Translations under genes and position numbers: made by a program
Assembly: GCF_003018115.1 (NCBI RefSeq)
Contig: NZ_CP027457.1
DNA from: Escherichia coli
GTDB taxonomy: Bacteria; Pseudomonadota; Gammaproteobacteria; Enterobacterales; Enterobacteriaceae
Length of the DNA stretch: 64,000 nucleotides
Reading direction: 5' to 3' (one strand)
Shown: in pieces, positions 1 to 64,000 of the stretch
How positions within the stretch are numbered: the first letter of the stretch is position 1
How the letters are laid out: each line of letters starts with the position of its first letter
The notes under the pieces: generated by a model
What the model was told of the DNA's origin: nothing
Database searches by the model: none
Seen by the model: only the letters and a program-made list of their open reading frames with translations

Positions 1-10718: not shown

Positions 10719-12041
10719 TTATTCGCTGATACGGCGATAGACAGTTGGTGTGCTTTCCGGTGCTTTATCGGCAAGTTTAATTGCCGCTTTCACCGCTTTC
10801 GCCGCTTCCTGCCAGCTGTTTTCGTCTTTCGCGTGGATAACCGCCAGCGGACGCTGACCGTCTACCTGGTCGCCCAGACGTGCCATATCAGTAAAGCCGA
10901 CGCTGTAATCGATGGTGTCAGATGCCTGACGGCGTCCACCGCCCATTGCAACCACTGCCATCCCCAGCGCGCGGGTATCCATTTCACTGACAAAACCTTC
11001 GGTATCAGCATAGACTGCTTTCGTCAGCATCGCTGTCGGCAGATACTTCGCGTAGTTCTCAACGAAGTCAGTCGGGCCTTTTTGTGCCGCTACCATACGA
11101 CCAAAGACTTCTGCCGCTTTACCGTTGTCCAGCACCGCCTGCAATTTCGCGCGCGCTTCGGCGTCATCTTTCGCCAGTTTGCCGGAGATCAGCATCTCCA
11201 CACACAGCGCCATCGTGACATCAAACAGACGCGGGTTACGATATTCACCCGTCAGGAACTGCACCGCTTCACGAACTTCAACCGCGTTACCTGCACTGGA
11301 GGCCAGTACCTGATTCATGTCGGTGAGCAGCGCGGTGGTGCGCACGCCAGCGCCGTTAGCCACGCCAACAATCGCTTCGGCAAGGGCTTCAGAGAGTTCG
11401 TAGGTCGGCATAAACGCGCCGCTACCCACTTTCACGTCCATCACCAGCGCATCCAGACCTTCCGCCAGTTTCTTCGCCAGGATCGAGGCAGTGATCAGCG
11501 GGATGGAGTCCACGGTTGCGGTAATATCACGGGTCGCGTAGAAACGTTTATCAGCCGGAGCCAGTGAACTGGTCTGACCGATAATCGCCACGCCGACGTC
11601 TTTAATAATTTCGCGGAAACGGTTGTCATCCGGGAAAATGTCGAAGCCAGGGATGGATTCCAGTTTGTCGAGCGTACCGCCAGTATGACCGAGGCCGCGA
11701 CCGGAGATCATCGGAATATAGCCGCCGCAGGCTGCGACCATCGGCCCCAACATCAGCGAAGTCACATCGCCGACGCCACCGGTGGAGTGTTTATCAACAA
11801 TCGGGCCATTCAGATGCAGGCTTTTCCAGTCGAGAACGGTTCCTGAATCTCGCATCGCCATGGTCAGCGAGACACGCTCAGGCATTGTCATATCGTGGAA
11901 GAAAATGGTCATCGCGAGGGCGGCAATCTGCCCTTCGGAGATAGTGTTGTCGCGAATACCGTTGATAAAGAAACGAATTTCTTCATCGCTCAGCGCATGA
12001 CCATCACGTTTTTTACGAATAATTTCTTGTGCGAGAAACAA
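10719..12041 (-). CDS. deoA: thymidine phosphorylase DeoA (440 aa, TTG start)
   Basis: ORF track 440 aa; minus-strand start codon is TTG preceded by GGGAGG. Confidence 0.95.
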
Positions 12042-12077
12042 GGTAACCTCCCGAGGAAAAGAGTATGAGGCGGCTTT

Positions 12078-12155
12078 TGCCGGATGCGTCTACGCCTTAT
12101 CCGGCCTACGGGTAGATACGTCTCGTAGGCCTGATAAGCGCAGCGCATCAGGCGT
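12078..12155. repeat. REP element pair between deoC and deoA
   Basis: TGCCGGATGCG...CTTATCCGGCCTAC and inverted GTAGGCCTGATAAGCG...CATCAGGCG units. Confidence 0.8.
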
Positions 12156-12167
12156 AAAGCATCTTAC

Positions 12168-12947
12168 TTAGTAGCTGCTGGCGCTCTTACCGTCACCGTG
12201 GCCCAGCGCTTTCAACAGGCTTGCCAGCAGGCTGGAAGCACCAAAGCGGTAGTGACGCGCATCTGCCCAGTCAGCACCGAACAGTTCATCTGCGATGGCG
12301 AGATATTTCTGCGCATCTTCCGCAGTACGCACGCCGCCCGCTGGTTTGAAACCAACGGTTTTTTCTACGCCCATATCACGGATCACTTCCATCATGATGC
12401 GCGCGCTTTCCGGCGTCGCGTTCACAGCCACTTTACCGGTAGAGGTTTTGATGAAGTCCGCACCCGCTTTGATGGAGATTTCAGACGCTTTACGGATCAG
12501 CGCTTCGTCTTTCAGTTCGCCAGTTTCGATGATCACTTTCAGCAGTACATTCGCTGCCGCGCAAGCCTCTTTACAGGCTTTCACCAGGTCAAAACCAACC
12601 TGCTCGTTACCCGCCATCAGCGCGCGGTACGGGAACACCACGTCAACTTCATCAGCACCGTAGGCGATTGCCGCACGGGTTTCTGCCAGCGCGATTTCGA
12701 TGTCGTCGTTACCGTGTGGGAAGTTGGTTACCGTAGCAATACGGATTTCCGGGGTGCCCTGCTCTTTCAGTGTTTTGCGAGCAATCGGGATAAAGCGAGG
12801 ATAGATACAGATAGCGGCGGTATTGCCGACCGGGGTTTTGGCCTGATGACACAGAGCAATTACTTTCTCGTCGGTGTCGTCGTCATTCAGGGTGGTCAGG
12901 TCCATCAATTTCAGTGCACGCAGGCTGCTTGCTTTCAGATCAGTCAT
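12168..12947 (-). CDS. deoC: deoxyribose-phosphate aldolase DeoC (259 aa)
   Basis: ORF track; start at internal ATG giving [29 protein letters not shown]. Confidence 0.95.
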
Positions 12948-12991
12948 TTCATTCTCCTGGCTTGTCGCCAATAAAATTCACCTTGCGAGTT

Positions 12992-13007
12992 TGTTAGTAT
13001 TCTAACA
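12992..13007 (-). promoter_or_regulatory. DeoR operator O2 at deoP2
   Basis: 16-bp near-palindrome TGTTAGTATTCTAACA (TGTTAGAATACTAACA in deoC orientation), 45 bp upstream of the deoC ATG. Confidence 0.75.
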
Positions 13008-13018
13008 TCTACTCCGCA

Positions 13019-13040
13019 ACACACTTCGATACACATCACA
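13019..13040 (-). promoter_or_regulatory. CRP site 1 of deoP2
   Basis: minus strand reads TGTGATGTGTATCGAAGTGTGT; centre about 40 bp upstream of the expected P2 start, overlapping O2 downstream. Confidence 0.65.
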
Positions 13041-13059
13041 ATTAAGGAAATCTACTTAC

Positions 13060-13105
13060 AAGTTTGCATCACTGTAATGCGATCTGGTTCAAATAATTCA
13101 CTTTC
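13060..13105 (-). promoter_or_regulatory. CRP site 2 / CytR-binding region of deoP2 (approximate)
   Basis: minus strand AAGTGAATTATTTGAACCAGATCGCATTACAGTGATGCA lies ~53 bp upstream of CRP-1, matching the tandem-CRP/CytR layout of deoP2. Confidence 0.45.
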
Positions 13106-13204
13106 AAATGAATGCGTCAGTGGTGGCAAACGCATCAGGATCAAAGTGAACATCACGAAACTTCTTACAATGGCGCATCACCTTCGGCATAAAAGGAAAA
13201 GAAG

Positions 13205-14755
13205 ATGCCCACTTCTCATGAAAATGCACTGCAACAACGTTGCCAGCAAATTGTCACCAGCCCAGTGCTTAGCCCGGAGCAGAAGCGCCATTTTCTGGCA
13301 CTGGAAGCAGAAAACAATCTGCCTTACCCACAGCTTCCTGCCGAAGCCCGCCGCGCGCTGGATGAAGGTGTAATCTGCGATATGTTTGAAGGTCATGCGC
13401 CGTACAAACCGCGCTATGTCTTACCCGATTACGCCCGTTTTCTGGCGAACGGTTCCGAATGGCTGGAGCTGGAAGGCGCGAAAGATCTTGATGACGCACT
13501 CTCTCTGCTGACCATTCTTTACCACCACGTACCGTCGGTCACATCGATGCCGGTCTACCTGGGGCAACTGGATGCGTTGTTGCAACCGTATGTTAGAATT
13601 CTAACACAAGACGAGATCGATGTTCGAATAAAACGTTTCTGGCGTTACCTCGACAGAACCCTGCCAGACGCCTTTATGCACGCCAATATCGGCCCGTCTG
13701 ATTCGCCCATTACCCGCGCGATCTTACGTGCAGACGCAGAGTTGAAGCAGGTTTCACCGAACCTGACCTTTATCTACGATCCTGAAATCACCCCTGATGA
13801 CCTGCTGCTGGAAGTGGCGAAGAACATCTGTGAATGTAGCAAACCGCACATCGCCAACGGTCCGGTGCATGATAAAATTTTCACAAAAGGGGGCTACGGG
13901 ATTGTGAGCTGTTACAACTCACTGCCGCTGGCGGGTGGTGGCAGCACGCTGGTACGCCTTAACCTGAAAGCCATTGCCGAGCGCAGCGAATCGCTGGATG
14001 ACTTCTTTACGCGCACTCTACCGCACTACTGCCAGCAGCAGATCGCCATCATCGATGCGCGGTGTGAATTCCTCTATCAACAATCACACTTCTTTGAGAA
14101 TAGCTTCCTGGTGAAAGAAGGGCTGATTAACCCTGAACGTTTTGTGCCAATGTTTGGCATGTATGGGCTGGCGGAAGCGGTTAACTTGCTGTGTGAGAAA
14201 GAAGGGATTGCCGCGCGCTACGGTAAAGAAGCCGCCGCAAATGAAGTGGGTTATCGCATCAGCGCGCAACTGGCGGAGTTTGTCGCCAATACCCCCGTGA
14301 AATATGGCTGGCAAAAACGCGCCATGTTACACGCACAGTCGGGGATCAGTTCCGATATCGGCACCACGCCGGGCGCGCGTTTGCCGTATGGCGATGAGCC
14401 AGATCCGATCACCCATCTGCAAACTGTCGCCCCGCATCATGCTTATTATTATTCCGGCATCAGCGACATTCTGACGCTCGACGAAACCATCAAACGTAAC
14501 CCGCAGGCACTGGTACAGCTTTGCCTCGGTGCCTTTAAAGCCGGAATGCGTGAATTTACCGCCAATGTCAGCGGTAACGATCTGGTTCGCGTTACCGGTT
14601 ATATGGTGCGTTTGTCGGATTTAGAAAAATATCGCGCCGAAGGTTCACGCACCAACACCACCTGGCTGGGCGAAGAAGCCGCACGCAACACTCGTATTCT
14701 GGAACGCCAGCCGCGCGTGATAAGCCATGAACAGCAGATGCGCTTTAGTCAGTAA
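13205..14755 (+). CDS. yjjI: YjjI, glycyl-radical-enzyme family protein of unknown substrate (516 aa)
   Basis: ORF track 516 aa; C-terminal glycyl radical-type motif RVTGYMVRL; divergent from deoC. Confidence 0.9.
13591..13606 (-). promoter_or_regulatory. DeoR operator O1 at deoP1
   Basis: perfect 16-bp palindrome TGTTAGAATTCTAACA exactly 599 bp upstream of O2. Confidence 0.7.
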
Positions 14756-15590
14756 GATTATCCCCTTCTCCTGCGTTGACGGGCCAGGCAGTCGTCTGGC
14801 TCTGTTTTTGCAGGGCTGCAATCTGCGCTGCAAAAACTGTCACAATCCGTGGACGATGGGGCGTTGTAATCATTGCGGAGAGTGCGTGCCACAGTGTCCG
14901 CATCAGGCGTTGCAGATTGTTGACGGCAAAGTGGTGTGGAACGCTGTGGTTTGCGAGCAGTGTGATACCTGCCTGAAGATGTGTCCGCAACATGCCACAC
15001 CAATGGCGCAATCCATGAGCGTGGACGAAGTGCTTAGCCATGTCCGCAAAGCAGTGCTGTTTATCGAAGGGATAACGGTGAGTGGCGGTGAAGCCACGAC
15101 CCAGCTGCCGTTTGTGGTGGCGCTGTTTACTGCCATCAAAAACGATCCGCAACTGTGCCATCTCACCTGCCTCGTGGACAGTAACGGTATGTTGAGCGAA
15201 ACCGGCTGGGAAAAATTGCTCCCGGTGTGCGACGGCGCAATGCTCGATCTCAAAGCGTGGGGGAGCGAATGTCATCAACAATTAACCGGACGCGATAATC
15301 AGCAGATTAAGCGCAGCATCTGTTTGCTGGCAGAGCGCGGCAAGCTGGCGGAACTGCGTTTGCTGGTGATCCCTGGCCAGGTGGATTATTTGCAACACAT
15401 CGAAGAACTGGCGGCGTTTATCAAGGGAGTCGGCGATGTTCCGGTACGCCTGAACGCGTTTCATGCCCACGGCGTGTATGGCGAGGCGCAAAGCTGGGCG
15501 AGCGCCACGCCGGAAGACGTTGAGCCGTTGGCTGATGCGTTCCGGGAGCGCGGGGTGAGCCGGTTAATATTTCCGGCGCTGTATTTGTGA
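14727..15590 (+). CDS. yjjW: YjjW, glycyl-radical-enzyme activating enzyme (radical SAM, 287 aa)
   Basis: ORF track; CNLRCKNC (CX3CX2C) radical-SAM cluster plus two ferredoxin-like Cys clusters ([24 protein letters not shown]); overlaps yjjI by 29 bp. Confidence 0.9.
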
Positions 15591-16095
15591 CATGCCGGAT
15601 ACGGCCTACGGTTCGGCACAGACTTGTAGGCCTGATAAGACGCGTCAAGCGTCGCATCAGGCATTGTGCGCCAACTGCCGGATGCGGCGTGAACGCCTTA
15701 TCCGGCCTACGGTTCGGCACAGACTTGTAGGCATGATAAGACGCGTCAGCGTCGCATCAGGCATTGTGCGCCAACTGCCGGATGCGGCGTGAACGCCTTA
15801 TCCGGCCTACGGTTCGGCACAGACTTGTAGGCATGATAAGACGCGTCAGCGTCGCATCAGGCATTGTGCGCCAACTGCCGGATGCGGCGTGAACGCCTTA
15901 TCCGGCCTATGGTTCGGCACAGACTTGTAGGCATGATAAGACGCGTCAGTGTCGCATCAGGCATTGTGCGCCAACTGCCGGATGCGGCGTGAACGCCTTA
16001 TCCGGCCTACGGTTCGGCACAGACTTGTAGGCATGATAAGACGCGTCAAGCGTCGCATCAGGCATTATGCGCCGACTGCCGGATGCTGCCTACGA
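15591..16095. repeat. tandem REP/BIME array, five ~100-bp units
   Basis: GGTTCGGCACAGACTTGTAGGC recurs at 15610, 15711, 15811, 15911 and 16011; each unit holds two inverted REP palindromes. Confidence 0.9.
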
Positions 16096-16103
16096 AGGGC
16101 AAA

Positions 16104-16886
16104 CTACCCACTAACGCTAAACACCGCATACGTATTATTAAGCAACACTTCGGCAATCTCATCTTCTGGTTCCGGGCGCAACTCGCAAAGCACGTCAAAC
16201 ACCCGCACAGCCTGTTCCGGGCGGTTAGGCTGCCCCTGAAAGCCGTTGAGCGGCATATCCGGCGCGTCGGTTTCCAGCAACAACGATGCCAGCGGTAATT
16301 TTGCGATGACATCGCGGGTTTTACTGGCGCGTGGATAGGTGATAGTACCGCCTACGCCGATTTTGTAGCCCAGCTGTACAAACCGCTCTGCCTGTTGCAG
16401 GCTGCCGGAAAAACCGTGAACCACGCCAGTGCGCGATAAATCGTGGCGTTTAAGATGCATCGCCAGTTTGTCGTGTGTGCGCCGTGAATGCAGGATCACC
16501 GGCAGATCGTAGCGTTTCGCCAGTTTCAGTTGTTCGTCGAGTAACCACTGCTGCCTCTCAAATTGCGAATCGTCGCCGAAGAGATCCAGACCGATCTCCC
16601 CCACTGCCACCACCTTCGCCGGACGCCTTTCCAGCGCCTGCTGTAGCTGCTCAAGAGACACATAGCTATGTTTTTCCAACATACCAGGATGCAAGCCCAA
16701 TGCGGCATACAGCGGTTGATAATTTTCCGCTAATGCCAACACACGGGCAAAATTTTCCGCCTCTGTCGCCGGAACAATGATCTTGCCTACACCCGCTTGT
16801 GCCGCGCGTTGCAGGCTGGCCTCTTCATCGCCACTAAACGGCGGGAAATCAAAATGGCAGTGGGTGTCGATAAAACGGCAAATCAA
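16104..16886 (-). CDS. yjjV: TatD-family metal-dependent hydrolase YjjV (260 aa)
   Basis: ORF track; N-terminal IDTHCHFDF motif typical of TatD-like hydrolases. Confidence 0.9.
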   Translation of the reverse strand: MICRFIDTHCHFDFPPFSGDEEASLQRAAQAGVGKIIVPATEAENFARVLALAENYQPLYAALGLHPGMLEKHSYVSLEQLQQALERRPAKVVAVGEIGLDLFGDDSQFERQQWLLDEQLKLAKRYDLPVILHSRRTHDKLAMHLKRHDLSRTGVVHGFSGSLQQAERFVQLGYKIGVGGTITYPRASKTRDVIAKLPLASLLLETDAPDMPLNGFQGQPNRPEQAVRVFDVLCELRPEPEDEIAEVLLNNTYAVFSVSG

Positions 16887-17956
16887 GCCAGATCCTCATT
16901 GTTAAATGTCGGGTCGTTCGCCTGCGGAGCATCGCTCACTTCGGCAACCAGTGTATCGTTGGCGACTGGCGCAGGCGGAATGACAATCGATTCCGGCGTC
17001 ACCACTGGAACCAGATGGCGGGTAAGCGGCGCTTTTTCAGTTAATAGCTTACCAACCGTGGCGAGGAAATAACGACCGCATAAACGCCCAAGTTTATAGT
17101 CTTCACGCAGCGCCGGAATCCGACTGCCAAGCGCGATACTATGTAATGGCTTCGGCGGATAAATTTCGAATATCCGCAGCTTGCCCGGTGGTTTCTCAAT
17201 AAATTGCTGAATGTCACGATAGCTGGTTTCATGATGCTGCACCAGATTGACCAGCGGCTGCAGGCTACTGTCACCCAGCCAGCGTTCCATGCGTTTGAAC
17301 CACTGCGGCGTGTAGTACATTTGTGACGGCACAGTGCGGATGACGACCAACGTTTTAGCGCCCTGCCTTGCCGCCTCTTTAACCGGAATCGCATCACTGA
17401 TCCCGCCATCCAGGTAGTTAATGCCTTCCAGCGACACTCCGCTACGATAAAAGCCAGGTATCGCACTGGAGGCGCGAATCACATCCAGCCAGTTTTGTTT
17501 GGTTGGTAAAAAGTAATTCGGCGCGTAGTCATCCTGACGACAGGCGCACATATAAAACGATTTGCCGCTGTCAAACAACCGCGCGGCGGTATCCATTTGC
17601 AACGGCATCTGGCTTGCGGTGGCCTCCACCAGCCAGTCGAGATCGATAAGATTTCCTCCACGGACAAAGCGCAATGGATCGAAAAATTCGCGTTTTGTGG
17701 TATAGCGCATGATGACTTTGCGCGCGTAACCGGGCTGATTGCAGATAAACGCCGAGAGGTTCTGCGCCCCGGCAGATGTGCCGAGATAAAGATCGAAAGG
17801 ATTAAACTGCGCGCGCATAAACTCATCCAGCACGCCAGCCGTGAAAATTCCACGCTGTCCGCCGCCTTCGCACACCAGAGCTATTCGTCCAGGCTGGAAC
17901 GGCCTTAGCGACAACGGCGCAATATTACCAAGCGTTACAGGTATTCGCTGCCCCAC
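16883..17956 (-). CDS. yjjU: patatin-like phospholipase YjjU (357 aa from GTG; an upstream ATG at 17992 would give 369 aa)
   Basis: ORF track; GGGQRG oxyanion motif and GTSAG serine-lipase motif. Confidence 0.85.
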   Translation of the reverse strand: MGQRIPVTLGNIAPLSLRPFQPGRIALVCEGGGQRGIFTAGVLDEFMRAQFNPFDLYLGTSAGAQNLSAFICNQPGYARKVIMRYTTKREFFDPLRFVRGGNLIDLDWLVEATASQMPLQMDTAARLFDSGKSFYMCACRQDDYAPNYFLPTKQNWLDVIRASSAIPGFYRSGVSLEGINYLDGGISDAIPVKEAARQGAKTLVVIRTVPSQMYYTPQWFKRMERWLGDSSLQPLVNLVQHHETSYRDIQQFIEKPPGKLRIFEIYPPKPLHSIALGSRIPALREDYKLGRLCGRYFLATVGKLLTEKAPLTRHLVPVVTPESIVIPPAPVANDTLVAEVSDAPQANDPTFNNEDLA

Positions 17957-18012
17957 CTCTGCCTTCCTGTTTTTGTTGTGAAAGAATGACAAAGTAACGC
18001 AATTTATTATTC

Positions 18013-18049
18013 GCTAAAACCGCAAAAGCCAGTCCGCTGGACTGGCTTT
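18013..18049 (-). terminator. rho-independent terminator downstream of ytjA
   Basis: AAAGCCAGTCC-GCT-GGACTGGCTTT hairpin followed on the minus strand by a U-rich tract. Confidence 0.6.
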
Positions 18050-18077
18050 GGATAAAATTTTCTTAATGGTCTGAAAT

Positions 18078-18239
18078 CTAGGGTCGTTTTCGGCCCATGA
18101 ACAAACTCACCAGGAACAGAATAATCCCGACGACAAAGACAATTTTAGCTGCGCCTGCAGCGGTACCGGCCAGACCACCAAACCCAAGTGCGGCGGCGAT
18201 TAACGCGATAACCAGAAATATGATGCCCCAACGAAACAT
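18078..18239 (-). CDS. ytjA: small membrane protein YtjA (DUF1328, 53 aa)
   Basis: ORF track; start at internal ATG giving [25 protein letters not shown]. Confidence 0.85.
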
Positions 18240-18365
18240 AAGCGTCTCCTTTACCATAGTTAATGTCACCGCTTGATATGAGCGTGAAAATCACTCAATG
18301 CGATATTTTTAGTGTGGTGCACATCGCGCCTCCCGACAAAGTTCGGGAGGACGAATTACGACGAA

Positions 18366-18971
18366 TTACTTAGTTTTCAGATCATTTTTAACGCTTTTCA
18401 CACCATCTACCGCTTTGGCGATACTTTCAGCACGGTCACTTTGTGCCTGAGAATCTACGGTACCGGAGAGCTGAACCACGCCATCGGTGGTTTCAACTTT
18501 CACTTTACGTGAAGGGACGATATCGTCCGCCAGCAGTTTGGCTTTGATTTCACTGGTGGTGGCGGTGTCACCCGCGTAGCCCTTCACAGAGCCTTCTTTA
18601 GCGTCGCGAACGTGCAGTTTGTCGCTGACAGAGGTCACGCCTTCAACGCCTTTCGCCACTTTCACTGCCTCTTCGGCCTGGGCCTGACTTTCAACGAAAC
18701 CGCTCAGGGTCACGACTTTTTGATCGGTTTTGACAGAGATATCGGTGCTCTTGATGTTGTCATGATCCACCAGCGCCGCCTTCACTTTCGCGGTGATGGC
18801 GCTGTCATCCATGAAATTACCGACTTTATTCATAGAGCTATCGACTTTTTGCCCTGCGCTTTCATTGGTAGTCTGCGCGTTGTTTTCCGCGTAGGCAGAG
18901 CCGGTCGCGACGGCAGAGGTCAACATTACAGCCAGCAGAGTTTTCGAAATCTTCAGTCTTGTCATAGTCAT
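18366..18971 (-). CDS. osmY: osmotically inducible periplasmic protein OsmY (201 aa)
   Basis: ORF track; start at internal ATG giving [28 protein letters not shown] signal peptide; two BON domains. Confidence 0.95.
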
Positions 18972-19327
18972 CGATTTATTCCTGTATGTTTGCTCGTAAT
19001 TTGAGCCTGGCAACACGAGGTTGCATTGCTGAATAGGGAGAGACTTCACCCTCTACAGAAGTCAATGGTCGCCATCACAAAAGCGATGAGTGATGAATAA
19101 CGACCATTACAGCCTCTGAATCAGTTATTAATATCGGTAGAATGACAATCGACGGCTTTAGATACTGATATCTACGCATTGAACGGTATTTAACGCCGTC
19201 AGAAATGTCATCACTTTGTTAAATATAGATCACAATTTTGAAACCGCTCGGGATATCAGCGAAAACATAAGCAAAAGTGAATGTTTTAAGAACATTCCGT
19301 AAGCGGCTAATAAGGAAGGGAAATTGA

Positions 19328-19353
19328 CAGGGCGCAGCGGCTACCGCGCCCTG
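19328..19353 (-). terminator. hairpin downstream of prfC, probable terminator
   Basis: CAGGGCGC / GCGCCCTG 8-bp stem ending 10 bp past the prfC stop codon. Confidence 0.4.
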
Positions 19354-19363
19354 GAGACAAGAA

Positions 19364-20953
19364 TTAATGCTCGCGGGTCTGGTGGAACTGAACGTCCGGA
19401 TAACGTTCCTGCGCCAGGCGCAGGTTAACCATGCTGGTAGCGATGTAAGCGAGGTTATCGCCGCCATCAAGCGCCAGTTGGCTTTCGTTCTTACGCTTGA
19501 ACTCTTCGAATTTCTTCGCGTCCGCACATTCTACCCAGCGGGCAGTGGCAACGTTGACTGACTCATACACTGCTTCAACGTTGTATTCGCTCTTCAGGCG
19601 CGCTACCACCACATCAAACTGCAGCACACCAACTGCACCAACGATCAGGTCGTTGTTGGAGATCGGACGGAACACCTGCACCGCGCCCTCTTCGGAAAGC
19701 TGTACCAGCCCTTTGAGCAGCTGTTTTTGCTTCAGCGGATCTTTCAGGCGGATACGACGGAACAGTTCTGGCGCGAAGTTCGGAATACCGGTGAACTTCA
19801 TCATCTCACCCTGGGTAAAGGTGTCGCCGATCTGAATGGTGCCGTGGTTGTGCAGGCCGAGGATATCGCCCGGATACGCTTCTTCAACGTGCGAACGGTC
19901 ACCCGCCATAAAGGTCAGCGCGTCGGAGATCACCACATCTTTCGCAGTACGCACCTGGCGCAGTTTCATGCCTTTTTCATATTTACCGGACACCACACGC
20001 ATAAACGCCACGCGGTCGCGGTGTTTCGGGTCCATGTTGGCCTGAATTTTAAATACGAAGCCGGTAAATTTATCTTCGCTCGCTTCTACGGTACGAGTAT
20101 CGGTCTGACGCGGCATCGGCGCAGGCGCCCACTCCACCAGGCCATCCAGCATATGATCAACGCCGAAGTTACCCAGCGCAGTACCGAAGAATACCGGAGT
20201 GATTTCGCCCGCAAGGAACAGCTCTTTGTCGAACTCGTTAGACGCGCCTTTAACCAGTTCCAGTTCGTCACGCAGCTGCTGTGCCAGATCTTCACCAACC
20301 GCAGCATCGAGATCCGGGTTATTCAGCCCTTTAACAATGCGGACTTCCTGAATGGTGTGCCCTTTACCGCTCTGATAGAGATAGGTTTCATCTTTATAAA
20401 GGTGGTAAACGCCTTTAAACAGCTTGCCGCAGCCAATTGGCCAGGTGATCGGTGCGCAGCCAATTTTCAGCTCGTTCTCAACTTCATCGAGCAATTCCAT
20501 CGGGTCGCGGATATCACGGTCAAGTTTGTTCATAAAGGTGAGGATCGGCGTGTCGCGCAGACGGGTAACTTCCATCAGCTTGCGGGTACGATCTTCAACA
20601 CCTTTTGCGGCGTCGATAACCATCAGGCAGCAGTCCACCGCCGTCAGGGTACGATAGGTATCTTCCGAGAAGTCTTCGTGCCCCGGGGTGTCGAGCAGGT
20701 TAACCAGGCAATCGTGATACGGAAACTGCATCACAGACGTAGTAATGGAGATCCCACGCTGCTTTTCCATCTCCATCCAGTCCGACTTAGCGTGCTGGTT
20801 GGAACCACGGCCTTTTACTGTACCGGCGGTCTGAATGGCCTGTCCGAACAGCAGCACCTTCTCGGTGATGGTAGTCTTACCGGCGTCCGGGTGAGAAATA
20901 ATGGCAAAAGTGCGGCGCTTCGCCACCTCTTGCAAATAAGGAGACAACGTCAT
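19364..20953 (-). CDS. prfC: peptide chain release factor RF3 (529 aa)
   Basis: ORF track; start at internal ATG giving [28 protein letters not shown]; GTPase G1 and DTPGH motifs. Confidence 0.96.
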
Positions 20954-21043
20954 AATTCTTTCTTCTTGAGTAAGCGGCATCGCGCCGCGCTTGTTGAAAA
21001 CGAAAAATTGCGGCTATTTTACCCATCAACGGGGGGGAGGCAA

Positions 21044-21721
21044 TCAGTGTTTACACAGGAGCTGCTCCAGTTCATGCAACGAAGAAACGGTCCAGGTGGG
21101 CGCGATGCCTTCTGGTTGCTCGCGATGGTGTGCATTCAGCCAGCAGGTCGCAAGCCCGGCGTTGATGCCACCGAGAATATCGGACTCGGCAGTGTCGCCA
21201 ACCATCAGCACGCGTGAACGGTCAGGATTGCCCGCCTGTTCCAGCGCATAATCGAAAATTTTCTTATTCGGTTTAGCAACGCCAACTTCTTCGGAAATCA
21301 CCAGCAAATCGAAGTAATCACGCAGGCCCGTCCGTTCCAGACGCACTTGCTGCAAGGCGCTAAAACCGTTGGTGATGATGCCGATTTTAGCGTTGCCACG
21401 AATGGCGTTAAGCAGAGAAACCGCGCCCGGCAACGGCGTACAGATTTCCGCCATCGCATTAATAAAGGCATCGTTAAGCAAGCCTGCTTCAACTTTCAGC
21501 CGTTCGGCCCAGCTCTCAAACCGCCCGTGCTGAAGCTGTAATGAAGTGATCGCGCCGTTTTGATAATCCACCCACAGTGGCTTGTTAACGGCCTGATAGT
21601 CCTGAAAATCTTCAGCGGTAAAGGTGACGCTGTAATCAAGAAACATCCGCTGCAGGCCGGTGAATGAGTCAAAGGTAAACAGCGTTTCATCGGCATCAAA
21701 GAAAATCCAGTCCCACTTCAT
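21044..21721 (-). CDS. yjjG: pyrimidine 5'-nucleotidase YjjG (HAD family, 225 aa)
   Basis: ORF track 225 aa; HAD motif I FFDADETL. Confidence 0.93.
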
Positions 21722-21735
21722 TATTCCACCTTGTC

Positions 21736-22182
21736 TTACATACTGATTGGCAACGCCATGATGATGGCGTCTTCGCGACCGTCCGTGGTGGGGTAGTAAT
21801 TGCGGCGAATCGTCGCCTCGTTAAAGCCTAAACTTTCGTACAGGGCAATGGCGGCAGCGTTTGAAGCACGGACTTCCAGCCATAGTGTCGCCACGCCGCG
21901 TTTTTCCAGTTCGTCGATCAGATGTTCCAGCAGCACCCTTCCCAATCCCTGACGCTGATAGTCAGGATCGACCGCAATATTGAACAATGTAGCTTCATCC
22001 AGCACCACTTGCGTAATCGCAAACGCCGCCATTTTGCCGTTTTGCGTTAACTGAAAGTTGAGATAACGCTCGCCCTGGTTGCTGGCAAAGGTTTTTTCAC
22101 TCCACGGAAAGGCGTGGGCGCGTTGTTCAATGTGGTAAGCCGCTGGTAAATCAGTCGTTTCGAGGGAAGAAATCGTGTTCAT
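21736..22182 (-). CDS. rimI: ribosomal protein bS18 alanine N-acetyltransferase RimI (148 aa)
   Basis: ORF track 148 aa; GNAT motif QRQGLGR. Confidence 0.93.
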
Positions 22183-22564
22183 ATGTGCAAATCTGTTGCC
22201 ATAACGCGGCGCGTGCCGTTGGGTTTGCCCGTAATTCGGTGAGCGCCGGTGATGCCACCTGAGCGCCTTCCAGTGATAGCGGTTCGTCAGTACCCAACCG
22301 CCAGCTGTTGCAGCGACTGCCTTGCGGCAGCATCGCGATTTTTTCTGGCGTCAGTTGCAGCACTTGATCGGGGCTGACGGTTAATGCGCGCAGAACATCG
22401 CTCACTAAAGGATCGGTCAGGGCGGGAAGATCGTTTGCCACCATCACCAGACGGACGTGTGCCGGGATCGCAATGGCAATCTCCCCCTGCAACGCGCCAG
22501 GGCGACGCAGCGACCACTGGGTAATGCCCAGTTGCTGTAACTGCCAGTCTCGTCGGGATGTCAT
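22151..22564 (-). CDS. holD: DNA polymerase III psi subunit HolD (137 aa)
   Basis: ORF track 137 aa; overlaps rimI start by 32 bp. Confidence 0.92.
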   Translation of the reverse strand: MTSRRDWQLQQLGITQWSLRRPGALQGEIAIAIPAHVRLVMVANDLPALTDPLVSDVLRALTVSPDQVLQLTPEKIAMLPQGSRCNSWRLGTDEPLSLEGAQVASPALTELRANPTARAALWQQICTYEHDFFPRND

Positions 22565-22666
22565 AGCGAATCGCTCCTGTTGTCAGGGGCGCAAATATAG
22601 CAAATTCGTCGATACCGCGCCAACATATGGCTATAATCGCCGCCAGTATCAATTGAGGAGCATTCC

Positions 22667-23698
22667 ATGTCTGCATTTACCCCGGCAAGTGAAGTCTTGC
22701 TGCGTCACAGTGATGATTTCGAACAAAGCCGTATTCTGTTTGCCGGAGACTTACAGGATGACCTGCCCGCGCGTTTAGATACCGCGGCCAGCCGTGCTCA
22801 TACCCAGCAATTCCACCACTGGCAGGTATTAAGCCGCCAGATGGGGGATAACGCCCGTTTCAGTCTGGTCGCCACGGTGGATGACGTCGCAGATTGCGAT
22901 ACGCTGATTTACTACTGGCCGAAGAACAAACCGGAAGCCCAGTTCCAGTTGATGAATTTACTTTCTCTGCTGCCAGTGGGGACAGATATTTTTGTCGTTG
23001 GCGAGAACCGCAGCGGCGTGCGCAGCGCCGAGCAGATGCTGGCAGATTATGCGCCGTTGAATAAAGTCGACAGCGCTCGTCGCTGTGGCCTCTATTTTGG
23101 TCGTCTGGAAAAACAGCCAGTATTTGATGCGGATAAATTCTGGGGCGAATACAGCGTCGATGGCCTGACGGTCAAAACGCTGCCTGGCGTGTTTAGCCGC
23201 GACGGTCTGGATGTCGGTAGCCAGTTGCTGCTCTCGACGTTAACTCCGCACACGAAAGGTAAAGTGCTGGATGTCGGCTGTGGCGCGGGTGTGCTTTCAG
23301 TTGCCTTTGCGCGCCATTCGCCGAAAATTCGTCTCACTCTGTGCGATGTCTCTGCGCCAGCGGTAGAAGCCAGCCGCGCAACACTTGCCGCCAACGGCGT
23401 TGAAGGTGAAGTCTTTGCCAGCAACGTCTTTTCCGAGGTGAAAGGTCGTTTTGATATGATCATCTCCAACCCGCCGTTCCACGATGGGATGCAAACCAGC
23501 CTCGATGCGGCGCAAACGCTGATTCGCGGCGCGGTGCGTCATCTTAATAGTGGCGGCGAGCTGCGAATTGTAGCCAACGCCTTCCTGCCTTACCCGGACG
23601 TGCTGGATGAGACATTTGGCTTCCACGAAGTGATCGCGCAAACCGGGCGCTTCAAGGTGTATCGCGCCATTATGACCCGCCAGGCGAAGAAAGGTTAA
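22667..23698 (+). CDS. rsmC: 16S rRNA m2G1207 methyltransferase RsmC (343 aa)
   Basis: ORF track 343 aa; SAM-binding VLDVGCGAG and NPPFH motifs. Confidence 0.95.
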
Positions 23699-23718
23699 GT
23701 ATCCCGCCGAATACTGTG

Positions 23719-23810
23719 TCGGATGCGGCGTGAACACCTTATCCGACCTACAAAACCTGCACGTTAGCCCTTCGTAGGCCAGATAAGACGCGCCAGCGTC
23801 GCATCTGGCA
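23719..23810. repeat. REP element pair downstream of rsmC
   Basis: GTCGGATGCGGCGTGAACACCTTATCCGACCTAC and inverted GTAGGCCAGATAAGACGCGCCAGCGTCGCATCTGGC. Confidence 0.8.
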
Positions 23811-23896
23811 TCTGCCCCCGCATGCCTACCAAACCTGCACGCTAGTTTCCTGATGGACATTTTTCCAGCAATTACACCTCCGGCGATAATTAACTA

Positions 23897-23924
23897 TTGA
23901 CGAAAAGCTGAAAACCACTAGAAT
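23897..23924 (+). promoter_or_regulatory. sigma-70 promoter of the tRNA-Leu operon
   Basis: TTGACG (23897-23902), 16-bp spacer, TAGAAT (23919-23924), then GC-rich discriminator GCGCCTCC; tRNA 5' end about 40 bp downstream. Confidence 0.7.
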
Positions 23925-23965
23925 GCGCCTCCGTGGTAGCAATTCTTTTTAAGAATTGATGGTAT

Positions 23966-24052
23966 GCGAAGGTGGCGGAATTGGTAGACGCGCTAGCTTC
24001 AGGTGTTAGTGTCCTTACGGACGTGGGGGTTCAAGTCCCCCCCCTCGCACCA
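23966..24052 (+). tRNA. leuV: tRNA-Leu (anticodon CAG), 87 nt
   Basis: GCGAAGGTGGCGGAATTGGTAGACGCGCTAGCTTCAGGTG...TCGCACCA with encoded CCA and long variable arm. Confidence 0.95.
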
Positions 24053-24080
24053 AAAACCACGTTGATATTGCTCGCACTGG

Positions 24081-24166
24081 GCGAAGGTGGCGGAATTGGT
24101 AGACGCGCTAGCTTCAGGTGTTAGTGTTCTTACGGACGTGGGGGTTCAAGTCCCCCCCTCGCACCA
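24081..24166 (+). tRNA. leuP: tRNA-Leu (anticodon CAG), variant copy of 86 nt
   Basis: same as flanking copies except C to T in the variable arm (GTGTTCTT vs GTGTCCTT) and a C-run of 7 instead of 8 at the T-stem/acceptor junction. Confidence 0.85.
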
Positions 24167-24200
24167 AACGAGGCGATATCAAAAAAAGTAAGATGACTGT

Positions 24201-24287
24201 GCGAAGGTGGCGGAATTGGTAGACGCGCTAGCTTCAGGTGTTAGTGTCCTTACGGACGTGGGGGTTCAAGTCCCCCCCCTCGCACCA
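24201..24287 (+). tRNA. leuQ: tRNA-Leu (anticodon CAG), 87 nt
   Basis: identical to the first copy. Confidence 0.95.
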
Positions 24288-24325
24288 ATTATCTTTACTT
24301 CCTTTCTTGTTTCTTCCCTGTTTTA

Positions 24326-24562
24326 TCATCCCTGATTCAAATTCATTATCATCAGCATGATGCCAGCAATAAGCGCCAGGCACGATGGTAGCAAAACGTA
24401 ATGCCGCAACTGTTTGTGATACAGCATCATCGGCGTCAATACTAATCCCATCAGAATGATAATCCGCCATTGATCCGGCGATAAATCCGCATACATCAGC
24501 CCTGCAATCAGCAATCCCGGCAGCAACACTCCCCAGCCACTGCCCAGCGTACGTTGCAACAT
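24326..24562 (-). CDS. yjjZ: small inner-membrane protein YjjZ (78 aa)
   Basis: ORF track; start at internal ATG giving MLQRTLGSGWGVLLPGLLIAGLMYADL. Confidence 0.8.
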   Translation of the reverse strand: MLQRTLGSGWGVLLPGLLIAGLMYADLSPDQWRIIILMGLVLTPMMLYHKQLRHYVLLPSCLALIAGIMLMIMNLNQG

Positions 24563-24580
24563 GGTTTCATCTCTTTCATT

Positions 24581-24619
24581 GATAATGATAACCAATATCA
24601 TATGATAATTTTTATCATT
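24581..24619. promoter_or_regulatory. Fur box(es) in the yjjZ-fhuF divergent promoter
   Basis: GATAATGATAACCAATATCATATGATAATTTTTATCATT, close to the GATAATGATAATCATTATC consensus. Confidence 0.7.
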
Positions 24620-24667
24620 TGCAAGCCAGAGAAATCCCTTGCTATCGGGTAAACCTATCGCTAGGAT

Positions 24668-24687
24668 TAGCAATCATTATCATTTAG
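24668..24687. promoter_or_regulatory. second Fur-box-like site just upstream of fhuF
   Basis: GCAATCATTATCATTTAG. Confidence 0.55.
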
Positions 24688-24702
24688 ATTACTATCCCGA
24701 TT

Positions 24703-25491
24703 ATGGCCTATCGTTCCGCACCGCTCTATGAAGATGTTATCTGGCGAACGCATCTCCAGCCACAGGATGCTGGGCTTGCACAAGCCGTACGTGCGACGAT
24801 CGCCAAACATCGTGAACATTTGCTGGAGTTTATCCGCCTGGATGACCCCGCTCCGCTTAACGCCATGACGCTGGCGCAATGGTCATCACCGAATGCGCTA
24901 AGTTCTCTACTCGCGGTCTATTCCGATCATATCTATCGCAACCAACCAACGATGATCCGCGAGAACAAACCGCTGATCTCACTATGGGCACAATGGTATA
25001 TCGGCCTGATGGTGCCACCATTAATGCTGGCGCTACTGACGCAGGAAAAAGCATTAGATGTGTCGCCTGAACATTTCCATGCTGAGTTTCACGAAACCGG
25101 ACGCGTCGCCTGTTTCTGGGTCGATGTGTGTGAAGATAAAAACGCAACACCACATTCGCCGCAGCAGCGAATGGAAACGTTAATCAGCCAGGCGCTGGTT
25201 CCGGTTGTGCAGGCACTAGAAGCGACCGGAGAGATCAACGGCAAACTTATCTGGAGTAATACCGGTTATTTGATCAACTGGTATCTCACTGAGATGAAGC
25301 AACTGCTCGGCGAGGCTACTGTTGAATCGCTGCGCCATGCCCTCTTTTTTGAGAAAACGCTCACGAACGGTGAAGATAATCCACTCTGGCGTACCGTGGT
25401 ACTGCGCGACGGCCTGCTGGTGCGCCGCACTTGCTGCCAGCGTTATCGCTTACCGGATGTGCAGCAATGTGGCGATTGTACGCTGAAATGA
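24703..25491 (+). CDS. fhuF: ferric-siderophore reductase FhuF (2Fe-2S, 262 aa)
   Basis: ORF track 262 aa; C-terminal C-C-x10-C-x2-C cluster. Confidence 0.95.
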   Translation: MAYRSAPLYEDVIWRTHLQPQDAGLAQAVRATIAKHREHLLEFIRLDDPAPLNAMTLAQWSSPNALSSLLAVYSDHIYRNQPTMIRENKPLISLWAQWYIGLMVPPLMLALLTQEKALDVSPEHFHAEFHETGRVACFWVDVCEDKNATPHSPQQRMETLISQALVPVVQALEATGEINGKLIWSNTGYLINWYLTEMKQLLGEATVESLRHALFFEKTLTNGEDNPLWRTVVLRDGLLVRRTCCQRYRLPDVQQCGDCTLK

Positions 25492-25528
25492 AAGCACTGC
25501 CGGGGAAGTAAACCCGGCATCATGCGGA

Positions 25529-26206
25529 TTAATAGGGATGCAACACATTACTTGCTTCGCAATGCCGCATACATAACAGAATATCTGCGGCCTCCAACAA
25601 CCCTGCATCAGAACTGACGCCCAGTTTCGACATCACATTAAATTTATGCGCTCGGATCGTTTTGATATTACGTTTAAGCTGCTCGGCAATTTGTGTCATT
25701 GAGTAGCCACGCGACATAAAGCGCAATATTTCTCTCTCCGTCGGGCTTAGCGTCCGGCTTTGGTTAATGTACCACTGATTGTTCAGTCGGTCGGTCGCCT
25801 GACGTACACCATTTAATGACAAAAAGAGTTCCTGATGAAAAATCTCCAGCGTTGACGCTTTACTTAATACACCGTCCAGCGGTGATGGCGACAATGAACC
25901 AATCAGCCGAGCTTCAATATCATCATCCGCAATAACTAAACGCCGGGTACGCGGAAACTTAATCGCCAGTTCAGTCAGGCAAGATAATCCCTCTCTGCGC
26001 TCACTTCTCATGGCAGAAAAAGAAAAAATGACCGCCGCAAACGAGATCCGCGACATGGCATCCTGAAATGACTCCTGACTGGTATAGGTATGGAGCTTAT
26101 AAGGGTTACCCGCAAACTTTCTGAATAAACTCTCAATACCGATACTACTCATGACGCATTTTTCTATGAGTGCGACATTTCTCTTCTTAATTCGGCTGTG
26201 TTCCAT
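25529..26206 (-). CDS. bglJ: LuxR-family transcriptional regulator BglJ (225 aa)
   Basis: ORF track; C-terminal LuxR-type HTH. Confidence 0.9.
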
Positions 26207-26889
26207 TCTGCGGCATCTCCATAAACAGAAGGCAAGTTAAGTTCTCTTGCACCCTGCGCGCTATTTATCCATGCATACATTTCAGCGTTGCTGTGAATTG
26301 CCAGTCGACGCATCGCACTGTTTTTTTGGGCGCTGATAGTTTTATTACTTTTCTTAAGCAATGAAGCTATCTGGTTGATGCCCCATCCTTTACCTAATAG
26401 CCGCAGTACCTTGCGCTCTGAAAGAGTGAGAATGACGGAGCGATAGCTAAAATCATGAGTTTCAGTCATTGCCGGAGAGGTCAGCATGGCGCTGATACGC
26501 TCTGCGTGCGTATTGCCGGAACGTACGGTCTTGACCAGATTCTCAATGGGTTCAACATCAGACAATAACGTCGCCGTAGGGCACATGAGCAGTTCTACTG
26601 CCTGGGAATACCAGGAGCGTGACACCATGAAAACCCAGTGAATTTCCCGATATTGTGAGATTAAAGAATAATAATGTTCACAAACAGAACGTGGATCTTC
26701 ACTTTCACCGGCTAAATCAGCAATGACTAATCCGGAACGACGTAATTGTAATAAGGTAAGGTCCTCCGCAGAGGCGCTGGATATTATTTCATATTCAGGG
26801 AAGTGAGTCCTAATGACCTCTTTTAACCCTGCTTGCATAACAGGTATTTTACTGATAACAATTCCATTTTTGCAGCATCCTGGCAACAT
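26164..26889 (-). CDS. yjjQ: LuxR-family transcriptional regulator YjjQ (241 aa)
   Basis: ORF track; C-terminal LuxR HTH; overlaps bglJ start by 43 bp. Confidence 0.9.
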
Positions 26890-27507
26890 ATTTCCTCCAC
26901 ATCCACTGTCTAAAAATTATGATGGTTTATTCAGGATATTCATTCCTTAAATGTTTCCAGCAAATTAATAGATTAAGCGAATAAATTATCCTTAGCATTC
27001 ACTTTCATATCAGCATACTCCTGCTGCACAACAACTCCACTGCATGTGTCAGAAGGTTAGCATCAAATGATAACCTGGTGAAATAGCCTGGAGACATTTA
27101 AAATATCTACATTAAGTTGTTAGGAATACTTAATGAAAAACAGAAATCACATTCATTTAATTTATAATTAAATGATATCCCTTCCCGCAGAATGCAAAAT
27201 CACACAACCAATATTTATTCAATGAAATCTGATGGTTTTAGCTTGTTAACATTAAAAAACGTGCCCGGTTATCTATTATCCTGATTCGTAAAGGCCAAAC
27301 AATAAATTCATTATGATGATAATATTCATGTGATAGTTTGTTTGCGGCGAGAGATAATTCGCTTTTTATCACCGAGCTTCTCCCGATAACCAGGATTAAT
27401 CAGCGCAATTTTGATCTTAACCTACCGCAAAACAACCGTGCTTCATGATACAAATGGATTCTCATTATCTGAACAATACGCAGCACGTCTATGACAAAGG
27501 GCGAGTT

Positions 27508-28278
27508 ATGCAAACTGAGCAACAGCGAGCCGTAACGCGGCTTTGTATCCAGTGTGGATTATTTCTTCTGCAACATGGTGCGGAAAGCGCGTTGGTTGAT
27601 GAGCTTTCCTCACGACTGGGTCGGGCGCTGGGAATGGACAGCGTTGAAAGTTCTATCTCTTCGAACGCCATAGTGCTGACAACCATTAAAGATGGGCAAT
27701 GCCTGACATCGACACGTAAAAATCACGATCGCGGCATTAATATGCATGTGGTGACTGAAGTCCAGCACATTGTGATTCTGGCGGAGCACCATCTGCTGGA
27801 TTACAAAGGCGTAGAGAAACGATTTAGCCAAATTCAGCCATTACGTTACCCAAGATGGCTGGTAGCCTTAATGGTTGGCCTTTCCTGCGCCTGTTTCTGT
27901 AAACTCAATAAAGGTGGCTGGGATGGTGCCGTCATCACCTTCTTTGCCAGTACGGCCGCGATGTATATCCGCCAGCTGCTGGCACAACGTCATCTTCATC
28001 CACAGATCAACTTTTGCCTCACCGCTTTCGCCGCCACCACTATTTCCGGTTTGCTTTTGCAACTTCCCACCTTCAGCAATACACCCACCATTGCGATGGC
28101 CGCCAGCGTTCTGCTGCTGGTGCCGAGATTTCCGTTGATAAATGCCGTCGCCGATATGTTTAAAGGCCACATCAATACCGGACTGGCACGCTGGGCGATC
28201 GCCAGTCTGCTGACACTGGCTACCTGCGTCGGCGTGGTGATGGCACTGACGATTTGGGGGCTACGCGGATGGGTGTGA
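27508..28278 (+). CDS. yjjP: inner membrane protein YjjP (ThrE-family, 256 aa)
   Basis: ORF track; start at internal ATG giving [32 protein letters not shown]. Confidence 0.9.
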
Positions 28279-28742
28279 TCGAGTTTCTGTTTGCATTGGC
28301 GCAGGATATGATCCTCGCCGCCATTCCAGCGGTCGGCTTTGCGATGGTGTTCAACGTTCCCGTTCGGGCATTACGCTGGTGTGCGCTGCTTGGCGCGATT
28401 GGTCATGGTTCACGAATGATCTTAATGACCAGCGGGCTGAATATTGAGTGGTCAACCTTTATGGCTTCTATGCTGGTCGGCACCATTGGTATTCAATGGT
28501 CGCGCTGGTATCTGGCGCATCCGAAAGTGTTTACCGTGGCGGCCGTTATCCCTATGTTCCCGGGCATATCGGCTTATACCGCAATGATTTCGGCGGTAAA
28601 AATCAGCCAGTTAGGTTACAGCGAACCGTTGATGATTACCCTGTTAACCAACTTTCTTACAGCTTCATCGATTGTTGGTGCGTTATCCATCGGTCTTTCC
28701 ATTCCTGGATTATGGTTGTACCGCAAGCGCCCTCGCGTATAA
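28269..28742 (+). CDS. yjjB: inner membrane protein YjjB (157 aa)
   Basis: ORF track; start at internal ATG giving [13 protein letters not shown]; overlaps yjjP end by 10 bp. Confidence 0.9.
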
Positions 28743-28848
28743 AATTGCCTCGCTTAAGCACACGGATGAGAGACAGCCTCCTCTCCTCCGTGTGTTACTA
28801 TAAAAGTTATCTCCCTTCTCGTTCATCGTTCCATATTTGAGAAACAGT

Positions 28849-29388
28849 ATGTCTTCCAGAGTTTTGACCCCGGACGTCGTTGGTATTGACGCCCTGGTAC
28901 ACGATCACCAAACCGTTCTGGCAAAAGCTGAAGGCGGTGTGGTTGCCGTATTTGCTAACAATGCCCCGGCGTTTTATGCCGTCACGCCTGCACGCCTGGC
29001 TGAACTGCTGGCGCTGGAAGAAAAGCTGGCGCGTCCGGGAAGCGATGTCGCTCTGGACGATCAACTCTATCAGGAACCGCAAGCCGCTCCCGTTGCTGTC
29101 CCCATGGGGAAATTCGCCATGTATCCGGACTGGCAACCCGATGCCGACTTTATCCGCCTGGCGGCGCTATGGGGCGTGGCGCTAAGAGAGCCGGTGACCA
29201 CCGAAGAACTGGCCTCATTCATTGCCTACTGGCAGGCGGAAGGTAAAGTCTTTCACCATGTGCAGTGGCAACAAAAACTGGCGCGCAGCCTGCAAATCGG
29301 TCGTGCCAGCAACGGCGGACTGCCGAAACGAGATGTGAATACGGTCAGCGAACCTGACAGCCAAATTCCACCAGGATTCAGAGGGTAA
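28849..29388 (+). CDS. dnaT: primosomal protein DnaT (179 aa)
   Basis: ORF track; start at internal ATG giving [21 protein letters not shown]. Confidence 0.93.
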
Positions 29389-29390
29389 CG

Positions 29391-30128
29391 ATGAAAAACG
29401 TTGGCGACCTGATGCAACGCCTGCAAAAAATGATGCCTGCCCATATCAAACCTGCATTCAAAACGGGTGAAGAACTACTGGCCTGGCAGAAAGAACAAGG
29501 AGCGATCCGCTCCGCCGCTCTCGAACGTGAAAATCGGGCGATGAAAATGCAGCGCACCTTTAACCGCTCCGGTATTCGTCCACTGCATCAGAACTGCTCC
29601 TTTGAGAACTATCGCGTTGAGTGTGAAGGGCAGATGAATGCGTTAAGCAAAGCGCGCCAGTACGTCGAAGAGTTTGACGGCAACATCGCCAGCTTCATCT
29701 TTTCTGGTAAGCCAGGAACCGGCAAAAACCATCTGGCGGCGGCAATCTGCAACGAGCTGCTGCTACGCGGTAAATCCGTATTGATCATCACCGTGGCCGA
29801 TATTATGTCGGCGATGAAAGATACCTTCAGGAATAGCGGTACCAGCGAAGAACAACTGCTTAACGATCTGAGCAACGTTGATCTGCTGGTGATCGATGAG
29901 ATCGGCGTGCAGACCGAATCGAAATACGAAAAAGTGATCATCAACCAGATCGTCGATCGCCGCTCTTCTTCCAAACGCCCAACCGGGATGCTGACCAACA
30001 GTAATATGGAAGAGATGACCAAGTTGCTGGGCGAACGCGTGATGGACCGTATGCGCCTGGGTAACAGTTTGTGGGTGATCTTCAACTGGGATAGCTACCG
30101 TAGCCGGGTAACAGGTAAAGAGTATTAA
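29391..30128 (+). CDS. dnaC: helicase loader DnaC (245 aa)
   Basis: ORF track 245 aa; Walker A GKPGTGKNHLAAA; starts 3 bp after dnaT. Confidence 0.96.
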   Translation: MKNVGDLMQRLQKMMPAHIKPAFKTGEELLAWQKEQGAIRSAALERENRAMKMQRTFNRSGIRPLHQNCSFENYRVECEGQMNALSKARQYVEEFDGNIASFIFSGKPGTGKNHLAAAICNELLLRGKSVLIITVADIMSAMKDTFRNSGTSEEQLLNDLSNVDLLVIDEIGVQTESKYEKVIINQIVDRRSSSKRPTGMLTNSNMEEMTKLLGERVMDRMRLGNSLWVIFNWDSYRSRVTGKEY

Positions 30129-30173
30129 TCCCCGTTTCTGGCGGTATACTGCGACACAATTCCACCTTGAGTA

Positions 30174-30671
30174 ATGATGATGAAAACTGTTAAACATCTT
30201 CTGTGCTGTGCCATTGCCGCCAGCGCATTAATTTCCACCGGGGTGCATGCTGCGTCCTGGAAAGATGCGCTCTCCAGCGCCGCCAGCGAACTTGGCAACC
30301 AAAACAGCACGACACAGGAAGGCGGTTGGTCGCTCGCGTCATTAACTAACTTGCTTAGCAGCGGAAACCAGGCCTTAAGCGCAGATAACATGAACAATGC
30401 CGCAGGCATTCTGCAATACTGCGCGAAGCAAAAGCTGGCGTCGGTAACCGATGCCGAAAACATCAAGAATCAGGTGCTGGAAAAGCTGGGCCTGAACAGT
30501 GAAGAGCAAAAAGAAGACACCAACTATCTGGACGGTATTCAGGGTTTGCTGAAAACCAAAGATGGTCAGCAACTCAATCTGGATAACATCGGAACAACTC
30601 CGCTGGCAGAAAAGGTGAAAACCAAAGCCTGCGATCTGGTGTTAAAGCAGGGGCTGAACTTCATTTCCTGA
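30174..30671 (+). CDS. yjjA: periplasmic protein YjjA (about 164 aa; exact start among the three N-terminal Met codons is uncertain)
   Basis: ORF track; signal-peptide-like N-terminus. Confidence 0.8.
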   Translation: MMMKTVKHLLCCAIAASALISTGVHAASWKDALSSAASELGNQNSTTQEGGWSLASLTNLLSSGNQALSADNMNNAAGILQYCAKQKLASVTDAENIKNQVLEKLGLNSEEQKEDTNYLDGIQGLLKTKDGQQLNLDNIGTTPLAEKVKTKACDLVLKQGLNFIS

Positions 30672-30924
30672 ACCGCGAAACGCCGCGTTTTAGCTGTTAC
30701 CCGGCTGACGCGGCTCTCTCCTGCCCTTTTCCCTGCTCCTGGACGGTTTTCCCCCTGTTACACGGGAAGCGACCGCGATCAAAAAAGTCTGTTTATAAAC
30801 TAATTCCTAACAACATCGCATTTTTTTGACACTAGAATTGCAGCAATATGGCGACGCCATTACATTGTGCTTCTCAAAAAGCTTAAACGTTGGCTAAACG
30901 GCCCGGTTTAGTGAGGATCGCCCG

Positions 30925-33216
30925 TTGTCAGAACTACTCTCTTTCGCCCTTTTTCTCGCCTCTGTGCTGATTTACGCATGGAAAGCGGGACGTAACACCT
31001 GGTGGTTTGCAGCCACATTAACGGTGCTGGGGCTATTTGTCGTTTTAAATATCACCCTGTTTGCCAGCGACTATTTTACTGGCGATGGTATTAACGACGC
31101 GGTTCTCTATACCTTAACCAACAGCCTGACCGGTGCTGGCGTCAGCAAATACATCCTGCCGGGTATCGGCATTGTGCTGGGGCTGACAGCGGTGTTCGGT
31201 GCGCTGGGCTGGATCCTGCGCCGTCGTCGCCATCATCCGCACCATTTTGGTTACAGCCTGCTGGCGCTCTTACTGGCGCTGGGTTCGGTGGACGCCAGCC
31301 CAGCATTTCGTCAGATAACGGAACTGGTGAAATCCCAGTCACGCGATGGCGACCCGGACTTTGCGGCTTATTATAAAGAGCCGTCGAAAACTATCCCTGA
31401 CCCGAAACTCAACCTGGTTTATATCTACGGCGAAAGTCTCGAGCGGACCTATTTTGATAACGAAGCTTTCCCGGATCTCACGCCTGAACTGGGCGCGTTG
31501 AAAAATGAAGGCCTGGATTTCAGCCACACGCAGCAGCTGCCAGGAACGGATTACACGATTGCGGGCATGGTGGCTTCTCAGTGCGGCATACCGCTGTTTG
31601 CCCCCTTTGAAGGCAACGCCTCCGCCTCTGTCTCCAGCTTCTTCCCGCAGAACATCTGTCTGGGCGATATCCTGAAAAACTCGGGTTATCAGAACTATTT
31701 CGTGCAGGGCGCGAATCTGCGTTTTGCCGGTAAAGATGTGTTCCTGAAGTCGCATGGCTTCGACCACTTATACGGCTCAGAAGAGCTGAAAAGCGTGGTG
31801 GCCGACCCGCACTATCGCAACGACTGGGGATTCTACGACGATACCGTTCTCGATGAAGCGTGGAAAAAGTTTGAAGAGCTTTCCCGCTCAGGTCAGCGAT
31901 TCTCACTGTTTACCCTGACAGTCGATACCCATCACCCGGATGGTTTTATCTCGCGTACCTGTAACCGCAAAAAATATGATTTTGACGGTAAGCCGAACCA
32001 GTCATTCAGCGCGGTAAGTTGCAGCCAGGAGAATATCGCGGCGTTTATCAACAAAATCAAAGCGTCACCGTGGTTTAAAGATACCGTCATCGTCGTCTCT
32101 TCTGACCATTTAGCGATGAACAACACGGCGTGGAAATACCTTAATAAGCAGGATCGCAATAACCTGTTTTTTGTCATTCGTGGCGACAAGCCGCAGCAAG
32201 AGACGCTGGCAGTGAAGCGTAACACGATGGATAACGGCGCGACGGTGCTGGACATTCTCGGTGGCGATAACTATCTCGGACTTGGTCGTAGCAGTTTATC
32301 CGGGCAGTCAATGTCGGAAATCTTCCTCAATATCAAAGAGAAAACATTGGCGTGGAAGCCGGATATCATCCGCCTGTGGAAATTCCCTAAAGAGATGAAA
32401 GAGTTCACCATCGACCAGCAGAAAAACATGATTGCCTTCTCGGGTAGCCATTTCCGTTTGCCGCTGCTGTTGCGGGTTTCAGACAAACGCGTGGAACCGC
32501 TGCCGGAAAGCGAATACTCAGCACCGCTGCGTTTCCAGCTGGCCGATTTCGCTCCACGCGACAATTTCGTCTGGGTTGACCGTTGCTATAAGATGGCACA
32601 ACTCTGGGCTCCGGAACTGGCACTCTCCACCGACTGGTGTGTCTCGCAAGGGCAGCTTGGCGGTCAGCAAATTGTTCAGCATGTTGACAAAACAACATGG
32701 CAGGGCAAAACGGCATTTAAAGATACGGTCATCGACATGGCGCGTTATAAAGGCAATGTCGATACGCTGAAAATTGTTGATAACGATATTCGCTACAAAG
32801 CCGACAGTTTCATCTTCAACGTCGCCGGTGCGCCAGAAGAGGTGAAACAGTTTAGTGGGATTTCCCGTCCAGAGTCGTGGGGCCGCTGGTCCAACGCGCA
32901 GCTGGGCGATGAAGTAAAAATCGAGTACAAGCATCCGCTGCCGAAGAAATTTGACCTGGTGATTACCGCCAAAGCATACGGCAATAACGCCAGCCGTCCT
33001 ATTCCGGTACGCGTAGGCAATGAAGAACAAACTCTTGTGCTGGGCAATGAAGTGACCACCACCACACTGCATTTCGATAACCCAACCGATGCCGACACAC
33101 TGGTAATTGTGCCGCCGGAACCTGTCTCAACCAACGAAGGGAATATCCTCGGACACTCGCCGCGTAAGCTCGGGATCGGCATGGTGGAAATTAAAGTTGT
33201 GGAACGTGAAGGGTAA
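30925..33216 (+). CDS. opgB: phosphoglycerol transferase I OpgB/MdoB (763 aa, TTG start)
   Basis: ORF track 763 aa; N-terminal transmembrane segments then sulfatase-like domain. Confidence 0.95.
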
Positions 33217-33225
33217 TTTCTGACT

Positions 33226-33260
33226 GATGTGTAGGTCGCATAAGGTGCGACCTACACATC
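33226..33260. repeat. perfect 15-bp-arm palindrome downstream of opgB (REP-like hairpin, possible terminator)
   Basis: GATGTGTAGGTCGCA-TAAGG-TGCGACCTACACATC. Confidence 0.6.
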
Positions 33261-33355
33261 TTCTCCGGCCTACAAAACATCATTGAGAAACAGAAAAAAA
33301 ACAGCGCCCAACACTTCCCCGGACGCTGCATGGCAACTTTAATAATCTCGCCTTA

Positions 33356-34378
33356 TCAGAAAGTAATTACACCCTTAATCAACTCACGATTGTTAATCAC
33401 ATCGCGCTCGTAGGTTTCTGCCAGCGTGGCGAACGGATAGCGATGGGTTAACATCATGTCGGCAGTGATTTTTCCTTCCGCCATCAGTCGACCGACTTTA
33501 GCAAAATCTTCCGGCGTGGCGTTGCGGCTGCCCATCATCGTCGTTTCTTTTTTATGGAATTCCGGATCGGAGAACTGCAACTCACCTTTAAACAGGCCGA
33601 CAAATACCACCGTGCCGCCGTGACGAATCAAATTCACGGTGTTATTCATCGCATGTTGATTACCTGTCGCGTCGATCACTTTCTGCGCCAGCGAACCACC
33701 AAACTGCGCCCGTAGCTGCGCGTCAAAATCTTCGGCTGACGGGTCCAGTAAAGGTAATTCCAGACGCGTTGCCACATGTTCACGGCGCGCCGGACTGGTA
33801 TCCGCCACCACCACCTGTGCGCCATCGGCTTTAGCGATTGCCGCCGCGCCCAGACCGATTGGCCCCGCCCCGACCACCAGCACCTGCTCGCCGGGAGCAA
33901 TGGCTGCGCGACGCACCGCATGAGCGCTAATAGCGAAAGGTTCAATCAATGCGGCCGCCTGCGGGTCAATACCGTCTGCGGGCAAAATGTTCGCCACCGG
34001 CACGCTCAAATACTCACTAAAACCGCCATCCTGATGCACGCCAATGACTGAAATTTTTTCACAGCAATTGGTACGCCCGCTTTTACACGCCGGGCATTGC
34101 TGACAGGCAACATAAGGGATCACAGCAACTTGCTGACCATTTTTAAGATCAGCAATATTTTTACCCAGCCCAACAATCTCCCCACATATTTCATGGCCTA
34201 AAACCCGTGGATAACTAAAAAATGGTTGATTTCCACCCCAGGCATGAATATCGGTACCGCAAATCCCGACAGACTTAATTTTTATTAATGCTTCATTGTC
34301 ACCCGGAATAGGTATCTCACGTTGTTTCCAGACTAATTCTTTCGGCTGCAGGCAAATTAAAACATTCATCGTAGACAT
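33356..34378 (-). CDS. lgoD: L-galactonate 5-dehydrogenase LgoD (zinc-dependent alcohol dehydrogenase family, 340 aa)
   Basis: ORF track; start at internal ATG giving MSTMNVLICLQPKEL; GHEICGEIV zinc motif and GAGPIGLG NAD motif. Confidence 0.92.
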   Translation of the reverse strand: MSTMNVLICLQPKELVWKQREIPIPGDNEALIKIKSVGICGTDIHAWGGNQPFFSYPRVLGHEICGEIVGLGKNIADLKNGQQVAVIPYVACQQCPACKSGRTNCCEKISVIGVHQDGGFSEYLSVPVANILPADGIDPQAAALIEPFAISAHAVRRAAIAPGEQVLVVGAGPIGLGAAAIAKADGAQVVVADTSPARREHVATRLELPLLDPSAEDFDAQLRAQFGGSLAQKVIDATGNQHAMNNTVNLIRHGGTVVFVGLFKGELQFSDPEFHKKETTMMGSRNATPEDFAKVGRLMAEGKITADMMLTHRYPFATLAETYERDVINNRELIKGVITF

Positions 34379-34516
34379 GATTCGGCTCTCCATTTTTTGT
34401 TGCCTTAGATATCAATGAAAATGAAAAATGGCAGCGGAACGGAAAATCTGTTTTGTGAAAACACACGCATAAAAATGTTTTAAATCGGGTTTTAATGGAC
34501 TCACAAGGAGGAAAAT

Positions 34517-35431
34517 ATGAGTCGTTCACAAAATTTACGCCACAATGTGATTAACCAGGTCATTGATGATATGGCGCGGGGTCATATCCCTTCCCCACTT
34601 CCATCGCAAAGTGCGCTGGCGGAAATGTACAACATCAGCCGCACTACAGTGCGTCATATTCTCAGCCACTTACGCGAATGCGGCGTCTTAACGCAGGTTG
34701 GAAACGACTATGTTATTGCGCGTAAACCTGACCATGATGACGGTTTCGCCTGTACTACCGCTTCAATGAGTGAACAAAACAAAGTGTTTGAGCAGGCTTT
34801 TTTCACGATGATAAACCAGCGTCAGTTACGCCCTGGGGAAACTTTTTCTGAACTGCAACTGGCTCGGGCCGCGGGTGTCAGCCCGGTGGTTGTAAGAGAA
34901 TATCTTTTAAAATTCGGCCGTTATAATCTTATTCAAAGCGAAAAGCGCGGCCAGTGGAGCATGAAGCAATTCGATCAATCCTACGCCGAGCAGCTGTTTG
35001 AGCTACGCGAAATGCTCGAAACACATTCACTTCAGCACTTTCTCAACCTGCCTGATCATGATCCCCGCTGGCTGCAGGCGAAAACCATGCTCGAACGTCA
35101 TCGGCTACTGCGTGACAACATCGGCAATAGCTTTCGCATGTTCTCGCAACTTGACAGAGATTTTCACTCCTTACTGCTTTCAGCTGCCGACAATATCTTT
35201 TTTGATCAATCGCTTGAGATCATCTCAGTCATCTTTCATTTTCACTATCAATGGGACGAAAGCGATCTTAAACAGCGCAATATCATTGCCGTCGATGAGC
35301 ATATGACCATTCTCAGCGCTCTGATTTGCCGCAGTGACCTTGATGCCACCCTTGCGCTCCGTAACCATTTGAATTCAGCGAAACAATCAATGATTCGATC
35401 CATTAATGAGAACACGCGTTATGCTCATTAA
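34517..35431 (+). CDS. lgoR: GntR/FadR-family regulator LgoR (304 aa)
   Basis: ORF track 304 aa; N-terminal winged HTH, duplicated FCD-like domains. Confidence 0.9.
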   Translation: MSRSQNLRHNVINQVIDDMARGHIPSPLPSQSALAEMYNISRTTVRHILSHLRECGVLTQVGNDYVIARKPDHDDGFACTTASMSEQNKVFEQAFFTMINQRQLRPGETFSELQLARAAGVSPVVVREYLLKFGRYNLIQSEKRGQWSMKQFDQSYAEQLFELREMLETHSLQHFLNLPDHDPRWLQAKTMLERHRLLRDNIGNSFRMFSQLDRDFHSLLLSAADNIFFDQSLEIISVIFHFHYQWDESDLKQRNIIAVDEHMTILSALICRSDLDATLALRNHLNSAKQSMIRSINENTRYAH

Positions 35432-35645
35432 GTACGGATTAAAAACAGCAAACTATTAGCGGGTGCACGGTTTTATCAAAAGATAAATACCGGGAAATTC
35501 CCGCTTACCTATGCTCACAATCAGTCGACTAAAAATGTTTTTGTGAGCGGTAGTAAAGTCCTAAAACTTTAACCTGCCGTTAATGTCAACCTTGCGTAAT
35601 GCACCATTACGTAAACAATTAAAATTATAAATACAGGAGTCCGGC

Positions 35646-37007
35646 GTGGAAAAAGAAAATATCACCCTCGATCCGCGTTCTTCATTTACTCCATCTTCGT
35701 CGGCAGATATTCCCGTGCCACCAGATGGATTAGTTCAACGCAGTACCCGAATTAAACGCATTCAAACCACCGCCATGTTGTTATTATTTTTTGCGGCGGT
35801 AATCAATTATCTCGACCGCAGTTCGCTGTCGGTAGCAAATTTAACGATTCGTGAAGAATTGGGATTAAGTGCCACCGAAATCGGCGCTTTGCTCTCCGTG
35901 TTTTCACTCGCTTACGGCATTGCGCAACTTCCTTGCGGCCCACTATTAGATCGTAAAGGCCCACGCCTGATGCTGGGACTGGGGATGTTCTTCTGGTCAC
36001 TGTTCCAGGCCATGTCTGGCATGGTGCACAGCTTTACGCAGTTCGTGTTGGTGCGTATCGGTATGGGGATTGGTGAAGCGCCGATGAACCCATGCGGTGT
36101 AAAAGTCATTAACGACTGGTTCAACATCAAAGAGCGCGGACGCCCGATGGGCTTCTTCAACGCAGCTTCTACCATTGGCGTTGCCGTAAGCCCACCGATT
36201 CTGGCGGCGATGATGCTGGTGATGGGCTGGCGCGGGATGTTTATTACCATTGGTGTACTGGGGATTTTTCTCGCCATCGGCTGGTATATGCTCTATCGCA
36301 ACCGCGAGCACGTAGAACTGACTGCCGTTGAACAAGCTTATCTCAATGCAGGTAGCGTCAATGCCCGCCGAGATCCGCTCAGTTTTGCCGAATGGCGCAG
36401 CCTGTTCCGTAACCGCACAATGTGGGGAATGATGCTCGGATTCAGTGGCATCAACTACACTGCGTGGCTGTACCTAGCCTGGCTTCCTGGTTACCTGCAA
36501 ACAGCCTATAACCTGGATTTAAAAAGCACAGGGTTGATGGCGGCTATCCCTTTCCTGTTTGGGGCTGCCGGGATGCTGGTCAACGGCTACGTTACTGACT
36601 GGCTGGTCAAAGGGGGAATGGCTCCGATTAAAAGCCGTAAGATCTGCATTATTGCCGGGATGTTCTGTTCTGCCGCCTTTACGCTGATAGTACCACAAGC
36701 GACAACATCCATGATGGCGGTTCTGCTGATTGGCATGGCACTGTTCTGTATTCACTTTGCCGGAACATCCTGCTGGGGCTTGATCCACGTCGCAGTTGCT
36801 TCTCGCATGACTGCGTCGGTGGGCAGTATCCAGAACTTTGCCAGCTTCATCTGCGCCTCTTTCGCGCCGATCATTACTGGTTTTATTGTTGATACAACCC
36901 ACTCATTCCGTCTGGCACTAATCATTTGCGGTTGCGTCACCGCAGCGGGAGCACTGGCGTACATCTTCCTGGTTCGTCAGCCGATCAACGACCCGCGTAA
37001 AGATTAA
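35646..37007 (+). CDS. lgoT: MFS L-galactonate:H+ symporter LgoT (453 aa, GTG start)
   Basis: ORF track 453 aa; 12-TM MFS pattern. Confidence 0.92.
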   Translation: MEKENITLDPRSSFTPSSSADIPVPPDGLVQRSTRIKRIQTTAMLLLFFAAVINYLDRSSLSVANLTIREELGLSATEIGALLSVFSLAYGIAQLPCGPLLDRKGPRLMLGLGMFFWSLFQAMSGMVHSFTQFVLVRIGMGIGEAPMNPCGVKVINDWFNIKERGRPMGFFNAASTIGVAVSPPILAAMMLVMGWRGMFITIGVLGIFLAIGWYMLYRNREHVELTAVEQAYLNAGSVNARRDPLSFAEWRSLFRNRTMWGMMLGFSGINYTAWLYLAWLPGYLQTAYNLDLKSTGLMAAIPFLFGAAGMLVNGYVTDWLVKGGMAPIKSRKICIIAGMFCSAAFTLIVPQATTSMMAVLLIGMALFCIHFAGTSCWGLIHVAVASRMTASVGSIQNFASFICASFAPIITGFIVDTTHSFRLALIICGCVTAAGALAYIFLVRQPINDPRKD

Positions 37008-37016
37008 ACTCCCTAT

Positions 37017-37048
37017 GCCCGATAACATTTTGCTTATCGGGCATTTTT
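37017..37048 (+). terminator. rho-independent terminator between convergent lgoT and tsr
   Basis: GCCCGATAA / TTATCGGGC stem (37017-37025 / 37034-37042) followed by TTTTT. Confidence 0.7.
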
Positions 37049-37055
37049 ATGGCGA

Positions 37056-38720
37056 TTAAAACGTTTCCCAGTTCTCCCCGCTATCTGCCACTGCCATTTT
37101 ACGCGGCGTAGCTGGCGTCACGGTTTTTACCACAGCCGATGTTTCACGCTGCTGTTGCTGCTGTTGCTGAATCCGGAACACTGCCACAGCTTCGGTCAGG
37201 CGACTGGCCTGCTCTTCCAGCGCGGCGGCGGCGGCGGCAGATTCTTCCACCAGCGCGGCGTTCTGTTGAGTTACCCGGTCCATCTCAGCAACCGCTAAGC
37301 CAACCTGATCGATACCACGGCTCTGCTCATCAGAAGCAGAAGCTATTTCGCCCATAATGTCCGTCACGCGGGTCACAGCACTGACAATCTCCGCCATTGT
37401 TTCCCCGGCGCTTTCGACCAGCGTAGAGCCAACATCCACTTTCCCCACCGAGTCTTCAATCAGGCTTTTAATTTCACGAGCCGCCTGGGCGCTACGCTGG
37501 GCCAGATTACGCACTTCTCCCGCAACCACCGCAAAACCACGTCCTTGCTCACCCGCACGCGCTGCTTCAACCGCCGCGTTCAAAGCCAGAATATTGGTCT
37601 GGAAGGCAATGCCGTCAATTACGCTGATAATATCGGCGATTTTCTGCGAACTGGTGGAGATATCACGCATAGTCTGCACCACGTTATCTACCACTTTGCC
37701 GCCGCGTTGCGCCGTTTCAGAAGCACTTAACGCCAGGTGGCTGGCCTGGCGCGCATTCTCGGCGTTCTGTTTCACCGTTGCGGTCAGTTGCTCCATGCTG
37801 GCTGCCGTCTCTTCCAGCGAAGCGGCCTGTTGCTCGGTGCGCGAAGAGAGATCGTTATTGCCGGTGGCGATTTCGCTGGCACCGCTATAAATGGCATTGG
37901 CCCCGTTGCGCACATCACCGACGGTACGCATCAGCTCTCCCTGCATATGGCGCAAACTCTCTGCCAGTTGCCCCATCTCATTAGAGCCATCCACCTCAAT
38001 CGGTTTCACCAGATCGCCGCCTGCAATATGACGAATGCTGTCAATCAGGCGATTCATTGGCGCTACCAGCGAGGCTTTAATACCGAACCAGACGGCGAAG
38101 ATGACCGCCAGTACGACGATCATCACGCCCACCAGAATCCACATCGCCTGGCTGTAGGAGGCATTGTTATCGCTGACGGCGATATCATAGAGCCGATCGT
38201 TTTGCTCCATGTAAGCCACATACTGCTTCTCGAAACCGTCTTGATATCCCTGAGTCGGCTGATCAAAGAACTCGTTGATTTTGCCTGCACCTAACAGTTG
38301 GATCAGCTCCGCCAGCGCATTGTGATAAATATCGTAATTACGTTTGATCTCTGCCGCTGCGGCGGTGCTCTGACGCGGGTCACGCGGCAACGCTTCGTAA
38401 TCCGCCCAGTTTTTTTCCGCCTGTTTCAGCGAAATACTGGCACTCTGCATCAGCTCAGCAACGGTTGAACCGCTACCAATATTATTCTGATCCATCATGT
38501 AGCGGATACCCGCGCGGTTGAGGGTGTTACGCGTCTGCAACAACGCGACCCAGCTGCCATTCAGCGTGGATTGCTGCTGGCGAATGGTTTGTAAAACAGT
38601 GAAATTTTCTTTGTCATTCTTTAAGGCATTAAAGAACAGACCGCCTGATGTCAGTTGTAAAAGGCCAAAAACGGCCAAAACCAGCAGTAAGCTGGTCACG
38701 ATCTTGATACGTTTTAACAT
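37056..38720 (-). CDS. tsr: serine methyl-accepting chemotaxis protein Tsr (554 aa)
   Basis: ORF track; periplasmic domain, HAMP, methylation sites, C-terminal NWETF pentapeptide. Confidence 0.95.
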
Positions 38721-38838
38721 GGTTTCTCTTTCCTGTGGACCGATGCAAGATTTTCGGCCTGGAAAGCAAAAACTTTATGAAAAGGTGTAACCCGCCATCC
38801 ATGGAAAAACCAGGCGCTGGTTATCAGATACTAAAAAG

Positions 38839-39285
38839 TTATTCATTATCGCCCGGGATGTCTTCTTGTCGGGAATTGCCCAGAGCAATAAATTCCTCTA
38901 ACAGATGGGTTAACTGTTGCATTTTCTCGGCAGTAAACTGAGCTTCAATCTGCCGATAGGCTTCTTCAATCTGTGTCTGGGCGCGGTTATACAGCGCCTG
39001 CCCCTCTTTGGTTAGCGAGATATAGAGCTTCCGCTGATCATTGATCGGCTTTAATCGCAACACTAAACCGTCGCGTTCCATCCGCGTGAGGATCCCGGTC
39101 AGGCTTGGGCGCAAAATGCAGGCGCGATACGCCAGATCGTGAAAATCCATTGATGGGCTTTCCGCCAGAATACGCACGATGCGCCACTGTTGCTCAGTCA
39201 AATTATGCCGTTTAACGATTGGGCGAAAATAACTCATCGCCGCTTCTCGCGCCTGGAGCAACGCAATGGTTAGTGAGTCGTGCAT
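38839..39285 (-). CDS. hpaR: MarR-family repressor HpaR of the hpa meta-cleavage operon (148 aa)
   Basis: ORF track; start at internal ATG giving MHDSLTIALLQAREAAMSYFRP; MarR winged HTH. Confidence 0.88.
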   Translation of the reverse strand: MHDSLTIALLQAREAAMSYFRPIVKRHNLTEQQWRIVRILAESPSMDFHDLAYRACILRPSLTGILTRMERDGLVLRLKPINDQRKLYISLTKEGQALYNRAQTQIEEAYRQIEAQFTAEKMQQLTHLLEEFIALGNSRQEDIPGDNE

Positions 39286-39507
39286 TATCTTTCCCCTGAA
39301 AAATTCAAAATCATTAATATAGAAACAGTTAATCGTCACGTTACCGGGACTGCGCTGTCCCTGCAATTCCTGATTTTATCAAAATTGATGATATTTTATT
39401 AACTTACTGATATTTAATATTTTATTATCTTTAAATGTAAATAGTTTGTTAATTAGATCACATTTATATCACTTACTTTTGCCAAACTACGCAATCGGGA
39501 ATAAAAG

Positions 39508-39531
39508 TAATCATTAACATATTAATGATTA
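39508..39531. promoter_or_regulatory. perfect inverted repeat in the hpaG promoter region, candidate HpaR operator
   Basis: TAATCATTAA-CATA-TTAATGATTA, 26 bp upstream of the hpaG ATG; related half-site AAAATCATTAATAT at 39307-39320 near the hpaR start. Confidence 0.5.
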
Positions 39532-39556
39532 AGATGATCGAATCCGAGGAGTGGTA

Positions 39557-40846
39557 ATGAAAGGCACTATCTTCGCCGTAGCATTGAACCATCGCAGCCA
39601 ACTTGATGCCTGGCAGGAAGCGTTCCAGCAATCTCCCTACAAAGCCCCGCCTAAAACTGCGGTCTGGTTTATTAAACCGCGCAATACGGTGATTGGTTGC
39701 GGTGAACCGATTCCCTTTCCACAGGGTGAAAAGGTACTGAGCGGTGCGACAGTTGCGCTGATTGTGGGAAAAACGGCGACGAAAGTACGTGAAGAAGATG
39801 CGGCAGAGTACATCGCCGGATATGCGCTGGCTAACGACGTCAGCCTGCCGGAAGAGAGCTTTTACCGCCCGGCAATCAAAGCAAAATGTCGTGATGGATT
39901 CTGCCCCATTGGCGAAACCGTGGCTCTCAGCAATGTCGATAATCTGACTATCTATACCGAGATCAACGGGCGTCCTGCCGATCACTGGAATACCGCCGAT
40001 TTACAACGTAACGCCGCACAGCTGCTGAGCGCCCTGAGCGAATTTGCCACGCTAAATCCAGGCGATGCCATTCTGCTCGGCACGCCACAGGCGCGCGTGG
40101 AAATACAGCCAGGCGATCGCGTGCGTATTCTCGCAGAAGGTTTCCCGCCGCTGGAAAATCCGGTAGTGGACGAACGTGAAGTGACCACGCGCAAGAGCTT
40201 CCCAACGCTGCCACACCCGCACGGTACGCTGTTTGCCCTCGGCCTGAACTACGCCGACCACGCCAGCGAACTGGAATTTAAGCCACCGGAAGAGCCGCTG
40301 GTGTTCCTGAAAGCGCCGAATACCCTCACTGGCCATAACCAGACCTCCGTGCGCCCGAACAATATTGAATACATGCACTACGAAGCGGAGCTGGTGGTAG
40401 TTATTGGCAAGCAGGCGCGTAACGTCAGCGAAGCCGATGCCATGGATTATGTCGCGGGCTACACCGTGTGTAACGACTACGCCATTCGCGACTATCTGGA
40501 AAACTACTACCGCCCTAACCTGCGGGTCAAAAGCCGCGACGGACTGACGCCGATGCTTTCAATCATCGTGCCGAAAGAGGCGATCCCGGACCCGCATAAT
40601 CTGACCCTTCGCACCTTCGTCAACGGCGAGTTACGCCAGCAAGGCACCACCGCCGATCTGATCTTCAGCGTGCCCTTCCTGATCGCCTACTTAAGCGAAT
40701 TTATGACCCTGAATCCGGGCGACATGATCGCCACCGGCACACCAAAAGGCTTATCTGACGTGGTGCCTGGCGATGAAGTAGTGGTAGAAGTAGAAGGCGT
40801 GGGCCGCCTGGTGAACCGAATTGTGAGTGAGGAAACAGCGAAATGA
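39557..40846 (+). CDS. hpaG: bifunctional 5-oxopent-3-ene-1,2,5-tricarboxylate decarboxylase / 2-hydroxyhepta-2,4-diene-1,7-dioate isomerase HpaG (429 aa)
   Basis: ORF track; ATG 39557 preceded by GAGGA; two FAH-fold repeats. Confidence 0.92.
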   Translation: MKGTIFAVALNHRSQLDAWQEAFQQSPYKAPPKTAVWFIKPRNTVIGCGEPIPFPQGEKVLSGATVALIVGKTATKVREEDAAEYIAGYALANDVSLPEESFYRPAIKAKCRDGFCPIGETVALSNVDNLTIYTEINGRPADHWNTADLQRNAAQLLSALSEFATLNPGDAILLGTPQARVEIQPGDRVRILAEGFPPLENPVVDEREVTTRKSFPTLPHPHGTLFALGLNYADHASELEFKPPEEPLVFLKAPNTLTGHNQTSVRPNNIEYMHYEAELVVVIGKQARNVSEADAMDYVAGYTVCNDYAIRDYLENYYRPNLRVKSRDGLTPMLSIIVPKEAIPDPHNLTLRTFVNGELRQQGTTADLIFSVPFLIAYLSEFMTLNPGDMIATGTPKGLSDVVPGDEVVVEVEGVGRLVNRIVSEETAK

Positions 40847-42309
40847 AAAAAGTAAATCATTGGATCAACGGCAAAAATGTTGCAGGTAACGACTACTTCC
40901 AGACCACCAATCCGGCAACGGGTGAAGTGCTGGCGGATGTGGCCTCTGGCGGTGAAGCGGAGATCAATCAGGCGGTAGCGGCAGCGAAAGAGGCGTTCCC
41001 GAAATGGGCCAATCTGCCGATGAAAGAGCGTGCGCGCCTGATGCGCCGTCTGGGCGATCTGATCGACCAGAACGTGCCTGAGATCGCCGCGATGGAAACC
41101 GCGGACACGGGCCTGCCGATCCATCAGACCAAAAATGTGTTGATCCCACGCGCTTCTCACAACTTTGAATTTTTCGCGGAAGTCTGCCAGCAGATGAACG
41201 GCAAGACCTATCCGGTTGACGACAAGATGCTCAACTACACGCTGGTGCAACCGGTAGGCGTTTGTGCGCTGGTGTCACCGTGGAACGTGCCGTTTATGAC
41301 CGCCACCTGGAAGGTCGCGCCGTGTCTTGCGCTGGGCAATACCGCGGTGCTGAAGATGTCGGAACTCTCCCCGCTGACCGCTGACCGCCTGGGTGAGCTG
41401 GCGCTGGAAGCCGGTATTCCGGCGGGCGTGCTGAACGTGGTACAGGGCTACGGCGCAACCGCAGGGGATGCGCTGGTTCGTCATCATGACGTACGTGCCG
41501 TGTCGTTCACCGGCGGTACGGCCACCGGGCGCAACATCATGAAAAACGCCGGGCTGAAAAAATACTCCATGGAACTGGGCGGTAAATCGCCGGTGCTGAT
41601 TTTTGAAGATGCCGATATTGAACGCGCGCTGGACGCTGCCCTGTTCACCATCTTCTCAATCAACGGCGAACGCTGCACCGCCGGTTCGCGCATTTTTATT
41701 CAACAGAGCATCTATCCAGAATTCGTTAAACGCTTTGCCGAACGCGCCAACCGTCTGCGCGTGGGCGATCCGACCGATCCGAATACCCAGGTTGGGGCGC
41801 TTATCAGCCAGCAGCACTGGGAAAAAGTCTCCGGCTATATCCGTCTCGGCATTGAAGAAGGCGCAACCCTGCTGGCGGGCGGCCCGGATAAACCGTCCGA
41901 CCTGCCTGCGCACCTGAAAGGCGGCAACTTCCTGCGCCCAACCGTGCTGGCAGACGTTGATAACCGTATGCGAGTCGCCCAGGAAGAGATTTTCGGGCCG
42001 GTCGCCTGCCTGCTGCCGTTTAAAGACGAAGCCGAAGGCTTACGTCTGGCAAACGACGTGGAGTACGGCCTCGCGTCGTACATCTGGACGCAGGATGTCA
42101 GCAAAGTGTTACGCCTGGCGCGTGGCATTGAAGCTGGCATGGTGTTCGTCAACACCCAGAACGTGCGTGACCTGCGCCAGCCATTTGGCGGCGTAAAAGC
42201 CTCCGGCACCGGGCGTGAAGGCGGTGAGTACAGCTTCGAAGTGTTCGCGGAAATGAAGAACGTCTGCATTTCCATGGGCGACCATCCAATTCCGAAATGG
42301 GGAGTCTGA
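40843..42309 (+). CDS. hpaE: 5-carboxymethyl-2-hydroxymuconate semialdehyde dehydrogenase HpaE (488 aa)
   Basis: ORF track; aldehyde dehydrogenase active-site region ERCTAGSR; ATGA overlap with hpaG. Confidence 0.93.
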   Translation: MKKVNHWINGKNVAGNDYFQTTNPATGEVLADVASGGEAEINQAVAAAKEAFPKWANLPMKERARLMRRLGDLIDQNVPEIAAMETADTGLPIHQTKNVLIPRASHNFEFFAEVCQQMNGKTYPVDDKMLNYTLVQPVGVCALVSPWNVPFMTATWKVAPCLALGNTAVLKMSELSPLTADRLGELALEAGIPAGVLNVVQGYGATAGDALVRHHDVRAVSFTGGTATGRNIMKNAGLKKYSMELGGKSPVLIFEDADIERALDAALFTIFSINGERCTAGSRIFIQQSIYPEFVKRFAERANRLRVGDPTDPNTQVGALISQQHWEKVSGYIRLGIEEGATLLAGGPDKPSDLPAHLKGGNFLRPTVLADVDNRMRVAQEEIFGPVACLLPFKDEAEGLRLANDVEYGLASYIWTQDVSKVLRLARGIEAGMVFVNTQNVRDLRQPFGGVKASGTGREGGEYSFEVFAEMKNVCISMGDHPIPKWGV

Positions 42310-42310
42310 T

Positions 42311-43162
42311 ATGGGTAAGTTAGCGTTAGCCGCCAAGATCACGCACGTACCGTCGATGTATCTCTCTGAACTGCCAGGGAAAAACCACGGTTGCCGCCAG
42401 GGCGCGATCGACGGGCATAAAGAGATCAGCAAGCGTTGCCGGGAAATGGGCGTCGATACCATTATCGTTTTCGATACCCACTGGCTGGTCAACAGTGCTT
42501 ATCACATCAACTGTGCAGACCATTTTGAAGGCGTCTACACCAGCAACGAGCTGCCGCATTTTATCCGCGATATGACCTACAACTACGAGGGCAACCCGGA
42601 GTTGGGGCAGCTTATTGCCGATGAAGCCTTAAAGCTCGGCGTGCGGGCAAAAGCGCACAACATTCCCAGCCTGAAACTGGAATACGGCACGCTGGTGCCA
42701 ATGCGCTACATGAATGAAGACAAGCACTTCAAAGTGGTTTCCATTTCAGCTTTCTGCACTGTTCACGATTTTGCCGACAGCCGCAAGCTGGGCGAGGCTA
42801 TTCTGAAAGCGATCGAACAGTACGACGGCACCGTGGCGGTCCTTGCCAGCGGTTCGTTATCGCACCGCTTTATTGACGATCAGCGAGCGGAAGAAGGGAT
42901 GAACAGCTACACCCGCGAGTTCGACCGCCAGATGGACGAGCGCGTGGTGAAGCTGTGGCGCGAAGGCCAGTTCAACGAGTTCTGCAATATGCTGCCGGAG
43001 TATGCCGACTACTGCTACGGCGAAGGCAATATGCACGACACGGTGATGCTGCTGGGGATGCTCGGCTGGGATAAATACGACGGCAAGGTGGAGTTTATCA
43101 CCGAGCTATTCCCAAGCTCTGGCACCGGTCAGGTTAACGCTGTTTTCCCGCTTCCCGCGTAA
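42311..43162 (+). CDS. hpaD: 3,4-dihydroxyphenylacetate 2,3-dioxygenase HpaD (283 aa)
   Basis: ORF track 283 aa; position within the hpa operon. Confidence 0.92.
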   Translation: MGKLALAAKITHVPSMYLSELPGKNHGCRQGAIDGHKEISKRCREMGVDTIIVFDTHWLVNSAYHINCADHFEGVYTSNELPHFIRDMTYNYEGNPELGQLIADEALKLGVRAKAHNIPSLKLEYGTLVPMRYMNEDKHFKVVSISAFCTVHDFADSRKLGEAILKAIEQYDGTVAVLASGSLSHRFIDDQRAEEGMNSYTREFDRQMDERVVKLWREGQFNEFCNMLPEYADYCYGEGNMHDTVMLLGMLGWDKYDGKVEFITELFPSSGTGQVNAVFPLPA

Positions 43163-43171
43163 GGACGTTTT

Positions 43172-43552
43172 ATGCCGCACTTTATCGTGGAATGTACTGA
43201 AAATATTCGTGAAGAAGCCCGCTTACCTGAGCTGTTTGCCAGTGTTAACACTGCACTGGCGGCAACGGGGATTTTTCCGCTTGGGGGAATACGTAGCCGG
43301 GCGCACTGGATCGATACCTGGCAAATGGCTGATGGCAAGCACGATTACGCCTTTGTGCATATGACGCTAAAAATCGGCAGCGGACGCAGTCTGGAAAGCC
43401 GTCAGGAAGTAGGCGAAATGCTGTTTGATCTGATTAAAACGCACTTCGCCTCACTGATGGAGAGCCGTTACCTGGCGCTTTCATTTGAGATTGCAGAGCT
43501 GCACCCGACGTTGAATTTCAAACAGAACAACGTACACGCGTTGTTTAAATAA
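43172..43552 (+). CDS. hpaF: 5-carboxymethyl-2-hydroxymuconate isomerase HpaF (126 aa)
   Basis: ORF track 126 aa, starts MPHFIVECT. Confidence 0.9.
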
Positions 43553-43619
43553 ATTTGCACCAGCTTCCAGGCCGGATGATAAGGCGCAGCCGCATCCGGC
43601 AATGCCACAGGATATCGCT

Positions 43620-44423
43620 ATGTTCGATAAACACACCCACACCCTGATCGCCCAGCGTCTGGATCAGGCAGAAAAACAGCGCGAACAGATCCGCGCGATC
43701 TCGCTGGATTACCCGGAGATCACCATCGAAGACGCTTACGCGGTGCAGCGCGAATGGGTTCGCCTGAAAATAGCCGAAGGCCGTACGCTGAAAGGCCACA
43801 AAATCGGACTGACCTCGAAAGCGATGCAGGCCAGCTCACAGATCAGCGAACCAGATTACGGTGCATTGCTGGACGACATGTTCTTCCACGATGGCAGCGA
43901 TATCCCGACCGATCGCTTTATCGTACCGCGCATTGAAGTGGAGCTGGCTTTTGTGCTGGCAAAACCGCTGCGTGGGCCAAACTGCACGCTGTTCGACGTT
44001 TACAACGCCACGGACTATGTGATCCCGGCGCTGGAGCTGATCGACGCTCGCTGCCACAACATCGATCCGGAAACTCAGCGCCCGCGCAAAGTGTTCGACA
44101 CCATTTCTGATAACGCCGCCAACGCCGGAGTGATCCTCGGAGGTCGTCCGATCAAACCAGACGAACTGGATCTGCGTTGGATCTCCGCCCTCATGTATCG
44201 CAATGGCGTGATTGAAGAAACCGGCGTCGCCGCTGGCGTGCTGAATCACCCGGCAAACGGCGTGGCCTGGCTGGCGAACAAACTCGCACCGTATGACGTA
44301 CAACTGGAAGCCGGGCAAATCATTCTCGGTGGTTCGTTTACCCGCCCGGTTCCGGCGCGTAAGGGCGACACCTTCCACGTCGATTACGGCAACATGGGCT
44401 CCATTAGCTGCCGCTTTGTTTAA
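43620..44423 (+). CDS. hpaH: 2-oxo-hept-4-ene-1,7-dioate hydratase HpaH (267 aa)
   Basis: ORF track; start at internal ATG giving [20 protein letters not shown]. Confidence 0.9.
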
Positions 44424-44433
44424 GGAGAGAACG

Positions 44434-45222
44434 ATGGAAAACAGTTTTAAAGCGGCGCTGAAAGCAGGCCGTCCGCAGATTGGATTATGGCTGGGGCTGA
44501 GCAGCAGCTACAGCGCGGAGTTACTGGCCGGAGCAGGATTCGACTGGTTGTTGATCGACGGTGAGCACGCACCGAACAACGTACAAACCGTGCTCACCCA
44601 ACTACAGGCGATTGCGCCCTACCCCAGCCAGCCGGTGGTACGTCCGTCGTGGAACGATCCGGTGCAAATCAAACAACTGCTGGATGTCGGCACACAAACC
44701 TTACTGGTGCCGATGGTTCAAAACGCTGACGAAGCCCGTGAAGCGGTACGCGCCACCCGTTATCCCCCCGCCGGTATTCGCGGTGTGGGCAGTGCGCTGG
44801 CTCGCGCCTCGCGCTGGAATCGCATTCCTGATTACCTGCAAAAAGCCAACGATCAAATGTGCGTGCTGGTGCAGATCGAAACGCGTGAGGCAATGAAGAA
44901 CTTACCGCAGATTCTGGACGTGGAAGGGGTCGACGGCGTGTTTATCGGCCCGGCGGATCTGAGCGCCGATATGGGTTATGCCGGTAATCCGCAGCACCCG
45001 GAAGTACAGGTCGCCATTGAGCAGGCGATCGTGCAGATCCGCGAAGCGGGTAAGGCGCCGGGGATCCTGATCGCCAATGAGCAACTGGCAAAACGCTATC
45101 TGGAACTGGGCGCGCTGTTTGTCGCCGTCGGCGTTGACACCACCCTGCTCGCCCGCGCCGCCGAAGCGCTGGCAGCACGGTTTGGCGCGCAGGCTACAGC
45201 GATTAAGCCCGGCGTGTATTAA
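44434..45222 (+). CDS. hpaI: 4-hydroxy-2-oxo-heptane-1,7-dioate aldolase HpaI (262 aa)
   Basis: ORF track; start at internal ATG giving [22 protein letters not shown], preceded by AAGGAGAG. Confidence 0.9.
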
Positions 45223-45350
45223 TGCCGGATGCGCTGCGCTTATCCGGCCTACACTCGCACCAAATCGTAGGCCTGATAAGGCGTTACGCCGCATCAGGCA
45301 AAAAGCCGTACCAAATCGCGGACCGGATAAGGCGTTTACGCCGCATCCGC
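45223..45350. repeat. REP cluster between hpaI and hpaX
   Basis: three GCCGGATGCG...CTTATCCGGCCTAC-type palindromic units. Confidence 0.8.
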
Positions 45351-45396
45351 CATAAACCTTGTCGTACCCTACAAAAATCCCATTAGAGGAAGAAAA

Positions 45397-46773
45397 ATGA
45401 GCGACACCTCACCTGCCATACCGGAGAGTATCGATCCGGCGAATCAGCATAAAGCGCTGACTGCCGGACAACAGGCGGTTATTAAGAAGTTGTTTCGCCG
45501 CCTGATCGTCTTTCTGTTCGTGCTGTTTATCTTCTCGTTCCTTGATCGCATCAACATCGGCTTTGCCGGACTCACGATGGGACGCGACCTCGGTCTGAGC
45601 GCCACCATGTTTGGCCTCGCCACCACCCTGTTCTACGCCGCTTATGTCATCTTCGGCATTCCCAGCAACATTATGCTGAGTATTGTCGGTGCGCGACGCT
45701 GGATCGCCACCATCATGGTACTTTGGGGCATCGCCTCTACTGCCACCATGTTTGCCACTGGCCCCACCAGCTTGTACGTACTGCGTATACTGGTTGGCAT
45801 TACCGAAGCCGGCTTTCTGCCCGGTATTCTGCTCTATTTAACCTTCTGGTTTCCGGCCTACTTCCGCGCCCGTGCCAACGCCTTGTTTATGGTGGCAATG
45901 CCGGTAACGACAGCGTTGGGATCGATCGTTTCCGGCTACATTTTGTCGCTGGATGGCGTAATGGCATTAAAAGGCTGGCAGTGGCTGTTTTTGCTGGAAG
46001 GCTTCCCGTCGGTATTACTCGGCGTCATGGTGTGGTTCTGGCTTGATGACTCACCGGACAAAGCTAAGTGGCTGACGAAAGAAGACAAAAAATGCCTGCA
46101 AGAGATGATGGATAACGATCGTCTGACGCTGGTTCAGCCAGAGGGAGCCATCAGCCACCATGCCATGCAACAACGCAGCATGTGGCGGGAGATCTTCACT
46201 CCGGTGGTGATGATGTATACCCTGGCGTATTTCTGCCTGACCAACACACTTAGTGCGATCAGCATCTGGACACCGCAGATCCTGCAAAGCTTTAATCAGG
46301 GCAGCAGTAATATCACCATCGGCCTGCTGGCCGCCGTACCGCAGATTTGTACCATTCTCGGGATGATCTACTGGAGCCGTCACTCAGATCGCCGCCAGGA
46401 ACGAAGGCATCACACCGCCCTTCCTTATTTGTTCGCTGCCGCTGGTTGGTTACTGGCTTCGGCAACTGATCACAACATGATCCAGATGCTGGGGATCATT
46501 ATGGCTTCGACCGGATCATTCAGCGCAATGGCGATTTTCTGGACAACACCGGATCAGTCCATCAGCCTGCGGGCACGAGCGATCGGTATTGCGGTGATCA
46601 ACGCCACTGGCAACATTGGTTCAGCATTAAGTCCGTTTATGATCGGCTGGTTGAAAGATCTGACCGGCAGCTTTAACAGTGGATTGTGGTTTGTTGCCGC
46701 GCTGCTGGTGATTGGTGCAGGGATTATCTGGGCAATTCCAATGCAGTCCTCCCGTCCGCGAGCGACCCCGTAA
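45397..46773 (+). CDS. hpaX: MFS 4-hydroxyphenylacetate transporter HpaX (458 aa)
   Basis: ORF track 458 aa; 12-TM MFS pattern. Confidence 0.92.
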   Translation: MSDTSPAIPESIDPANQHKALTAGQQAVIKKLFRRLIVFLFVLFIFSFLDRINIGFAGLTMGRDLGLSATMFGLATTLFYAAYVIFGIPSNIMLSIVGARRWIATIMVLWGIASTATMFATGPTSLYVLRILVGITEAGFLPGILLYLTFWFPAYFRARANALFMVAMPVTTALGSIVSGYILSLDGVMALKGWQWLFLLEGFPSVLLGVMVWFWLDDSPDKAKWLTKEDKKCLQEMMDNDRLTLVQPEGAISHHAMQQRSMWREIFTPVVMMYTLAYFCLTNTLSAISIWTPQILQSFNQGSSNITIGLLAAVPQICTILGMIYWSRHSDRRQERRHHTALPYLFAAAGWLLASATDHNMIQMLGIIMASTGSFSAMAIFWTTPDQSISLRARAIGIAVINATGNIGSALSPFMIGWLKDLTGSFNSGLWFVAALLVIGAGIIWAIPMQSSRPRATP

Positions 46774-46782
46774 GGAACGACG

Positions 46783-47673
46783 ATGTGTGACCGTCAGATT
46801 GCCAATATTGATATCAGCAAAGAGTACGATGAAAGCCTGGGCACGGACGATGTGCATTATCAGTCGTTCGCCCGCATGGCGGCATTTTTTGGCCGCCATA
46901 TGCTGCCACATCGCCACGAACAGTACTTTCAGATGCATTTCCTCAATAGCGGACAGATTGAGCTACAGCTTGACGATCATCGCTACTCGGTGGAAGCGCC
47001 CCTGTTTGTCCTGACGCCGCCGTCAGTACCTCATGCGTTTATTACGGAGTCTGACGCCGACGGTCATGTGTTGACGGTACGGGAAGATCTGATCTGGCCC
47101 CTGCTGGAAGTTCTTTATCCAGGCACTCGGGAAACCTTCGGCCTGCCGGGGATTTGCCTGTCACTGGCAGATAAACCCGACGAACTGGCGGCGCTGGAAC
47201 ACTATTGGCAACTGATAGAGCGGGAATCGGTGGAACAACTGCCTGGACGGGAACACACCCTGACGTTACTGGCACAGGCAGTGTTCACCCTACTGCTGCG
47301 TAACGCAAAACTCGACGATCATGCCGCCAGCGGAATGCGCGGAGAATTAAAACTGTTCCAGCGTTTTCATATGCTGATTGAAAGCCATTTTCATCAGCAC
47401 TGGACAGTACCAGATTACGCTAACGAACTGCATATCACCGAATCACGCCTCACGGACATCTGCCGCCGCTTTGCCAACCGTCCGCCAAAACGGTTGATTT
47501 TCGACAGGCAGCTGCGAGAAGCCAAACGGCTGCTGCTGTTTTCTGATAACGCCGTGAACAATATTGCCTGGCAACTCGGTTTTAAGGATCCGGCTTATTT
47601 TGCGCGCTTTTTTAATCGCTTAGTCGGTTGCTCGCCCAGTGCTTATCGCGCCAAAAAAGTACCTGTGACGTGA
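46783..47673 (+). CDS. hpaA: AraC/XylS-family activator HpaA of hpaBC (296 aa)
   Basis: ORF track; cupin-like N-terminal domain, C-terminal AraC HTH. Confidence 0.9.
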   Translation: MCDRQIANIDISKEYDESLGTDDVHYQSFARMAAFFGRHMLPHRHEQYFQMHFLNSGQIELQLDDHRYSVEAPLFVLTPPSVPHAFITESDADGHVLTVREDLIWPLLEVLYPGTRETFGLPGICLSLADKPDELAALEHYWQLIERESVEQLPGREHTLTLLAQAVFTLLLRNAKLDDHAASGMRGELKLFQRFHMLIESHFHQHWTVPDYANELHITESRLTDICRRFANRPPKRLIFDRQLREAKRLLLFSDNAVNNIAWQLGFKDPAYFARFFNRLVGCSPSAYRAKKVPVT

Positions 47674-47923
47674 AAATCCCTTAGCCTTAACGGGAAACCA
47701 GGCATCACCTGCTATTCCCCTTTCTCCGCCTGGAGCAAGGGGATTTAGTAACGTTAAAAATCGCTAAAAGCGACCTCGATCACAAAACCGTACCCGACCT
47801 GAAAAGTACCAGCCATTGTCCCAAAAGTCTCTTCCCGTAATCGCCCCTGCAAGCTTCAATTGAATAACAAAAACAACACACAAAATTAACAATCGTATTC
47901 CGATTAATACTGTAGAGGTCGAC

Positions 47924-49486
47924 ATGAAACCAGAAGATTTCCGCGCCAGTACCCAACGTCCGTTCACCGGGGAAGAGTATCTGAAAAGCCTGCAGGATGG
48001 TCGCGAGATCTATATCTACGGCGAGAGAGTGAAAGACGTCACCACTCATCCGGCATTTCGTAATGCGGCAGCGTCTGTTGCCCAACTGTACGACGCGCTA
48101 CACAAACCGGAGATGCAGGACTCTCTGTGTTGGAACACCGACACCGGCAGCGGCGGCTATACCCATAAATTCTTCCGCGTGGCGAAAAGTGCCGACGACC
48201 TGCGCCAGCAACGCGATGCCATCGCTGAGTGGTCACGCCTGAGCTATGGCTGGATGGGCCGTACCCCAGACTACAAAGCTGCTTTCGGTTGCGCACTGGG
48301 CGCGAATCCGGGCTTTTACGGTCAGTTCGAGCAGAACGCCCGTAACTGGTATACCCGTATTCAGGAAACTGGCCTCTACTTTAACCACGCGATTGTTAAC
48401 CCACCGATCGATCGTCATTTGCCGACCGATAAAGTGAAAGACGTTTACATCAAGCTGGAAAAAGAGACTGACGCCGGGATTATCGTCAGCGGTGCGAAAG
48501 TGGTTGCCACCAACTCGGCGCTGACTCACTACAACATGATTGGTTTCGGCTCGGCACAAGTGATGGGCGAAAACCCGGACTTCGCACTGATGTTCGTTGC
48601 GCCAATGGATGCCGATGGCGTGAAATTAATCTCCCGCGCCTCTTATGAGATGGTCGCGGGTGCTACCGGCTCGCCGTACGACTACCCGCTCTCCAGCCGC
48701 TTCGATGAGAACGATGCGATCCTGGTGATGGATAACGTACTGATCCCTTGGGAAAACGTGCTGATCTACCGCGATTTCGATCGCTGCCGTCGCTGGACGA
48801 TGGAAGGCGGTTTTGCCCGTATGTATCCGCTGCAAGCCTGTGTGCGCCTGGCAGTGAAACTCGACTTCATCACGGCACTGCTGAAAAAATCACTCGAATG
48901 TACCGGCACCCTGGAGTTCCGTGGTGTGCAGGCCGATCTCGGTGAAGTGGTGGCGTGGCGCAACACCTTCTGGGCATTGAGTGACTCGATGTGTTCAGAA
49001 GCGACGCCGTGGGTCAACGGGGCTTATTTACCGGATCATGCTGCACTGCAAACCTATCGCGTACTGGCACCAATGGCCTACGCGAAGATCAAAAACATTA
49101 TCGAACGCAACGTTACCAGTGGCCTGATCTATCTCCCTTCCAGTGCCCGTGACCTGAACAATCCGCAGATCGACCAGTATCTGGCGAAGTATGTGCGCGG
49201 TTCGAACGGTATGGATCACGTCCAGCGCATCAAGATCCTCAAACTGATGTGGGATGCCATTGGCAGCGAATTTGGTGGTCGTCACGAGCTGTATGAAATC
49301 AACTACTCCGGTAGCCAGGATGAGATTCGCCTGCAATGTCTGCGCCAGGCACAAAGCTCCGGCAATATGGACAAGATGATGGCGATGGTTGATCGCTGCC
49401 TGTCGGAATACGACCAGAACGGCTGGACTGTGCCGCACCTGCACAACAACGACGATATCAACATGCTGGATAAGCTGCTGAAATAA
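47924..49486 (+). CDS. hpaB: 4-hydroxyphenylacetate 3-monooxygenase, oxygenase component HpaB (520 aa)
   Basis: ORF track 520 aa. Confidence 0.94.
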   Translation: MKPEDFRASTQRPFTGEEYLKSLQDGREIYIYGERVKDVTTHPAFRNAAASVAQLYDALHKPEMQDSLCWNTDTGSGGYTHKFFRVAKSADDLRQQRDAIAEWSRLSYGWMGRTPDYKAAFGCALGANPGFYGQFEQNARNWYTRIQETGLYFNHAIVNPPIDRHLPTDKVKDVYIKLEKETDAGIIVSGAKVVATNSALTHYNMIGFGSAQVMGENPDFALMFVAPMDADGVKLISRASYEMVAGATGSPYDYPLSSRFDENDAILVMDNVLIPWENVLIYRDFDRCRRWTMEGGFARMYPLQACVRLAVKLDFITALLKKSLECTGTLEFRGVQADLGEVVAWRNTFWALSDSMCSEATPWVNGAYLPDHAALQTYRVLAPMAYAKIKNIIERNVTSGLIYLPSSARDLNNPQIDQYLAKYVRGSNGMDHVQRIKILKLMWDAIGSEFGGRHELYEINYSGSQDEIRLQCLRQAQSSGNMDKMMAMVDRCLSEYDQNGWTVPHLHNNDDINMLDKLLK

Positions 49487-49503
49487 CGCAGCAGGAGGTT
49501 AAG

Positions 49504-50016
49504 ATGCAATTAGATGAACAACGCCTGCGCTTTCGTGACGCGATGGCCAGCCTGTCGGCAGCGGTAAATATTATCACCACCGAGGGCGACGCCGGACAAT
49601 GCGGGATTACGGCAACGGCCGTCTGCTCGGTCACGGATACCCCTCCGTCGCTGATGGTGTGCATTAACGCCAACAGTGCGATGAACCCGGTTTTTCAGGG
49701 CAACGGCAAGTTGTGCGTCAACGTCCTCAACCATGAGCAGGAACTGATGGCGCGCCACTTCGCGGGCATGACGGGCATGGCGATGGAAGAGCGTTTTAGC
49801 CTCTCGTGCTGGCAAAAAGGTCCGCTGGCGCAGCCGGTGCTAAAAGGTTCGCTGGCCAGTCTTGAAGGTGAGATCCGCGATGTGCAGGCGATTGGCACAC
49901 ATCTGGTGTATCTGGTGGAGATTAAAAACATCATCCTCAGTGCAGAAGGTCACGGACTTATTTACTTTAAACGCCGTTTCCATCCGGTGATGCTGGAAAT
50001 GGAAGCTGCGATTTAA
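49504..50016 (+). CDS. hpaC: 4-hydroxyphenylacetate 3-monooxygenase, flavin reductase component HpaC (170 aa)
   Basis: ORF track 170 aa; 18 bp after hpaB. Confidence 0.93.
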   Translation: MQLDEQRLRFRDAMASLSAAVNIITTEGDAGQCGITATAVCSVTDTPPSLMVCINANSAMNPVFQGNGKLCVNVLNHEQELMARHFAGMTGMAMEERFSLSCWQKGPLAQPVLKGSLASLEGEIRDVQAIGTHLVYLVEIKNIILSAEGHGLIYFKRRFHPVMLEMEAAI

Positions 50017-50023
50017 GCTCCAG

Positions 50024-50055
50024 CCCCTTCACGCATTCGTCGAAGGGGCATTTTT
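50024..50055 (+). terminator. rho-independent terminator after hpaC
   Basis: CCCCTTC / GAAGGGG stem (50024-50030 / 50042-50048) followed by TTTTT. Confidence 0.7.
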
Positions 50056-50101
50056 ATTGTGATCTCAATCACATATCCACCCGACGAATAATTCTTGCCC
50101 A

Positions 50102-50129
50102 ACCGCTCACCGCCATTCCTGACCGCTTA
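50102..50129 (+). promoter_or_regulatory. direct repeat ACCGCTCA-N12-ACCGCTTA upstream of btsT, candidate BtsR (YehT) response-regulator site
   Basis: two 8-bp direct repeats at 50102-50109 and 50122-50129, about 300 bp upstream of the btsT ATG. Confidence 0.5.
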
Positions 50130-50408
50130 CATCCCTAAAATAACCACTCAGTTATTTACCTTACTTTACGCGCGCGTATCTCTGGCAACATCACTGCAGG
50201 ATAGCGGTCAATTTACCTCCTCAAACGCAACGCAAACCTAGAACGGCTTCGGCCTATGATTAACAAATTACTCTATGGATTTTGGTTTGCAGGAAGGCAG
50301 CAAGTGAGTGAATCCCCGGGAGCTTACAACAGTAAGTGACAGGGGTGAACGAACGCAGCTGCCGCACCTGTAAGCCAAAAGACGACGAGTAAAATGCCAG
50401 GTTTTACT

Positions 50409-52559
50409 ATGGATACGAAAAAACTATTCAAGCACATACCCTGGGTGATTCTCGGAATCATCGGTGCATTCTGCCTCGCGGTAGTTGCATTACGTCGGGG
50501 GGAGCACGTCAGCGCCCTGTGGATCGTGGTCGCCTCTGTGTCGGTGTATCTGGTGGCGTATCGCTACTACAGTCTGTACATCGCCCAGAAGGTGATGAAA
50601 CTCGACCCCACGCGCGCGACGCCTGCGGTTATTAACAACGACGGTCTGAACTACGTTCCGACCAACCGTTACGTGTTGTTTGGTCACCACTTCGCCGCTA
50701 TCGCCGGTGCTGGTCCGCTGGTTGGTCCGGTTCTCGCCGCGCAGATGGGCTACCTGCCTGGCACGCTGTGGCTGCTGGCGGGGGTAGTGCTGGCCGGTGC
50801 GGTACAGGACTTTATGGTGCTGTTTATCTCCTCTCGCCGTAACGGCGCATCTCTCGGTGAGATGATCAAAGAAGAGATGGGACCAGTACCGGGGACTATC
50901 GCGCTGTTTGGCTGTTTCTTAATCATGATCATCATCCTCGCCGTTCTGGCGCTGATTGTGGTTAAAGCCCTGGCCGAAAGTCCGTGGGGTGTCTTCACCG
51001 TTTGCTCAACCGTACCAATTGCGCTGTTTATGGGTATCTATATGCGCTTTATTCGTCCGGGGCGTGTGGGTGAAGTCTCTGTCATTGGTATCGTGCTGCT
51101 GGTTGCCTCTATCTACTTCGGTGGCGTGATTGCTCACGATCCGTACTGGGGTCCGGCACTGACCTTTAAAGACACCACCATTACCTTCGCGCTGATTGGC
51201 TATGCGTTTGTTTCCGCACTGCTGCCGGTGTGGCTGATCCTCGCACCACGCGACTATCTGGCAACCTTCCTGAAAATCGGCGTTATCGTCGGCCTGGCGC
51301 TGGGTATCGTGGTGCTGAACCCGGAACTGAAAATGCCTGCGATGACCCAGTACATTGACGGTACTGGCCCGCTGTGGAAAGGCGCTCTGTTCCCGTTCCT
51401 GTTCATCACCATCGCCTGTGGTGCGGTATCTGGCTTCCACGCACTGATCTCTTCCGGTACGACGCCGAAACTGCTGGCTAATGAAACCGACGCGCGTTTC
51501 ATCGGTTATGGCGCAATGCTGATGGAGTCCTTCGTGGCGATTATGGCGCTGGTTGCTGCGTCCATCATCGAACCAGGTCTTTACTTCGCGATGAATACCC
51601 CGCCTGCTGGCCTTGGCATCACCATGCCTAACCTGCATGAAATGGGTGGCGAGAACGCGCCGATCATCATGGCGCAGTTGAAAGACGTTACCGCACACGC
51701 GGCGGCGACCGTCAGCTCCTGGGGCTTCGTGATTTCGCCAGAGCAGATCCTGCAAACCGCGAAAGACATTGGTGAGCCTTCTGTCCTGAACCGTGCAGGT
51801 GGTGCGCCGACGCTGGCGGTAGGTATCGCTCACGTGTTCCACAAAGTGCTGCCGATGGCTGACATGGGCTTCTGGTATCACTTCGGTATTCTGTTCGAAG
51901 CACTGTTCATCCTGACCGCGCTGGATGCGGGTACCCGTTCTGGCCGCTTTATGTTGCAAGACCTGCTGGGTAACTTCATCCCGTTCCTGAAAAAAACCGA
52001 CTCTCTGGTTGCCGGTATCATCGGTACTGCGGGCTGTGTGGGTCTGTGGGGCTACCTGCTGTATCAGGGCGTGGTCGATCCGCTGGGCGGCGTTAAGAGC
52101 CTGTGGCCGTTGTTCGGTATCTCCAACCAGATGCTGGCAGCCGTGGCGCTGGTACTGGGTACCGTTGTGCTGATTAAGATGAAGCGCACCCAATACATCT
52201 GGGTAACTGTTGTTCCGGCTGTATGGCTGCTTATCTGCACCACCTGGGCACTGGGTCTGAAACTGTTCAGCACCAACCCGCAGATGGAAGGCTTCTTCTA
52301 CATGGCAAGCCAGTACAAAGAGAAGATTGCTAACGGTACTGACCTGACGGCGCAGCAGATTGCCAACATGAACCACATCGTTGTGAACAACTACACCAAC
52401 GCAGGTCTGAGTATTCTGTTCCTGATTGTGGTGTACAGCATCATCTTCTACGGTTTCAAAACCTGGCTGAAGGTGCGTAACAGCGACAAACGTACTGACA
52501 AAGAAACACCGTACGTTCCAATCCCGGAAGGCGGCGTGAAGATCTCTTCGCACCACTAA
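50409..52559 (+). CDS. btsT: CstA-family pyruvate/H+ symporter BtsT (YjiY, 716 aa)
   Basis: ORF track; start at internal ATG giving MDTKKLFKHIPWVILGIIGAF; multi-TM CstA-like. Confidence 0.93.
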   Translation: MDTKKLFKHIPWVILGIIGAFCLAVVALRRGEHVSALWIVVASVSVYLVAYRYYSLYIAQKVMKLDPTRATPAVINNDGLNYVPTNRYVLFGHHFAAIAGAGPLVGPVLAAQMGYLPGTLWLLAGVVLAGAVQDFMVLFISSRRNGASLGEMIKEEMGPVPGTIALFGCFLIMIIILAVLALIVVKALAESPWGVFTVCSTVPIALFMGIYMRFIRPGRVGEVSVIGIVLLVASIYFGGVIAHDPYWGPALTFKDTTITFALIGYAFVSALLPVWLILAPRDYLATFLKIGVIVGLALGIVVLNPELKMPAMTQYIDGTGPLWKGALFPFLFITIACGAVSGFHALISSGTTPKLLANETDARFIGYGAMLMESFVAIMALVAASIIEPGLYFAMNTPPAGLGITMPNLHEMGGENAPIIMAQLKDVTAHAAATVSSWGFVISPEQILQTAKDIGEPSVLNRAGGAPTLAVGIAHVFHKVLPMADMGFWYHFGILFEALFILTALDAGTRSGRFMLQDLLGNFIPFLKKTDSLVAGIIGTAGCVGLWGYLLYQGVVDPLGGVKSLWPLFGISNQMLAAVALVLGTVVLIKMKRTQYIWVTVVPAVWLLICTTWALGLKLFSTNPQMEGFFYMASQYKEKIANGTDLTAQQIANMNHIVVNNYTNAGLSILFLIVVYSIIFYGFKTWLKVRNSDKRTDKETPYVPIPEGGVKISSHH

Positions 52560-52567
52560 CCGTGTTT

Positions 52568-52595
52568 AGCCCCGCTTCGGCGGGGCTTTGTTCTT
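52568..52595 (+). terminator. rho-independent terminator after btsT
   Basis: AGCCCCGC-TTCG-GCGGGGCT hairpin followed by TTTGTTCTT. Confidence 0.7.
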
Positions 52596-52608
52596 ATCAG
52601 AGTGAACT

Positions 52609-52812
52609 ATGTTTGGTAACTTAGGACAGGCAAAAAAATATCTCGGCCAGGCGGCGAAGATGTTGATTGGCATTCCAGACTACGACAACTACGTCGAGCA
52701 TATGAAGACCAACCATCCCGACAAGCCGTACATGAGCTATGAAGAATTCTTCCGCGAACGCCAGAACGCGCGCTACGGCGGCGATGGTAAAGGCGGTATG
52801 CGCTGTTGTTAA
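52609..52812 (+). CDS. yjiX: small protein YjiX (DUF466, 67 aa)
   Basis: ORF track 67 aa; conserved partner downstream of the CstA-family transporter. Confidence 0.85.
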
Positions 52813-52822
52813 TGGAGAGAGC

Positions 52823-53779
52823 ATGAACCCGATTGCAGTTACCCTACTCACCGGTTTTTTAGGCGCGGGCAAAACCACCCTGCTGCGCCATATTCTTAAC
52901 GAACAACACGGCTACAAGATTGCCGTGATTGAAAACGAATTCGGCGAAGTCTCCGTTGATGATCAATTGATTGGTGATCGCGCCACGCAGATCAAAACGC
53001 TGACCAACGGCTGCATCTGCTGTTCGCGCTCCAACGAGCTGGAGGACGCGCTACTCGACCTGCTGGACAATCTCGACAAGGGCAATATTCAGTTCGATCG
53101 TCTGGTCATTGAATGCACCGGCATGGCCGATCCCGGCCCGATTATTCAGACCTTTTTCTCCCATGAGATTTTATGCCAGCGTTACCTGCTGGACGGGGTG
53201 ATTGCGCTGGTGGATGCGGTACATGCCGATGAGCAGATGAACCAGTTCACCATCGCCCAGTCCCAGGTGGGCTACGCTGACCGTATTCTGCTGACTAAAA
53301 CCGACGTCGCAGGCGAAGCAGAGAAACTGCGTGAACGCCTGGCGCGCATCAACGCCCGTGCACCGGTCTACACCGTCACCCACGGGGACATCGACCTGGG
53401 CCTGCTGTTCAACACCAACGGTTTTATGCTGGAAGAAAACGTCGTCAGCACCAAACCGCGTTTTCACTTTATCGCGGATAAACAAAACGATATTTCGTCG
53501 ATTGTGGTGGAACTGGATTACCCGGTAGATATCAGCGAAGTTTCCCGCGTGATGGAAAACCTGCTGCTGGAATCGGCGGATAAACTGCTGCGTTACAAAG
53601 GGATGCTATGGATTGACGGCGAACCTAACCGTCTGCTGTTCCAGGGCGTCCAGCGCCTCTACAGCGCCGACTGGGACCGCCCGTGGGGCGATGAAAAACC
53701 GCATAGCACGATGGTGTTTATCGGGATTCAGTTGCCGGAGGAAGAGATTCGGGCAGCGTTTGCGGGGTTGAGGAAGTAA
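52823..53779 (+). CDS. yjiA: CobW/COG0523-family metal-binding GTPase YjiA (318 aa)
   Basis: ORF track; start at internal ATG giving MNPIAVTLLTGFLGAGKTTLL (Walker A); CxCC motif GCICCS. Confidence 0.92.
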   Translation: MNPIAVTLLTGFLGAGKTTLLRHILNEQHGYKIAVIENEFGEVSVDDQLIGDRATQIKTLTNGCICCSRSNELEDALLDLLDNLDKGNIQFDRLVIECTGMADPGPIIQTFFSHEILCQRYLLDGVIALVDAVHADEQMNQFTIAQSQVGYADRILLTKTDVAGEAEKLRERLARINARAPVYTVTHGDIDLGLLFNTNGFMLEENVVSTKPRFHFIADKQNDISSIVVELDYPVDISEVSRVMENLLLESADKLLRYKGMLWIDGEPNRLLFQGVQRLYSADWDRPWGDEKPHSTMVFIGIQLPEEEIRAAFAGLRK

Positions 53780-53787
53780 GGGGTTAT

Positions 53788-53817
53788 GGGCCGGATAAGG
53801 CGCAGCCGCATCCGGCC
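53788..53817. repeat. REP element between yjiA and mrr
   Basis: GGGCCGGATAAGGCGCAGCCGCATCCGGCC palindrome. Confidence 0.75.
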
Positions 53818-53824
53818 TGATATT

Positions 53825-54739
53825 TCACTCAAAATAGTCCATATCCAGTTTCGGCACCTTCAACAAACGTGAAGAAACCCCTACTTCGTTTTCGATCATT
53901 AAGTGCACCAGGCGTTCCCCATCAACCAACACCATACCCTCGACGGATTGAGCAAAGTCACGCGCCTGAGACGTAAATCCAGAAGTGGTAATAAACACCC
54001 CACGTTTCGCCTTTTGCCCAGCCAGTGCGCCGTAAAATGCCTGTAATTCTGGCCTGCCTACAGTGTTCTGCCAACGTTTTGCCTGAACATAAACTTTCTC
54101 CAGGCCAAGTTTATCAAGCGATATCACACCATCGATGCCACCATCTCCAGTACCGCCAACACGCTGCAAATCATCACGGTGGCCGCCATACCCCAGGCGA
54201 TGCAAAACATCCAGAACAATGACTTCAAAGCGCGAAGGAGAAACCTGCAATAAGTTTTCCAGAACCTCATCAGCCACCGCATCACTAAGCTCTTTTAGCG
54301 CCTGATCTAACCGATCGTCCGGGCTGCTCTTTGCAAGTTCTTCATGATCGGGAGAGTCGGCTTTCGGATCTAAATCGACGGCATCCGGCCGTGACTTAAG
54401 TTTGACATTCACAAAATCGAAGGCCAGATGGTTCGTCTCCTGCTCCGTCATTGGCTGGGGATGAGACGCAACCCAGTCAAAACCCGCAGGAGTCAGGCAC
54501 CATTTGCCACGCGACAAACTTTGCGACAACCCGGCACGTTTTAAACGGTCATGCGCCCAGCCTGCACGATTTTTATAAACAAGTTGTCCGCTGGTAATGA
54601 CTTTCGCTCGCTGGCTGTCATCCAGTCCTAATGCATCCGCGGCAGCCTCATGAACATCACGCGCGGCTGCACCTTCCGGTTTTGTCGCCAGATAACGCAG
54701 AACAGGTTCAATAAATTTGTCATAGGTAGGAACCGTCAT
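53825..54739 (-). CDS. mrr: Mrr, Type IV methylated-adenine/cytosine-dependent restriction endonuclease (304 aa)
   Basis: ORF track 304 aa, MTVPTYDKFIEPVLRYLATKPEGAAARDV. Confidence 0.93.
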   Translation of the reverse strand: MTVPTYDKFIEPVLRYLATKPEGAAARDVHEAAADALGLDDSQRAKVITSGQLVYKNRAGWAHDRLKRAGLSQSLSRGKWCLTPAGFDWVASHPQPMTEQETNHLAFDFVNVKLKSRPDAVDLDPKADSPDHEELAKSSPDDRLDQALKELSDAVADEVLENLLQVSPSRFEVIVLDVLHRLGYGGHRDDLQRVGGTGDGGIDGVISLDKLGLEKVYVQAKRWQNTVGRPELQAFYGALAGQKAKRGVFITTSGFTSQARDFAQSVEGMVLVDGERLVHLMIENEVGVSSRLLKVPKLDMDYFE

Positions 54740-54926
54740 AGTACATCCTTGCAGAATCAGGTAGATGTTTTTCGGCTACTATAACACTACCAAAATAGAC
54801 GAACACGTTAGAAATGAGTCAGTTGCTGTGACCGTGGTCATTGCCCGGAAAGGTACAGAAAGCTAAGATAAGGCGTTATGGGCCTTAAATATTTGGACAG
54901 GCCCACACAGCAATGGATTAATAACA

Positions 54927-57900
54927 ATGATGAATAAATCCAATTTTGAATTCCTGAAGGGCGTCAACGACTTTACCTATGCCATCGCCTGTGCGGCGGA
55001 AAATAACTACCCGGATGATCCCAACACGACGCTGATTAAAATGCGTATGTTTGGCGAAGCCACAGCGAAACATCTTGGTCTGTTACTCAACATCCCCCCT
55101 TGTGAGAATCAACACGATCTCCTGCGCGAACTCGGCAAAATCGCCTTCGTTGATGACAACATTCTCTCTGTATTCCACAAATTACGCCGCATTGGTAACC
55201 AGGCGGTGCACGAATATCATAACGATCTCGACGATGCCCAGATGTGCCTGCGACTCGGGTTTCGCCTGGCTGTCTGGTACTACCGTCTGGTCACTAAAGA
55301 TTATGACTTCCCGGTGCCGGTGTTTGTGTTGCCGGAACGTGGTGAAAACCTCTATCACCAGGAAGTGCTGACGCTAAAACAACAGCTTGAACAGCAGGTG
55401 CGAGAAAAAGCGCAGAGTCAGGCAGAAGTCGAAGCACAACAGCAGAAGCTGGTTGCCCTGAACGGCTATATCGCCATTCTGGAAGGCAAGCAGCAGGAAA
55501 CCGAAGCGCAAACCCAGGCTCGCCTTGCTGCACTGGAAGCACAGCTCGCCGAGAAGAACGCGGAACTAGCCAAGCAGACCGAACAGGAACGTAAGGCTTA
55601 CCACAAAGAAATTACCGATCAGGCCATCAAGCGTACACTCAATCTTAGCGAAGAAGAGAGCCGCTTCCTGATTGACGCGCAACTGCGTAAAGCAGGCTGG
55701 CAGGCCGATAGCAAAACCCTGCGCTTCTCCAAAGGCGCGCGCCCGGAACCCGGCGTCAATAAAGCCATTGCCGAATGGCCGACCGGGAAAGATGAAACGG
55801 GTAATCAGGGCTTTGCGGATTATGTGCTGTTTGTCGGTCTCAAACCCATCGCGGTGGTAGAAGCGAAACGTAAAAATATCGACGTTCCCGGCAAGCTCAA
55901 TGAGTCGTATCGCTACAGTAAATGTTTCGATAATGGCTTCCTGCGGGAAACCTTGCTTGAGCACTACTCACCGGATGAAGTGCATGAAGCGGTGCCGGAG
56001 TATGAAACCAGTTGGCAGGACACCAGCGGCCAACAACGGTTTAAAATCCCCTTCTGCTACTCGACCAACGGGCGCGAATACCGCGCAGCGATGAAGACTA
56101 AAAGTGGCATCTGGTATCGCGACGTGCGTGATACCCGCAATATGTCGAAAGCCTTACCCGAGTGGCATCGCCCGGAAGAGTTGCTGGAAATGCTCGGCAG
56201 CGAACCGCAAAAACAGAATCAGTGGTTTGCCGATAATCCCGGCATGAGCGAGCTGGGCCTGCGTTATTATCAGGAAGATGCCGTCCGCGCGGTTGAAAAG
56301 GCAATCGTCAAGGGTCAACAAGAGATCCTGCTGGCGATGGCGACCGGTACCGGTAAAACCCGCACCGCAATTGCCATGATGTTCCGCCTGATCCAGTCCC
56401 AGCGTTTTAAACGCATTCTCTTCCTTGTGGATCGCCGTTCTCTTGGCGAGCAGGCGCTGGGGGCGTTTGAAGATACGCGTATTAACGGCGACACTTTCAA
56501 CAGCATTTTCGACATTAAAGGGCTGACGGATAAATTCCCCGAAGACAGCACCAAAATTCACGTTGCCACCGTACAGTCGCTGGTGAAACGCACCCTGCAA
56601 TCGGATGAACCGATGCCGGTAGCCCGTTACGACTGTATCGTCGTCGATGAAGCGCATCGCGGCTATATTCTCGATAAAGAGCAGACCGAAGGCGAACTGC
56701 AGTTCCGCAGCCAACTGGATTACGTTTCTGCCTACCGTCGTATTCTCGATCACTTCGATGCGGTAAAAATTGCTCTCACCGCCACCCCGGCGCTGCATAC
56801 GGTGCAGATTTTCGGCGAGCCGGTTTACCGTTACACCTACCGTACCGCGGTTATCGACGGTTTTCTGATCGACCAGGATCCGCCGATTCAGATCACCACC
56901 CGCAACGCACAGGAAGGGGTTTATCTCTCCAAAGGCGAGCAGGTTGAGCGCATCAGCCCGCAGGGGGAAGTGATCAACGACACCCTGGAAGACGATCAGG
57001 ATTTTGAGGTCGCCGACTTTAACCGTGGCCTGGTGATCCCGGCGTTTAACCGCGCCGTCTGTAACGAACTCACCAACTACCTTGACCCGACCGGGTTACA
57101 AAAAACGCTGGTCTTCTGCGTCACCAATGCCCATGCCGATATGGTGGTGGAAGAGTTGCGTACCGCGTTCAAGAAAAAGTATCCGCAACTGGAGCACGAC
57201 GCGATCATCAAGATCACCGGTGATGCCGATAAAGACGCGCGCAAAGTGCAGACCATGATCACCCGCTTCAATAAAGAGCGGCTGCCCAATATTGTCGTAA
57301 CCGTCGACCTGCTGACGACCGGCGTCGATATTCCGTCGATCTGTAATATCGTGTTCCTGCGTAAAGTACGCAGCCGTATTCTGTACGAGCAGATGAAAGG
57401 CCGCGCCACGCGCTTGTGCCCGGACGTGAATAAAACCAGCTTTAAGATTTTCGACTGCGTCGATATCTACAGCACGCTGGAGAGCGTCGATACCATGCGT
57501 CCGGTGGTGGTGCGCCCGAAGGTGGAACTGCAAACGCTGGTCAACGAAATTACCGATTCGGAAACCTATAAAATCACCGAAGCGGATGGCCGTAGCTTTG
57601 CCGAGCACAGCCATGAACAACTGGTGGCGAAGCTCCAGCGCATCATCGGCCTGGCCACGTTTAACCGTGACCGCAGCGAAACGATAGATAAACAGGTGCG
57701 TCGTCTGGATGAGCTATGCCAGGACGCGGCGGGCGTGAACTTTAACGGCTTCGCCTCGCGCCTGCGGGAAAAAGGGCCGCACTGGAGCGCCGAAGTCTTT
57801 AACAAACTGCCTGGCTTTATCGCCCGTCTGGAAAAGCTGAAAACCGACATCAACAACCTGAATGATGCGCCGATCTTCCTCGATATCGACGATGAAGTGG

Positions 57901-58439
57901 TGAGTGTAAAATCGCTGTACGGTGATTACGACACGCCGCAGGATTTCCTCGAAGCCTTTGACTCGCTGGTGCAACGTTCCCCGAACGCGCAACCAGCATT
58001 GCAGGCGGTGATTAATCGCCCGCGCGATCTCACCCGTAAAGGGCTGGTCGAGCTACAGGAGTGGTTTGACCGCCAGCACTTTGAGGAATCTTCCCTGCGC
58101 AAAGCGTGGAAAGAGACGCGCAATGAAGATATCGCCGCCCGGCTGATTGGACATATTCGCCGCGCTGCGGTGGGCGATGCGCTGAAACCGTTTGAGGAAC
58201 GTGTCGATCACGCGCTGACGCGCATTAAGGGCGAAAACGACTGGAGCAGCGAGCAATTAAGCTGGCTCGATCGTTTAGCGCAGGCGCTGAAAGAGAAAGT
58301 GGTGCTCGACGACGATGTCTTCAAAACCGGCAACTTCCACCGTCGCGGCGGGAAGGCGATGCTGCAAAGAACCTTTGACGATAATCTCGACAGCCTGCTC
58401 GATAAATTCAGCGATTATATCTGGGACGAGCTGGCCTGA
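54927..58439 (+). CDS. hsdR: Type I restriction enzyme R subunit HsdR (1170 aa)
   Basis: ORF track 1170 aa; helicase motif I ATGTGKT and DEAH box VVDEAHRG. Confidence 0.96.
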   Translation: MMNKSNFEFLKGVNDFTYAIACAAENNYPDDPNTTLIKMRMFGEATAKHLGLLLNIPPCENQHDLLRELGKIAFVDDNILSVFHKLRRIGNQAVHEYHNDLDDAQMCLRLGFRLAVWYYRLVTKDYDFPVPVFVLPERGENLYHQEVLTLKQQLEQQVREKAQSQAEVEAQQQKLVALNGYIAILEGKQQETEAQTQARLAALEAQLAEKNAELAKQTEQERKAYHKEITDQAIKRTLNLSEEESRFLIDAQLRKAGWQADSKTLRFSKGARPEPGVNKAIAEWPTGKDETGNQGFADYVLFVGLKPIAVVEAKRKNIDVPGKLNESYRYSKCFDNGFLRETLLEHYSPDEVHEAVPEYETSWQDTSGQQRFKIPFCYSTNGREYRAAMKTKSGIWYRDVRDTRNMSKALPEWHRPEELLEMLGSEPQKQNQWFADNPGMSELGLRYYQEDAVRAVEKAIVKGQQEILLAMATGTGKTRTAIAMMFRLIQSQRFKRILFLVDRRSLGEQALGAFEDTRINGDTFNSIFDIKGLTDKFPEDSTKIHVATVQSLVKRTLQSDEPMPVARYDCIVVDEAHRGYILDKEQTEGELQFRSQLDYVSAYRRILDHFDAVKIALTATPALHTVQIFGEPVYRYTYRTAVIDGFLIDQDPPIQITTRNAQEGVYLSKGEQVERISPQGEVINDTLEDDQDFEVADFNRGLVIPAFNRAVCNELTNYLDPTGLQKTLVFCVTNAHADMVVEELRTAFKKKYPQLEHDAIIKITGDADKDARKVQTMITRFNKERLPNIVVTVDLLTTGVDIPSICNIVFLRKVRSRILYEQMKGRATRLCPDVNKTSFKIFDCVDIYSTLESVDTMRPVVVRPKVELQTLVNEITDSETYKITEADGRSFAEHSHEQLVAKLQRIIGLATFNRDRSETIDKQVRRLDELCQDAAGVNFNGFASRLREKGPHWSAEVFNKLPGFIARLEKLKTDINNLNDAPIFLDIDDEVVSVKSLYGDYDTPQDFLEAFDSLVQRSPNAQPALQAVINRPRDLTRKGLVELQEWFDRQHFEESSLRKAWKETRNEDIAARLIGHIRRAAVGDALKPFEERVDHALTRIKGENDWSSEQLSWLDRLAQALKEKVVLDDDVFKTGNFHRRGGKAMLQRTFDDNLDSLLDKFSDYIWDELA

Positions 58440-58515
58440 CACGGTATCATTCCCGGCAATTTCTTCTTCTGCGGCCCAATAAATTTGGGCCGCTGCTTAA
58501 TTTACGGAACACCCA

Positions 58516-60105
58516 ATGAACAATAACGATCTGGTCGCGAAGCTGTGGAAGCTGTGCGACAACCTGCGCGATGGCGGCGTTTCCTATCAAAACTACGTCA
58601 ATGAACTCGCCTCGCTGCTGTTTTTGAAAATGTGTAAAGAGACCGGGCAGGAAGCGGAATACCTGCCGGAAGGCTACCGCTGGGATGACCTGAAATCCCG
58701 CATCGGCCAGGATCAATTGCAGTTCTACCGTAACCTGCTGGTACATCTGGGCGCCGACAATCAAAAGCTGGTGCAGGCGGTGTTCCAGAACGTCAACACC
58801 ACCATTACCCAGCCAAAACAGTTGACCGAACTGGTCACAAATATGGATTCGCTGGACTGGTATAACGGTGCGCACGGTAAGTCGCGCGATGACTTCGGCG
58901 ATATGTACGAAGGGCTGTTGCAGAAGAACGCCAACGAAACCAAGTCTGGCGCGGGCCAGTACTTCACCCCGCGTCCGCTGATTAAAACCATTATTCATCT
59001 GCTGAAACCGCAGCCGCGTGAAGTGGTGCAGGACCCGGCAGCAGGTACGGCGGGCTTTTTGATTGAAGCCGACCGCTACGTTAAGTCGCAGACCAATGAT
59101 CTGGACGACCTTGATGGCGATACGCAGGATTTCCAGATCCACCGCGCGTTTATCGGCCTCGAACTGGTGCCCGGCACCCGTCGTCTGGCGCTGATGAACT
59201 GCCTGCTGCACGATATTGAAGGCAACCTCGACCACGGCGGCGCAATCCGTCTGGGCAACACTCTGGGTAGCGACGGCGAAAACCTGCCGAAGGCGCATAT
59301 TGTCGCCACTAACCCGCCGTTTGGCAGCGCCGCAGGCACCAACATTACCCGCACCTTTGTTCACCCGACCAGCAATAAACAGTTGTGCTTTATGCAGCAT
59401 ATTATCGAAACGCTGCACCCCGGCGGTCGTGCGGCGGTGGTGGTGCCGGATAACGTGCTGTTTGAAGGCGGCAAAGGCACCGACATTCGTCGTGACCTGA
59501 TGGATAAGTGTCATCTGCACACTATTCTGCGTCTGCCGACCGGTATTTTTTACGCGCAGGGCGTGAAAACCAACGTGCTGTTCTTTACCAAAGGCACGGT
59601 GGCGAACCCGAATCAGGATAAGAACTGCACCGATGATGTGTGGGTGTACGACCTGCGTACCAATATGCCGAGCTTCGGCAAGCGCACGCCGTTTACTGAC
59701 GAACATCTGCAGCCGTTTGAGCGGGTGTATGGCGAAGATCCCCACGGCTTAAGCCCGCGCACTGAAGGCGACTGGGAATTCGACGCAGAAAAAAGTGAAA
59801 TTGCCGACAGCGAAGAGAACAAAAACACCGACCAGCATCTGGCTACCAGCCGCTGGCGCAAGTTCAGCCGCGAGTGGATCCGCACCGCGAAATCCGATTC
59901 GCTGGATATCTCCTGGCTGAAAGATAAAGACAGCATTGACGCCGACAACCTGCCGGAGCCGGATGTATTAGCGGCAGAAGCGATGGGCGAGCTGGTACAG
60001 GCGCTGGGCGAACTGGATGCGTTGATGCGTGAACTGGGGGCGAGCGATGAGGCGGATGCACAGCGTCAGTTGCTGGAAGAAGCGTTTGGTGGGGTGAAGG
60101 AATGA
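58516..60105 (+). CDS. hsdM: Type I restriction-modification M subunit HsdM, N6-adenine methyltransferase (529 aa)
   Basis: ORF track 529 aa; motif IV NPPFG and SAM-binding region. Confidence 0.96.
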   Translation: MNNNDLVAKLWKLCDNLRDGGVSYQNYVNELASLLFLKMCKETGQEAEYLPEGYRWDDLKSRIGQDQLQFYRNLLVHLGADNQKLVQAVFQNVNTTITQPKQLTELVTNMDSLDWYNGAHGKSRDDFGDMYEGLLQKNANETKSGAGQYFTPRPLIKTIIHLLKPQPREVVQDPAAGTAGFLIEADRYVKSQTNDLDDLDGDTQDFQIHRAFIGLELVPGTRRLALMNCLLHDIEGNLDHGGAIRLGNTLGSDGENLPKAHIVATNPPFGSAAGTNITRTFVHPTSNKQLCFMQHIIETLHPGGRAAVVVPDNVLFEGGKGTDIRRDLMDKCHLHTILRLPTGIFYAQGVKTNVLFFTKGTVANPNQDKNCTDDVWVYDLRTNMPSFGKRTPFTDEHLQPFERVYGEDPHGLSPRTEGDWEFDAEKSEIADSEENKNTDQHLATSRWRKFSREWIRTAKSDSLDISWLKDKDSIDADNLPEPDVLAAEAMGELVQALGELDALMRELGASDEADAQRQLLEEAFGGVKE

Positions 60106-61430
60106 GTGCGGGGAAATTGCCAGAGGGGTGGGTTGAAACTCAATTAGAAAATATCGTTGATATTTTAGACTCAATGCGTGTCCCGGTTAATAATTCTGAG
60201 AGACAATCACGCATTGCAGGAAAAAAAGAAAATGAACTTTATCCCTATTTTGGTGCTACCGGTGAAGTCGGTAAAATTGATGATTATATTTTTGATGAAG
60301 AACTTGTTGCATTAGGTGAAGATGGTGTTCCTTTTTTTGATGGGCACAAAAATAAGGCTTATATGCTGTATGGTAAAACGTGGGTGAATAATCATGCTCA
60401 TGTAATAAGAGCTATCTCTGGACTAAGCCATAACAAGTATTTATGCCATTATCTTAACCAATTCGACTATCATGATTATGTAAACGGCGGGACCAGGCTT
60501 AAACTTACACAAGCGAATATGAGAAAACTACCTGTTAGTTTAGCGCCTCTCGCCGAACAAAAAATCATCGCAGAAAAACTCGATACGCTGCTGGCGCAGG
60601 TAGAGAGCACCAAAGCACGTCTTGAGCAAATCCCACAAATCCTGAAACGTTTTCGTCAGGCGGTGTTGGCTGCTGTTGTTAATGGAAAATTATCAAAGAA
60701 CACGAAGCAATGGGAAATATACTTATTAAAAAATCTTTGTACTAGCATTTCAGATGGCGATCATCAGGCTCCTCCAAAATCAGAAACAGGAGTGCCTTTC
60801 CTCGTAATCTCCGATGTTAATAAAGGGGTGATTGATTTTGATAATGTAACCAGATGGGTGCCTGAATCTTACTACCAATCGCTAAAAGAAATTAGAAAAC
60901 CATGCCAATATGATATTTTATATACAGTTACAGGTTCTTATGGAATACCTGTAATTGTTAACGACAATAAACCATTTTGTTTCCAGCGACATATTGCCAT
61001 CATCAAGCCAAACAGAAATTTAATTGATCATAGATTCTTAGCTTTCTATTTAGAATCACCACAAATTCTCAAACATGCAAGTGATGTTGCTACTGGGACC
61101 GCACAAAAAACAGTATCGCTGTCGAGTCTCCGAAATTTTGAGATCTCTGTTCCCCCTTTAAAAGAACAACACGAAATCGTTCGTCGCGTCGAGCAACTCT
61201 TCGCCTACGCCGACACTATTGAAAAACAGGTCAACAACGCCCTGGCCCGCGTCAACAACCTGACGCAATCCATTCTGGCAAAAGCGTTCCGTGGTGAACT
61301 CACCGCCCAGTGGCGGGCCGAAAACCCGGAATTGATCAGCGGAGAAAACAGCGCCGCCGCGTTGCTGGAGAAAATCAAAGCTGAACGCGCAGCCAGCGGG
61401 GGTAAAAAAGCCTCGCGTAAAAAATCCTGA
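60102..61430 (+). CDS. hsdS: Type I restriction-modification specificity subunit HsdS (442 aa), Type IA framework with non-EcoKI target-recognition domains
   Basis: ORF track; ATGA overlap with hsdM; conserved N-terminus MSAGKLPEGWV, central LAPLAEQKIIAEKLDTLLAQVESTKARLEQIPQILKRFRQAVL and C-terminal PPLKEQHEIVRRVEQLFAYADTIEKQVNNALARV blocks flank two AT-rich variable segments. Confidence 0.9.
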   Translation: MSAGKLPEGWVETQLENIVDILDSMRVPVNNSERQSRIAGKKENELYPYFGATGEVGKIDDYIFDEELVALGEDGVPFFDGHKNKAYMLYGKTWVNNHAHVIRAISGLSHNKYLCHYLNQFDYHDYVNGGTRLKLTQANMRKLPVSLAPLAEQKIIAEKLDTLLAQVESTKARLEQIPQILKRFRQAVLAAVVNGKLSKNTKQWEIYLLKNLCTSISDGDHQAPPKSETGVPFLVISDVNKGVIDFDNVTRWVPESYYQSLKEIRKPCQYDILYTVTGSYGIPVIVNDNKPFCFQRHIAIIKPNRNLIDHRFLAFYLESPQILKHASDVATGTAQKTVSLSSLRNFEISVPPLKEQHEIVRRVEQLFAYADTIEKQVNNALARVNNLTQSILAKAFRGELTAQWRAENPELISGENSAAALLEKIKAERAASGGKKASRKKS

Positions 61431-61562
61431 ACATTATTTTCTGGCGCACCTTTCCGGTGCGCTTTTAATTATTTCACGCCAATCATAATTCACGCAAATA
61501 TATTTAAATCACTCCAGAAATTGCCCATTTTATTCTATTTTTAGCTGGACTTTCCCTGTATT

Positions 61563-61582
61563 TACTGATGATATATCCAGGT
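61563..61582 (+). promoter_or_regulatory. LexA (SOS) box upstream of symE
   Basis: TACTGATGATATATCCAGGT: CTG-N10-CAG with AT-rich centre, about 75 bp upstream of the symE ATG. Confidence 0.65.
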
Positions 61583-61589
61583 ATTTAGC

Positions 61590-61670
61590 GCGGTGCGGAT
61601 GTGCGCCAACACACCCGCACCGCTCATCACAATCACTATTTATGGAGAATAGTAATCATGACTGACACGC
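61590..61670 (-). ncRNA. symR: SymR antisense sRNA overlapping the symE 5' UTR and start codon (boundaries approximate)
   Basis: position opposite the symE translation initiation region; 9-bp-stem hairpin GCGGTGCGG / CCGCACCGC at 61590-61623; minus-strand TAGAAT-like -10 at 61671-61676. Ends are inferred, not read directly. Confidence 0.3.
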
Positions 61671-61999
61671 ATTCTATTGCACAACCGTTCGAAGCAGAAG
61701 TCTCCCCGGCAAATAACCGTCAATTAACCGTGAGTTATGCGAGCCGCTACCCGGATTACAGCCGTATTCCCGCCATCACCCTGAAAGGTCAGTGGCTGGA
61801 AGCCGCCGGTTTTGCCACCGGCACGGCGGTAGATGTCAAAGTGATGGAAGACTGTATTGTCCTCACCGCCCAACCCGCCGCCGCCGAAGAGAGCGAACTG
61901 ATGCAGTCACTGCGCCAGGTGTGCAAACTGTCGGCGCGTAAACAAAAGCAGGTGCAGGAGTTCATTGGGATGATTGCGGGTAAACAGAAAGTCGCCTGA
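61658..61999 (+). CDS. symE: SymE, SOS-induced toxin-like protein (113 aa)
   Basis: ORF track; start at internal ATG giving [38 protein letters not shown] 10 bp upstream. Confidence 0.9.
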
Positions 62000-62007
62000 T
62001 ACATTGA

Positions 62008-62031
62008 CCCGGTAGCGCCAGTGCTACCGGG
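62008..62031. terminator. hairpin between convergent symE and the downstream nuclease gene, probable bidirectional terminator
   Basis: CCCGGTAGC-GCCAGT-GCTACCGGG followed by TATTATT. Confidence 0.5.
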
Positions 62032-62045
62032 TATTATTCGCCGCG

Positions 62046-64000
62046 TTATACCAACGCGCTCTCCATCTGTTTTTCAAATGCCTGACGAATTAATCCCATA
62101 ATATAAGGAAGTTGTGCGAGGTCGCTGAAACCAATTTCCACATCGCCATTGCCCCATCGCCCAACATTTGTCACATCTTTGGCAATACCTTTCGGATCGA
62201 CCAGTTCATGAAACTGCATATTAAGCGACAATCGCAGTCGGCTTTTTTGCGGCACAACATCAACAAAATTCGTTTCAGCTTTAAACGCAATATAGAGCTT
62301 CAATACTTCCTGCGTGATCCCTGCGTCCAGGCGCATAACTTCATCGCTAAGATGATCGAATAACACCCGGCTATGCGAACCATCAGCAAGAAAAGGATAA
62401 TCACTCAGGCTGTAACTGGTTTTGTTTTCCGGCTGCCCCCGATAAACAGCTAAAACCTCTTCAGGAAGAGAAGGCGCTTGCCAGACCTGAACCGCGAGAT
62501 CGGCCAGACGATCGGCTCGGGCGTGAATGGCGGCTTCATCCCATTTTTCGCACTGTCCAAGACCGATATTCAAATAAAGCGGGCTATGCTTAAAGCCGTC
62601 TTCAATATCGCGTTTTTCCGCGAAAGGTCTGTCACTGTAGCGGGAGTTATAGCGCGTTAAAGTGAGATTCCCCAACGTATGTAACAGTTCTTTATGCACA
62701 CGCTGCCAGTCGCTTCCCAGCTCTTCGCGCCATTTAGCCGACAAATTTTCGTTCTGCGGCATAATATGTTCAATCGTAAACTCTTCCACGCGCTCTCTGC
62801 GTTTATCGTTTTCCAGTCGTCGTAACCAGTAGCTGCGACTACGGAAGTTATAGAGATCGCGAACTTTTAATTCCCGTTTAAATTCATCATCGTTGGGGAA
62901 ACGACGATATGAAGGTAGATTCAAAAAATGTACCTGAATACTTTCCAGATAATTTTCTTTATTAATAACTTTATAAAAAGTGGCAAATGTCTTGTTCAAA
63001 GAATTTGTCGGAATTGCACATACTGCACGGCGGAAAACATAAGATTCAATTAAACGAATTATGCTCAGGAAATCTTCGTGAGACAAATCGTCATTTTTAT
63101 AGTCATGATAAAGCGCCAGTAAGAAAGGATACGCCACATCAACCTTTAACTCGCGCAAATCCTGAAAAGCCGTAGCAAGCGATTTGTCACTTTCTTTTCC
63201 CAATGCCATTGCACAGTAATACTCCGCGTAGATGTGAATATCTTCAACCAGCCGATCTACGCCTTTTTCAGCAACACTCTGGCTGCGGGCATGGAGTTTA
63301 AATGCCTCATAGACTTCATCTGTCCGAGGGATCTCCCCCGTTTTTACCGTCAGATAATGACGCATAAAACTGTCAAAATATTCGCTGTAACCTTGCTGAC
63401 CAAAAGCGACTTCCATTGGACGCCAGTGATCTTCATACAACCGGGTTTGATGCTCTGGTTCGAGGCCCATCAGAATAAAATTGCGCACCAGATCGGCCTG
63501 ACTTAACGCCTTACCGGTGGAGTTCATACTTTCAAAAATCAGTTGCGGATTATCCTGACCACGATTAAGCGCCACATCGACAATTAATAACTTTGCTAAC
63601 CCACGACATAAGGGGATCAAGTCATCACCGAGTTTGGCAATTTGCTCATCAAAGAAAGTAAAGTTTTCCATTATTCGATGGGAATAGTTTTCTGGCATTG
63701 GTCTTTGTTTTATTAACGCCAGTAAACTGTCTTTATCAGTCTCGGTCAGCAGTAATTTAAAACCTTTCTCGCCGGACTCATAAGGATTGAGCAAATAATA
63801 ATTACGCAATTTCATTGCCGAAAAGCCATCAAAAACTTCGTCTTCGCCAAGATGGCGCGATAAAGCCTCAATCAGCAACATTGCGGTCGTCAGCCGCTGC
63901 TGACCATCAATGACCAGCAACGGAGAAATACCAGAAACCTGATACAATCCCTGCTCTATATAAACAACCGAACCGATAAAATGCGCTGATATATCGTCAC
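62046..64000 (-). CDS. DUF262/DUF1524 (GmrSD-family) nuclease, candidate Type IV modification-dependent restriction enzyme; N-terminus lies beyond the window end
   Basis: ORF track 633 aa from an internal TTG, but the frame stays open to position 64000 (...DDISAHFIGSVVYIEQGLYQVSGISPLLVIDGQQRLTT); DUF262 hallmarks DGQQRLTT and IFESMNSTGKALSQADLVRNF; C-terminal DUF1524 His-Me-finger region EHIMPQNENLS...LHTLGNLTLTRYN; visibly AT-rich. Confidence 0.8.
   Translation of the reverse strand, partial: DDISAHFIGSVVYIEQGLYQVSGISPLLVIDGQQRLTTAMLLIEALSRHLGEDEVFDGFSAMKLRNYYLLNPYESGEKGFKLLLTETDKDSLLALIKQRPMPENYSHRIMENFTFFDEQIAKLGDDLIPLCRGLAKLLIVDVALNRGQDNPQLIFESMNSTGKALSQADLVRNFILMGLEPEHQTRLYEDHWRPMEVAFGQQGYSEYFDSFMRHYLTVKTGEIPRTDEVYEAFKLHARSQSVAEKGVDRLVEDIHIYAEYYCAMALGKESDKSLATAFQDLRELKVDVAYPFLLALYHDYKNDDLSHEDFLSIIRLIESYVFRRAVCAIPTNSLNKTFATFYKVINKENYLESIQVHFLNLPSYRRFPNDDEFKRELKVRDLYNFRSRSYWLRRLENDKRRERVEEFTIEHIMPQNENLSAKWREELGSDWQRVHKELLHTLGNLTLTRYNSRYSDRPFAEKRDIEDGFKHSPLYLNIGLGQCEKWDEAAIHARADRLADLAVQVWQAPSLPEEVLAVYRGQPENKTSYSLSDYPFLADGSHSRVLFDHLSDEVMRLDAGITQEVLKLYIAFKAETNFVDVVPQKSRLRLSLNMQFHELVDPKGIAKDVTNVGRWGNGDVEIGFSDLAQLPYIMGLIRQAFEKQMESALV

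Follow-up and report, generated by a model that had tools for sequence, protein, structure and literature searches.

The promoter deoP1 and the DeoR operators O1 and OE of the deoCABD operon are located within the coding region of yjjI in Escherichia coli

The 64,000-nucleotide stretch of E. coli DNA analysed here (the window) very probably contains the classical E. coli deoCABD control region, most of which lies within the divergent gene yjjI. Promoter P1, operator O1, a conserved block upstream of P1 and the operator OE are dual-use DNA that is also part of yjjI codons 129-227. As judged from the conservation patterns described below, this regulatory role constrains the coding of yjjI, with synonymous positions as well as rare codons locked in place. 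The deo looping system is already known; the extent of codon freezing in yjjI is the new detail. Coordinates of all features are given in Table 1.

Table 1 Features of the deo-yjjI region. Positions refer to the window; strands are indicated as + or −.
Feature	Position	Strand	Remarks
deoC, first gene of deoCABD	12168..12947	−	Pfam DeoC E=5e-49; RefSeq annotation deoC
DeoR operator O2	12992..13007	−	TGTTAGAATACTAACA on the deo strand; identical to published O2
deoP2 CRP site 1	13025..13040	−	CRP ChIP peak site in PMC4287617; core conserved
deoP2 CRP site 2	13078..13093	−	TTTGAACCAGATCGCA on the deo strand; in conserved intergenic block
FNR half-site of the predicted yjjI promoter	13138..13145	+	GGATCAAA; invariant across 18 genera
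Predicted yjjI -10 hexamer TACAAT	13167..13172	+	conserved as TACAAT or TACACT
yjjI ribosome-binding site AAGGAA and ATG	13193..13207	+	conserved in alignment
yjjI, YjjI-family glycyl radical enzyme, 516 aa	13205..14755	+	Pfam PF11230 E=2.5e-220
Predicted deoP1 leader part antisense to yjjI codons 1-129	13205..13591	−	from P1/O1 and yjjI-start geometry
DeoR operator O1	13591..13606	−	perfect palindrome; identical to published O1
Conserved block upstream of P1	13625..13644	−	CGCCAGAAACGTTTTATTCG on the deo strand; ~-34 to -53 of P1
DeoR operator OE	13870..13885	−	TGTGAAAATTTTATCA on the deo strand; from relaxed operator search; position fits PMC8053113
yjjW, glycyl-radical activating enzyme	14727..15590	+	Pfam Radical_SAM, Fer4; overlaps yjjI end; annotated yjjW

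An operator search of the window located O2 as TGTTAGTATTCTAACA and O1 as TGTTAGAATTCTAACA, with a start-to-start distance of 599 bp (13591 − 12992). Both are equal to the DeoR sites in those passages of PMC5326754 that quote the primary literature, and the distance agrees with the O1-O2 spacing in PMC3334521. Two claims of an earlier sequence-only reading, that two DeoR-type palindromes lie 599 bp apart and that this is the P1-P2 spacing of the deo operon, were thereby borne out. The start of O1 was measured at 386 nt past the A of the yjjI ATG, matching the roughly 390 bp previously estimated for the ORF opening at ATG 13205, and its footprint in yjjI reaches from the third base of codon 129 to codon 134. 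Compared with the 16-bp palindrome TGTTAGAA·T(T/A)CTAACA, O1 is exact, O2 is the published variant and OE is a variant identical to O1 at 12/16 positions. Both O1 and O2 contain TAGAAT with a preceding TGn; the predicted P2 -10 hexamer TAGAAT (13004-12999) falls within O2 and the predicted extended -10 element of P1, TGTTAGAAT (13606-13598), within O1. A simple sigma-70 consensus scan of the window called neither P1 nor P2, because the -35 hexamers of both are poor, and is hence uninformative for these promoters. The region is present in 5,423 of 5,426 complete genomes, and O2 is kept in the intergenic alignment. Among genera the O1-O2 spacing varies from 567 to 675 bp (mode 599-603), which rules out a strictly fixed spacing, and the cross-genus spacings gave no sign of selection for helical phase.

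The third operator, OE, had been sought some 878 bp beyond O1 near position 14470, where it was not visible. It is present, although elsewhere: TGATAAAATTTTCACA, which codes for (H)DKIFT, lies 279 bp beyond O1 (13870 − 13591) and 878 bp from O2. We take 279 bp to be the exact OE-O1 figure of the known deo system, and this spacing was found in 76/76 deo-linked loci. With up to 4 mismatches to O1 allowed, only four sites were detected in the window, OE among them. A scan of this kind had been proposed for 14.4-14.5 kb, and no DeoR-like site within 4 mismatches of O1 was detected in the vicinity of 14470. The fourth site, at 24119, is located within a tRNA-Leu gene and was discarded as a chance match. 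OE has been placed ~300 bp upstream of O1 (PMC8053113), so that the 878 bp correspond to the OE-O2 distance. Some variation does occur in OE, since ETEC H10407 carries a G-to-A exchange that also changes Asp223 to Asn.

Control of deoCABD by DeoR looping was treated by Dandanell and Hammer 1985, Valentin-Hansen et al. 1986, Dandanell et al. 1987 and Amouyal et al. 1989, all as cited in PMC8053113 and PMC5326754; the two later papers report DeoR binding and its release by deoxyribose-5-phosphate. Transferred to the window, deoCABD would be read leftward from tandem promoters P1 and P2, with P2 being CRP-activated and CytR-controlled. Multimeric DeoR would, according to the mechanism in the literature, grip two or three operators simultaneously, and the resulting DNA loops (O1-O2, 599 bp; OE-O1, 279 bp; OE-O2, 878 bp) would shut both promoters until deoxyribose-5-phosphate makes DeoR let go.

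The position of the P2 start, as predicted from the -10 element, would put the centre of CRP site 1 ~40.5 bp and that of CRP site 2 ~93.5 bp upstream. The latter element (13078-13093) is presumably CRP site 2, in keeping with the known deoP2 architecture. PMC3454398 in part underlies this assignment. PMC4287617 assigns the yjjI/deoC CRP ChIP peak to site 1. An intragenic CRP site assigned by MEME (13529-13544) was rejected as a conserved element, as its third codon positions vary freely. Of all 16-nt windows in yjjI, the one with the lowest entropy lies in the conserved block upstream of P1 (13625-13644). The codons of this block take 4th place in third-position conservation, and the rare codons CGA141 and ATA142 are fixed. 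The block probably serves as an upstream promoter element or as a site for a further protein. From the geometry, the whole deoP1 leader would measure ~644 nt (13591 to 12948) and cross both the yjjI promoter and deoP2. A protein encoded by this leader was considered, as there is a 72-aa antisense ORF (13178-13396); of 71 lineages, 61 have stops within it and only 41 keep its ATG, so that it was rejected. The in-phase antisense frame, to which this ORF belongs, is often open by accident. Rfam indicated no known RNA family in 12900-14000.

To describe the evolutionary footprint of the sites, 76 deo-linked loci were compared, and third-position entropy was calculated for 511 six-codon windows of yjjI in 71 non-redundant deo-linked sequences. 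In these deo-linked genera O1 ranked 1st and OE 2nd of the 511 windows for synonymous-site conservation, with entropies of 0.049 and 0.109 against a gene mean of 1.148. O1 codes for (Y)VRILT and uses the rare codons AGA and CTA; of the 7 AGA, CTA, ATA and CGA codons that yjjI contains, 4 lie close together at codons 131-142. Among 17 Escherichia sequences ~170 sites are variable; O2, O1 and the P1 upstream block are free of such sites, and OE has a single one. Matches to the operators amount to 14-16 of 16 positions in the 76 deo-linked loci for O1 as well as for OE, compared to 8-10/16 and 6-7/16, respectively, in Proteus. Hafnia and Edwardsiella have weaker variants of O1 and O2 (TGTTGGAAT...), so that P1 may differ in strength there. 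The ranks of O1 and OE, together with the orthologues lacking both sites, indicate that they are selected as DNA elements apart from their coding function.

Outside the deo-linked loci, four Proteus loci, in which serB and smp lie upstream of yjjI, have neither O1 nor OE, and both sites are likewise missing from yjjI of Yersinia intermedia and from the metagenomic contigs L086 and L090. The metagenomic contig L085 has deoC adjoining yjjI and an O2-like site, but neither O1 nor OE. Adjacency to deoC as a simple cause of O1 and OE was thus rejected, as L085 shows adjacency yet lacks both.

That the palindromes are chance matches has a practically negligible probability: O1 and O2 are the sole matches within 64 kb at up to 3 mismatches, shuffled sequence contains 0.15 matches on average with two or more in 0/100 shuffles, the sites stand at distances of exactly 599 and 279 bp, and they are kept between genera. 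The sites might instead be kept for the YjjI protein or its mRNA rather than for DeoR binding, as they are in frame and the encoded VRILT and DKIFT are themselves conserved in Enterobacteriaceae. We regard this as very improbable. Where the operators are missing, the residues at these codons are different: the orthologues in Proteus, Yersinia, L085, L086 and L090 have other residues and only 3-10/16 of the bases. Both sites are located in variable, indel-prone loops of the YjjI protein family. Furthermore, the conservation reaches synonymous positions and rare codons, and O1 shares its sequence with the non-coding O2, both matching published DeoR sites. Selection on the operator DNA itself is our preferred explanation.

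As to the yjjI start, the sequence-only reading had left two possibilities: either deoP1 transcription runs antisense through the yjjI start, or the true start of yjjI is further downstream. On several lines of sequence and binding evidence, yjjI is a real gene with a correctly annotated start. Its residues 22-504 cover profile positions 1-485 of 485 in PF11230 (a full-length match), and homologues with 34-57% identity are collinear, the alignments starting at query residues 7-23 and at residues 7-18 of the homologues. Furthermore, the FNR half-site, the -10 hexamer, the ribosome-binding site and the ATG are conserved, the ATG being the same codon in most of 80 loci. RefSeq E. coli genomes annotate yjjI with the same start as the ORF 13205-14755. 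A ChIP study reported activation of yjjI by FNR, with an FNR peak ~93 bp ahead of its ATG (PMC3688515), in line with the predicted FNR-type yjjI promoter in the 257-bp deoC-yjjI intergenic region. The putative full 14-bp FNR site would span 13131-13144 with its centre near -41.5 by the predicted geometry; of a class II FNR site TTGAT-N4-ATCAA, the ATCAA half alone is conserved. The glycine-radical motif (RVxG) is found as VRVTGYMVR at residues 461-469, with R462 and G465 invariant in distant homologues, and the pairing of yjjI with yjjW is also kept in the Proteus, Yersinia and metagenomic loci.

A misannotated yjjI with its true start downstream of O1, which would make P1 and O1 intergenic, is very improbable and contradicted by the sequence evidence. 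Some pipelines do call shorter YjjI proteins of 402 and 391 aa (P0111-P0113), but the 402-aa call begins at Met115 (13547), which is still upstream of O1. The Pfam model opens at residue 22, residues 57-130 belong to the most conserved stretches when family members of 34-56% identity are compared, and conservation by codon position (0.92, 0.95 and 0.65 for 1st, 2nd and 3rd) is the pattern of translated DNA. ATG, ribosome-binding site and promoter elements are conserved, and OE would in any case remain intragenic. The downstream-start half of the earlier alternative therefore falls away, while its antisense half stands on the geometry: with the annotated start correct and O1 and P1 inside the gene, any transcript from deoP1 must pass in antisense through the first 129 codons of yjjI, its ribosome-binding site and its promoter.

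This arrangement may couple deo control to yjjI. DeoP1 points towards the predicted yjjI promoter, and the latter towards deoP1, at a distance of ~410 bp, so that mutual interference would be expected. The predicted yjjI promoter (~13131-13180) would be enclosed by the O1-O2 and OE-O2 loops, and bound repressor would stand in the way of polymerases transcribing yjjI; effects of this layout on yjjI regulation are a prediction. It may even be speculated that the intragenic DeoR sites and P1 mainly control yjjI, by roadblock or loop and by P1 antisense transcription or interference, with deo being secondary. The enclosing loops, the facing P1 and the conserved deoC-yjjI adjacency speak for this idea; we nevertheless consider it unlikely, as the literature gives O1 and OE measurable roles in repression of the deo promoters and L085 has adjacency yet neither O1 nor OE. 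Moreover, the literature searched contained no response of yjjI expression to DeoR or to P1 activity, nor other data tying the two together; the yjjI reports found concern FNR, anaerobiosis or co-expression with nitrogen metabolism, with DeoR and the deo promoters unmentioned.

Our preferred reading, deo control elements embedded in a real yjjI, can tentatively be extended to their origin and present use, as a possibility that we hold to be rather less than even. P1, O1 and OE would have been born within an older yjjI, on the branch that led to Enterobacteriaceae, Hafniaceae and Enterobacillus, and would have settled in two permissive protein loops, altering the coded residues. They would now link the FNR-dependent YjjI to deoxynucleoside availability: without inducer, yjjI would be subject to loops and roadblocks formed by DeoR, and with inducer to P1 antisense transcription and polymerase collision. 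As to the distribution of gene orders, L085 combines the same gene order with the O2-like site only, and lineages in which the genes are non-adjacent have none of the sites.

Known systems share parts of this arrangement. The face-to-face promoters pR and pL of coliphage 186 act by transcriptional interference; deoP1 and the predicted yjjI promoter are similarly opposed, but here the arrangement may be tolerated rather than used. The auxiliary operators O2 of lac and OI of gal are located in coding DNA, within lacZ and galE, respectively, and form loops with the main operator. The likeness is that an auxiliary operator in coding sequence loops to a promoter-proximal operator and constrains codons. 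In lac and gal, however, the gene that houses the operator is part of the regulated operon, and the operator is downstream of the promoter, whereas in deo a complete promoter and two operators lie in a different, convergently transcribed gene, which results in an antisense leader. Looping in lac has been reviewed (PMC4217526). Compared to the published deo locus, the region analysed here is the very same locus, with identical operators, spacings of 599, 279 and 878 bp and operators at the predicted -10 elements of two tandem promoters, and the deo system as such shows no difference. In the papers searched, neither its overlap with yjjI, which was annotated later, nor the evolutionary footprint of this overlap was described.

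For annotation, these results mean that deo P1, O1 and OE belong among the intragenic features of yjjI, and that intragenic ChIP peaks in yjjI are not to be dismissed or mis-assigned. Codon optimisation, deletion or tagging of yjjI would alter deo regulation; a Keio-type yjjI deletion takes out P1, O1 and OE, and the industrial 945-bp deoP1P2 expression cassette includes a 5' fragment of yjjI. The locus is a clean natural case of overlapping code, in which, over dozens of genera, two operators and a promoter keep synonymous sites as well as rare codons fixed; they have also shaped the YjjI sequence at two loops. If P1 and DeoR indeed affect yjjI, this would give a first clue, on the side of regulation, to an enzyme whose function is unknown.

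Both DeoR-type palindromes that the sequence-only reading had described 599 bp apart, O1 and O2, were recovered at that distance, and O1 starts 386 nt inside the yjjI ORF, close to the 390 bp estimated there. They are the only matches in the 64 kb at up to three mismatches; shuffled sequence gave a mean of 0.15 matches and two matches in 0/100 shuffles. Allowing up to four mismatches from O1, the window contains four sites, namely O2, O1, the operator OE and a site at 24119 in a tRNA-Leu gene. OE had been sought about 878 bp beyond O1 and not seen. It lies exactly 279 bp from O1, which we take to be the value of the deo system, and 878 bp is its distance from O2. The region is the already known deo system itself. 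As read on the deo strand, the sequences of O1 and O2 exactly equal those of the DeoR palindromes that PMC5326754 quotes from primary papers. Further papers give a deoP1-deoP2 distance of 599 bp (PMC3334521) and describe O1 and O2 at a tandem promoter pair ~600 bp apart, OE ~300 bp further upstream and loops among all DeoR sites, with O1-O2 looping estimated at ~72% in vivo (PMC8053113). DeoR binding, looping and induction by deoxyribose-5-phosphate, as well as CRP/CytR control of P2, come from the literature. The 2.7-kb query around the locus matches several ETEC chromosomes at 100% identity, at least 80% of its length is covered in 5,423 of 5,426 complete E. coli genomes, and the deoC-yjjI gap of 257 bp is the same in K-12.

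Features of the deo-yjjI region and further observations (window positions, unless a comparison contig is named)
Feature	Position	Strand	Remark
naRNA4 (RF02564), REP-type	2537-2615		fifth repeat, near nadS
Helix-turn-helix pseudogene	8244-8507		internal stop, between lplA and deoD; K-12 presumably has yjjJ here
deoC	12168-12947	-	RefSeq annotation
O2, TGTTAGTATTCTAACA	12992-13007		reads TGTTAGAATACTAACA on the deo (minus) strand
FNR half-site, GGATCAAA	13138-13145		invariant in intergenic alignment of 18 genera
TACAAT or TACACT hexamer	13167-13172		22 nt past the FNR half-site, same alignment
yjjI	13205-14755	+	RefSeq annotation
Assigned CRP site, CGTACCGTCGGTCACA	13529-13544		
O1, TGTTAGAATTCTAACA	13591-13606		perfect palindrome, same read on the deo (minus) strand
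P1 upstream block	13625-13644		
OE, TGATAAAATTTTCACA	13870-13885		found at up to 4 mismatches from O1
yjjW	14727-15590	+	RefSeq annotation
Four tandem REP-type repeats	15629-16007		match Rfam naRNA4 (RF02564), between yjjW and yjjV
hpa (4-hydroxyphenylacetate catabolism) cluster	38840-49727 and beyond		adjoins tsr; presumably absent from K-12
SymR antitoxin RNA (RF01809)	61587-61663		95 bits
NupC-family transporter, L083	5410-6687		adjoins yjjW
NupC-family transporter, L085	5427-6704		adjoins yjjW
NupC-family transporter, L090	3399-4688		adjoins yjjW

Inside both O1 and O2 lies TGTTAGAAT, a -10 element of the TGn-extended type whose hexamer is TAGAAT; this would place the start of P1 near 13591 and that of P2 near 12992. 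Relative to this predicted start, the P2 CRP sites would be centred at about -40.5 and -93.5.

The position of O1 had been explained either by deoP1 transcription running antisense through the yjjI start, or by a true yjjI start further downstream. The second option is ruled out by domain coverage, N-terminal collinearity and conserved start signals, and the annotated start is correct. Residues 22-504 match the entire 485-position YjjI-like profile (PF11230, E=2.5e-220). In full-length relatives of 34-57% identity, found among 1.84 billion representative proteins, residues 7-18 pair with residues 7-23 of the query, and several of the motifs best conserved in the family fall in residues 57-130, all upstream of O1. 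The ATG position is identical, or shifted by only a few codons, in most of 80 yjjI loci from Escherichia to Proteus, and conservation across the gene is 0.92, 0.95 and 0.65 at first, second and third codon positions. Shorter yjjI calls of 402 aa in some records start at Met115, which is still upstream of O1. The 18-genus intergenic alignment also contains an AAGGA ribosome-binding site followed by the ATG; together with the FNR half-site and the hexamer it suggests an FNR promoter geometry. Activation of yjjI by FNR and an FNR ChIP peak ~93 bp upstream of the ATG after conversion are reported in PMC3688515.

The antisense option stands on geometry. P1, O1, OE and the DNA between them fall within yjjI codons 129-227. 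From the predicted start, transcription from P1 has to traverse 387 nt of yjjI in antisense, the ribosome-binding site and promoter of yjjI, the CRP/CytR region and lastly O2 on its way to deoC, which would give a leader of ~644 nt. The predicted yjjI promoter is oriented convergently to deoP1 at a distance of ~410 bp and sits in both the O1-O2 and the OE-O2 loop. We infer that DeoR or P1 may affect yjjI.

To analyse conservation across genera, each species was represented by a single genome, and the scan yielded 80 yjjI loci. In 74 of them deoC lies divergently upstream of yjjI, two loci are truncated, and the remaining four, all Proteus, have serB and smp upstream. At homologous codons the 76 deo-linked loci match E. 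coli O1 and OE at 14-16 of 16 bases, with both operators identical in 48 of them and an O1-OE spacing of 279 bp in all. Proteus matches at only 8-10/16 bases for O1 and 6-7/16 for OE, and encodes VG(E/N/S)LT and QDAVFG versus VRILT and HDKIFT. Third-position entropy was calculated in six-codon windows over 71 sequences non-redundant at 95% identity (gene mean 1.148). The lowest of 511 values belong to O1 (codons 129-134, 0.049), OE (222-227, 0.109), the yjjW start overlap (508-513, 0.200) and the block upstream of P1 at about -34 to -53 (141-146, 0.226). Four of the seven rare codons of their kind in yjjI are AGA131, CTA133, CGA141 and ATA142. O1, OE and the upstream block are thus under purifying selection at the DNA level. 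Tolerated O1 variants change G to A or T at operator position 6, and the hexamers stay -10-like (TAAAAT, TATAAT).

No other stretch of 16-20 nt in yjjI is as conserved as the upstream block, whereas the spacer that separates it from O1 varies, as it would in a promoter. The block holds GAAACGTTTT, which is imperfectly palindromic around a CG centre and resembles PurR- or RbsR-type operators of the LacI family; just as well, the block could be a UP element of P1, rich in A/T.

Further control loci show what the sites follow. An Enterobacillus-like contig (L083) with adjacent deoC has O2, O1 and OE. A metagenomic contig of the same gene order (L085), also with adjacent deoC, has an O2-like TGTGACTATTTCAACA and two CRP sites, and no O1 (6/16) or OE (4/16) at homologous codons. 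Yersinia intermedia (L089) and two further metagenomic contigs (L086, L090), in which deoC is not adjacent, have neither O1 nor OE. Therefore, the intragenic sites track a deo control region of the P1/O1/OE type, rather than YjjI itself or adjacency alone. Both operators are located in loops that vary and carry indels when the YjjI family is aligned, which explains how the coding sequence could accommodate them. In Proteus mirabilis (L080; 2034-2732, 953-1930) yjjI directly follows serB and smp, and in E. coli deoCABD, a helix-turn-helix pseudogene and lplA lie between smp (ytjB) and yjjI; at this point the two gene orders part.

Within E. coli, a 30-bp OE probe was found exactly in 5,163 of 5,423 genomes and a 30-bp O1 probe in 4,493; about 260 genomes thus differ somewhere in the OE probe. 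Seventeen Escherichia sequences, chosen to span the range of identities, have ~170 variable sites in 12948-14000 and none in O2, O1 or the upstream block; the variants that they have in the O1 probe are all in its flanks. At 13622, a putative P1 -35 position, a G/A polymorphism switches Val140 to Ile, with G in the window and K-12 and A in 14/17 other Escherichia sequences. yjjI is annotated as frameshifted in E. coli IAI39 (L094) and AR_0085 (L101), which have no O1 or OE variants. The sole OE variant among the seventeen sequences is G13871A in ETEC H10407 (L091, 1266-1281), TGTGAAAATTTTATTA on the deo strand, which changes Asp223 to Asn.

For the same strain, a CRP ChIP-seq study reports that yjjI contains a peak at a distance of 544 bp from that of deoP2, with CGTACCGTCGGTCACA as the assigned site (PMC4287617). 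In H10407 this site lies 450-503 bp from the two CRP sites and O1 513-566 bp. Third codon positions also vary freely in the assigned site. The peak may therefore represent O1 DNA cross-linked to CRP through a DeoR loop.

A NupC-family nucleoside transporter adjoins yjjW in three non-E. coli lineages, and the E. coli neighbours are deoCABD and the TatD-family hydrolase gene yjjV, with the nucleotidase gene yjjG 6 kb away. These neighbours hint that YjjI may act on a nucleoside-related substrate.

EcoCyc or RegulonDB probably display the overlap of yjjI with the deo sites, which was not found discussed in the titles, abstracts and text passages on yjjI, yjjW or DUF3029 that were covered. The closest analogues are operators in coding DNA, lac O2 in lacZ and gal OI in galE, whereas deo has an entire promoter along with two operators inside another gene, transcribed convergently with this promoter. 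What is added here to the known system is the quantified constraint on these sites and their lineage pattern.

Follow-up and report, generated by a model that had tools for sequence, protein, structure and literature searches.

Organization of the yjjI-yjjW locus

We analyzed a 64,000-nucleotide stretch of Escherichia coli DNA, referred to here as the window. Two genes on its plus strand were studied: yjjI (13205–14755), encoding a 516-amino acid protein of the YjjI family of glycyl-radical enzymes (GREs), and yjjW (14727–15590), encoding a radical-SAM activase of 287 amino acids. The open reading frames agreed exactly with the gene coordinates and the 29-nt overlap given in the original prediction. 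This overlap (14727–14755, plus strand) likely represents translational coupling, and third-codon-position conservation around nt 1522–1526 of yjjI was among the highest in the gene. The RefSeq annotation contains the identical two genes adjoining deoC. As the prediction had described, the deo genes are arranged divergently from yjjI; the ATG of deoC is at 12947 on the minus strand, and the intergenic region is 257 bp. The open reading frames, motifs, family scores, and deoC arrangement make a chance origin impossible.

The region containing both genes was present in 5422 of 5426 complete E. coli genomes, and yjjI is a core gene in this species. The YjjI family is small, comprising 541 clusters among 1.8 billion representatives, and is encoded in at least 597 species genomes. 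It ranges across bacteria, with a member on at least one contig of archaeal appearance. The pair is an already known orphan of E. coli. No substrate assignment for YjjI was found in 8 million full-text papers, NCBIfam, or the K-12 RefSeq annotation, consistent with the earlier statement that none was known to its author. The NCBIfam model of the family is of the type 'hypoth_equivalog', and the K-12 RefSeq product name is 'DUF3029 domain-containing protein YjjI'. No experimental work on the YjjI protein was found in the literature searched, nor any report that it forms a stable glycyl radical when activated (EPR doublet, O2-dependent backbone cleavage).

deo regulatory DNA upstream of and within yjjI

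It had been suggested that yjjI shares its promoter space with deoP1. This was not the case, as the intergenic region holds deoP2, whereas O1 of deoP1 lies inside the yjjI coding sequence. The DeoR operator O2 at deoP2 (12992–13007; TGTTAGTATTCTAACA, one mismatch to the palindrome) is conserved across genera. Two conserved CRP-type sites of deoP2 (13025–13040 and 13078–13093) were also located, the second of which is a CRP/FNR hybrid, xxGAT-N4-TTCAA. A CRP ChIP-seq peak has been reported at yjjI/deoC (PMC4287617).

The operator O1 is a perfect palindrome (TGTTAGAATTCTAACA, exact match) at 13591–13606, covering codons 129–134 of yjjI, and the −10 element of deoP1, TAGAAT on the minus strand, lies with it inside the gene. 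O1 is located 386 nt into the coding sequence, 599 bp from O2. It was found at +386 in every deo-adjacent genome, was absent from all others, and is the most conserved synonymous-site window of yjjI. A third DeoR operator, TGATAAAATTTTCACA at 13870–13885, is also inside yjjI, 665 nt into the coding sequence and 279 bp beyond O1. We take this site to be OE, after Dandanell et al. 1987. It is conserved in 16 genera and is among the top 1% of the synonymous-site windows of yjjI. Expression of yjjI in enterobacteria is probably modulated by DeoR looping or roadblocking, or by antisense transcription from deoP1.

Anaerobic expression and the yjjI promoter

An FNR ChIP peak and FNR-dependent anaerobic induction of yjjI were reported previously (PMC3688515), and the peak maps roughly 90–100 bp upstream of the yjjI start codon. 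The gene is regulated together with nrf and further genes activated by FNR (PMC2634741) and is induced anaerobically in Yersinia intermedia (PMC3792023). Every site in the intergenic region departed from the canonical FNR box (TTGAT-N4-ATCAA) at two or more positions, the best having 2–3 mismatches, and the number of FNR boxes across the whole window was at chance level. A consensus promoter scan of the deoC-yjjI intergenic region also found no promoter. Thus, our promoter proposal is based on a phylogenetic footprint, which delimited a candidate region at 13131–13171 on the plus strand. This region contains a box, GGATCAAA(A)G (13138–13146), that is invariant in nine genera, and a conserved −10 element, TACAAT/TACACT (13166–13171), approximately 21 nt downstream of it. 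We tentatively propose that the two elements constitute the yjjI promoter; the box is not a canonical FNR palindrome.

A role of YjjI in nitrogen metabolism was put forward because the gene is co-expressed with narG, nir, and nrf genes, and a cross-species bicluster with narGHJI has a common FNR-like motif (PMC3228777). Gene-set analyses also place yjjI under anaerobic respiration. However, the co-expression is fully explained by shared FNR control, and we judged the proposal to be accounted for in this way. No nitrogen-metabolism gene was found beside yjjIW in any sampled lineage, and we know of no GRE acting on inorganic nitrogen species. It is improbable that YjjI functions in the metabolism of nitrate, nitrite, or nitrogen, or under nitrosative stress.

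Features of YjjI as a glycyl-radical enzyme

YjjI scored 732 bits against PF11230 (cut-off 23) and, over its full length, 787 bits against TIGR04040 (cut-off 498). The glycyl-radical-type motif that had been noticed near the C-terminus, RVTGYMVRL, corresponds to residues 462–470 (nt 14588–14614). Its core, R462-V-T-G465-Y466 (14588–14602, plus strand; G465 at 14597–14599), conforms to the C-terminal glycine motif of the GRE superfamily, R-V-x-G-[YFW], and aligns with RITGYLV of NrdD and RVSGYAV of PFL. R462 and G465 were present in 38 of the 38 aligned homologues covering this region.

The conserved cysteine at the finger-loop tip, another feature of GREs, was found as C236 (13910–13912) in the loop S235-C236-Y237-N238 (13907–13918, plus strand), and it is the predicted thiyl-radical cysteine. 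C236 was the sole invariant Cys among 41 YjjI homologues (41/41) and aligned with C290 of T4 NrdD, C384 of E. coli NrdD, and C419 of PFL. The acidic residue Glu305 (14117–14119, plus strand) was also invariant in 41 of 41 sequences and is a candidate for the general base of YjjI.

The AF2 model of YjjI (pLDDT 91, pTM 0.90) contains the ten-stranded alpha/beta barrel of the PFL/RNR type that characterizes GREs. In a Foldseek search with this model, NrdD was matched with an E value of 1.7e-18 and a TM score of 0.76, and all other GREs gave TM scores of approximately 0.7. The YjjI family profile matched only GREs among PDB sequences, although weakly, and a single-sequence search against all PDB chains gave no meaningful match. 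Comparison of the YjjI and NrdD profiles using hhalign gave a probability of 97.4% and an E value of 1e-11, with C236 opposite C290. C236, G465, and approximately 35 further positions were at least 90% conserved in homologues down to 30% overall identity, and conserved polar, basic, and aromatic residues are numerous on the active-site strands. Residue roles were assigned by sequence alignment to a predicted model. The family scores, the predicted fold, and the Cys and Gly motifs support the assignment of YjjI as a GRE and are in agreement with the original reading of the two genes as an enzyme-activase pair.

Features of YjjW as the activase

YjjW scored 398 bits against TIGR04041 (cut-off 250), and the next-best models were GRE activases of the dehydratase/decarboxylase type. 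The translation contains the radical-SAM cluster motif C31-X3-C35-X2-C38 (14817–14840, plus strand; PF04055 and PF13353) and two ferredoxin-like CX2CX2CX3C motifs, C47–C57 and C76–C86 (14865–14984, plus strand), so that all three Cys clusters ascribed to YjjW at the outset were located. The ferredoxin-like motifs are predicted to hold auxiliary 4Fe-4S clusters. Pfam matches on YjjW were Radical_SAM, Fer4_12, and Fer4_7, with Fer4_7, Fer4_9, and Fer4 at residues 44–90. A radical-SAM gene adjoined yjjI in essentially every sampled lineage, as expected of a GRE activase.

No report of a yjjIW phenotype was found in the literature searched, which would be compatible with the pair being left over from evolution or having no catalytic activity, YjjI serving, for example, in regulation or as a spare part in the manner of GrcA. 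This is very improbable considering the near-universal presence of the genes in E. coli noted above, the conservation of the catalytic Cys, Gly, and approximately 35 other positions across distant homologues, the constant adjacency of a dedicated activase, and the regulated expression of the pair. Moreover, YjjI has a full barrel, whereas GrcA is only a short domain.

Gene neighborhoods of yjjIW across lineages

We compared the surroundings of yjjIW in approximately 18 lineages. The adjacency of yjjI and yjjW was preserved in almost all of them. In five deeply diverged lineages, nucleoside or ribose catabolic genes flank the pair in differing gene orders and orientations, and the YjjI proteins of these lineages share only 31–41% identity with each other. 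In Enterobacteriaceae, Hafnia, and Edwardsiella, deoCABD is divergent from yjjIW. In Gilliamella, the genes are co-directional in the order deoB, deoD, nucleoside symporter, adenosine deaminase, 5′-nucleotidase, cytidine deaminase, pyrimidine nucleoside phosphorylase, yjjI, and yjjW. The metagenomic locus L005 encodes a nucleoside hydrolase, an ADP-ribosylglycohydrolase-family protein, a ribokinase-like kinase, DeoD (above the cut-off), YjjI, YjjW, and a Bmp-type ABC transporter. L091/L092 have a nucleoside hydrolase, an ADP-ribosylglycohydrolase, and ABC permeases near yjjIW; L097 encodes adenosine deaminase, a PfkB kinase, YjjW, and YjjI; and in L090 a true ribokinase is located three genes from yjjIW. 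L005 also has a sulfatase-like gene, and L090 has genes for a glycerophosphodiesterase and a HAD phosphatase.

In approximately 12 of the approximately 18 sampled lineages, including Proteus, Providencia, Xenophilus, two gamma-proteobacterial MAGs, and an archaeal contig, yjjIW is an isolated two-gene unit amid unrelated genes. A tblastn panel for nucleoside genes gave no hits at the Proteus, Providencia, Xenophilus, and MAG loci, and Pfam annotation of their neighbors, which left out L086, identified unrelated genes. Proteus retains the ytjB-serB-radA synteny around yjjIW while deo is absent, and thus the enterobacterial deo adjacency could be a historical accident.

These observations bear on the possibility that YjjI and YjjW are a genuine GRE and activase whose substrate is unrelated to nucleosides, the deo adjacency being inherited synteny and the other clusters coincidence. 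Two thirds of the sampled lineages lack nearby nucleoside genes, the Proteus locus has yjjIW but not deo, and the sulfatase-like gene of L005 together with the glycerophosphodiesterase and HAD phosphatase of L090 hint at other ester substrates. However, clear nucleoside or ribose genes occur in varied orders within a few genes of yjjIW in the five divergent lineages, and this frequency (5/18) would arise by chance with an estimated P near 1e-4, assuming a rough per-lineage background of approximately 3%. An unrelated substrate is a serious alternative, which we consider less probable than a nucleoside- or pentose-derived one.

The nucleoside link of YjjI is not new, as YjjI was placed in a deoxyribonucleoside-degradation module in an independent genomic-context network in 2009 (PMC2672614). 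The connection with anaerobic metabolism of nucleosides or sugars hinted at in the original prediction gains from the published FNR activation and the recurrent nucleoside and ribose neighbors, but it is still unproven.

Proposed function and mechanism

Our leading interpretation, to which we give about an even chance, is that yjjI and yjjW encode a genuine, highly divergent GRE and its dedicated activase, which are produced only under anoxia and most likely catalyze an oxygen-sensitive reaction of a compound derived from a nucleoside or a pentose. In the proposed mechanism, the yjjIW promoter is turned on by FNR when oxygen is absent, as published, and the two genes would be co-transcribed with their translation coupled via the overlap. 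By homology with other activases, the CX3CX2C [4Fe-4S] cluster of YjjW, supplied by the two ferredoxin-type clusters, would cleave S-adenosylmethionine, and the resulting 5′-deoxyadenosyl radical would take a hydrogen from Gly465 of YjjI. The model and profile alignment suggest that the Gly465 radical would then pass to Cys236, the tip residue of the Cys loop within the barrel. The Cys236 thiyl radical would abstract a hydrogen from the substrate, and the product radical would take the hydrogen back.

Because YjjI has a single essential Cys and lacks the second Cys and the Asn of RNR, the Cys-Cys pair of PFL, and the Glu of the GCxE loop of known eliminases, its chemistry is most likely a redox-neutral abstraction and return. 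The reaction would be of the elimination, lyase, or isomerase type, with Glu305 as the candidate base. Genes that recur near yjjIW encode phosphorylases and hydrolases of nucleosides, deaminases, kinases of the ribokinase type, and transporters for nucleosides. Considered with the residues of the active-site strands, they point to small ribose-containing molecules as the substrate class, for instance nucleosides, pentose phosphates, or modified riboses.

We tentatively extend this interpretation to a more specific and less secure one. YjjI, with its minimal barrel, S-C-Y-N loop, and invariant Glu305, might found a new GRE subclass that performs a hitherto undescribed radical reaction in the anaerobic breakdown of nucleosides or pentoses, and its enterobacterial expression might be gated jointly by FNR/oxygen and by deoxynucleosides via the embedded DeoR operators. 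For example, this reaction may be a beta-elimination, like the first half-reaction of RNR, acting on a derivative of ribose that is out of reach of hydrolases and phosphorylases.

GREs have repeatedly been found to perform difficult, health-relevant gut chemistry on choline, hydroxyproline, isethionate, and anhydro-sugars. To our knowledge, YjjI is the last GRE of E. coli K-12 without an assigned substrate. It is missing from the list of E. coli GREs in a 2025 paper, and substrates have now been assigned to PflD and YbiW (PMC12441222). With a substrate class proposed and RNR-, PFL-, and GCxE-type chemistry excluded, this annotation gap becomes a sharper, testable hypothesis.

Comparison with known systems

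The nearest structures to YjjI are class III RNRs, some distant YjjI homologues show weak or faint Pfam NRDD matches, and yjjI adjoins deoC. An older structure prediction, as far as it is cited in PMC3228777, was also NrdD-like. YjjI could be envisaged on these grounds as a pared-down class III RNR that makes 2′-deoxy forms by reduction of ribonucleotides, ribonucleosides, or ribose phosphates, perhaps with formate, feeding DeoC or supplying deoxyribose units. However, YjjI shares only 13–17% identity with class III RNRs (PDB 9d3x, 8p23, 4u3e, and T4 1h7b) and is approximately 100–200 residues shorter, and E. coli YjjI had no match above threshold to Pfam NRDD (PF13597) or TIGR02487.

The active sites also differ. 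The second active-site Cys of class III RNRs, the reducing bottom-face residue on strand A (T4 C79), is replaced in YjjI by Tyr71 (13415–13417, plus strand; hhalign, probability 97.4%). Tyr was found at this position in 34 of 36 sequences, and no Cys other than C236 is conserved. The essential Asn after the finger loop (T4 N311) is opposite Gly246, a position at which G, A, and S occur. N253 of YjjI had been paired with T4 N311 in a single-sequence hhalign comparison; this pairing was ruled out by a seven-sequence NrdD profile, in which N253 is opposite the structural N318, and the idea of an 'RNR-like active site' was dropped. The C-terminal CX2C...CX2C zinc site that precedes the glycyl loop of NrdD, with four Cys that do not vary across the NrdD alignment, is absent from YjjI, where the region has one non-conserved Cys (C440). 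YjjI also lacks the ATP cone, and YjjW is an activase of the ferredoxin-domain type, not similar to NrdG. Strictly anaerobic growth of E. coli needs nrdDG, and thus YjjI is no substitute for them. RNR activity of YjjI is quite unlikely.

PFL (PflB/TdcE) needs the C418-C419 pair for acyl transfer, whereas YjjI has S235-C236, with Ser at position 235 in 38 of 41 sequences. YjjI is shorter than PFL by 240 residues, and E. coli YjjI matched neither Pfam PFL-like nor Gly_radical. The GRE eliminases (PflD, YbiW, glycerol/propanediol dehydratases, CutC, IslA, and HypD), whose substrates are sugar phosphates and small polar molecules, are approximately 800 amino acids long, belong to these two Pfam families, and have a G-C-x-E loop with the catalytic Glu at +2; PflD and YbiW are 1,5-anhydrohexitol-6-phosphate enzymes. 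In contrast, YjjI has an S-C-Y-N loop, with Asn at +2 from C236 in 38 of 41 sequences, and its invariant Glu is located elsewhere (E305).

The regulatory DNA corresponds to the classical deo region (deoP1/deoP2, O1, O2, OE, and CRP/CytR). The published O1-O2 spacing of 599 bp (PMC3334521) and the classical O1-OE spacing of 279 bp were exact in the window. The antisense placement of O1, deoP1, and OE within the yjjI frame, and the constraint that it puts on the synonymous sites of the gene, are seldom pointed out. These elements provide a clean case in which the regulatory DNA of a neighboring operon constrains a coding sequence.

Gene structure and family assignment of yjjIW

ORF calling placed yjjI at 13205–14755 (516 aa) and yjjW at 14727–15590 (287 aa) with an overlap of 29 nt, exactly as in the original prediction. 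The motifs it had described were also present in the translations: the glycyl-radical-type motif RVTGYMVRL corresponds to residues 462–470 of YjjI, and YjjW contains C31-X3-C35-X2-C38 and two CX2CX2CX3C motifs. YjjI matched Pfam PF11230 (732 bits) and TIGR04040 (787 bits, cut-off 498). YjjW matched TIGR04041 (398 bits, cut-off 250), Radical_SAM, Fer4_12, and several two-cluster ferredoxin families. The region from 12900 to 15700 was 100% identical to a RefSeq E. coli chromosome, and 5422 of 5426 complete genomes carry 80% or more of this region. RefSeq labels the genes in this region deoC, yjjI (YjjI family glycine radical enzyme), and yjjW (YjjW family glycine radical enzyme activase), and YjjI of K-12 MG1655 is annotated as a DUF3029 domain-containing protein.

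Databases already list yjjIW as an orphan pair and provide family models for it, and the finding of yjjIW itself is therefore not new. To our knowledge, YjjI is the last glycyl-radical enzyme (GRE) of E. coli without an assigned substrate. The substrates of PflD and YbiW are now assigned as 1,5-anhydrohexitol-6-phosphates (PMC12441222), with PDB entries available, and YjjI is missing from a GRE list for E. coli published in 2025. yjjIW is a real, ordinary-looking pair that would not surprise a specialist but now poses a clearly framed question open to direct testing.

Tandem units of approximately 100 bp, containing GC-rich palindromic REP-like sequence, were observed in the yjjW-yjjV spacer (15594–16089) in 4–5 copies with 93–100% identity. 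This spacer is 513 bp in the window and 419 bp in K-12, indicating that the repeat copy number differs among strains.

deo regulatory elements in and beside yjjI

The original prediction had yjjI sharing promoter space with deoP1. The deoC-yjjI intergenic region indeed holds a deo promoter, but this is deoP2, comprising DeoR operator O2 (12992–13007) and two CRP sites (13025–13040 and 13078–13093). The operator O1, a perfect palindrome (TGTTAGAATTCTAACA) at 13591–13606, lies inside yjjI codons 129–134; within it, the minus strand carries TAGAAT, the −10 element of deoP1, antisense to yjjI. A third DeoR operator-like site inside yjjI, at 13870–13885 and 279 bp beyond O1, is presumably OE. O1 and O2 are exactly 599 bp apart, and a 599-bp spacing of the two deo promoters has been reported (PMC3334521).

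O1 was located at nucleotide + 386 of yjjI in all approximately 55 genomes with adjacent deoCABD, including Hafnia and Edwardsiella, and was missing from every yjjI away from deo (Proteus, Providencia, Gilliamella, Xenophilus, and metagenomic lineages). In a codon alignment of 18 genera, O1 was the most conserved 16-nt window of yjjI at third codon positions (top 0.07%), and the OE window was within the top 1%. O1 is encoded by the rare codons AGA and CTA.

Because O1 and deoP1 sit within yjjI, deoP1 is predicted to fire antisense across the first ~ 390 nt of yjjI and the yjjI promoter. With DeoR bridging O2 and O1/OE, the yjjI promoter would be enclosed in a loop, and such a loop may repress, roadblock, or otherwise tie yjjI expression to deoxynucleoside availability. 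CRP ChIP-seq of ETEC detected two peaks here, a spacer peak and a peak within yjjI; the sequence at 13528–13543, inside yjjI and approximately 55 bp from O1/deoP1, exactly matches the CRP site predicted by MEME under the intragenic peak (PMC4287617). The location of deoP1, O1, and OE inside the yjjI reading frame, which they constrain, is new here, as is the redrawn regulatory region shared by deo and yjjI.

Oxygen control and a candidate yjjI promoter

Published work assigned an FNR ChIP peak to yjjI and showed that its anaerobic induction depends on FNR (PMC3688515). Expression of yjjI and yjjW varies together with that of nrf and further FNR-activated genes (PMC2634741), and anaerobic conditions induce both genes in Yersinia intermedia (PMC3792023). 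Nitrogen metabolism was proposed from a cross-species bicluster of yjjI with narG (PMC3228777); common FNR control explains this bicluster.

A canonical FNR box was absent from the 257-bp deoC-yjjI spacer. In an enterobacterial alignment of nine genera, GGATCAAA(A)G at 13138–13146, upstream of yjjI, was invariant and holds only one FNR half-site (ATCAA). TACAAT/TACACT (13166–13171), ~ 21 nt downstream of this box, and a CRP/FNR-hybrid site (13078–13093) were also conserved, and the spacer around the box was otherwise poorly conserved. The box and TACAAT/TACACT tentatively outline a candidate yjjI promoter. If the usual offset between MG1655 sequence versions is assumed, the FNR ChIP peak may lie between the hybrid site and the GGATCAAA(A)G box.

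Neighboring genes of yjjIW in other lineages

Genomic-context networks had already linked YjjI to nucleosides in 2009 (PMC2672614). The deoCABD genes are arranged divergently to yjjIW in Enterobacteriaceae, Hafnia, and Edwardsiella. Gilliamella (Orbaceae) has co-directional genes for deoB, deoD, a nucleoside:H+ symporter, adenosine deaminase, a 5′-nucleotidase-type phosphoesterase, cytidine deaminase, and pyrimidine-nucleoside phosphorylase, followed by yjjI and yjjW. The order in the metagenomic locus L005 (YjjI 36% identical) is nucleoside hydrolase, ADP-ribosylglycohydrolase-family protein, ribokinase-like kinase, DeoD (267 bits, above the cut-off), sulfatase-like protein, YjjI, YjjW, MFS transporter, and Bmp-type ABC transporter. 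L091/L092 (37%) encode an SDR epimerase, YjjI, and YjjW, with ADP-ribosylglycohydrolase, nucleoside hydrolase, and ABC permeases on the opposite strand, and L097 (37%) encodes adenosine deaminase, a PfkB kinase, YjjW, and YjjI. In L090 (38%), a genuine ribokinase, scoring 315 bits and thus exceeding the cut-off, is three genes away, and a Cof-type phosphatase, an MFS transporter, and a glycerophosphodiesterase are also present. The YjjI proteins of these nucleoside/ribose-flanked lineages share 31–41% identity with one another.

No nucleoside/ribose neighbors were found in the Proteus, Providencia, and Xenophilus loci, in two gamma-proteobacterial MAGs (flanks tpiA-secG and rimP-nusA), or near yjjIW in an archaeal-looking contig and five further metagenomic lineages. 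Clear cases therefore amount to roughly five in 18 lineages, which is unlikely to arise by chance (order of 1e-4, on a background of ~ 3% per lineage that is a rough estimate and not a measured rate). This recurrence across deep branches of the YjjI family is new here and agrees with the earlier hint of a link to anaerobic nucleoside or sugar metabolism; we consider the chances of a nucleoside or pentose link itself to be evenly balanced.

In Proteus (L056–L059, around 9046–9976), radA-serB-ytjB is directly beside yjjIW, and lplA and deoCABD are absent at the locus, suggesting that the enterobacterial deo-yjjI adjacency arose by insertion or deletion after the split from Morganellaceae. An ADP-ribosylglycohydrolase-family gene is located beside a nucleoside hydrolase gene near yjjIW on two unrelated contigs (L005, 1187–2206; L091, 7449–7874). 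This pairing, which resembles the uncharacterized E. coli yegTUV set (transporter, ADP-ribosylglycohydrolase, and PfkB kinase), may mark a ribosyl-compound pathway not yet known. For the most divergent YjjI homologue (L096, 1264–2805; 33% identity), the table 11 translation of the called gene differed from the recorded protein, suggesting that the assembly uses another genetic code or that its genes were called differently.

YjjI and YjjW as a probable GRE and its activase

The plain YjjI sequence did not match any solved structure. The family is small, with 541 members at E ≤ 1e-3 when all 1.84 billion cluster representatives were scanned, and only ~ 25 full-length homologues, with identity down to ~ 30%, were among the matches listed. 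In alignments of 24 and 41 homologues, C236 (within S-C-Y-N) and E305 were invariant, R462 and G465 were kept by all homologues covering the C-terminus, and approximately 35 more positions were at least 90% conserved. GREs were the sole PDB matches of the family profile, which aligned RVTGY of YjjI with RITGYLV of NrdD and RVSGYAV of PFL, and S235-C236 with PFL C418-C419. The AlphaFold2 model from the 41-sequence alignment was confident (pLDDT 91.1, pTM 0.90). Foldseek of this model against the PDB placed class III ribonucleotide reductases (RNRs) at the top (E 1.7e-18, TM 0.76), followed by all remaining GREs (TM ~ 0.7). Based on the profile matches, the model, and the Foldseek ranking, YjjI is predicted to be a minimal GRE barrel, marginally closest to NrdD and about equally distant (12–17% identity) from the others. 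Every testable feature of the GRE superfamily was found in YjjI, and yjjIW very probably encodes a functional GRE and activase.

The best non-YjjW model for YjjW was hydroxyproline dehydratase activase (141 bits), and NrdG models scored only 44–62 bits; YjjW is similar to dehydratase and decarboxylase activases with two auxiliary clusters. YjjW-like activases of just 247–250 aa with no ferredoxin-domain Pfam matches were observed in three distant lineages (L001, 9557–10309; L087, 9621–10364; L105, 2785–3528), and thus two auxiliary clusters are not universal in the YjjW family. In L095 and L097, the gene order is reversed, with the activase gene ahead of yjjI.

Comparison of YjjI with characterized GREs

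The NrdD profile combined the E. coli protein with six phage NrdDs and was headed by a T4-like sequence, so that positions follow T4 numbering. Among its invariant columns are C79, C290, N311, the zinc cysteines C543/C546/C561/C564, and G580. Profile-profile alignment with the YjjI family (probability 97.4%, E 1e-11, 395 columns) paired C236 with C290, the thiyl-radical Cys of the finger loop, Y71 with the reducing Cys C79, G246 with the essential Asn N311, and N253 with N318 of the structural LNL strand. A single-sequence alignment had paired N253 with N311; this was rejected, as the profile pairs N253 with N318. No second conserved Cys was found in YjjI (C58 in only 27 of 34 sequences; C440 not conserved).

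As YjjI has only one essential Cys, its chemistry is probably redox-neutral abstraction and return of hydrogen, and not of the PFL or RNR type. YjjW would generate a radical on G465 that passes to C236, and C236 would take a hydrogen from the substrate in a redox-neutral reaction, possibly with E305 as the base. A nucleoside- or pentose-derived substrate would fit the neighboring genes and the conserved residues on or next to the barrel strands, which, by secondary structure of the model, include H, N, Q, D, and E, the basic K213, R251, and R392, and the aromatic Y67, Y71, Y76, Y231, and Y237. Any particular reaction is improbable at best.

Class III RNR has a zinc motif and an ATP cone, whereas YjjI has neither. 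PFL has a Cys-Cys pair, which is replaced by S235-C236 in YjjI, and the G-C-x-E loop of GRE eliminases is S-C-Y-N in YjjI. YjjI thus shows the testable features of the GRE superfamily and, as judged from the alignments, lacks the defining features of each characterized subclass. The exclusion of RNR-, PFL-, and GCxE-type chemistry for YjjI is new here.

Follow-up and report, generated by a model that had tools for sequence, protein, structure and literature searches.

The tandem REP arrays classed as BIME-2, a name that rests on the nomenclature of Gilson, Bachellier and Hofnung (summarised in PMC3333891), consist of z2 and y REPs in multiple tandem copies separated by short linkers, with a copy number at each locus that varies between strains (Ton-Hoang et al., 2012, PMC3333891). 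One of them, REP325, is made up of six repeats in which a short linker joins a Y to a Z2 palindrome, and is the element on which the covariance model RF02564 (naRNA4) was modelled (PMC4550694). According to a preprint (bioRxiv 10.64898/2026.03.23.713779), REP325 both attenuates transcription in a partly Rho-dependent manner and stabilises the mRNA upstream of it; its transcripts form a ladder with hairpin ends, and deleting it measurably affects the neighbouring genes. The same preprint reports that where REPs lie between convergent genes the expression of both genes is higher, and that 78 REPs are found in predicted bidirectional terminators; it also finds that, across the genome, mRNAs of REP-terminated genes are not longer-lived, and emphasises that context matters. 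At the level of DNA, gyrase cleavage is enriched in BIME-2, in Y more than in Z2 REPs and independently of transcription, and is seen in only a subset of BIME-2 (Sutormin et al., PMC6379681). Borders between supercoiling regions are a preferred location of BIME-2, and the diffusion of supercoils is blocked where a BIME-2 has been inserted (PMC10592627).

The array considered here is an ordinary BIME-2 of Y and inverted Z2 REPs, and as such belongs to known biology. It is located in a 64,000-nt stretch of Escherichia coli DNA (assembly GCF_003018115.1, contig NZ_CP027457.1), referred to below as the window, to which all coordinates apply unless another sequence is named. The array and the genes on either side of it are:

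14727-15590, + strand: yjjW, encoding a YjjW-family glycyl-radical enzyme activase (TIGR04041, 397.9 bits; cut-off 250.2); its TGA stop codon is at 15588-15590
15594-16093, no strand assigned: whole BIME-2 array, with five Z2 REPs, four intact Y REPs and two Y remnants, in units of 100-101 bp
16104-16886, - strand: yjjV, encoding a TatD-family metal-dependent hydrolase (NF008522, 565.5 bits; cut-off 481); its stop codon is at 16104-16106

The genes are convergent, with an intergenic gap of 513 bp (15591-16103); 3 nt separate the yjjW stop codon from the start of the array, and there are 10 nt between its end and yjjV. In this allele the array is extragenic, lying wholly between the two stop codons. 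A preliminary description had reported a head-to-tail REP/BIME array of five copies of a unit of about 100 bp, with a period of 100-101 bp, filling a gap of 510 bp between convergent genes, and apart from the small correction in gap length this picture stands. Tandem Repeats Finder places the array at 15602-16086, with a period of 100, 4.8 copies, 97% matches, 0% indels and a score of 917, for which “five” is a fair rounding. The period of 100-101 bp follows from the spacing of two words, GTAGGC (at 15626, 15727, 15827, 15927, and 16027) and GCCGGAT (at 15594, 15677, 15777, 15877, 15977, and 16078), located by word search, and a repeat search of the gap returned three 200-nt copies with 99-100% identity at a spacing of exactly 100 nt. 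The REP/BIME identity can be sharpened to BIME-2, with alternating Y and Z2 REPs, short linkers and no IHF core.

Units were dissected by splitting the gap at each GCCGGAT. In each, a 16-nt linker (GGTTCGGCACAGACTT) joins a Y REP (GCCGGATGCGGCGTGAACGCCTTATCCGGCCTAC) to an inverted Z2 REP (GTAGGCaTGATAAGACGCGTCAGCGTCGCATCAGGC), which is followed by a second linker of 12-14 nt (ATTGTGCGCCAACT). The individual elements are:

15594-15609, - strand: left-edge Y remnant GCCGGATACGGCCTAC, which has lost ~18 nt of inner hairpin and keeps a 4-bp stem only (-6.8 / -4.5 kcal/mol)
15626-15664, + strand: Z2 REP 1, with GTAG 5' on the + strand and an intact stem (-21.8 / -21.3 kcal/mol)
15677-15710, - strand: Y REP 1, GTAG-first on the - strand and reading GCCGGATGCGGCGTGAACGCCTTATCCGGCCTAC on the + strand (-21.3 / -19.5 kcal/mol)
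15727-15763, + strand: Z2 REP 2, with a C>A stem mismatch and a loop shorter by 1 nt, GCGTCAGCG (-15.3 kcal/mol)
15777-15810, - strand: Y REP 2, identified by dissection and folding
15827-15863, + strand: Z2 REP 3, with the same sequence as Z2 REP 2
15877-15910, - strand: Y REP 3, with the tail CCTAT instead of CCTAC, so that the GTAG tetranucleotide is mutated to ATAG
15927-15963, + strand: Z2 REP 4, whose inner stem has a further C>T change; its hairpin is the weakest (-13.4 / -9.4 kcal/mol)
15977-16010, - strand: Y REP 4, identified by dissection and folding
16027-16065, + strand: Z2 REP 5, in the 5-nt loop form and followed by the linker variant ATTATGCGCCGACT
16078-16093, - strand: right-edge Y remnant GCCGGATGCTGCCTAC, in which ~18 nt of the inner hairpin are gone and no hairpin forms (0 to -0.6 kcal/mol)

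The unit is 100 bp long where it has the shorter Z2 loop. Intact Y hairpins fold with -21.3 kcal/mol on the + strand and -19.5 kcal/mol on the - strand. All of Z2 copies 2-5 carry the C>A stem mismatch, which is flagged as a non-canonical pair in the RF02564 alignment, and their folding energies range from -15.3 down to -9.4 kcal/mol; the propagation of this mismatch among the Z2 copies indicates that they arose by duplication of the unit. When the whole gap was folded and compared with shuffled sequences, z was -9.95 for the + strand and -11.13 for the - strand, and hairpin potential is thus strong on both strands. The repeat search reported no inverted repeats in the gap, but it works from a 9-nt exact seed, which the imperfect REP stems fall short of, and this zero is therefore not evidence against hairpins. 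No terminator-like site was found within the gap by the promoter/terminator scan, nowhere in it are there four or more consecutive T or A residues, and the IHF core motif WATCAANNNNTTR has no match on either of its strands. With no terminator-like site in the gap, neither of the convergent genes has any structured 3' element to use other than the REP hairpins.

Judged by sequence, every characteristic of a BIME-2 is present at the yjjW-yjjV locus. The alignment to the RF02564 model spans one Y and one Z2 hairpin (not Z1) in each unit. REPs and inverted REPs alternate, with a CCTAC...GTAGG junction in every unit except at Y REP 3, which has CCTAT. Both linkers (16 nt and 12-14 nt) are short, without the long L motif that defines BIME-1 and without an IHF site, and the copies are in tandem (4.8 of them, at 97% identity). 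Matches to RF02564 above the gathering score of 59.5 bits were found for four units in the array:

15629-15707, - strand (yjjV sense): RF02564 (naRNA4) unit, 83.1 bits
15730-15807, - strand (yjjV sense): RF02564 (naRNA4) unit, 79.1 bits
15830-15907, - strand (yjjV sense): RF02564 (naRNA4) unit, 79.1 bits
15930-16007, - strand (yjjV sense): RF02564 (naRNA4) unit, 73.1 bits

On the + strand the scores are 61.0, 54.7, 54.7, and 51.3 bits, against the same gathering score. RF02564 was built from REP325, itself a BIME-2, so a match shows membership of the repeat family and not the presence of an RNA gene. Elsewhere in the window there is a second match to the model (2537-2615, - strand, 67.5 bits), which is another Y/Z2 REP pair, between a nadS pseudogene and ettA in the RefSeq annotation of the identical strain.

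The RF02564 matches also bear on a reading of the array as a source of nucleoid-associated RNAs. By analogy with REP325, read-through from yjjV would give naRNA4-like RNAs of ~80 nt with two hairpins, and these would bind HU, bridge cruciform DNA and condense the chromosome (PMC4550694). That four units exceed the gathering score in the yjjV sense, that a sigma-54 motif inside yjjV points into the array, and the original HU-naRNA4 proposal itself (PMC4550694) are all in its favor; that yjjV read-through or the sigma-54 motif supplies transcription of the array is speculation. However, RF02564 describes in effect any Y-linker-Z2 pair, and says nothing of expression or HU binding, while the linker between the hairpins, AGUUGGCGCACAAU in the yjjW-yjjV array, differs from that of the model. 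The nucleoid role of REP325 is moreover now disputed: HU binding by REP325/naRNA4 is only of moderate affinity, measurable nucleoid compaction was not seen, and REP-REP contacts are absent from Hi-C, in work whose authors include S. Adhya, an author of the original study (bioRxiv 10.64898/2026.03.23.713779). A nucleoid RNA function for this array is accordingly considered very unlikely.

Both flanking genes have internal sigma-54 motifs. The one in yjjV (16276-16292, - strand; CTGGCATCGTTGTTGCT, one mismatch) is ~170 nt upstream of the yjjV stop codon, with no gene downstream on the same strand, and the one in yjjW (14796-14812, + strand; CTGGCTCTGTTTTTGCA) is exact. They correspond to the K-12 “inside sense” ChIP-seq sites IS56 (yjjV) and IS57 (yjjW) of Bonocora et al. 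(2015). A weak sigma-70-like pair, TAGGCA-17-CATAAT (nine of 12 matches), is found in the last array unit (16064-16092, - strand), directed towards yjjW in antisense. On the - strand of the gap region the promoter scan gave two weak promoter-like matches, compared with 0.5 +/- 0.7 in shuffled sequences, which is not compelling. Two other features of the window, a SymR antitoxin RNA match (61587-61663, - strand, 95.3 bits) and three tandem tRNA genes (23966-24284, + strand; tRNA-Leu in the identical RefSeq record), are both ordinary and unrelated to the array.

Two long open reading frames that overlap the array, 15592-15792 and 15949-16239, had been set down as spurious in the preliminary description, rightly so to all appearances. 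They are in the ORF list and stay open for 66 and 96 codons, but it is hardly credible that they encode real small proteins: neither has a Pfam match, the identical RefSeq record has no PGAP annotation in the gap, and 15949-16239 runs antisense into yjjV. In addition, since 100 and 101 bp are not multiples of three, the frame rotates from unit to unit and shifts with every change in copy number. The ORFs are by-products of the repeat, and the gap is best annotated as a repeat region in which they are ignored; its significance beyond annotation is small.

The distribution of the locus in E. coli was surveyed with a query made of the flanks only (500 bp from the yjjW 3' end and 500 bp from the yjjV 3' end). 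It matched 5,423 of 5,426 complete E. coli genomes, and in 5,394 the two flanks were joined. Between E. coli genomes the 1-kb yjjV/yjjW flanks share only 92-98% identity, seemingly a low value for core genes. For a count of units, 59 complete E. coli genomes were sampled systematically; their gap lengths fall into discrete classes ~100 bp apart: two genomes have no unit, 16 have one, nine have two, eight have three, nine have four, 14 have five, and one has six. With ~11 units in another Escherichia (see below), this agrees with the earlier expectation that copy number would prove variable between strains when unit counts were compared across genomes. All of the K-12 derivatives sampled have four units and all of the O157:H7 strains two, so the locus is stable within clones and variable between lineages.

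These counts also bear on whether the five copies in the window could be an assembly artefact, with the repeat mis-collapsed or mis-expanded, as ~100-bp tandem repeats with 97-100% identity are hard to size from short reads. An identical stretch of 1301 bp is, however, present in three separately deposited complete genomes (F8111-1SC3, O169:H41 2014EL-1345-2, and LR882990), alleles with five units are common (14 of the 59 genomes), and the counts in K-12 derivatives (four) and O157:H7 (two) are constant across many independent assemblies. An artefact is effectively excluded by these observations, and the five-unit copy number is real.

Outside E. coli, species-representative genomes were scanned for the exact linker-junction pattern, a search that would miss Escherichia and other enterobacteria with other linkers. 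Two non-coli Escherichia with the locus were found among them. Escherichia sp. MOD1-EC7003 has ~11 units between flanks that are 91-93% identical (gap at 3230-4343 of the extracted locus L011; Tandem Repeats Finder 3258-4351, 10.9 copies, 93% matches), and Escherichia sp. E1V33 has ~2 units at the yjjW-yjjV locus. The long array in MOD1-EC7003 implies that the element either predates the diversification of E. coli or has crossed species. At the other extreme, the shortest E. coli allele, in AREA_499, is a single Y REP that spans the whole gap of 33 bp. At least one intact REP is kept in every allele examined, that is, in the dissected E. coli alleles and the two from non-coli Escherichia. In strain L1PEag1 (NZ_CP145513), a copy of IS1397 is inserted in the loop of a single Y REP, between GGCGTAAAC and AAACGCC, with an AAAC target duplication (~6522-7953 of the extracted locus L010); this is a classic BIME-specific insertion. 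Similar insertions, or very long arrays, may be present in the ~29 of the 5,423 genomes in which the flanks are not joined.

For a gap without any other terminator, between convergent operons, a bidirectional, gyrase-binding hairpin barrier is the natural assignment. Taken as a whole, we consider it probable that the array is a BIME-2 that gains and loses units locally, that it acts as a bidirectional 3' hairpin barrier or attenuator and as a gyrase site, and that copies beyond the first are near-neutral; for function, this draws on analogy with the characterized elements described above. At the RNA level, the hairpins would shield the yjjIW and yjjUV transcripts from 3'-exonucleases, each in its own direction, and they may also hold down convergent read-through as an attenuator that depends partly on Rho. 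In the DNA itself, the Y REPs would be preferred sites of gyrase binding and cleavage, and the element could be a local topological barrier. The insulator and mRNA-stabilizer roles suggested for the array at the outset are documented for the BIME-2/REP family (bioRxiv 10.64898/2026.03.23.713779; PMC6379681; PMC10592627); in the preprint supplements, yjjW is named only in a differential-expression list. A lone Y REP makes up the shortest natural allele, which suggests that one REP suffices for what the site requires and that further copies are probably near-neutral. Because healthy lineages carry anywhere between one REP and 11 units, copy number as such can be of little importance; unequal recombination or slippage probably generated the extra copies, with near-neutral effect.

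The balance between the RNA and DNA levels could be different. It is possible, although on the unlikely side, that the element works chiefly on DNA, as a strong gyrase site and topological insulator at the point where positive supercoils from the two convergent transcription units meet, with any effects on RNA incidental. The over-representation of gyrase cleavage in BIME-2, transcription-independent and favoring Y REPs (PMC6379681), would be in keeping with this, as would the enrichment of BIME-2 at supercoiling borders and the block to supercoil diffusion by an inserted copy (PMC10592627), and yjjW and yjjV are indeed convergent. On the other hand, only a subset of BIME-2 is cleaved (PMC6379681), and the single-REP allele has no Y/Z2 pair.

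Whichever function is assigned to the hairpins, the growth of the array appears to be a local process. The dissected alleles are mosaics of a few linker and loop variants, and the five-unit alleles of the window and of RM9088 differ in their unit compositions, so that this copy number was reached independently. The junction of the array-specific linker (s-linker) occurs 1-6 times per genome and tracks the yjjW-yjjV locus wherever its matches could be placed; in K-12 there are exactly two occurrences, which is the number of K-12 units that carry this variant. These counts favor local amplification, and oppose dispersal of the 100-bp unit. From such comparisons it is strongly inferred that units are gained and lost through unequal homologous recombination within the locus, or through replication slippage from one unit to another; recombination mediated by TnpA-REP (RAYT), which has been proposed for BIME amplification (PMC3333891), is a possible alternative. 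One variant, the GCGTCAGCG Z2 loop of the 100-bp unit, at first seemed private to the lineage of the window, being absent from eight other dissected alleles. This was withdrawn when exact matches were found at the yjjW-yjjV locus of RM14723, and the variant is also present in MOD1-EC7003; the 48-nt query for it is non-specific, matching at a median of eight places per genome.

Variation among units is unevenly distributed. In 24 distinct units, variable positions make up three of 46 columns in the stems but 21 of 47 in the loops and linkers (Fisher p = 3e-5, with the reservation that duplicated units are not independent). The pattern is consistent with a constraint on the hairpins, but the conservation of stems could instead be due to gene conversion or to shared descent of duplicated units, and not to structural selection. 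A more thoroughgoing view would make the whole element, even a single REP, a selfish or neutral minisatellite that persists through the dynamics of duplication and deletion together with weak selection. Such an origin would sit well with the range of 0-11 units without loss of the locus, with a stem-weakening mismatch that has simply been copied along the internal Z2 copies, with the decay of both edge REPs to remnants in the window allele, and with the lack of a genome-wide REP effect on half-life (bioRxiv 10.64898/2026.03.23.713779). It is nevertheless regarded as unlikely, given an intact REP in every allele examined, stems that vary less than loops and linkers, the lack of any other terminator-like structure in the gap, and the measurable effects of REP325 deletion on neighboring genes.

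The edges of the array differ between alleles. A left-edge remnant of the same kind as in the window is found in K-12, in O157, and in the alleles of both non-coli Escherichia, while in Z247, AREA_499, and L1PEag1 the left edge is a full Y REP, 3 nt from the yjjW stop codon. At the right edge, K-12, Z247, AREA_499, MOD1-EC7003, and E1V33 have an intact Y REP whose CTAC tail is the yjjV stop codon, and with it YjjV ends in ...TLFNVP or ...TLFNVS (...TLFNVP in the K-12 haplotype, with 259 aa). In the haplotype of the window, which is common to O157, RM9088, C51, and others, the right-edge remnant is followed by GAAGGGCAAA, and YjjV ends in ...AVFSVSG (260 aa), with the last six to seven codons changed. 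Over its last ~30 nt (16104-16135) yjjV thus falls into two haplotypes that have diverged sharply, and which of them is present goes with the state of the neighbouring REP. The intact right Y REP in both non-coli Escherichia and K-12-type alleles indicates that the right edge of the window is the derived state.

These differences may be of interest because a REP hairpin less than 16 nt downstream of a stop codon has been described as a translational down-regulator that stalls ribosomes (Liang, Rudd & Deutscher, 2015, as related in PMC12306157). In the window allele ~39-40 nt separate each stop codon from the first intact stem, and the elements next to the stop codons have no hairpin, which places this allele outside that distance. 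In K-12-type alleles, by comparison, an intact Y REP lies directly at the yjjV stop codon, and in Z247, AREA_499, and L1PEag1 a full Y REP is within 3 nt of that of yjjW. If the stop-proximity rule is true, YjjV and YjjW output would be expected to depend on the allele. A broader proposal, that edge decay is functionally meaningful in this way and that, separately, the sigma-54 site in yjjV drives a naRNA4-like RNA from the array, is on the whole doubtful.

As a clean and clonally stable length polymorphism, with ~100 bp per step and 0-6 units in E. coli, the locus might serve as a typing marker. Its natural alleles, from a single REP to 11 units and with intact or decayed stop-proximal REPs, also form a ready-made allelic series, which could be used to probe both the “dual terminator/stabiliser” and the stop-codon-proximity translation models of REP function.

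The nearest comparison is with K-12 itself, since the yjjW-yjjV BIME-2 is already in the K-12 reference genome, with four units. In MG1655 the gap (NC_000913.3 4614261-4614679) is 419 bp long compared to 513 bp in the window, and the RefSeq feature table lists only CDSs for the region. Element, position and left-edge remnant are the same; at the right edge, K-12 has an intact Y REP with its CTAC tail as the yjjV stop codon where the window has a remnant without a hairpin; the C-terminus of YjjV differs as well. REP325/naRNA4, located in K-12 between yjdM and yjdN, has the same two-hairpin unit of Y REP, linker and Z2 REP, in six units rather than five, but it lies between tandem genes of one operon and the array described here between convergent genes. 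With the REPIN/RAYT (TnpA-REP) system the array shares inverted REP pairs with a conserved GTAG, which are substrates of E. coli TnpA-REP in vitro; in contrast, no RAYT gene adjoins it, and its variation looks like local gain and loss of units rather than transposition. The likeness to BIME-2 as a class (PMC3333891) extends to the alternation of Y and Z2 REPs, the extragenic position between convergent genes, conservation within the locus, copy number that varies between strains, and IS1397 insertion into a REP loop. Nothing essential is different, and the local features that set this array apart are the reduction of the Y REPs at both edges to remnants and the stem mismatch carried by its internal Z2 REPs.

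Follow-up and report, generated by a model that had tools for sequence, protein, structure and literature searches.

A one-base-short leuP gene in the leuQPV array of an Escherichia coli chromosome is very probably a homopolymer-length assembly error

In Escherichia coli K-12 MG1655 a textbook array of three tRNA-Leu genes, the leuQ-leuP-leuV operon, is located between rsmC and yjjZ, and its middle gene leuP is already known as an isodecoder which carries a T in the variable arm. A second body of knowledge that bears on this array concerns the way in which bacterial genomes are assembled. For long-read-only assemblies, the relevant part of the Polypolish paper (Wick and Holt, PMC8812927) states that residual errors are mostly errors of homopolymer length, and that they persist in repeats after short-read polishing.

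The DNA analyzed here is a stretch of 64,000 nucleotides (the window) from the E. coli contig NZ_CP027457.1 (assembly GCF_003018115.1). ARAGORN identified three tRNA-Leu(CAG) genes on the plus strand, at 23966-24052 (87 nt), 24080-24165 (86 nt) and 24201-24287 (87 nt). The array region could be matched in 5,425 of 5,426 complete E. coli genomes, where the annotation gives three tRNA-Leu genes adjoining yjjZ. In K-12 and in three sister genomes of the window, the genes are annotated in the rsmC - leuQ-leuP-leuV - yjjZ locus. The surroundings of K-12 leuP (b4369) are the same as in the window, namely rsmC, three tRNA-Leu genes, yjjZ and fhuF, and the spacers are also alike. Copy 2 of the window and K-12 leuP are identical at 86 of 87 positions and share the variable-arm T; the difference is that the run of 8 C at the junction of T stem and acceptor stem is one C shorter in the window. 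The features to which the text refers are as follows.

21031 to 21037, plus strand: G7 run between prfC and yjjG, used as control site, from the homopolymer census
23897 to 23924, plus strand: promoter-like site (TTGACG, 16 nt spacer, TAGAAT) from a consensus scan, 10/12 matches, 42 nt upstream of copy 1
23966 to 24052, plus strand: tRNA-Leu(CAG) copy 1, leuQ orthologue, 87 nt with 8 C, found by ARAGORN, Rfam tRNA 48.5 bits, equal to K-12 leuQ
24081 to 24166, plus strand: tRNA-Leu(CAG) copy 2, leuP orthologue, 86 nt as written, Rfam tRNA 40.8 bits, equal to K-12 leuP minus one C
24128, plus strand: T (U) of the leuP allele at pair three of the variable-arm stem, as in K-12 leuP
24152 to 24158, plus strand: C7 run (8 C expected) that comprises the 3' strand of the T stem and bases one to three of the acceptor 3' strand
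24201 to 24287, plus strand: tRNA-Leu(CAG) copy 3, leuV orthologue, 87 nt with 8 C, found by ARAGORN, Rfam tRNA 48.5 bits, equal to K-12 leuV

The promoter-like site is unchanged compared to K-12 MG1655 upstream of leuQ, and from its position it would serve the tRNA operon. At the far end of the window, approximately 53800-61500, correspondence with the annotation of the sister genome E1373 indicated an mrr - hsdR - hsdM - hsdS - symE restriction region and, behind it, a gene for a GmrSD-domain endonuclease, both of which are unrelated to the tRNA genes.

The original prediction, which was made from the sequence of the window alone, described copies 1 and 3 as identical 87-nt genes and copy 2 as a gene of 86 nt with T instead of C in the variable arm and 7 instead of 8 C further downstream. 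The raw sequence and the alignment of the copies confirmed this description, with the T at 24128 and the 7 C at 24152-24158; these differences are a direct fact of the sequence and not a statistical pattern. It had also been proposed that the variable-arm T could still pair, and indeed the third pair of this stem changed from C-G to U.G in the drawing produced by ARAGORN. The further claim that loss of one C would disturb the register of the T stem or the acceptor stem was borne out by both programs. Infernal placed the deletion of copy 2 in the 3' strand of the acceptor stem, next to a non-standard A5.C68 pair which is common to all three copies. ARAGORN shifted the register, in that the upstream G24080 was recruited as a G.A mispair to keep seven acceptor positions, three bases were left between the acceptor and D stems, and the normal A73-CCA end was lost. 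The offset of one base in the ARAGORN coordinates of copy 2 is due to the missing base. Scoring against the Rfam tRNA model (RF00005, gathering score 29), which had been suggested as a check, yielded 48.5, 40.8 and 48.5 bits for copies 1, 2 and 3, respectively.

As written, copy 2 retains the class II tRNA-Leu cloverleaf in ARAGORN, including the D and T arms, the CAG anticodon and the long variable arm, and scores above the Rfam threshold. The seven-position acceptor stem followed by A73 and the encoded CCA, which together with the rest of the gene amount to 87 nt, is not complete, as the 3' strand of the acceptor stem has 6 bases. This failure of the acceptor stem is attributed to the written sequence and not to the gene itself. 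The non-standard A5.C68 pair was found by Infernal and ARAGORN at 23970/24044, 24085/24158-24159 and 24205/24279 in copies 1, 2 and 3.

The substitution and the missing C had been taken as one phenomenon in the original prediction, but they are two separate matters, with the T being the normal leuP allele and the run length another question. Alignment with K-12 MG1655 leuP showed the identical T at the position corresponding to 24128, and the 3' half of leuP, comprising the T, 8 C and the downstream spacer, was matched exactly in 3,381 complete E. coli genomes. Outside E. coli, 16 of the 19 three-copy arrays among the matches listed for species representatives across Enterobacterales genera had the order C-T-C, with the T in the middle gene. 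Arrays of this order include those of Escherichia albertii, Salmonella enterica subsp. arizonae, Citrobacter, Klebsiella oxytoca, Raoultella, Phytobacter and Pseudocitrobacter. Since the T is present in K-12 leuP, in 3,381 genomes and in the middle genes of other genera, these comparisons identify the variable-arm U as a genuine, old and conserved leuP isodecoder allele and not as a sign of decay, and its place in the array is likewise old and conserved.

The length of the gene was then compared in 180 Leu(CAG) copies among the matches listed for Enterobacterales species-representative genomes. A length of 87 nt was kept in 176 of these copies. In 120 copies 8 C and the A5.C68 pair were present, and a further 56, from Photorhabdus, Xenorhabdus, Morganella, Proteus and Moellerella, had CCCCCCCT with U68 opposite G5 or U5, all of them still 87 nt long. 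Two copies had 9 C. The remaining two had 7 C and were both located in one complete chromosome, that of Kluyvera genomosp. 3 YDC799, where one of them was also without a G. Judged from this sample, position 68 may change its identity yet stays present. Taken together, the 120 copies with A5.C68 and the 56 with U68 show that tRNA-Leu(CAG) has conserved a mismatch or wobble at 5:68.

The best 24-kb matches identified three chromosomes of enterotoxigenic E. coli (ETEC) O169:H41/ST182, E1373, F8111-1SC3 and 2014EL-1345-2, as the nearest relatives of the window, none of them identical to it. Over 48 kb, 0-8 substitutions were found among the window and its three sisters, and 6-8 when the window was compared with the sisters. 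All indels among the four chromosomes in these 48 kb were one-base shortenings of either the three C8 runs of the tRNA genes or the G7 run at 21031, the change from G7 to G6 at 21031 being the only indel outside the tRNA genes. The run lengths were distributed as follows.

E1373: leuQ/leuP/leuV C-runs 8/8/8; G run at 21031, G7
Window: leuQ/leuP/leuV C-runs 8/7/8; G run at 21031, G7
F8111-1SC3: leuQ/leuP/leuV C-runs 8/7/7; G run at 21031, G6
2014EL-1345-2: leuQ/leuP/leuV C-runs 7/7/7; G run at 21031, G6

In the order listed, the four chromosomes thus have 0, 1, 2 and 3 shortened tRNA copies, and RefSeq gives the tRNA genes of the sisters as 87 or 86 nt according to run length. E1373 and F8111-1SC3 have zero substitutions over 48 kb, yet differ in three homopolymers, and the 7 C lacks phylogenetic coherence among the four ST182 genomes. 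When the window was compared with E1373 over all 64 kb, 9 SNPs and a single indel, the C-run of leuP, were found; the difference of one base from otherwise near-identical relatives is confined to a long homopolymer. A homopolymer census of the 64-kb window revealed only four G/C runs of at least 7 bases, which are the three tRNA C-runs and the G7 run. The ten A/T runs of 7-8 bases in the window were constant in length among the sister genomes.

The way in which the sisters were sequenced matches this distribution. E1373 was assembled from PacBio RSII and Illumina reads, and this hybrid assembly has the canonical lengths (8/8/8, G7). The genome of 2014EL-1345-2 is attributed to Smith et al. 2018 on CDC ETEC genomes, the title of which ends with 'Generated with PacBio Sequencing', and F8111-1SC3, which comes from the same accession series, is presumably also of PacBio origin. 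With these two origins taken from a paper title and from the accession series, respectively, the other sisters are variable at just those sites at which the hybrid assembly is canonical, as is characteristic of long-read errors.

The SNPs between the window and E1373 are located at 9780, 26812, 28126, 35948, 40786, 45312, 54286, 57453 and 58694. None of the three sisters has any of the six SNPs that fall in the first 48 kb, and 5 of these 6 are G-to-A changes on the plus strand. Five SNPs are located in genes, three of them synonymous and the other two resulting in YjjQ M26I and YjjP G207R. The yjjQ M26I SNP (26812) was found in 0 of 5,414 complete E. coli genomes and is present in many draft assemblies, and a protein look-up for the YjjP G207R product returned no record.

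Run lengths also differed among laboratory strains. Strain ER1709 equals K-12 MG1655 over approximately 550 bp of the locus except for homopolymers; each of the three genes has C7 instead of C8, and one also has G4 instead of G5. The latter change lies in the T stem of the first gene, and the genes are annotated with lengths of 85, 86 and 86 nt. A run of 7 C is located at copy 1 in K-12 NEB 5-alpha and at copy 3 in K-12 DHB4, compared with 8/8/8 in MG1655. As biology, independent deletions in different copies among laboratory derivatives of one strain are not credible. The T-stem G5 run is one base short not only in the 7-C copy 1 of ER1709 but also in a 7-C copy of Kluyvera genomosp. 3 YDC799, which results in 'genes' of 85 nt; RefSeq still annotates the 85-nt copy of ER1709 as tRNA-Leu.

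Within the population, run lengths were counted by exact match with a unique flank among the 5,426 complete E. coli genomes. A run of 7 C was present at copy 1 (leuQ) in 177, at copy 2 (leuP) in 140 and at copy 3 (leuV) in 156 complete genomes, and therefore the three genes are affected at similar rates. At leuP, 8 C were found in 3,381 and 9 C in 24 complete genomes, and 10 C in two other assemblies. The 140 genomes with 7 C at leuP are spread over unrelated serotypes. Shortened copies occurred together far more often than expected, since 13 of 40 listed cases with 7 C at leuP also had 7 C at copy 1 and 18 had 7 C at copy 3, compared to at most 1.3 and 1.2 expected, and all three copies were shortened in at least 6 assemblies versus 0.13 expected in the whole collection. 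Of the 24 genomes with 9 C at leuP, 12 belong to a single submission batch (CP195143, CP1959xx) of diverse isolates from rivers and wastewater; this is a batch-linked overcount and the mirror image of the undercount to 7 C.

The co-occurrence of 7 C, the 9-C batch and the affected ER1709 and K-12 strains all show a dependence on assembly and batch rather than on phylogeny. Run length deviates in both directions and is tied to assembly and batch, which is the behavior that a technical error predicts. An effect of an early PacBio-only era was considered and dropped, as tied matches are listed with old accessions roughly first and 7 C occurs in recent assemblies too; it is not limited to one platform or era.

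Short-read data served as a further control. In metagenome contigs, runs linked to the leuP spacer had 8 C in 33 of 33 cases, a result for which zero 7 C would arise by chance with P = 0.26 even at a rate of 4%. Among all 87 Leu(CAG) copies in such contigs, 85 had 8 C, 2 had 9 C and 0 had 7 C, the probability of zero being 0.07 at a rate of 3%. The metagenome result agrees with an artefact, in a sample which is too small to exclude a rate of 4%. A draft genome from the sublineage of the window, GCA_012883115.1 (contig AATKYY010000001.1), which is one of those with the yjjQ M26I SNP, has 8 C beside the leuP-specific spacer in an array of only two copies. Such a reduced array might have arisen when short reads collapsed the tandem repeat, or leuQ and leuP may really have recombined, and the 8 C found there are supportive but ambiguous. 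In this draft (locus 8560-8860) a leuQ-type body is joined to the leuP-specific downstream spacer and is followed by leuV. A second draft contig ends at the tRNA array.

While the variation of run length among assemblies is observed directly, the error in this particular window is inferred from the pattern as a whole, and it is concluded that the missing C of leuP is very probably present in the DNA and lost through an error of homopolymer length in the assembly. A long-read consensus would have undercounted the 8-C homopolymer of leuP by one base, and such an undercount could survive short-read polishing in a run inside a gene that is repeated three times in tandem and once elsewhere. Polishing may fail at this run because short reads have no unique placement in the repeat. 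The cell would then make a normal 87-nt tRNA-Leu(CAG). With a run of 8 C in a gene that is present three times in tandem and once elsewhere, both conditions named in the relevant part of the Polypolish paper (PMC8812927) apply. The persistence of such errors in repeats after polishing accounts for the fact that 7 C is still found in recent assemblies. The original prediction had offered three options for copy 2, a decaying tRNA copy, a functional variant with altered structure, or a homopolymer sequencing or assembly error; the last of these is the one that the sister genomes, the co-occurrence, the batch and the laboratory strains support.

A homopolymer of eight bases is a plausible site of replication slippage, and a real one-base slippage deletion in the leuP run of this strain was weighed against the assembly error. 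The acceptor 3' strand would then have 6 instead of 7 bases, A5 would be bulged or the register shifted, and the product would probably be poorly processed or charged, with the three other Leu(CAG) genes as a buffer. Damage could be modest, as the wild-type A5.C68 mismatch is already present at the site where Infernal placed the deletion, and the score of the variant, 40.8 bits, exceeds the threshold of 29 bits. A point that favors slippage and runs counter to an artefact is that the other three long G/C runs of the window are correct, which also means that the assembly of the window is better than those of its two CDC sisters. The same 'mutation', however, would have to be present in differing combinations among near-identical genomes and K-12 strains, and 7 C clusters by assembly and not by relatedness. 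It was seen in 0 of 87 copies in short-read metagenome contigs and, in the species-representative sample of matches listed, in a single complete chromosome, and the length of 87 nt holds throughout the order, including copies in which position 68 changes. Moreover, the best ARAGORN model of the variant has no A73-CCA end, and A73 is a major identity element for LeuRS. A real deletion in this strain is thus considered improbable. Slightly less probable still is the reading in which 7-C leuP is a genuine slippage allele that yields an 86-nt tRNA-Leu(CAG) which is tolerated or even used, with some of the approximately 3-4% of genomes with 7 C being real too; if the allele were real, such a tRNA could be tolerated or used because the wild-type stem already contains the A5.C68 mismatch at this site.

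That copy 2 might be an incipient pseudogene, in which changes accumulate under the redundancy of the array, is suggested by its two differences from the neighbors and its lower covariance-model score. One of these differences, however, is the conserved leuP allele which is common to K-12 and other genera, and only in run length does the gene depart from K-12 leuP. The operon is intact, as are the genes on both sides, and the promoter-like site is unchanged, so that neither disruption of several stems nor loss of expression signals, by which a pseudogene would be recognized, is seen in copy 2. Decay is accordingly highly unlikely. Equally small is the chance that copy 2 is a functional, selected tRNA-Leu variant with a shortened junction of acceptor and T stem. 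Its exact sequence is present in 140 complete genomes, but these genomes are of unrelated serotypes, with laboratory strains among them, the sister genes share the rate of shortening and the assemblies in which it occurs, and E1373, the closest relative that was assembled with short-read support, has 8 C. An assembly error in the C-run of an otherwise normal leuP gene is therefore the preferred reading.

The biological weight of the variant is small, as it is located in an ordinary leuQPV array and in a known leuP isodecoder. In practice, the variant bears on the quality of data. About 4% of complete E. coli genomes with exact leuP flanks would carry a miscounted C-run (140 with 7 C and 24 with 9 C versus 3,381 with 8 C), and such errors would enter catalogues of tRNA genes as spurious 'isodecoders' of 85, 86 or 88 nt. 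Scans that compare tandem copies would take them for variation. Routine polishing with short reads tends to fail at such sites, which belong to a repeat.

Compared with known systems, the leuP run resembles the homopolymer tracts of phase-variable contingency loci in that its length differs by one base between isolates, with 7, 8, 9 and even 10 C. Unlike these tracts, which are found in promoters or reading frames of genes that can be switched, it is part of a tRNA gene, and its variation follows assembly and batch and not lineage, with K-12 derivatives showing it too; switching that follows lineage or selection, by which contingency loci are recognized, is not seen in the variation of this run among assemblies. 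A closer likeness is found to the long-read homopolymer errors treated in the relevant part of the Polypolish paper (PMC8812927). The leuP run shares with these errors the difference of a single base, the long G/C homopolymer and the repeated sequence, as well as the variation of sister long-read assemblies at the same sites and the dependence on assembly and batch, and from this pattern the window would belong among them.

Follow-up and report, generated by a model that had tools for sequence, protein, structure and literature searches.

When direct repeats misalign by slippage, short in-frame tandem repeats in coding sequence gain or lose copies. Engineered linker-length variants of the chemoreceptor Tar were reportedly described by Li and Hazelbauer in 2006. 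In Tar, when the linker is changed to 22, 29, or 46 residues, the distribution of tethered CheR shifts its peak by 0.128 ± 0.048 nm for each residue, and adaptation imprecision is altered as well (PMC10561060). The corresponding tether of the K-12 serine chemoreceptor, Tsr, comprises 30 residues counted from I517; it is shorter than that of Tar (34 residues), which is said to match the closer methylation sites of Tsr (PMC10561060). Across pentapeptide-bearing receptors, linker length varies between 29 and 91 residues, without conserved sequence (bioRxiv 10.1101/2024.03.07.583918).

Here, we describe a natural series of Tsr tether lengths in Escherichia coli. Like the engineered Tar variants (22, 29, 34, and 46 residues; PMC10561060), the series concerns an unstructured arm of varying length that ends in NWETF and tethers CheR and CheB. 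The Tar variants, however, are laboratory deletions or insertions adjoining the pentapeptide, whereas the Tsr variation is natural, lies at the base of the arm, and proceeds in three-glutamine steps. The tract also resembles coding variable-number tandem repeats (VNTRs), or minisatellite-like loci, in its perfect head-to-tail units, whole-unit alleles, and recurrence across haplotypes. It is unlike hypervariable VNTRs in having 1.3 to 4.3 copies, an apparently slow rate of change, and fixation within clones.

We analyzed a 64,000-nucleotide stretch of E. coli DNA (assembly GCF_003018115.1, contig NZ_CP027457.1), hereafter the window. Its features are listed in Table 1.

Table 1. Features at the tsr locus of the window.
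Feature	Coordinates	Strand	Description and basis
tsr coding sequence, 554 codons + stop	37056..38720	-	Serine chemoreceptor / methyl-accepting chemotaxis protein I; ORF, domains, equivalog, identity
Glutamine tract Q518-Q524	37149..37169	-	2.33 copies of 9-nt CAGCAACAG, equivalently CAG(CAACAGCAG)x2; translation and Tandem Repeats Finder
C-terminal tether I517-E549, 33 residues (30 in K-12)	37074..37172	-	Coordinates from the ORF; start at I517 per PMC10561060
NWETF pentapeptide, residues 550-554	37059..37073	-	Translation (ends ...SGENWETF); role per PMC7390727
Hairpin, 11 pairs then T-run	37015..37044		Terminator-like, by consensus match only; between the lgoT stop (37007) and the tsr stop (37056)

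Judged from its sequence, the ORF is Tsr, a normal and intact receptor. It matches the NCBIfam equivalog NF011615, a 554-position model of the same length as the window protein, from position 1 to 554 at 1225.5 bits (cut-off 947). Other NCBIfam models score lower, each below its own cut-off: Tar at 752.5 (<900), the citrate transducer at 710.5 (<900), and Tap at 527.3 (<903). The Pfam domain order is PF02203 TarH (1-176), PF00672 HAMP (217-263), and PF00015 MCPsignal (327-484). The protein is WP_000919571.1, which O157:H7 NE 1092-2 also carries, and annotated tsr was matched in 5,385 genomes. Orthology with K-12 tsr is indicated by 99% identity and by lgoT and lgoR lying downstream in both genomes. 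From that identity to the characterized K-12 protein, the window Tsr is expected to sense serine and to undergo CheR/CheB-dependent adaptation.

Gene order in the window is hpaR, tsr, lgoT, lgoR. Both sides of tsr (38721-39285 and 35646-37007) vary in gene content among E. coli. Upstream lie hpaR and the hpa operon in the window, BL21, HS, and O26; btsT directly in K-12, ST131, and LF82; and a MurR-family regulator with a solute symporter in Z142-3, 99-3165, and 2014C-3075. Downstream lies either lgoT-lgoR or a TRAP transporter operon (O26, NC101, LF82, and the strains with 13 glutamine codons). The hairpin falls within the 48 bp that separate the stops of the convergent lgoT and tsr genes and is probably a shared bidirectional terminator. 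In E. coli E110019, tsr (2468-4123 of its locus) contains an internal stop and carries a pseudogene annotation, and ~41-44 of 5,426 complete genomes lack a full-length match to tsr. Thus, loss of Tsr does occur, although it is rare (under 1%).

K-12 Tsr (b4355, NP_418775.1) shares with the window Tsr its position by lgoT-lgoR, the TarH-HAMP-MCPsignal order, and the terminal NWETF. It differs in having one 9-nt unit fewer, a tether of 30 rather than 33 residues, and four substitutions (E92Q, H178Y, A535T, and E545G, in K-12 numbering). The two proteins are otherwise identical (547 of 554 positions), the only gap being the three residues of the glutamine tract. The first-pass annotation had set a 554-residue Tsr against 551 residues for K-12; both lengths are correct, and the three-residue excess is the glutamine tract. 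A K-12 Tsr of the same tract and length is ruled out, since K-12 MG1655 tsr is 1656 bp, encodes 551 aa, and carries CAG CAA CAG CAG (QQQQ). At the DNA level, one 9-bp gap is the sole length difference: K-12 reads ATT CAG CAA CAG CAG CGT, with 1.33 copies of CAGCAACAG, and the window reads ATT CAG CAA CAG CAG CAA CAG CAG CGT, with 2.33. The methylation helices show zero substitutions between the two proteins, and the window Tsr therefore retains the methylation sites known from K-12.

One of the four substitutions adjoins the docking site. Residue G548 (37077-37079, minus strand; E545 in K-12) gives SGENWETF in the window versus SEENWETF in K-12, two residues before the pentapeptide, and removes one negative charge from an acidic segment. 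Glycine occurs here in O157, O26, and ST131, and glutamate in K-12, HS, LF82, and E. whittamii; both are common among 21 genes compared.

The seven-glutamine run noted in the first reading of the window is present, encoded on the minus strand by CAG CAA CAG CAG CAA CAG CAG. Both CAG and CAA are used, as that reading held, but they do not strictly alternate; they form 2.33 copies of CAGCAACAG. Tandem Repeats Finder reports a repeat at 37148-37169 with period 9, 2.4 copies, 100% matches, and a score of 44, and gives a period-3 alternative with 78% matches and a score of 30. Seven-glutamine runs are expected by chance at ~3e-6, with glutamine making up 6.6% of the remaining protein. Chance therefore does not account for the run. 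The tract opens the C-terminal tail and does not adjoin NWETF: it occupies residues 518-524, 25 residues upstream of 550-554. It begins at the base of the tether; residue 517, directly before it, is the last one conserved in the signaling domain.

To place the window allele within the species, we used 5,426 complete E. coli genomes; the 3' part of tsr is present in 5,382 of them. A 123-nt query centered on the seven-codon tract matched 4,059 genomes at or above the 95% identity threshold and 1,323 more at 90-95%; sampled members of the former set were all ungapped over a 123-nt span. A synthetic ten-codon query agreed, placing exactly 4,059 genomes in the band with one 9-nt gap. The seven-codon form thus accounts for ~75% of the 5,382 genomes. 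Samples spaced evenly through the match rankings gave 43 genes of 1665 bp to 16 of 1656 bp, and 47 tracts of seven-codon to 13 of four-codon length. Divergent seven-codon alleles, such as QQEQQRQ, may add up to ~70-80 genomes outside the 4,059. Identity-band arithmetic, which provides bounds only, puts the four-codon (K-12) form at ~1,130-1,210 genomes (about 21-23%) and the ten-codon form at 60 to ~120 (about 1-2%). At least 60 genomes matched the ten-codon query over its exact 132-nt span, including HS, LF82, NRG 857C, O104:H21, and A0 34/86. Three genomes (RM14723, A13, and Z1323HEC0355) carry a thirteen-codon form, with a 141-nt span and a 560-aa Tsr. The window allele is therefore the ordinary majority form, and K-12 carries a less common one.

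Synthetic five-, six-, and eight-codon queries found no alleles of those lengths among the 5,382 genomes. Queries with four codons (50 nt), five codons, and one codon were confounded, as the BLAST alignment broke in two at the tract and its pieces were rejoined at ~100% identity; their results are used only through record spans and band arithmetic. A one-codon allele is excluded indirectly, by the identical counts of 4,059 from the seven- and ten-codon queries. The alignment across strains that the first-pass annotation had proposed as a check thus reveals alleles of 4, 7, 10, and 13 codons.

We extracted 21 tsr genes to compare allele sequences, gene tree, and haplotypes. All tracts are CAG(CAACAGCAG)n, where n = 1, 2, 3, or 4, or a point-mutated version thereof: QQQQQHQ in 2014C-3075, QQQQQQQQHQ in A25, and QQEQQRQ in the divergent 99-3165. 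Alleles across E. coli accordingly hold 1.33, 2.33, 3.33, or 4.33 copies of CAGCAACAG. Genealogy was assessed with a neighbor-joining tree in which the tract was masked, together with SNP haplotypes covering 300 nt to each side of it. Phylogroup labels were left out as evidence, being absent from the records, and some strain names were unreliable (a 4.69-Mb "042" and DSM 30083).

Ten-codon alleles occur on at least four flanking haplotypes (HS, O104:H21, LF82, and A25). In the tree, the HS allele adjoins the K-12-type clade and the O104:H21 allele adjoins the window/O157 type. Two backgrounds carry four-codon alleles (the K-12 type and Z142-3), and the three thirteen-codon alleles group with the ten-codon allele of LF82. 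The presence of ten- and four-codon alleles on several haplotypes indicates that copy number changed repeatedly, and the simplest reading would be repeated gain and loss of 9-nt units. The alternative to recurrent mutation is recombination with breakpoints very near the tract. Here, the tsr region of DSM 30083 differs from that of K-12 at 5 of 7,812 sites, demonstrating that haplotypes are mobile or shared.

The tsr regions of NZ_CP033092.2 (DSM 30083 = ATCC 11775) and K-12 MG1655 each show 76 differences from NC101 over 4,133 sites. DSM 30083 and K-12 are usually assigned to different phylogroups. Their closeness at tsr is unexpected and suggests a shared or transferred segment.

The direction of change was assessed from the gene tree and a single non-coli Escherichia outgroup, E. 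whittamii. Its tsr is ~9% divergent over the last 550 nt, and its tract has nine codons, CAG CAG ACG CAA CAG CAG CAA CAG CAG (QQTQQQQQQ). Because this tract is long, HS (sister to the K-12 clade) has ten codons, and other lineages have at least seven, long tracts are taken to be old, and the four-glutamine tract of K-12 is most simply read as a derived contraction. E. whittamii was the only Escherichia returned by a one-genome-per-species scan with the flanking pattern GTGTTYCGNATH-N{9,39}-CGNGARACNTCNGC, which also gave seven unrelated chance matches and no E. albertii, E. fergusonii, E. marmotae, or Salmonella. The pattern fits K-12 and DSM 30083, yet the scan gave no E. coli, which was either absent from the collection or missed. 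The best 120 entries of a protein search were all near-identical E. coli or Shigella sequences, with no outgroups.

We consider it very likely that the window carries the ordinary, commonest allele of a 9-nt in-frame repeat polymorphism that arises by slipped misalignment and is near-neutral, leaving the receptor intact. Natural Tsr tethers measure 30 (K-12), 33 (the window and most E. coli), 36, and 39 residues. Extrapolating the 0.128 nm per residue reported for Tar, three Tsr residues would correspond to ~0.4 nm on ~10 nm. Because glutamine carries no charge, the added residues should preserve the charge pattern that has been reported in linkers of this kind. Three-glutamine steps would be near-neutral variation in a segment that tolerates changes of length and sequence. 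An effect of three residues on CheR/CheB docking and adaptation, which the first reading had raised, would be reasonable to expect from the linker-length experiments on Tar, but it is probably slight.

The added glutamines might instead extend the last helix of the signaling bundle. Each three-glutamine step would add nearly one helical turn (~0.45 nm) and shift the point near the HAMP-bundle junction at which the tether exits, with no gain in slack. PDB chains stop at different points here: the 1QU7 chain reaches residue 520 and thus holds Q518-Q520, whereas the 8c5v model ends at 516. A single-sequence AlphaFold2 model is helical through residue 531, but it is unreliable (mean pLDDT 52, pTM 0.31), and the literature, including PMC10561060, treats residues from 517 onward as non-conserved or flexible. 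We regard helix extension as possible but doubtful. It is compatible with near-neutral repeat polymorphism, as it would alter geometry only.

A less probable explanation is adaptive tuning, whereby the series of 30, 33, 36, and 39 residues would be kept or repeatedly selected for its effect on the reach of CheR and CheB to the methylation sites. Adaptation speed or precision would then be set differently across lineages or niches. In Tar, linker length moves the CheR profile linearly and changes adaptation imprecision (PMC10561060), but those experiments changed 5-12 residues, and only ~0.4 nm is predicted for three. The ten-codon form appears to have arisen repeatedly on different haplotypes, including those of the gut-associated LF82, NRG 857C, HS, and mouse isolates, but allele classes mostly track the gene genealogy, and the listed hosts show no obvious association with host or pathotype. 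Again, all the alleles seen are in frame and have at least four codons, but in-frame steps follow from the 9-nt unit, and selection is unnecessary. Tuning is therefore unlikely in our judgment. Slightly more speculative is the specific proposal that the series retunes the speed or precision of serine/AI-2 adaptation, with longer arms favored in certain lineages adapted to the gut (LF82/NRG 857C, HS, and mouse isolates). If this were true, the tract would be a simple evolutionary adjuster of the sensory time constant, and the K-12 "wild type" of quantitative chemotaxis models would be a short-arm minority form.

For a near-neutral repeat polymorphism, the proposed mechanism is slipped-strand mispairing between direct repeats during replication, which would add or remove whole 9-nt units and so produce tracts of 4, 7, 10, or 13 glutamines. 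When the strands of the seven-codon allele shift by 9 nt, 12 nt remain perfectly homologous; when they shift by 3 nt, CAGCAG alone can pair, because CAA interrupts every third codon. This difference in homology can explain why only 9-nt steps are seen. Neither single strand of the tract exceeds its shuffled controls in folding (z = -0.36 and 0.15), so slippage needs no hairpin, and we reject a hairpin-driven version of it. Copy number has most likely changed by slipped misalignment. The locus has the properties of a coding tandem-repeat VNTR, with at least two head-to-tail copies, whole-unit alleles, and recurrence of the same allele (for which recombination is the alternative). The first-pass annotation was thus right that the tract varies in length among strains through its repeats, but the slipping unit is 9 nt, or three codons, and not a single CAG or CAA.

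We considered whether the tract might be a hypermutable CAG/CAA triplet or contingency locus, changing codon by codon at a high rate within lineages. It is a simple-sequence tract and can be read with period 3, but that reading matches at only 78% of positions, against 100% for period 9. No five-, six-, or eight-codon alleles were found in 5,382 genomes, assemblies of the same strain are identical (HS ×4, LF82 ×2, and strain 8178 ×3), no hairpin exceeds shuffled sequences, and all changes are in frame, with no on/off switching. Such a locus is highly improbable. Clones are likewise uniform: every sampled O157:H7 genome has seven codons, and every sampled K-12 derivative has four. Over laboratory and clonal timescales, the tract is stable. 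A phase-variation contingency locus is rejected because the 9-nt unit is always in frame and the sampled clones show no variation. A CAG-triplet polyglutamine expansion tract is rejected because CAA stands at every third codon, alleles differing by one codon were not found, and the strands are not hairpin prone. The tract is neither a typing-grade hypervariable locus nor a phase-variation switch. A sequencing or assembly artefact in the window tract can be practically dismissed: some technologies do miscall short repeats, but the 21-nt tract recurs in ~4,059 complete genomes that were assembled independently, of which three are 100% identical to the window over the whole annotated tsr gene, and the collinear E. 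coli F8111-1SC3 agrees at 13,663 of 13,665 bases around tsr (2 mismatches).

Other repeats and duplications occur in Tsr. A six-alanine run, A495-A500 (37221-37238, minus strand), is encoded by a GCN triplet repeat (GCG × 5.7 in Tandem Repeats Finder). It is flanked by E493 and E502, which are methylation sites in K-12. Five alanines (553 aa) or eight (556 aa, five contigs) occur in rare variants from the database. The alanine repeat slips too, and a change of register in the coiled-coil helix should matter. Two single-record E. coli variants retain the seven glutamines: one of 570 aa with a 16-residue tandem duplication in HAMP, and one of 568 aa with a 14-residue tandem duplication in the first methylation helix. 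Both are probably mutants with lost or changed function, or errors.

The feature is already known and ordinary, and our analysis is a minor population-genetic refinement. The 554-aa Tsr is annotated in thousands of genomes and is the basis of the NCBI model, and the alleles are plain in RefSeq annotations. A full-text literature search found no paper describing repeat polymorphism in tsr, and its only match to the tail sequence was the K-12 form (PMC10561060).

For the genome that contains the window, the tract is of little consequence, as the receptor is intact and the allele is the commonest one. For the study of chemotaxis, however, the "wild-type" Tsr of K-12/RP437 (551 aa, 30-residue tether) is the form found less often in nature. 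In most E. coli, the Tsr tether has 33 residues, which is near the 34 of Tar. Thus, the argument that Tsr has the shorter linker (PMC10561060) is weakened, since it draws on a minority allele. The natural series of 4, 7, 10, and 13 glutamines could be used for models of tether length without engineered sequences.

Follow-up and report, generated by a model that had tools for sequence, protein, structure and literature searches.

We found that positions 38839-50016 of the window, the 64,000-nucleotide stretch of E. coli DNA analysed here, hold the canonical E. coli hpa (homoprotocatechuate meta-cleavage) cluster. The cluster is complete and, judged from its sequence, very probably functional and an ancestral tsr-hpa-btsT segment. 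The eleven-gene hpa cluster of E. coli, with which many strains other than K-12 grow on 3- and 4-hydroxyphenylacetate, is already known and is ordinary. What our analysis modestly adds is the exact position of the junctions and evidence for the K-12 state being a loss or replacement and not an empty insertion site. Smaller additions are a third allele at the hpa site and the finding that the btsT leader carries an ERIC element in as many genomes as have hpa.

The reading frames of all eleven hpa genes are open in the ORF map of the window, and in a profile search each of the eleven products scored above the curated cut-off of its NCBIfam equivalog model over the full model length (Table 1). 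The DNA of the window is approximately 100% identical to that of E. coli F8111-1SC3, in which RefSeq flags 0 of the 11 hpa genes as pseudogenes. For four of the products, a solved E. coli structure also matched from end to end: HpaG matched PDB 1GTT over 1-429, HpaI matched 2V5J and 4B5X over 1-262, HpaF matched 1OTG end to end, and HpaB matched 6QYH end to end with two substitutions (518/520, as counted in the printed alignment). No E. coli HpaC structure was found for comparison. The mechanical ORFs of two genes were too long at the 5′ end, namely hpaR (a 175-aa ORF with a TTG start, annotated as 148 aa) and hpaI (309 aa, annotated as 262 aa), and here the starts were taken from RefSeq. The annotated starts of hpaR, hpaG, hpaH and hpaI are those of the RefSeq annotation of near-identical DNA, mapped to window coordinates. 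Taken together, the ORF map, the family models and the RefSeq annotation bear out the eleven-gene order and outer coordinates of the original prediction. Its claim that the genes are intact, including both regulators, the MFS transporter and the two-component monooxygenase, agrees with the full-length equivalog matches, and the annotation places tsr, with its end at 37056, and btsT on the flanks where they had been predicted.

Table 1. Features of the hpa region, with coordinates in the window
Feature	Position	Strand	Description	Evidence
tsr	37056-38720	-	left flank	
tsr promoter	38751..38777	-	sigma-28-type promoter (presumed)	TAAAGTTT-N11-GCCGAAAA, pattern match
hpa cluster	38839-50016	hpaR (-); hpaGEDFHI, hpaX, hpaA, hpaBC (+)	between tsr and btsT	
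hpaR	38839..39285	-	MarR-family repressor of the hpaGEDFHI (meta) operon, 148 aa	TIGR02337, 200 bits, cut-off 121, model 1-130 of 130
putative HpaR operator	39508..39531	.	perfect palindrome TAATCATTAA-N4-TTAATGATTA just upstream of hpaG	inverted repeat, 100% complementarity
hpaG	39557..40846	+	bifunctional OPET decarboxylase / HHDD isomerase, 429 aa	NF011750 equivalog, 976 bits, model 1-429 of 429
hpaE	40843..42309	+	5-carboxymethyl-2-hydroxymuconate semialdehyde dehydrogenase, 488 aa	TIGR02299, 740 bits, cut-off 638
hpaD	42311..43162	+	3,4-dihydroxyphenylacetate (homoprotocatechuate) 2,3-dioxygenase, 283 aa	TIGR02298, 549 bits, cut-off 316
hpaF	43172..43552	+	5-carboxymethyl-2-hydroxymuconate delta-isomerase, 126 aa	NF011605, model 1-126 of 126
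hpaH	43620..44423	+	2-oxo-hept-4-ene-1,7-dioate hydratase, 267 aa	TIGR02312, model 1-267 of 267; annotated start
hpaI	44434..45222	+	4-hydroxy-2-oxoheptanedioate aldolase, 262 aa	TIGR02311, 431 bits, cut-off 369
palindromic units	45239..45299	.	hpaI-hpaX spacer; presumably REP type, by consensus	inverted repeats CTTATCCGGCCTAC/GTAGGCCTGATAAG and GCCTGATAAGGCGT/ACGCCGCATCAGGC
hpaX	45397..46773	+	MFS 4-hydroxyphenylacetate permease, 458 aa	TIGR02332, 894 bits, cut-off 615
hpaA	46783..47673	+	AraC-family activator of hpaBC, 296 aa	TIGR02297, 387 bits, cut-off 275
hpaB	47924..49486	+	oxygenase component, 4-HPA 3-monooxygenase, 520 aa	TIGR02310, 1110 bits
hpaC	49504..50016	+	NAD(P)H:flavin reductase component, 170 aa	NF012030, model 1-170 of 170, 386 bits, cut-off 315
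hpaC terminator	50022..50058	+	hairpin	GCCCCTTC...GAAGGGGC then T-run, sequence
ERIC/IRU repeat	50267..50393	+	127 bp, btsT 5′ leader	insertion vs K-12
btsT (yjiY)	50409-52559	+	right flank	

The closest known system is that of E. coli W (ATCC 11105), whose hpa cluster corresponds to the one named hpc in E. coli C (Prieto, Diaz and Garcia 1996; Roper et al. 1993; both as cited in PMC7180172 and PMC7201708). This cluster has the same eleven genes in the same order and orientation, with HpaR (MarR) and HpaA (AraC) as well as an MFS permease and a two-component flavin monooxygenase, and it differs from the window only at the allelic level: about 2% of nucleotides relative to most E. coli copies, and the two HpaB substitutions relative to 6QYH. 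The cluster of E. coli B (H70) is 98.2% identical to the window over the whole 11.3 kb, with small spacer indels (11,226 bp in strain B match 11,277 bp of the window). The cluster lies between tsr and btsT at every hpa+ E. coli locus that we inspected.

Alignment to K-12 MG1655 confirmed the predicted absence of the cluster from that strain, in which tsr and btsT are adjacent and separated by a 377-bp spacer with no hpa genes. The left junction falls at 38781/38782, 4 bp upstream of the tsr promoter, which we take to be a sigma-28 promoter from the established consensus of FliA promoters. The right junction falls at about 50058, between the hpaC terminator and a CRP-like box of the btsT promoter (TGTGATCTCAATCACA, 50060-50075) that is shared but diverged and aligns with K-12 and O157. 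Both lie inside the ranges originally proposed for them (38.72-38.84 and 50.02-50.10 kb). In place of hpa, K-12 has about 88 bp of unrelated AT-rich DNA, which has a counterpart in neither hpa+ strains nor other genera. A third, O157-type allele consists of 777 bp of AT-rich DNA with an uncharacterised 180-aa ORF, and its junctions are identical to those of the K-12 case. The tsr side stays E. coli-like, at 98.4%, as far as the boundary; on the right side, hpa+ and hpa- haplotypes are very diverged over 50060-50102, 93% identical over 50103-50266 and 97.6% identical in btsT. The end points shared by the alleles may be explained by the position of the segment between the most upstream elements of two divergent promoters, those of tsr and btsT, both of which selection would have preserved.

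We then counted these alleles in 5426 complete E. coli genomes, a clinically biased set to which coverage thresholds were applied and in which about 235 genomes fall outside all three alleles. The hpa cluster was present in 2073 genomes (38%), the K-12-type site in 2755, including the B2 strains LF82 and ST95, and the O157-type allele in 363 (O157:H7 and others). The spacer of the B2 strains is of the K-12 type at about 97% identity. Phylogroup A contains both hpa+ and hpa- strains (B and K-12, respectively). It has been reported that hpaB occurs in phylogroups A, B1 and C and is absent from B2 and G (PMC12444784), that strains B, C and W grow on HPA while K-12 does not, and a loss in K-12 has been suggested (PMC7201708). 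Thus the original description of the cluster as absent from K-12 holds, but as characteristic of B, C and W it was drawn too narrowly, given 2073 positive genomes and three phylogroups.

Outside E. coli, in a survey that sampled one genome per species, the order tsr-hpaR...hpaC-btsT was found at eight loci from Pseudocitrobacter, Enterobacter, Lelliottia and Citrobacter, seven of which also have yjiA. Adjacency of hpaC and btsT was found at 19 loci, Klebsiella and Raoultella among them. Enterobacter cloacae has tsr directly next to hpaR, just as the window does. The Enterobacter hpaE, hpaD, hpaH and hpaB genes are about 85-88% identical to the window in nucleotide sequence, equal to the flanking btsT (about 86%), as vertical descent would predict. 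The clusters of Klebsiella, Enterobacter and Pseudocitrobacter resemble the window in gene set and in hpaC-btsT-yjiA adjacency, with tsr upstream in several, but differ from it by 12-25% nucleotide divergence. In some of these species the HpaG match covers about half of the gene and HpaX is divergent (about 70% at the amino-acid level), and in Pseudocitrobacter 3.4 kb of additional genes separate tsr from hpaR. The enzymes of Salmonella enterica are 84-97% identical in amino-acid sequence to those of the window; however, its hpaBC genes are inverted and lie upstream of hpaR, and neither tsr nor btsT occurs within 10 kb of the cluster (locus L017).

At the cluster borders, from lgoT to mrr, no integrase or transposase was found. 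There is no tRNA gene at the borders either, the nearest being at 23966-24284, and no direct or inverted border repeats of at least 8 bp were detected. Since the tsr-hpa-btsT-yjiA arrangement recurs in other genera, and since mobility genes and border repeats are absent, the ancestral state was most likely hpa-positive. This suggests that the cluster is an old chromosomal segment that was deleted or replaced in K-12, and not an inserted island. The order tsr-hpa-btsT-yjiX-yjiA would then be ancestral in the part of the Enterobacteriaceae that includes Escherichia, Enterobacter and Klebsiella. K-12 and half of E. coli would carry a derived allele, in which the stretch from the hpaR terminator to the hpaC terminator was replaced by the roughly 88 bp of AT-rich DNA, and O157:H7 would carry a third, replacement allele.

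Other Escherichia species apparently lack the cluster: among the best 80 HpaH loci there is only one other representative of the Escherichia lineage, about 91% identical in nucleotide sequence over a collinear stretch. For this reason we keep in view that hpa was lost in the Escherichia ancestor and later regained by some E. coli, through homologous recombination in the tsr and btsT flanks with a related enterobacterium that still had tsr-hpa-btsT, the alleles being shuffled afterwards by recombination. We consider this unlikely. Some hpa genes of this divergent Escherichia and of Pseudocitrobacter are 94-96% identical to the window, as against 79-89% for the flanking tsr, lgoT and btsT, which shows recombination between lineages inside the cluster. 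The rise in hpa+/hpa- divergence toward the right junction and the mixture of both states in phylogroup A fit a re-acquisition as well. However, the gradient on the btsT side is explained equally by old, linked haplotypes, the tsr side is E. coli-like up to the junction, and no donor more than 96% identical across the whole cluster was found among the matches listed.

The original prediction had spoken of an island with insertion or deletion boundaries. The boundaries were right, but the synteny in other genera and the absence of a mobility signature speak against the insertion sense. A horizontally acquired island that entered an hpa-negative ancestor of E. coli between tsr and btsT, with K-12 retaining the original empty site, would account for the presence of hpa in a minority of complete genomes, for the hpa- B2 strains with their K-12-type spacer, for the rarity of other Escherichia species among the HpaH matches listed and for the position of the cluster next to the hypervariable hsd-mrr region. 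It would also fit the G+C content, although the shift is small (54.4% in the cluster and 51.9% in the rest of the window). We regard it as very unlikely, because at least six other genera share the tsr-hpa-btsT order and have diverged as much in the cluster as in its flanks, because mobility genes, a tRNA target and flanking repeats are all absent, and because the K-12 site is not empty and a third allele has the same boundaries.

The genes of the cluster should work according to the scheme established for E. coli W and C. HpaX would import 4-HPA or 3-HPA, and in the presence of substrate HpaA would activate hpaBC. HpaC would reduce flavin with NAD(P)H, and with this reduced flavin and O2 HpaB would hydroxylate the substrate, giving 3,4-dihydroxyphenylacetate. 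This product would lift repression by HpaR at the palindromic operator before hpaG. Following ring opening by HpaD, the enzymes HpaE, HpaF, HpaG, HpaH and HpaI would convert the opened product to pyruvate and succinic semialdehyde. HpaR sites are described as having a TTAA-N4-TTAA core, said to be similar in E. coli W (PMC7180172). A palindrome with this core is present in the hpaR-hpaG control region, and we read it as a candidate HpaR operator.

HpaB of the window has arginine at residue 379, as in the E. coli B strain BL21(DE3), a user of 3-HPA. This residue has been tied to growth on 3-HPA, and REL606, which has Cys379, cannot use 3-HPA (PMC7201708). From the intact genes and Arg379 we predict that the strain, marked by this locus as hpa-positive, would grow on both 4-HPA and 3-HPA as sole carbon source. 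A pathway that is silent or impaired despite intact genes, for example through regulatory changes, is highly improbable. In its favour, the window allele occurs at 99% identity or more in just 4 of the 2073 genomes, the others differing by about 2%, and impaired natural variants exist (an internal hpaA stop in GDSC2227PM, a truncation in 47-1826 and HpaB C379 in REL606). Against it, all frames here are full length and exceed the equivalog cut-offs by a wide margin, the region has the operator palindrome and the terminators, and HpaB has R379. Both 3- and 4-hydroxyphenylacetate are gut products of tyrosine and flavonoid breakdown, and HpaBC is widely used as an enzyme in biocatalysis.

Finally, the repeat in the btsT leader has the features of an ERIC/IRU element: a length of about 127 bp, a central inverted repeat, an intergenic position and polymorphism among strains. 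Its core (50308-50348) matched, with 0 mismatches at the specified bases, an ERIC pattern that we assembled from the ERIC1R and ERIC2 primer sequences. The RNA hairpin has a predicted energy of -62.5 kcal/mol (z = -7.96). An ERIC element at this site is present in 2062 of the 5426 genomes and absent from the rest, which is about as many as carry hpa, and it is present in none of the Klebsiella, Enterobacter and Pseudocitrobacter loci checked. It belongs to the hpa+ haplotype and not to the pathway. We suggest tentatively, as a possibility with the odds against it, that the tsr/btsT spacer is a long-lived, multi-allelic replacement site (the ancestral 11.3-kb hpa, the 88-bp filler and the 777-bp segment) maintained by recombination, with hpa+ coupled to the ERIC hairpin. 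If this coupling is real, carriage of hpa would be accompanied by a change in the expression of BtsT, the pyruvate transporter.

The eleven open reading frames comprise one on the minus strand, which ends at 38839, and ten on the plus strand that come after it and reach as far as 50016. Each of the 11 products matched its own NCBIfam equivalog model above the curated cut-off and over the full model length: HpaR, HpaG (bifunctional, 1–429 of 429), HpaE, HpaD, HpaF, HpaH, HpaI, HpaX, HpaA, HpaB and HpaC. The region 37000–52600 shows 100% identity with three other genomes, one of them E. coli F8111-1SC3 (NZ_CP024269.1). The RefSeq annotation of F8111-1SC3 gives hpaR-GEDFHI-X-A-BC with no pseudogene flags and shortens four of the mechanical frames (hpaR, hpaG, hpaH and hpaI) to their real starts. 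HpaB aligns over its whole length with the solved E. coli structure 6QYH, from which it differs at two positions (518/520, counted by hand on the printed alignment), and end-to-end structure matches were also obtained for HpaG (1GTT), HpaI (2V5J/4B5X) and HpaF (1OTG). The frame map, family models, annotation and structure matches thus bear out the original prediction of an intact eleven-gene cluster. The finding is real and its interpretation was correct, and the cluster is a textbook one that was already known. What is mildly new is limited to the precise positions of the junctions, the existence of several alleles of the tsr-btsT spacer, the synteny across genera that argues for loss in K-12, and an ERIC element with a genome count equal to that of hpa.

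An Rfam scan of the whole window placed no RNA families within 38.7–50.4 kb. We gave no weight to a generic promoter and terminator scan, which returned no more sites than in shuffled sequence and overlooked the hpaR and hpaC terminators, both discernible by eye. The hpaI-hpaX spacer contains palindromic units of the REP type. Spacers like this one probably account for the small length differences among E. coli hpa clusters (matches of 11,225 to 11,320 bp, compared with 11,277 in the window).

The mechanism is that of the established E. coli W and C system, and its sequence features were examined in the window. HpaX takes up 4-hydroxyphenylacetate (4-HPA) and 3-HPA, HpaA activates hpaBC, and HpaB, supplied with reduced flavin by HpaC, forms 3,4-dihydroxyphenylacetate. 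This catechol is converted to pyruvate and succinic semialdehyde by HpaD, HpaE, HpaF, HpaG, HpaH and HpaI, and HpaR represses hpaGEDFHI through a palindromic operator. We found a perfect palindrome that fits the TTAA-N4-TTAA core of HpaR sites (PMC7180172) and is a putative HpaR operator. Residue 379 of HpaB is arginine, the BL21(DE3)-type residue that allows growth on 3-HPA, while REL606 HpaB has Cys379 (PMC7201708). From Arg379 the strain is predicted to use both HPA isomers.

Features of the tsr-btsT region and of related loci (window coordinates unless a locus is named)
Feature	Position	Strand	Remark
naRNA4 matches	15629–16007; 2537–2615		Rfam RF02564; four tandem matches at 15629–16007, one at 2537–2615
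tsr	37056–38720	-	
tsr promoter, sigma-28 type	38777 to 38751	-	TAAAGTTT-N11-GCCGAAAA
Variable segment	38782 to about 50058		
hpaR	38839–39285	-	RefSeq-trimmed start
Putative HpaR operator	39508–39531		TAATCATTAA-N4-TTAATGATTA
hpaG	start 39557	+	RefSeq-trimmed start
hpaH	start 43620	+	RefSeq-trimmed start
hpaI	44434–45222	+	RefSeq-trimmed start
REP-type units	45239–45299		hpaI-hpaX spacer
CRP-like box	50060–50075		TGTGATCTCAATCACA
ERIC/IRU repeat	50267–50393		127 bp, btsT 5' leader
btsT	50409–52559	+	
Immigration control region	53825–64000		downstream of yjiA
SymR antitoxin RNA	61587–61663		
Third allele, O157:H7 strain 9234	L003 13179–13955		equivalent to window 38779–50057
Deletion, strain 47-1826	L004 18552–19440		
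Variant hpa cluster, GDSC2227PM	L006 10343–12198		extra gene
hpaR remnant, BS-04	L005 6001–6674		about 81% identity

The flanking genes are tsr and btsT, as had been predicted. In K-12 MG1655 these are divergent neighbours 377 bp apart with no hpa genes between them, which confirms that the cluster is absent from K-12. The junctions were defined by BLAST and direct sequence reading of K-12 against the window. Collinearity extends to 38781 on the left, and K-12 can be aligned again starting at the CRP-like box; the match is poor as far as 50102, 93% over 50103–50266 and 97.6% in btsT. An AT-rich filler of about 88 bp (29.5% G+C) lies between the junctions in K-12 and has no counterpart in the window. 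These limits, together with the unmatched filler, therefore delimit the variable segment, which ends in the hpaR terminator on the left and the hpaC terminator on the right. At the left end the junction is located 4 bp upstream of a tsr promoter of the sigma-28 type; at the right end it immediately precedes the CRP-like box in the btsT promoter. A search of the cluster borders for repeats of at least 8 bp, direct or inverted, found none; no mobility genes were seen near the cluster, and the closest tRNAs are 14 kb away. Tsr itself is 554 aa in the window versus 551 aa in K-12, with a QQQ insertion at residues 518–520 and four substitutions.

Among 5426 complete E. coli genomes, the hpa cluster was present in 2073 (2019 at 80% coverage or more), the K-12-type spacer in 2755, including the B2 strains LF82 and ST95, and a third allele in 363, mainly O157:H7. 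The copy in E. coli B is 98.2% identical; identity to the window's copy reaches at least 99% in only four genomes and is 97.3–98.3% in the remainder. B, C and W are reported to grow on HPA, unlike K-12 (PMC7201708, PMC7180172). Among phylogroups, hpaB has been reported from A, B1 and C and as missing from B2 and G (PMC12444784). Both sets of reports agree with our counts. To call the cluster characteristic of B, C and W is right historically but too narrow.

In the third allele hpa is replaced by a 777-bp segment (35% G+C) whose junctions coincide with those of the other alleles. It encodes a 180-aa ORF with no annotated function and a D...E-I-K motif. This ORF had no NCBIfam match, and its only matches were sub-threshold, to a Pfam TnsA-like N-terminal domain/PD-(D/E)xK (E = 0.068) and weakly in PADLOC. 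Searches of 80 foreign loci found no relatives of the K-12 filler or the 777-bp segment, and tblastn with the ORF against the same loci found nothing. A likely reason for the common boundaries is that the replaceable DNA coincides with the interval separating the two divergent promoters, where a replacement survives only if it spares them both.

Other, rare variants were seen at the site. In strain 47-1826 a large deletion fuses DNA just past hpaF to iraD, taking out hpaH through hpaC, btsT, yjiX, yjiA and the entire mrr/hsd region. The GDSC2227PM cluster is a variant in which an additional MBL-fold metallo-hydrolase gene separates hpaA from hpaB, the hpaI-hpaX-hpaA segment is divergent and hpaA contains an internal stop. 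BS-04 retains only an hpaR remnant between tsr and btsT. This stretch is riddled with errors of the homopolymer type and may be either a decayed pseudogene or an artefact of assembly, so we did not count it as evidence of an old deletion.

HpaH was then used as query against one genome per GTDB species with 10-kb flanks, and the neighbour gene content of the best 80 loci was determined by tblastn with the window proteins. The full tsr-hpaR...hpaC-btsT order was found in 8 of these loci, from Pseudocitrobacter, Enterobacter cloacae, E. asburiae, E. sichuanensis, Lelliottia and a Citrobacter species, and all but one of the eight also carry yjiA. The E. cloacae locus has tsr directly next to hpaR, an arrangement identical to that of the window. 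Across the best 80, hpaC adjoins btsT in 19 loci, Klebsiella and Raoultella included. Enterobacter hpaE, hpaD, hpaH and hpaB are 85–88% identical to the window at the nucleotide level and btsT about 86%, an equal divergence, as expected if the block descended vertically as a whole. The more distant Serratia, Photorhabdus, Xenorhabdus, Providencia and Hafnia carry the cluster without these neighbours, and in Salmonella it is rearranged and sited elsewhere. A plasmid search gave no sign of a mobile copy carried on a plasmid: full-length E. coli matches were records of 0.37–4.8 Mb that look like mislabelled chromosome pieces, and Klebsiella matches were 84.5% identical. Because of the cross-genus synteny and the lack of a mobility signature, our comparisons favour hpa being ancestral at this site, with later deletion or replacement in E. 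coli of the K-12 and O157 types. Loss in K-12 has been suggested earlier (PMC7201708, citing Diaz et al. 2001).

The history may also have included loss and then regain of hpa by homologous recombination in the flanks. Recombination is indicated inside the cluster as well. Only one other Escherichia-lineage carrier was among the best 80 loci, a divergent locus labelled E. coli (L008) that is about 91% identical across a collinear lgoT-tsr-hpa stretch. In this locus and in Pseudocitrobacter some hpa genes are 94–96% identical to the window while flanking genes are 79–89%, and we therefore infer inter-lineage recombination within the cluster. The Pseudocitrobacter locus (L007 and L009, compared with window 39557–45222) is a mosaic. 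In P. vendiensis hpaE, hpaD and hpaH show 94–96% nucleotide identity, whereas ordinary inter-genus divergence is seen in hpaF (81%) and hpaX (82%), which are interspersed with them, and in tsr (79%) and btsT (87%) on the flanks. This mosaic suggests recent Escherichia-Pseudocitrobacter recombination inside the cluster.

The btsT leader contains an inserted ERIC/IRU repeat that lies 16 bp before the btsT ATG and folds as a long hairpin (z = -7.96). It is missing at the K-12, O157-allele and Pseudocitrobacter sites and occurs at the btsT-leader site in 2062 of the 5426 E. coli genomes, essentially equal to the hpa-positive total (2063–2073) in a comparison of totals rather than of individual genomes. 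The element might affect btsT mRNA stability or translation.

Elsewhere in the window, naRNA4 (REP-array/CssrE) gave four tandem matches spaced about 100 bp apart and another single match. The hypervariable "immigration control" region contains mrr, type I hsdRMS, symE with the SymR antitoxin RNA, and GmrSD/DUF262 genes. At this region O157:H7 has another hsd family, and an HNH gene replaces mrr.
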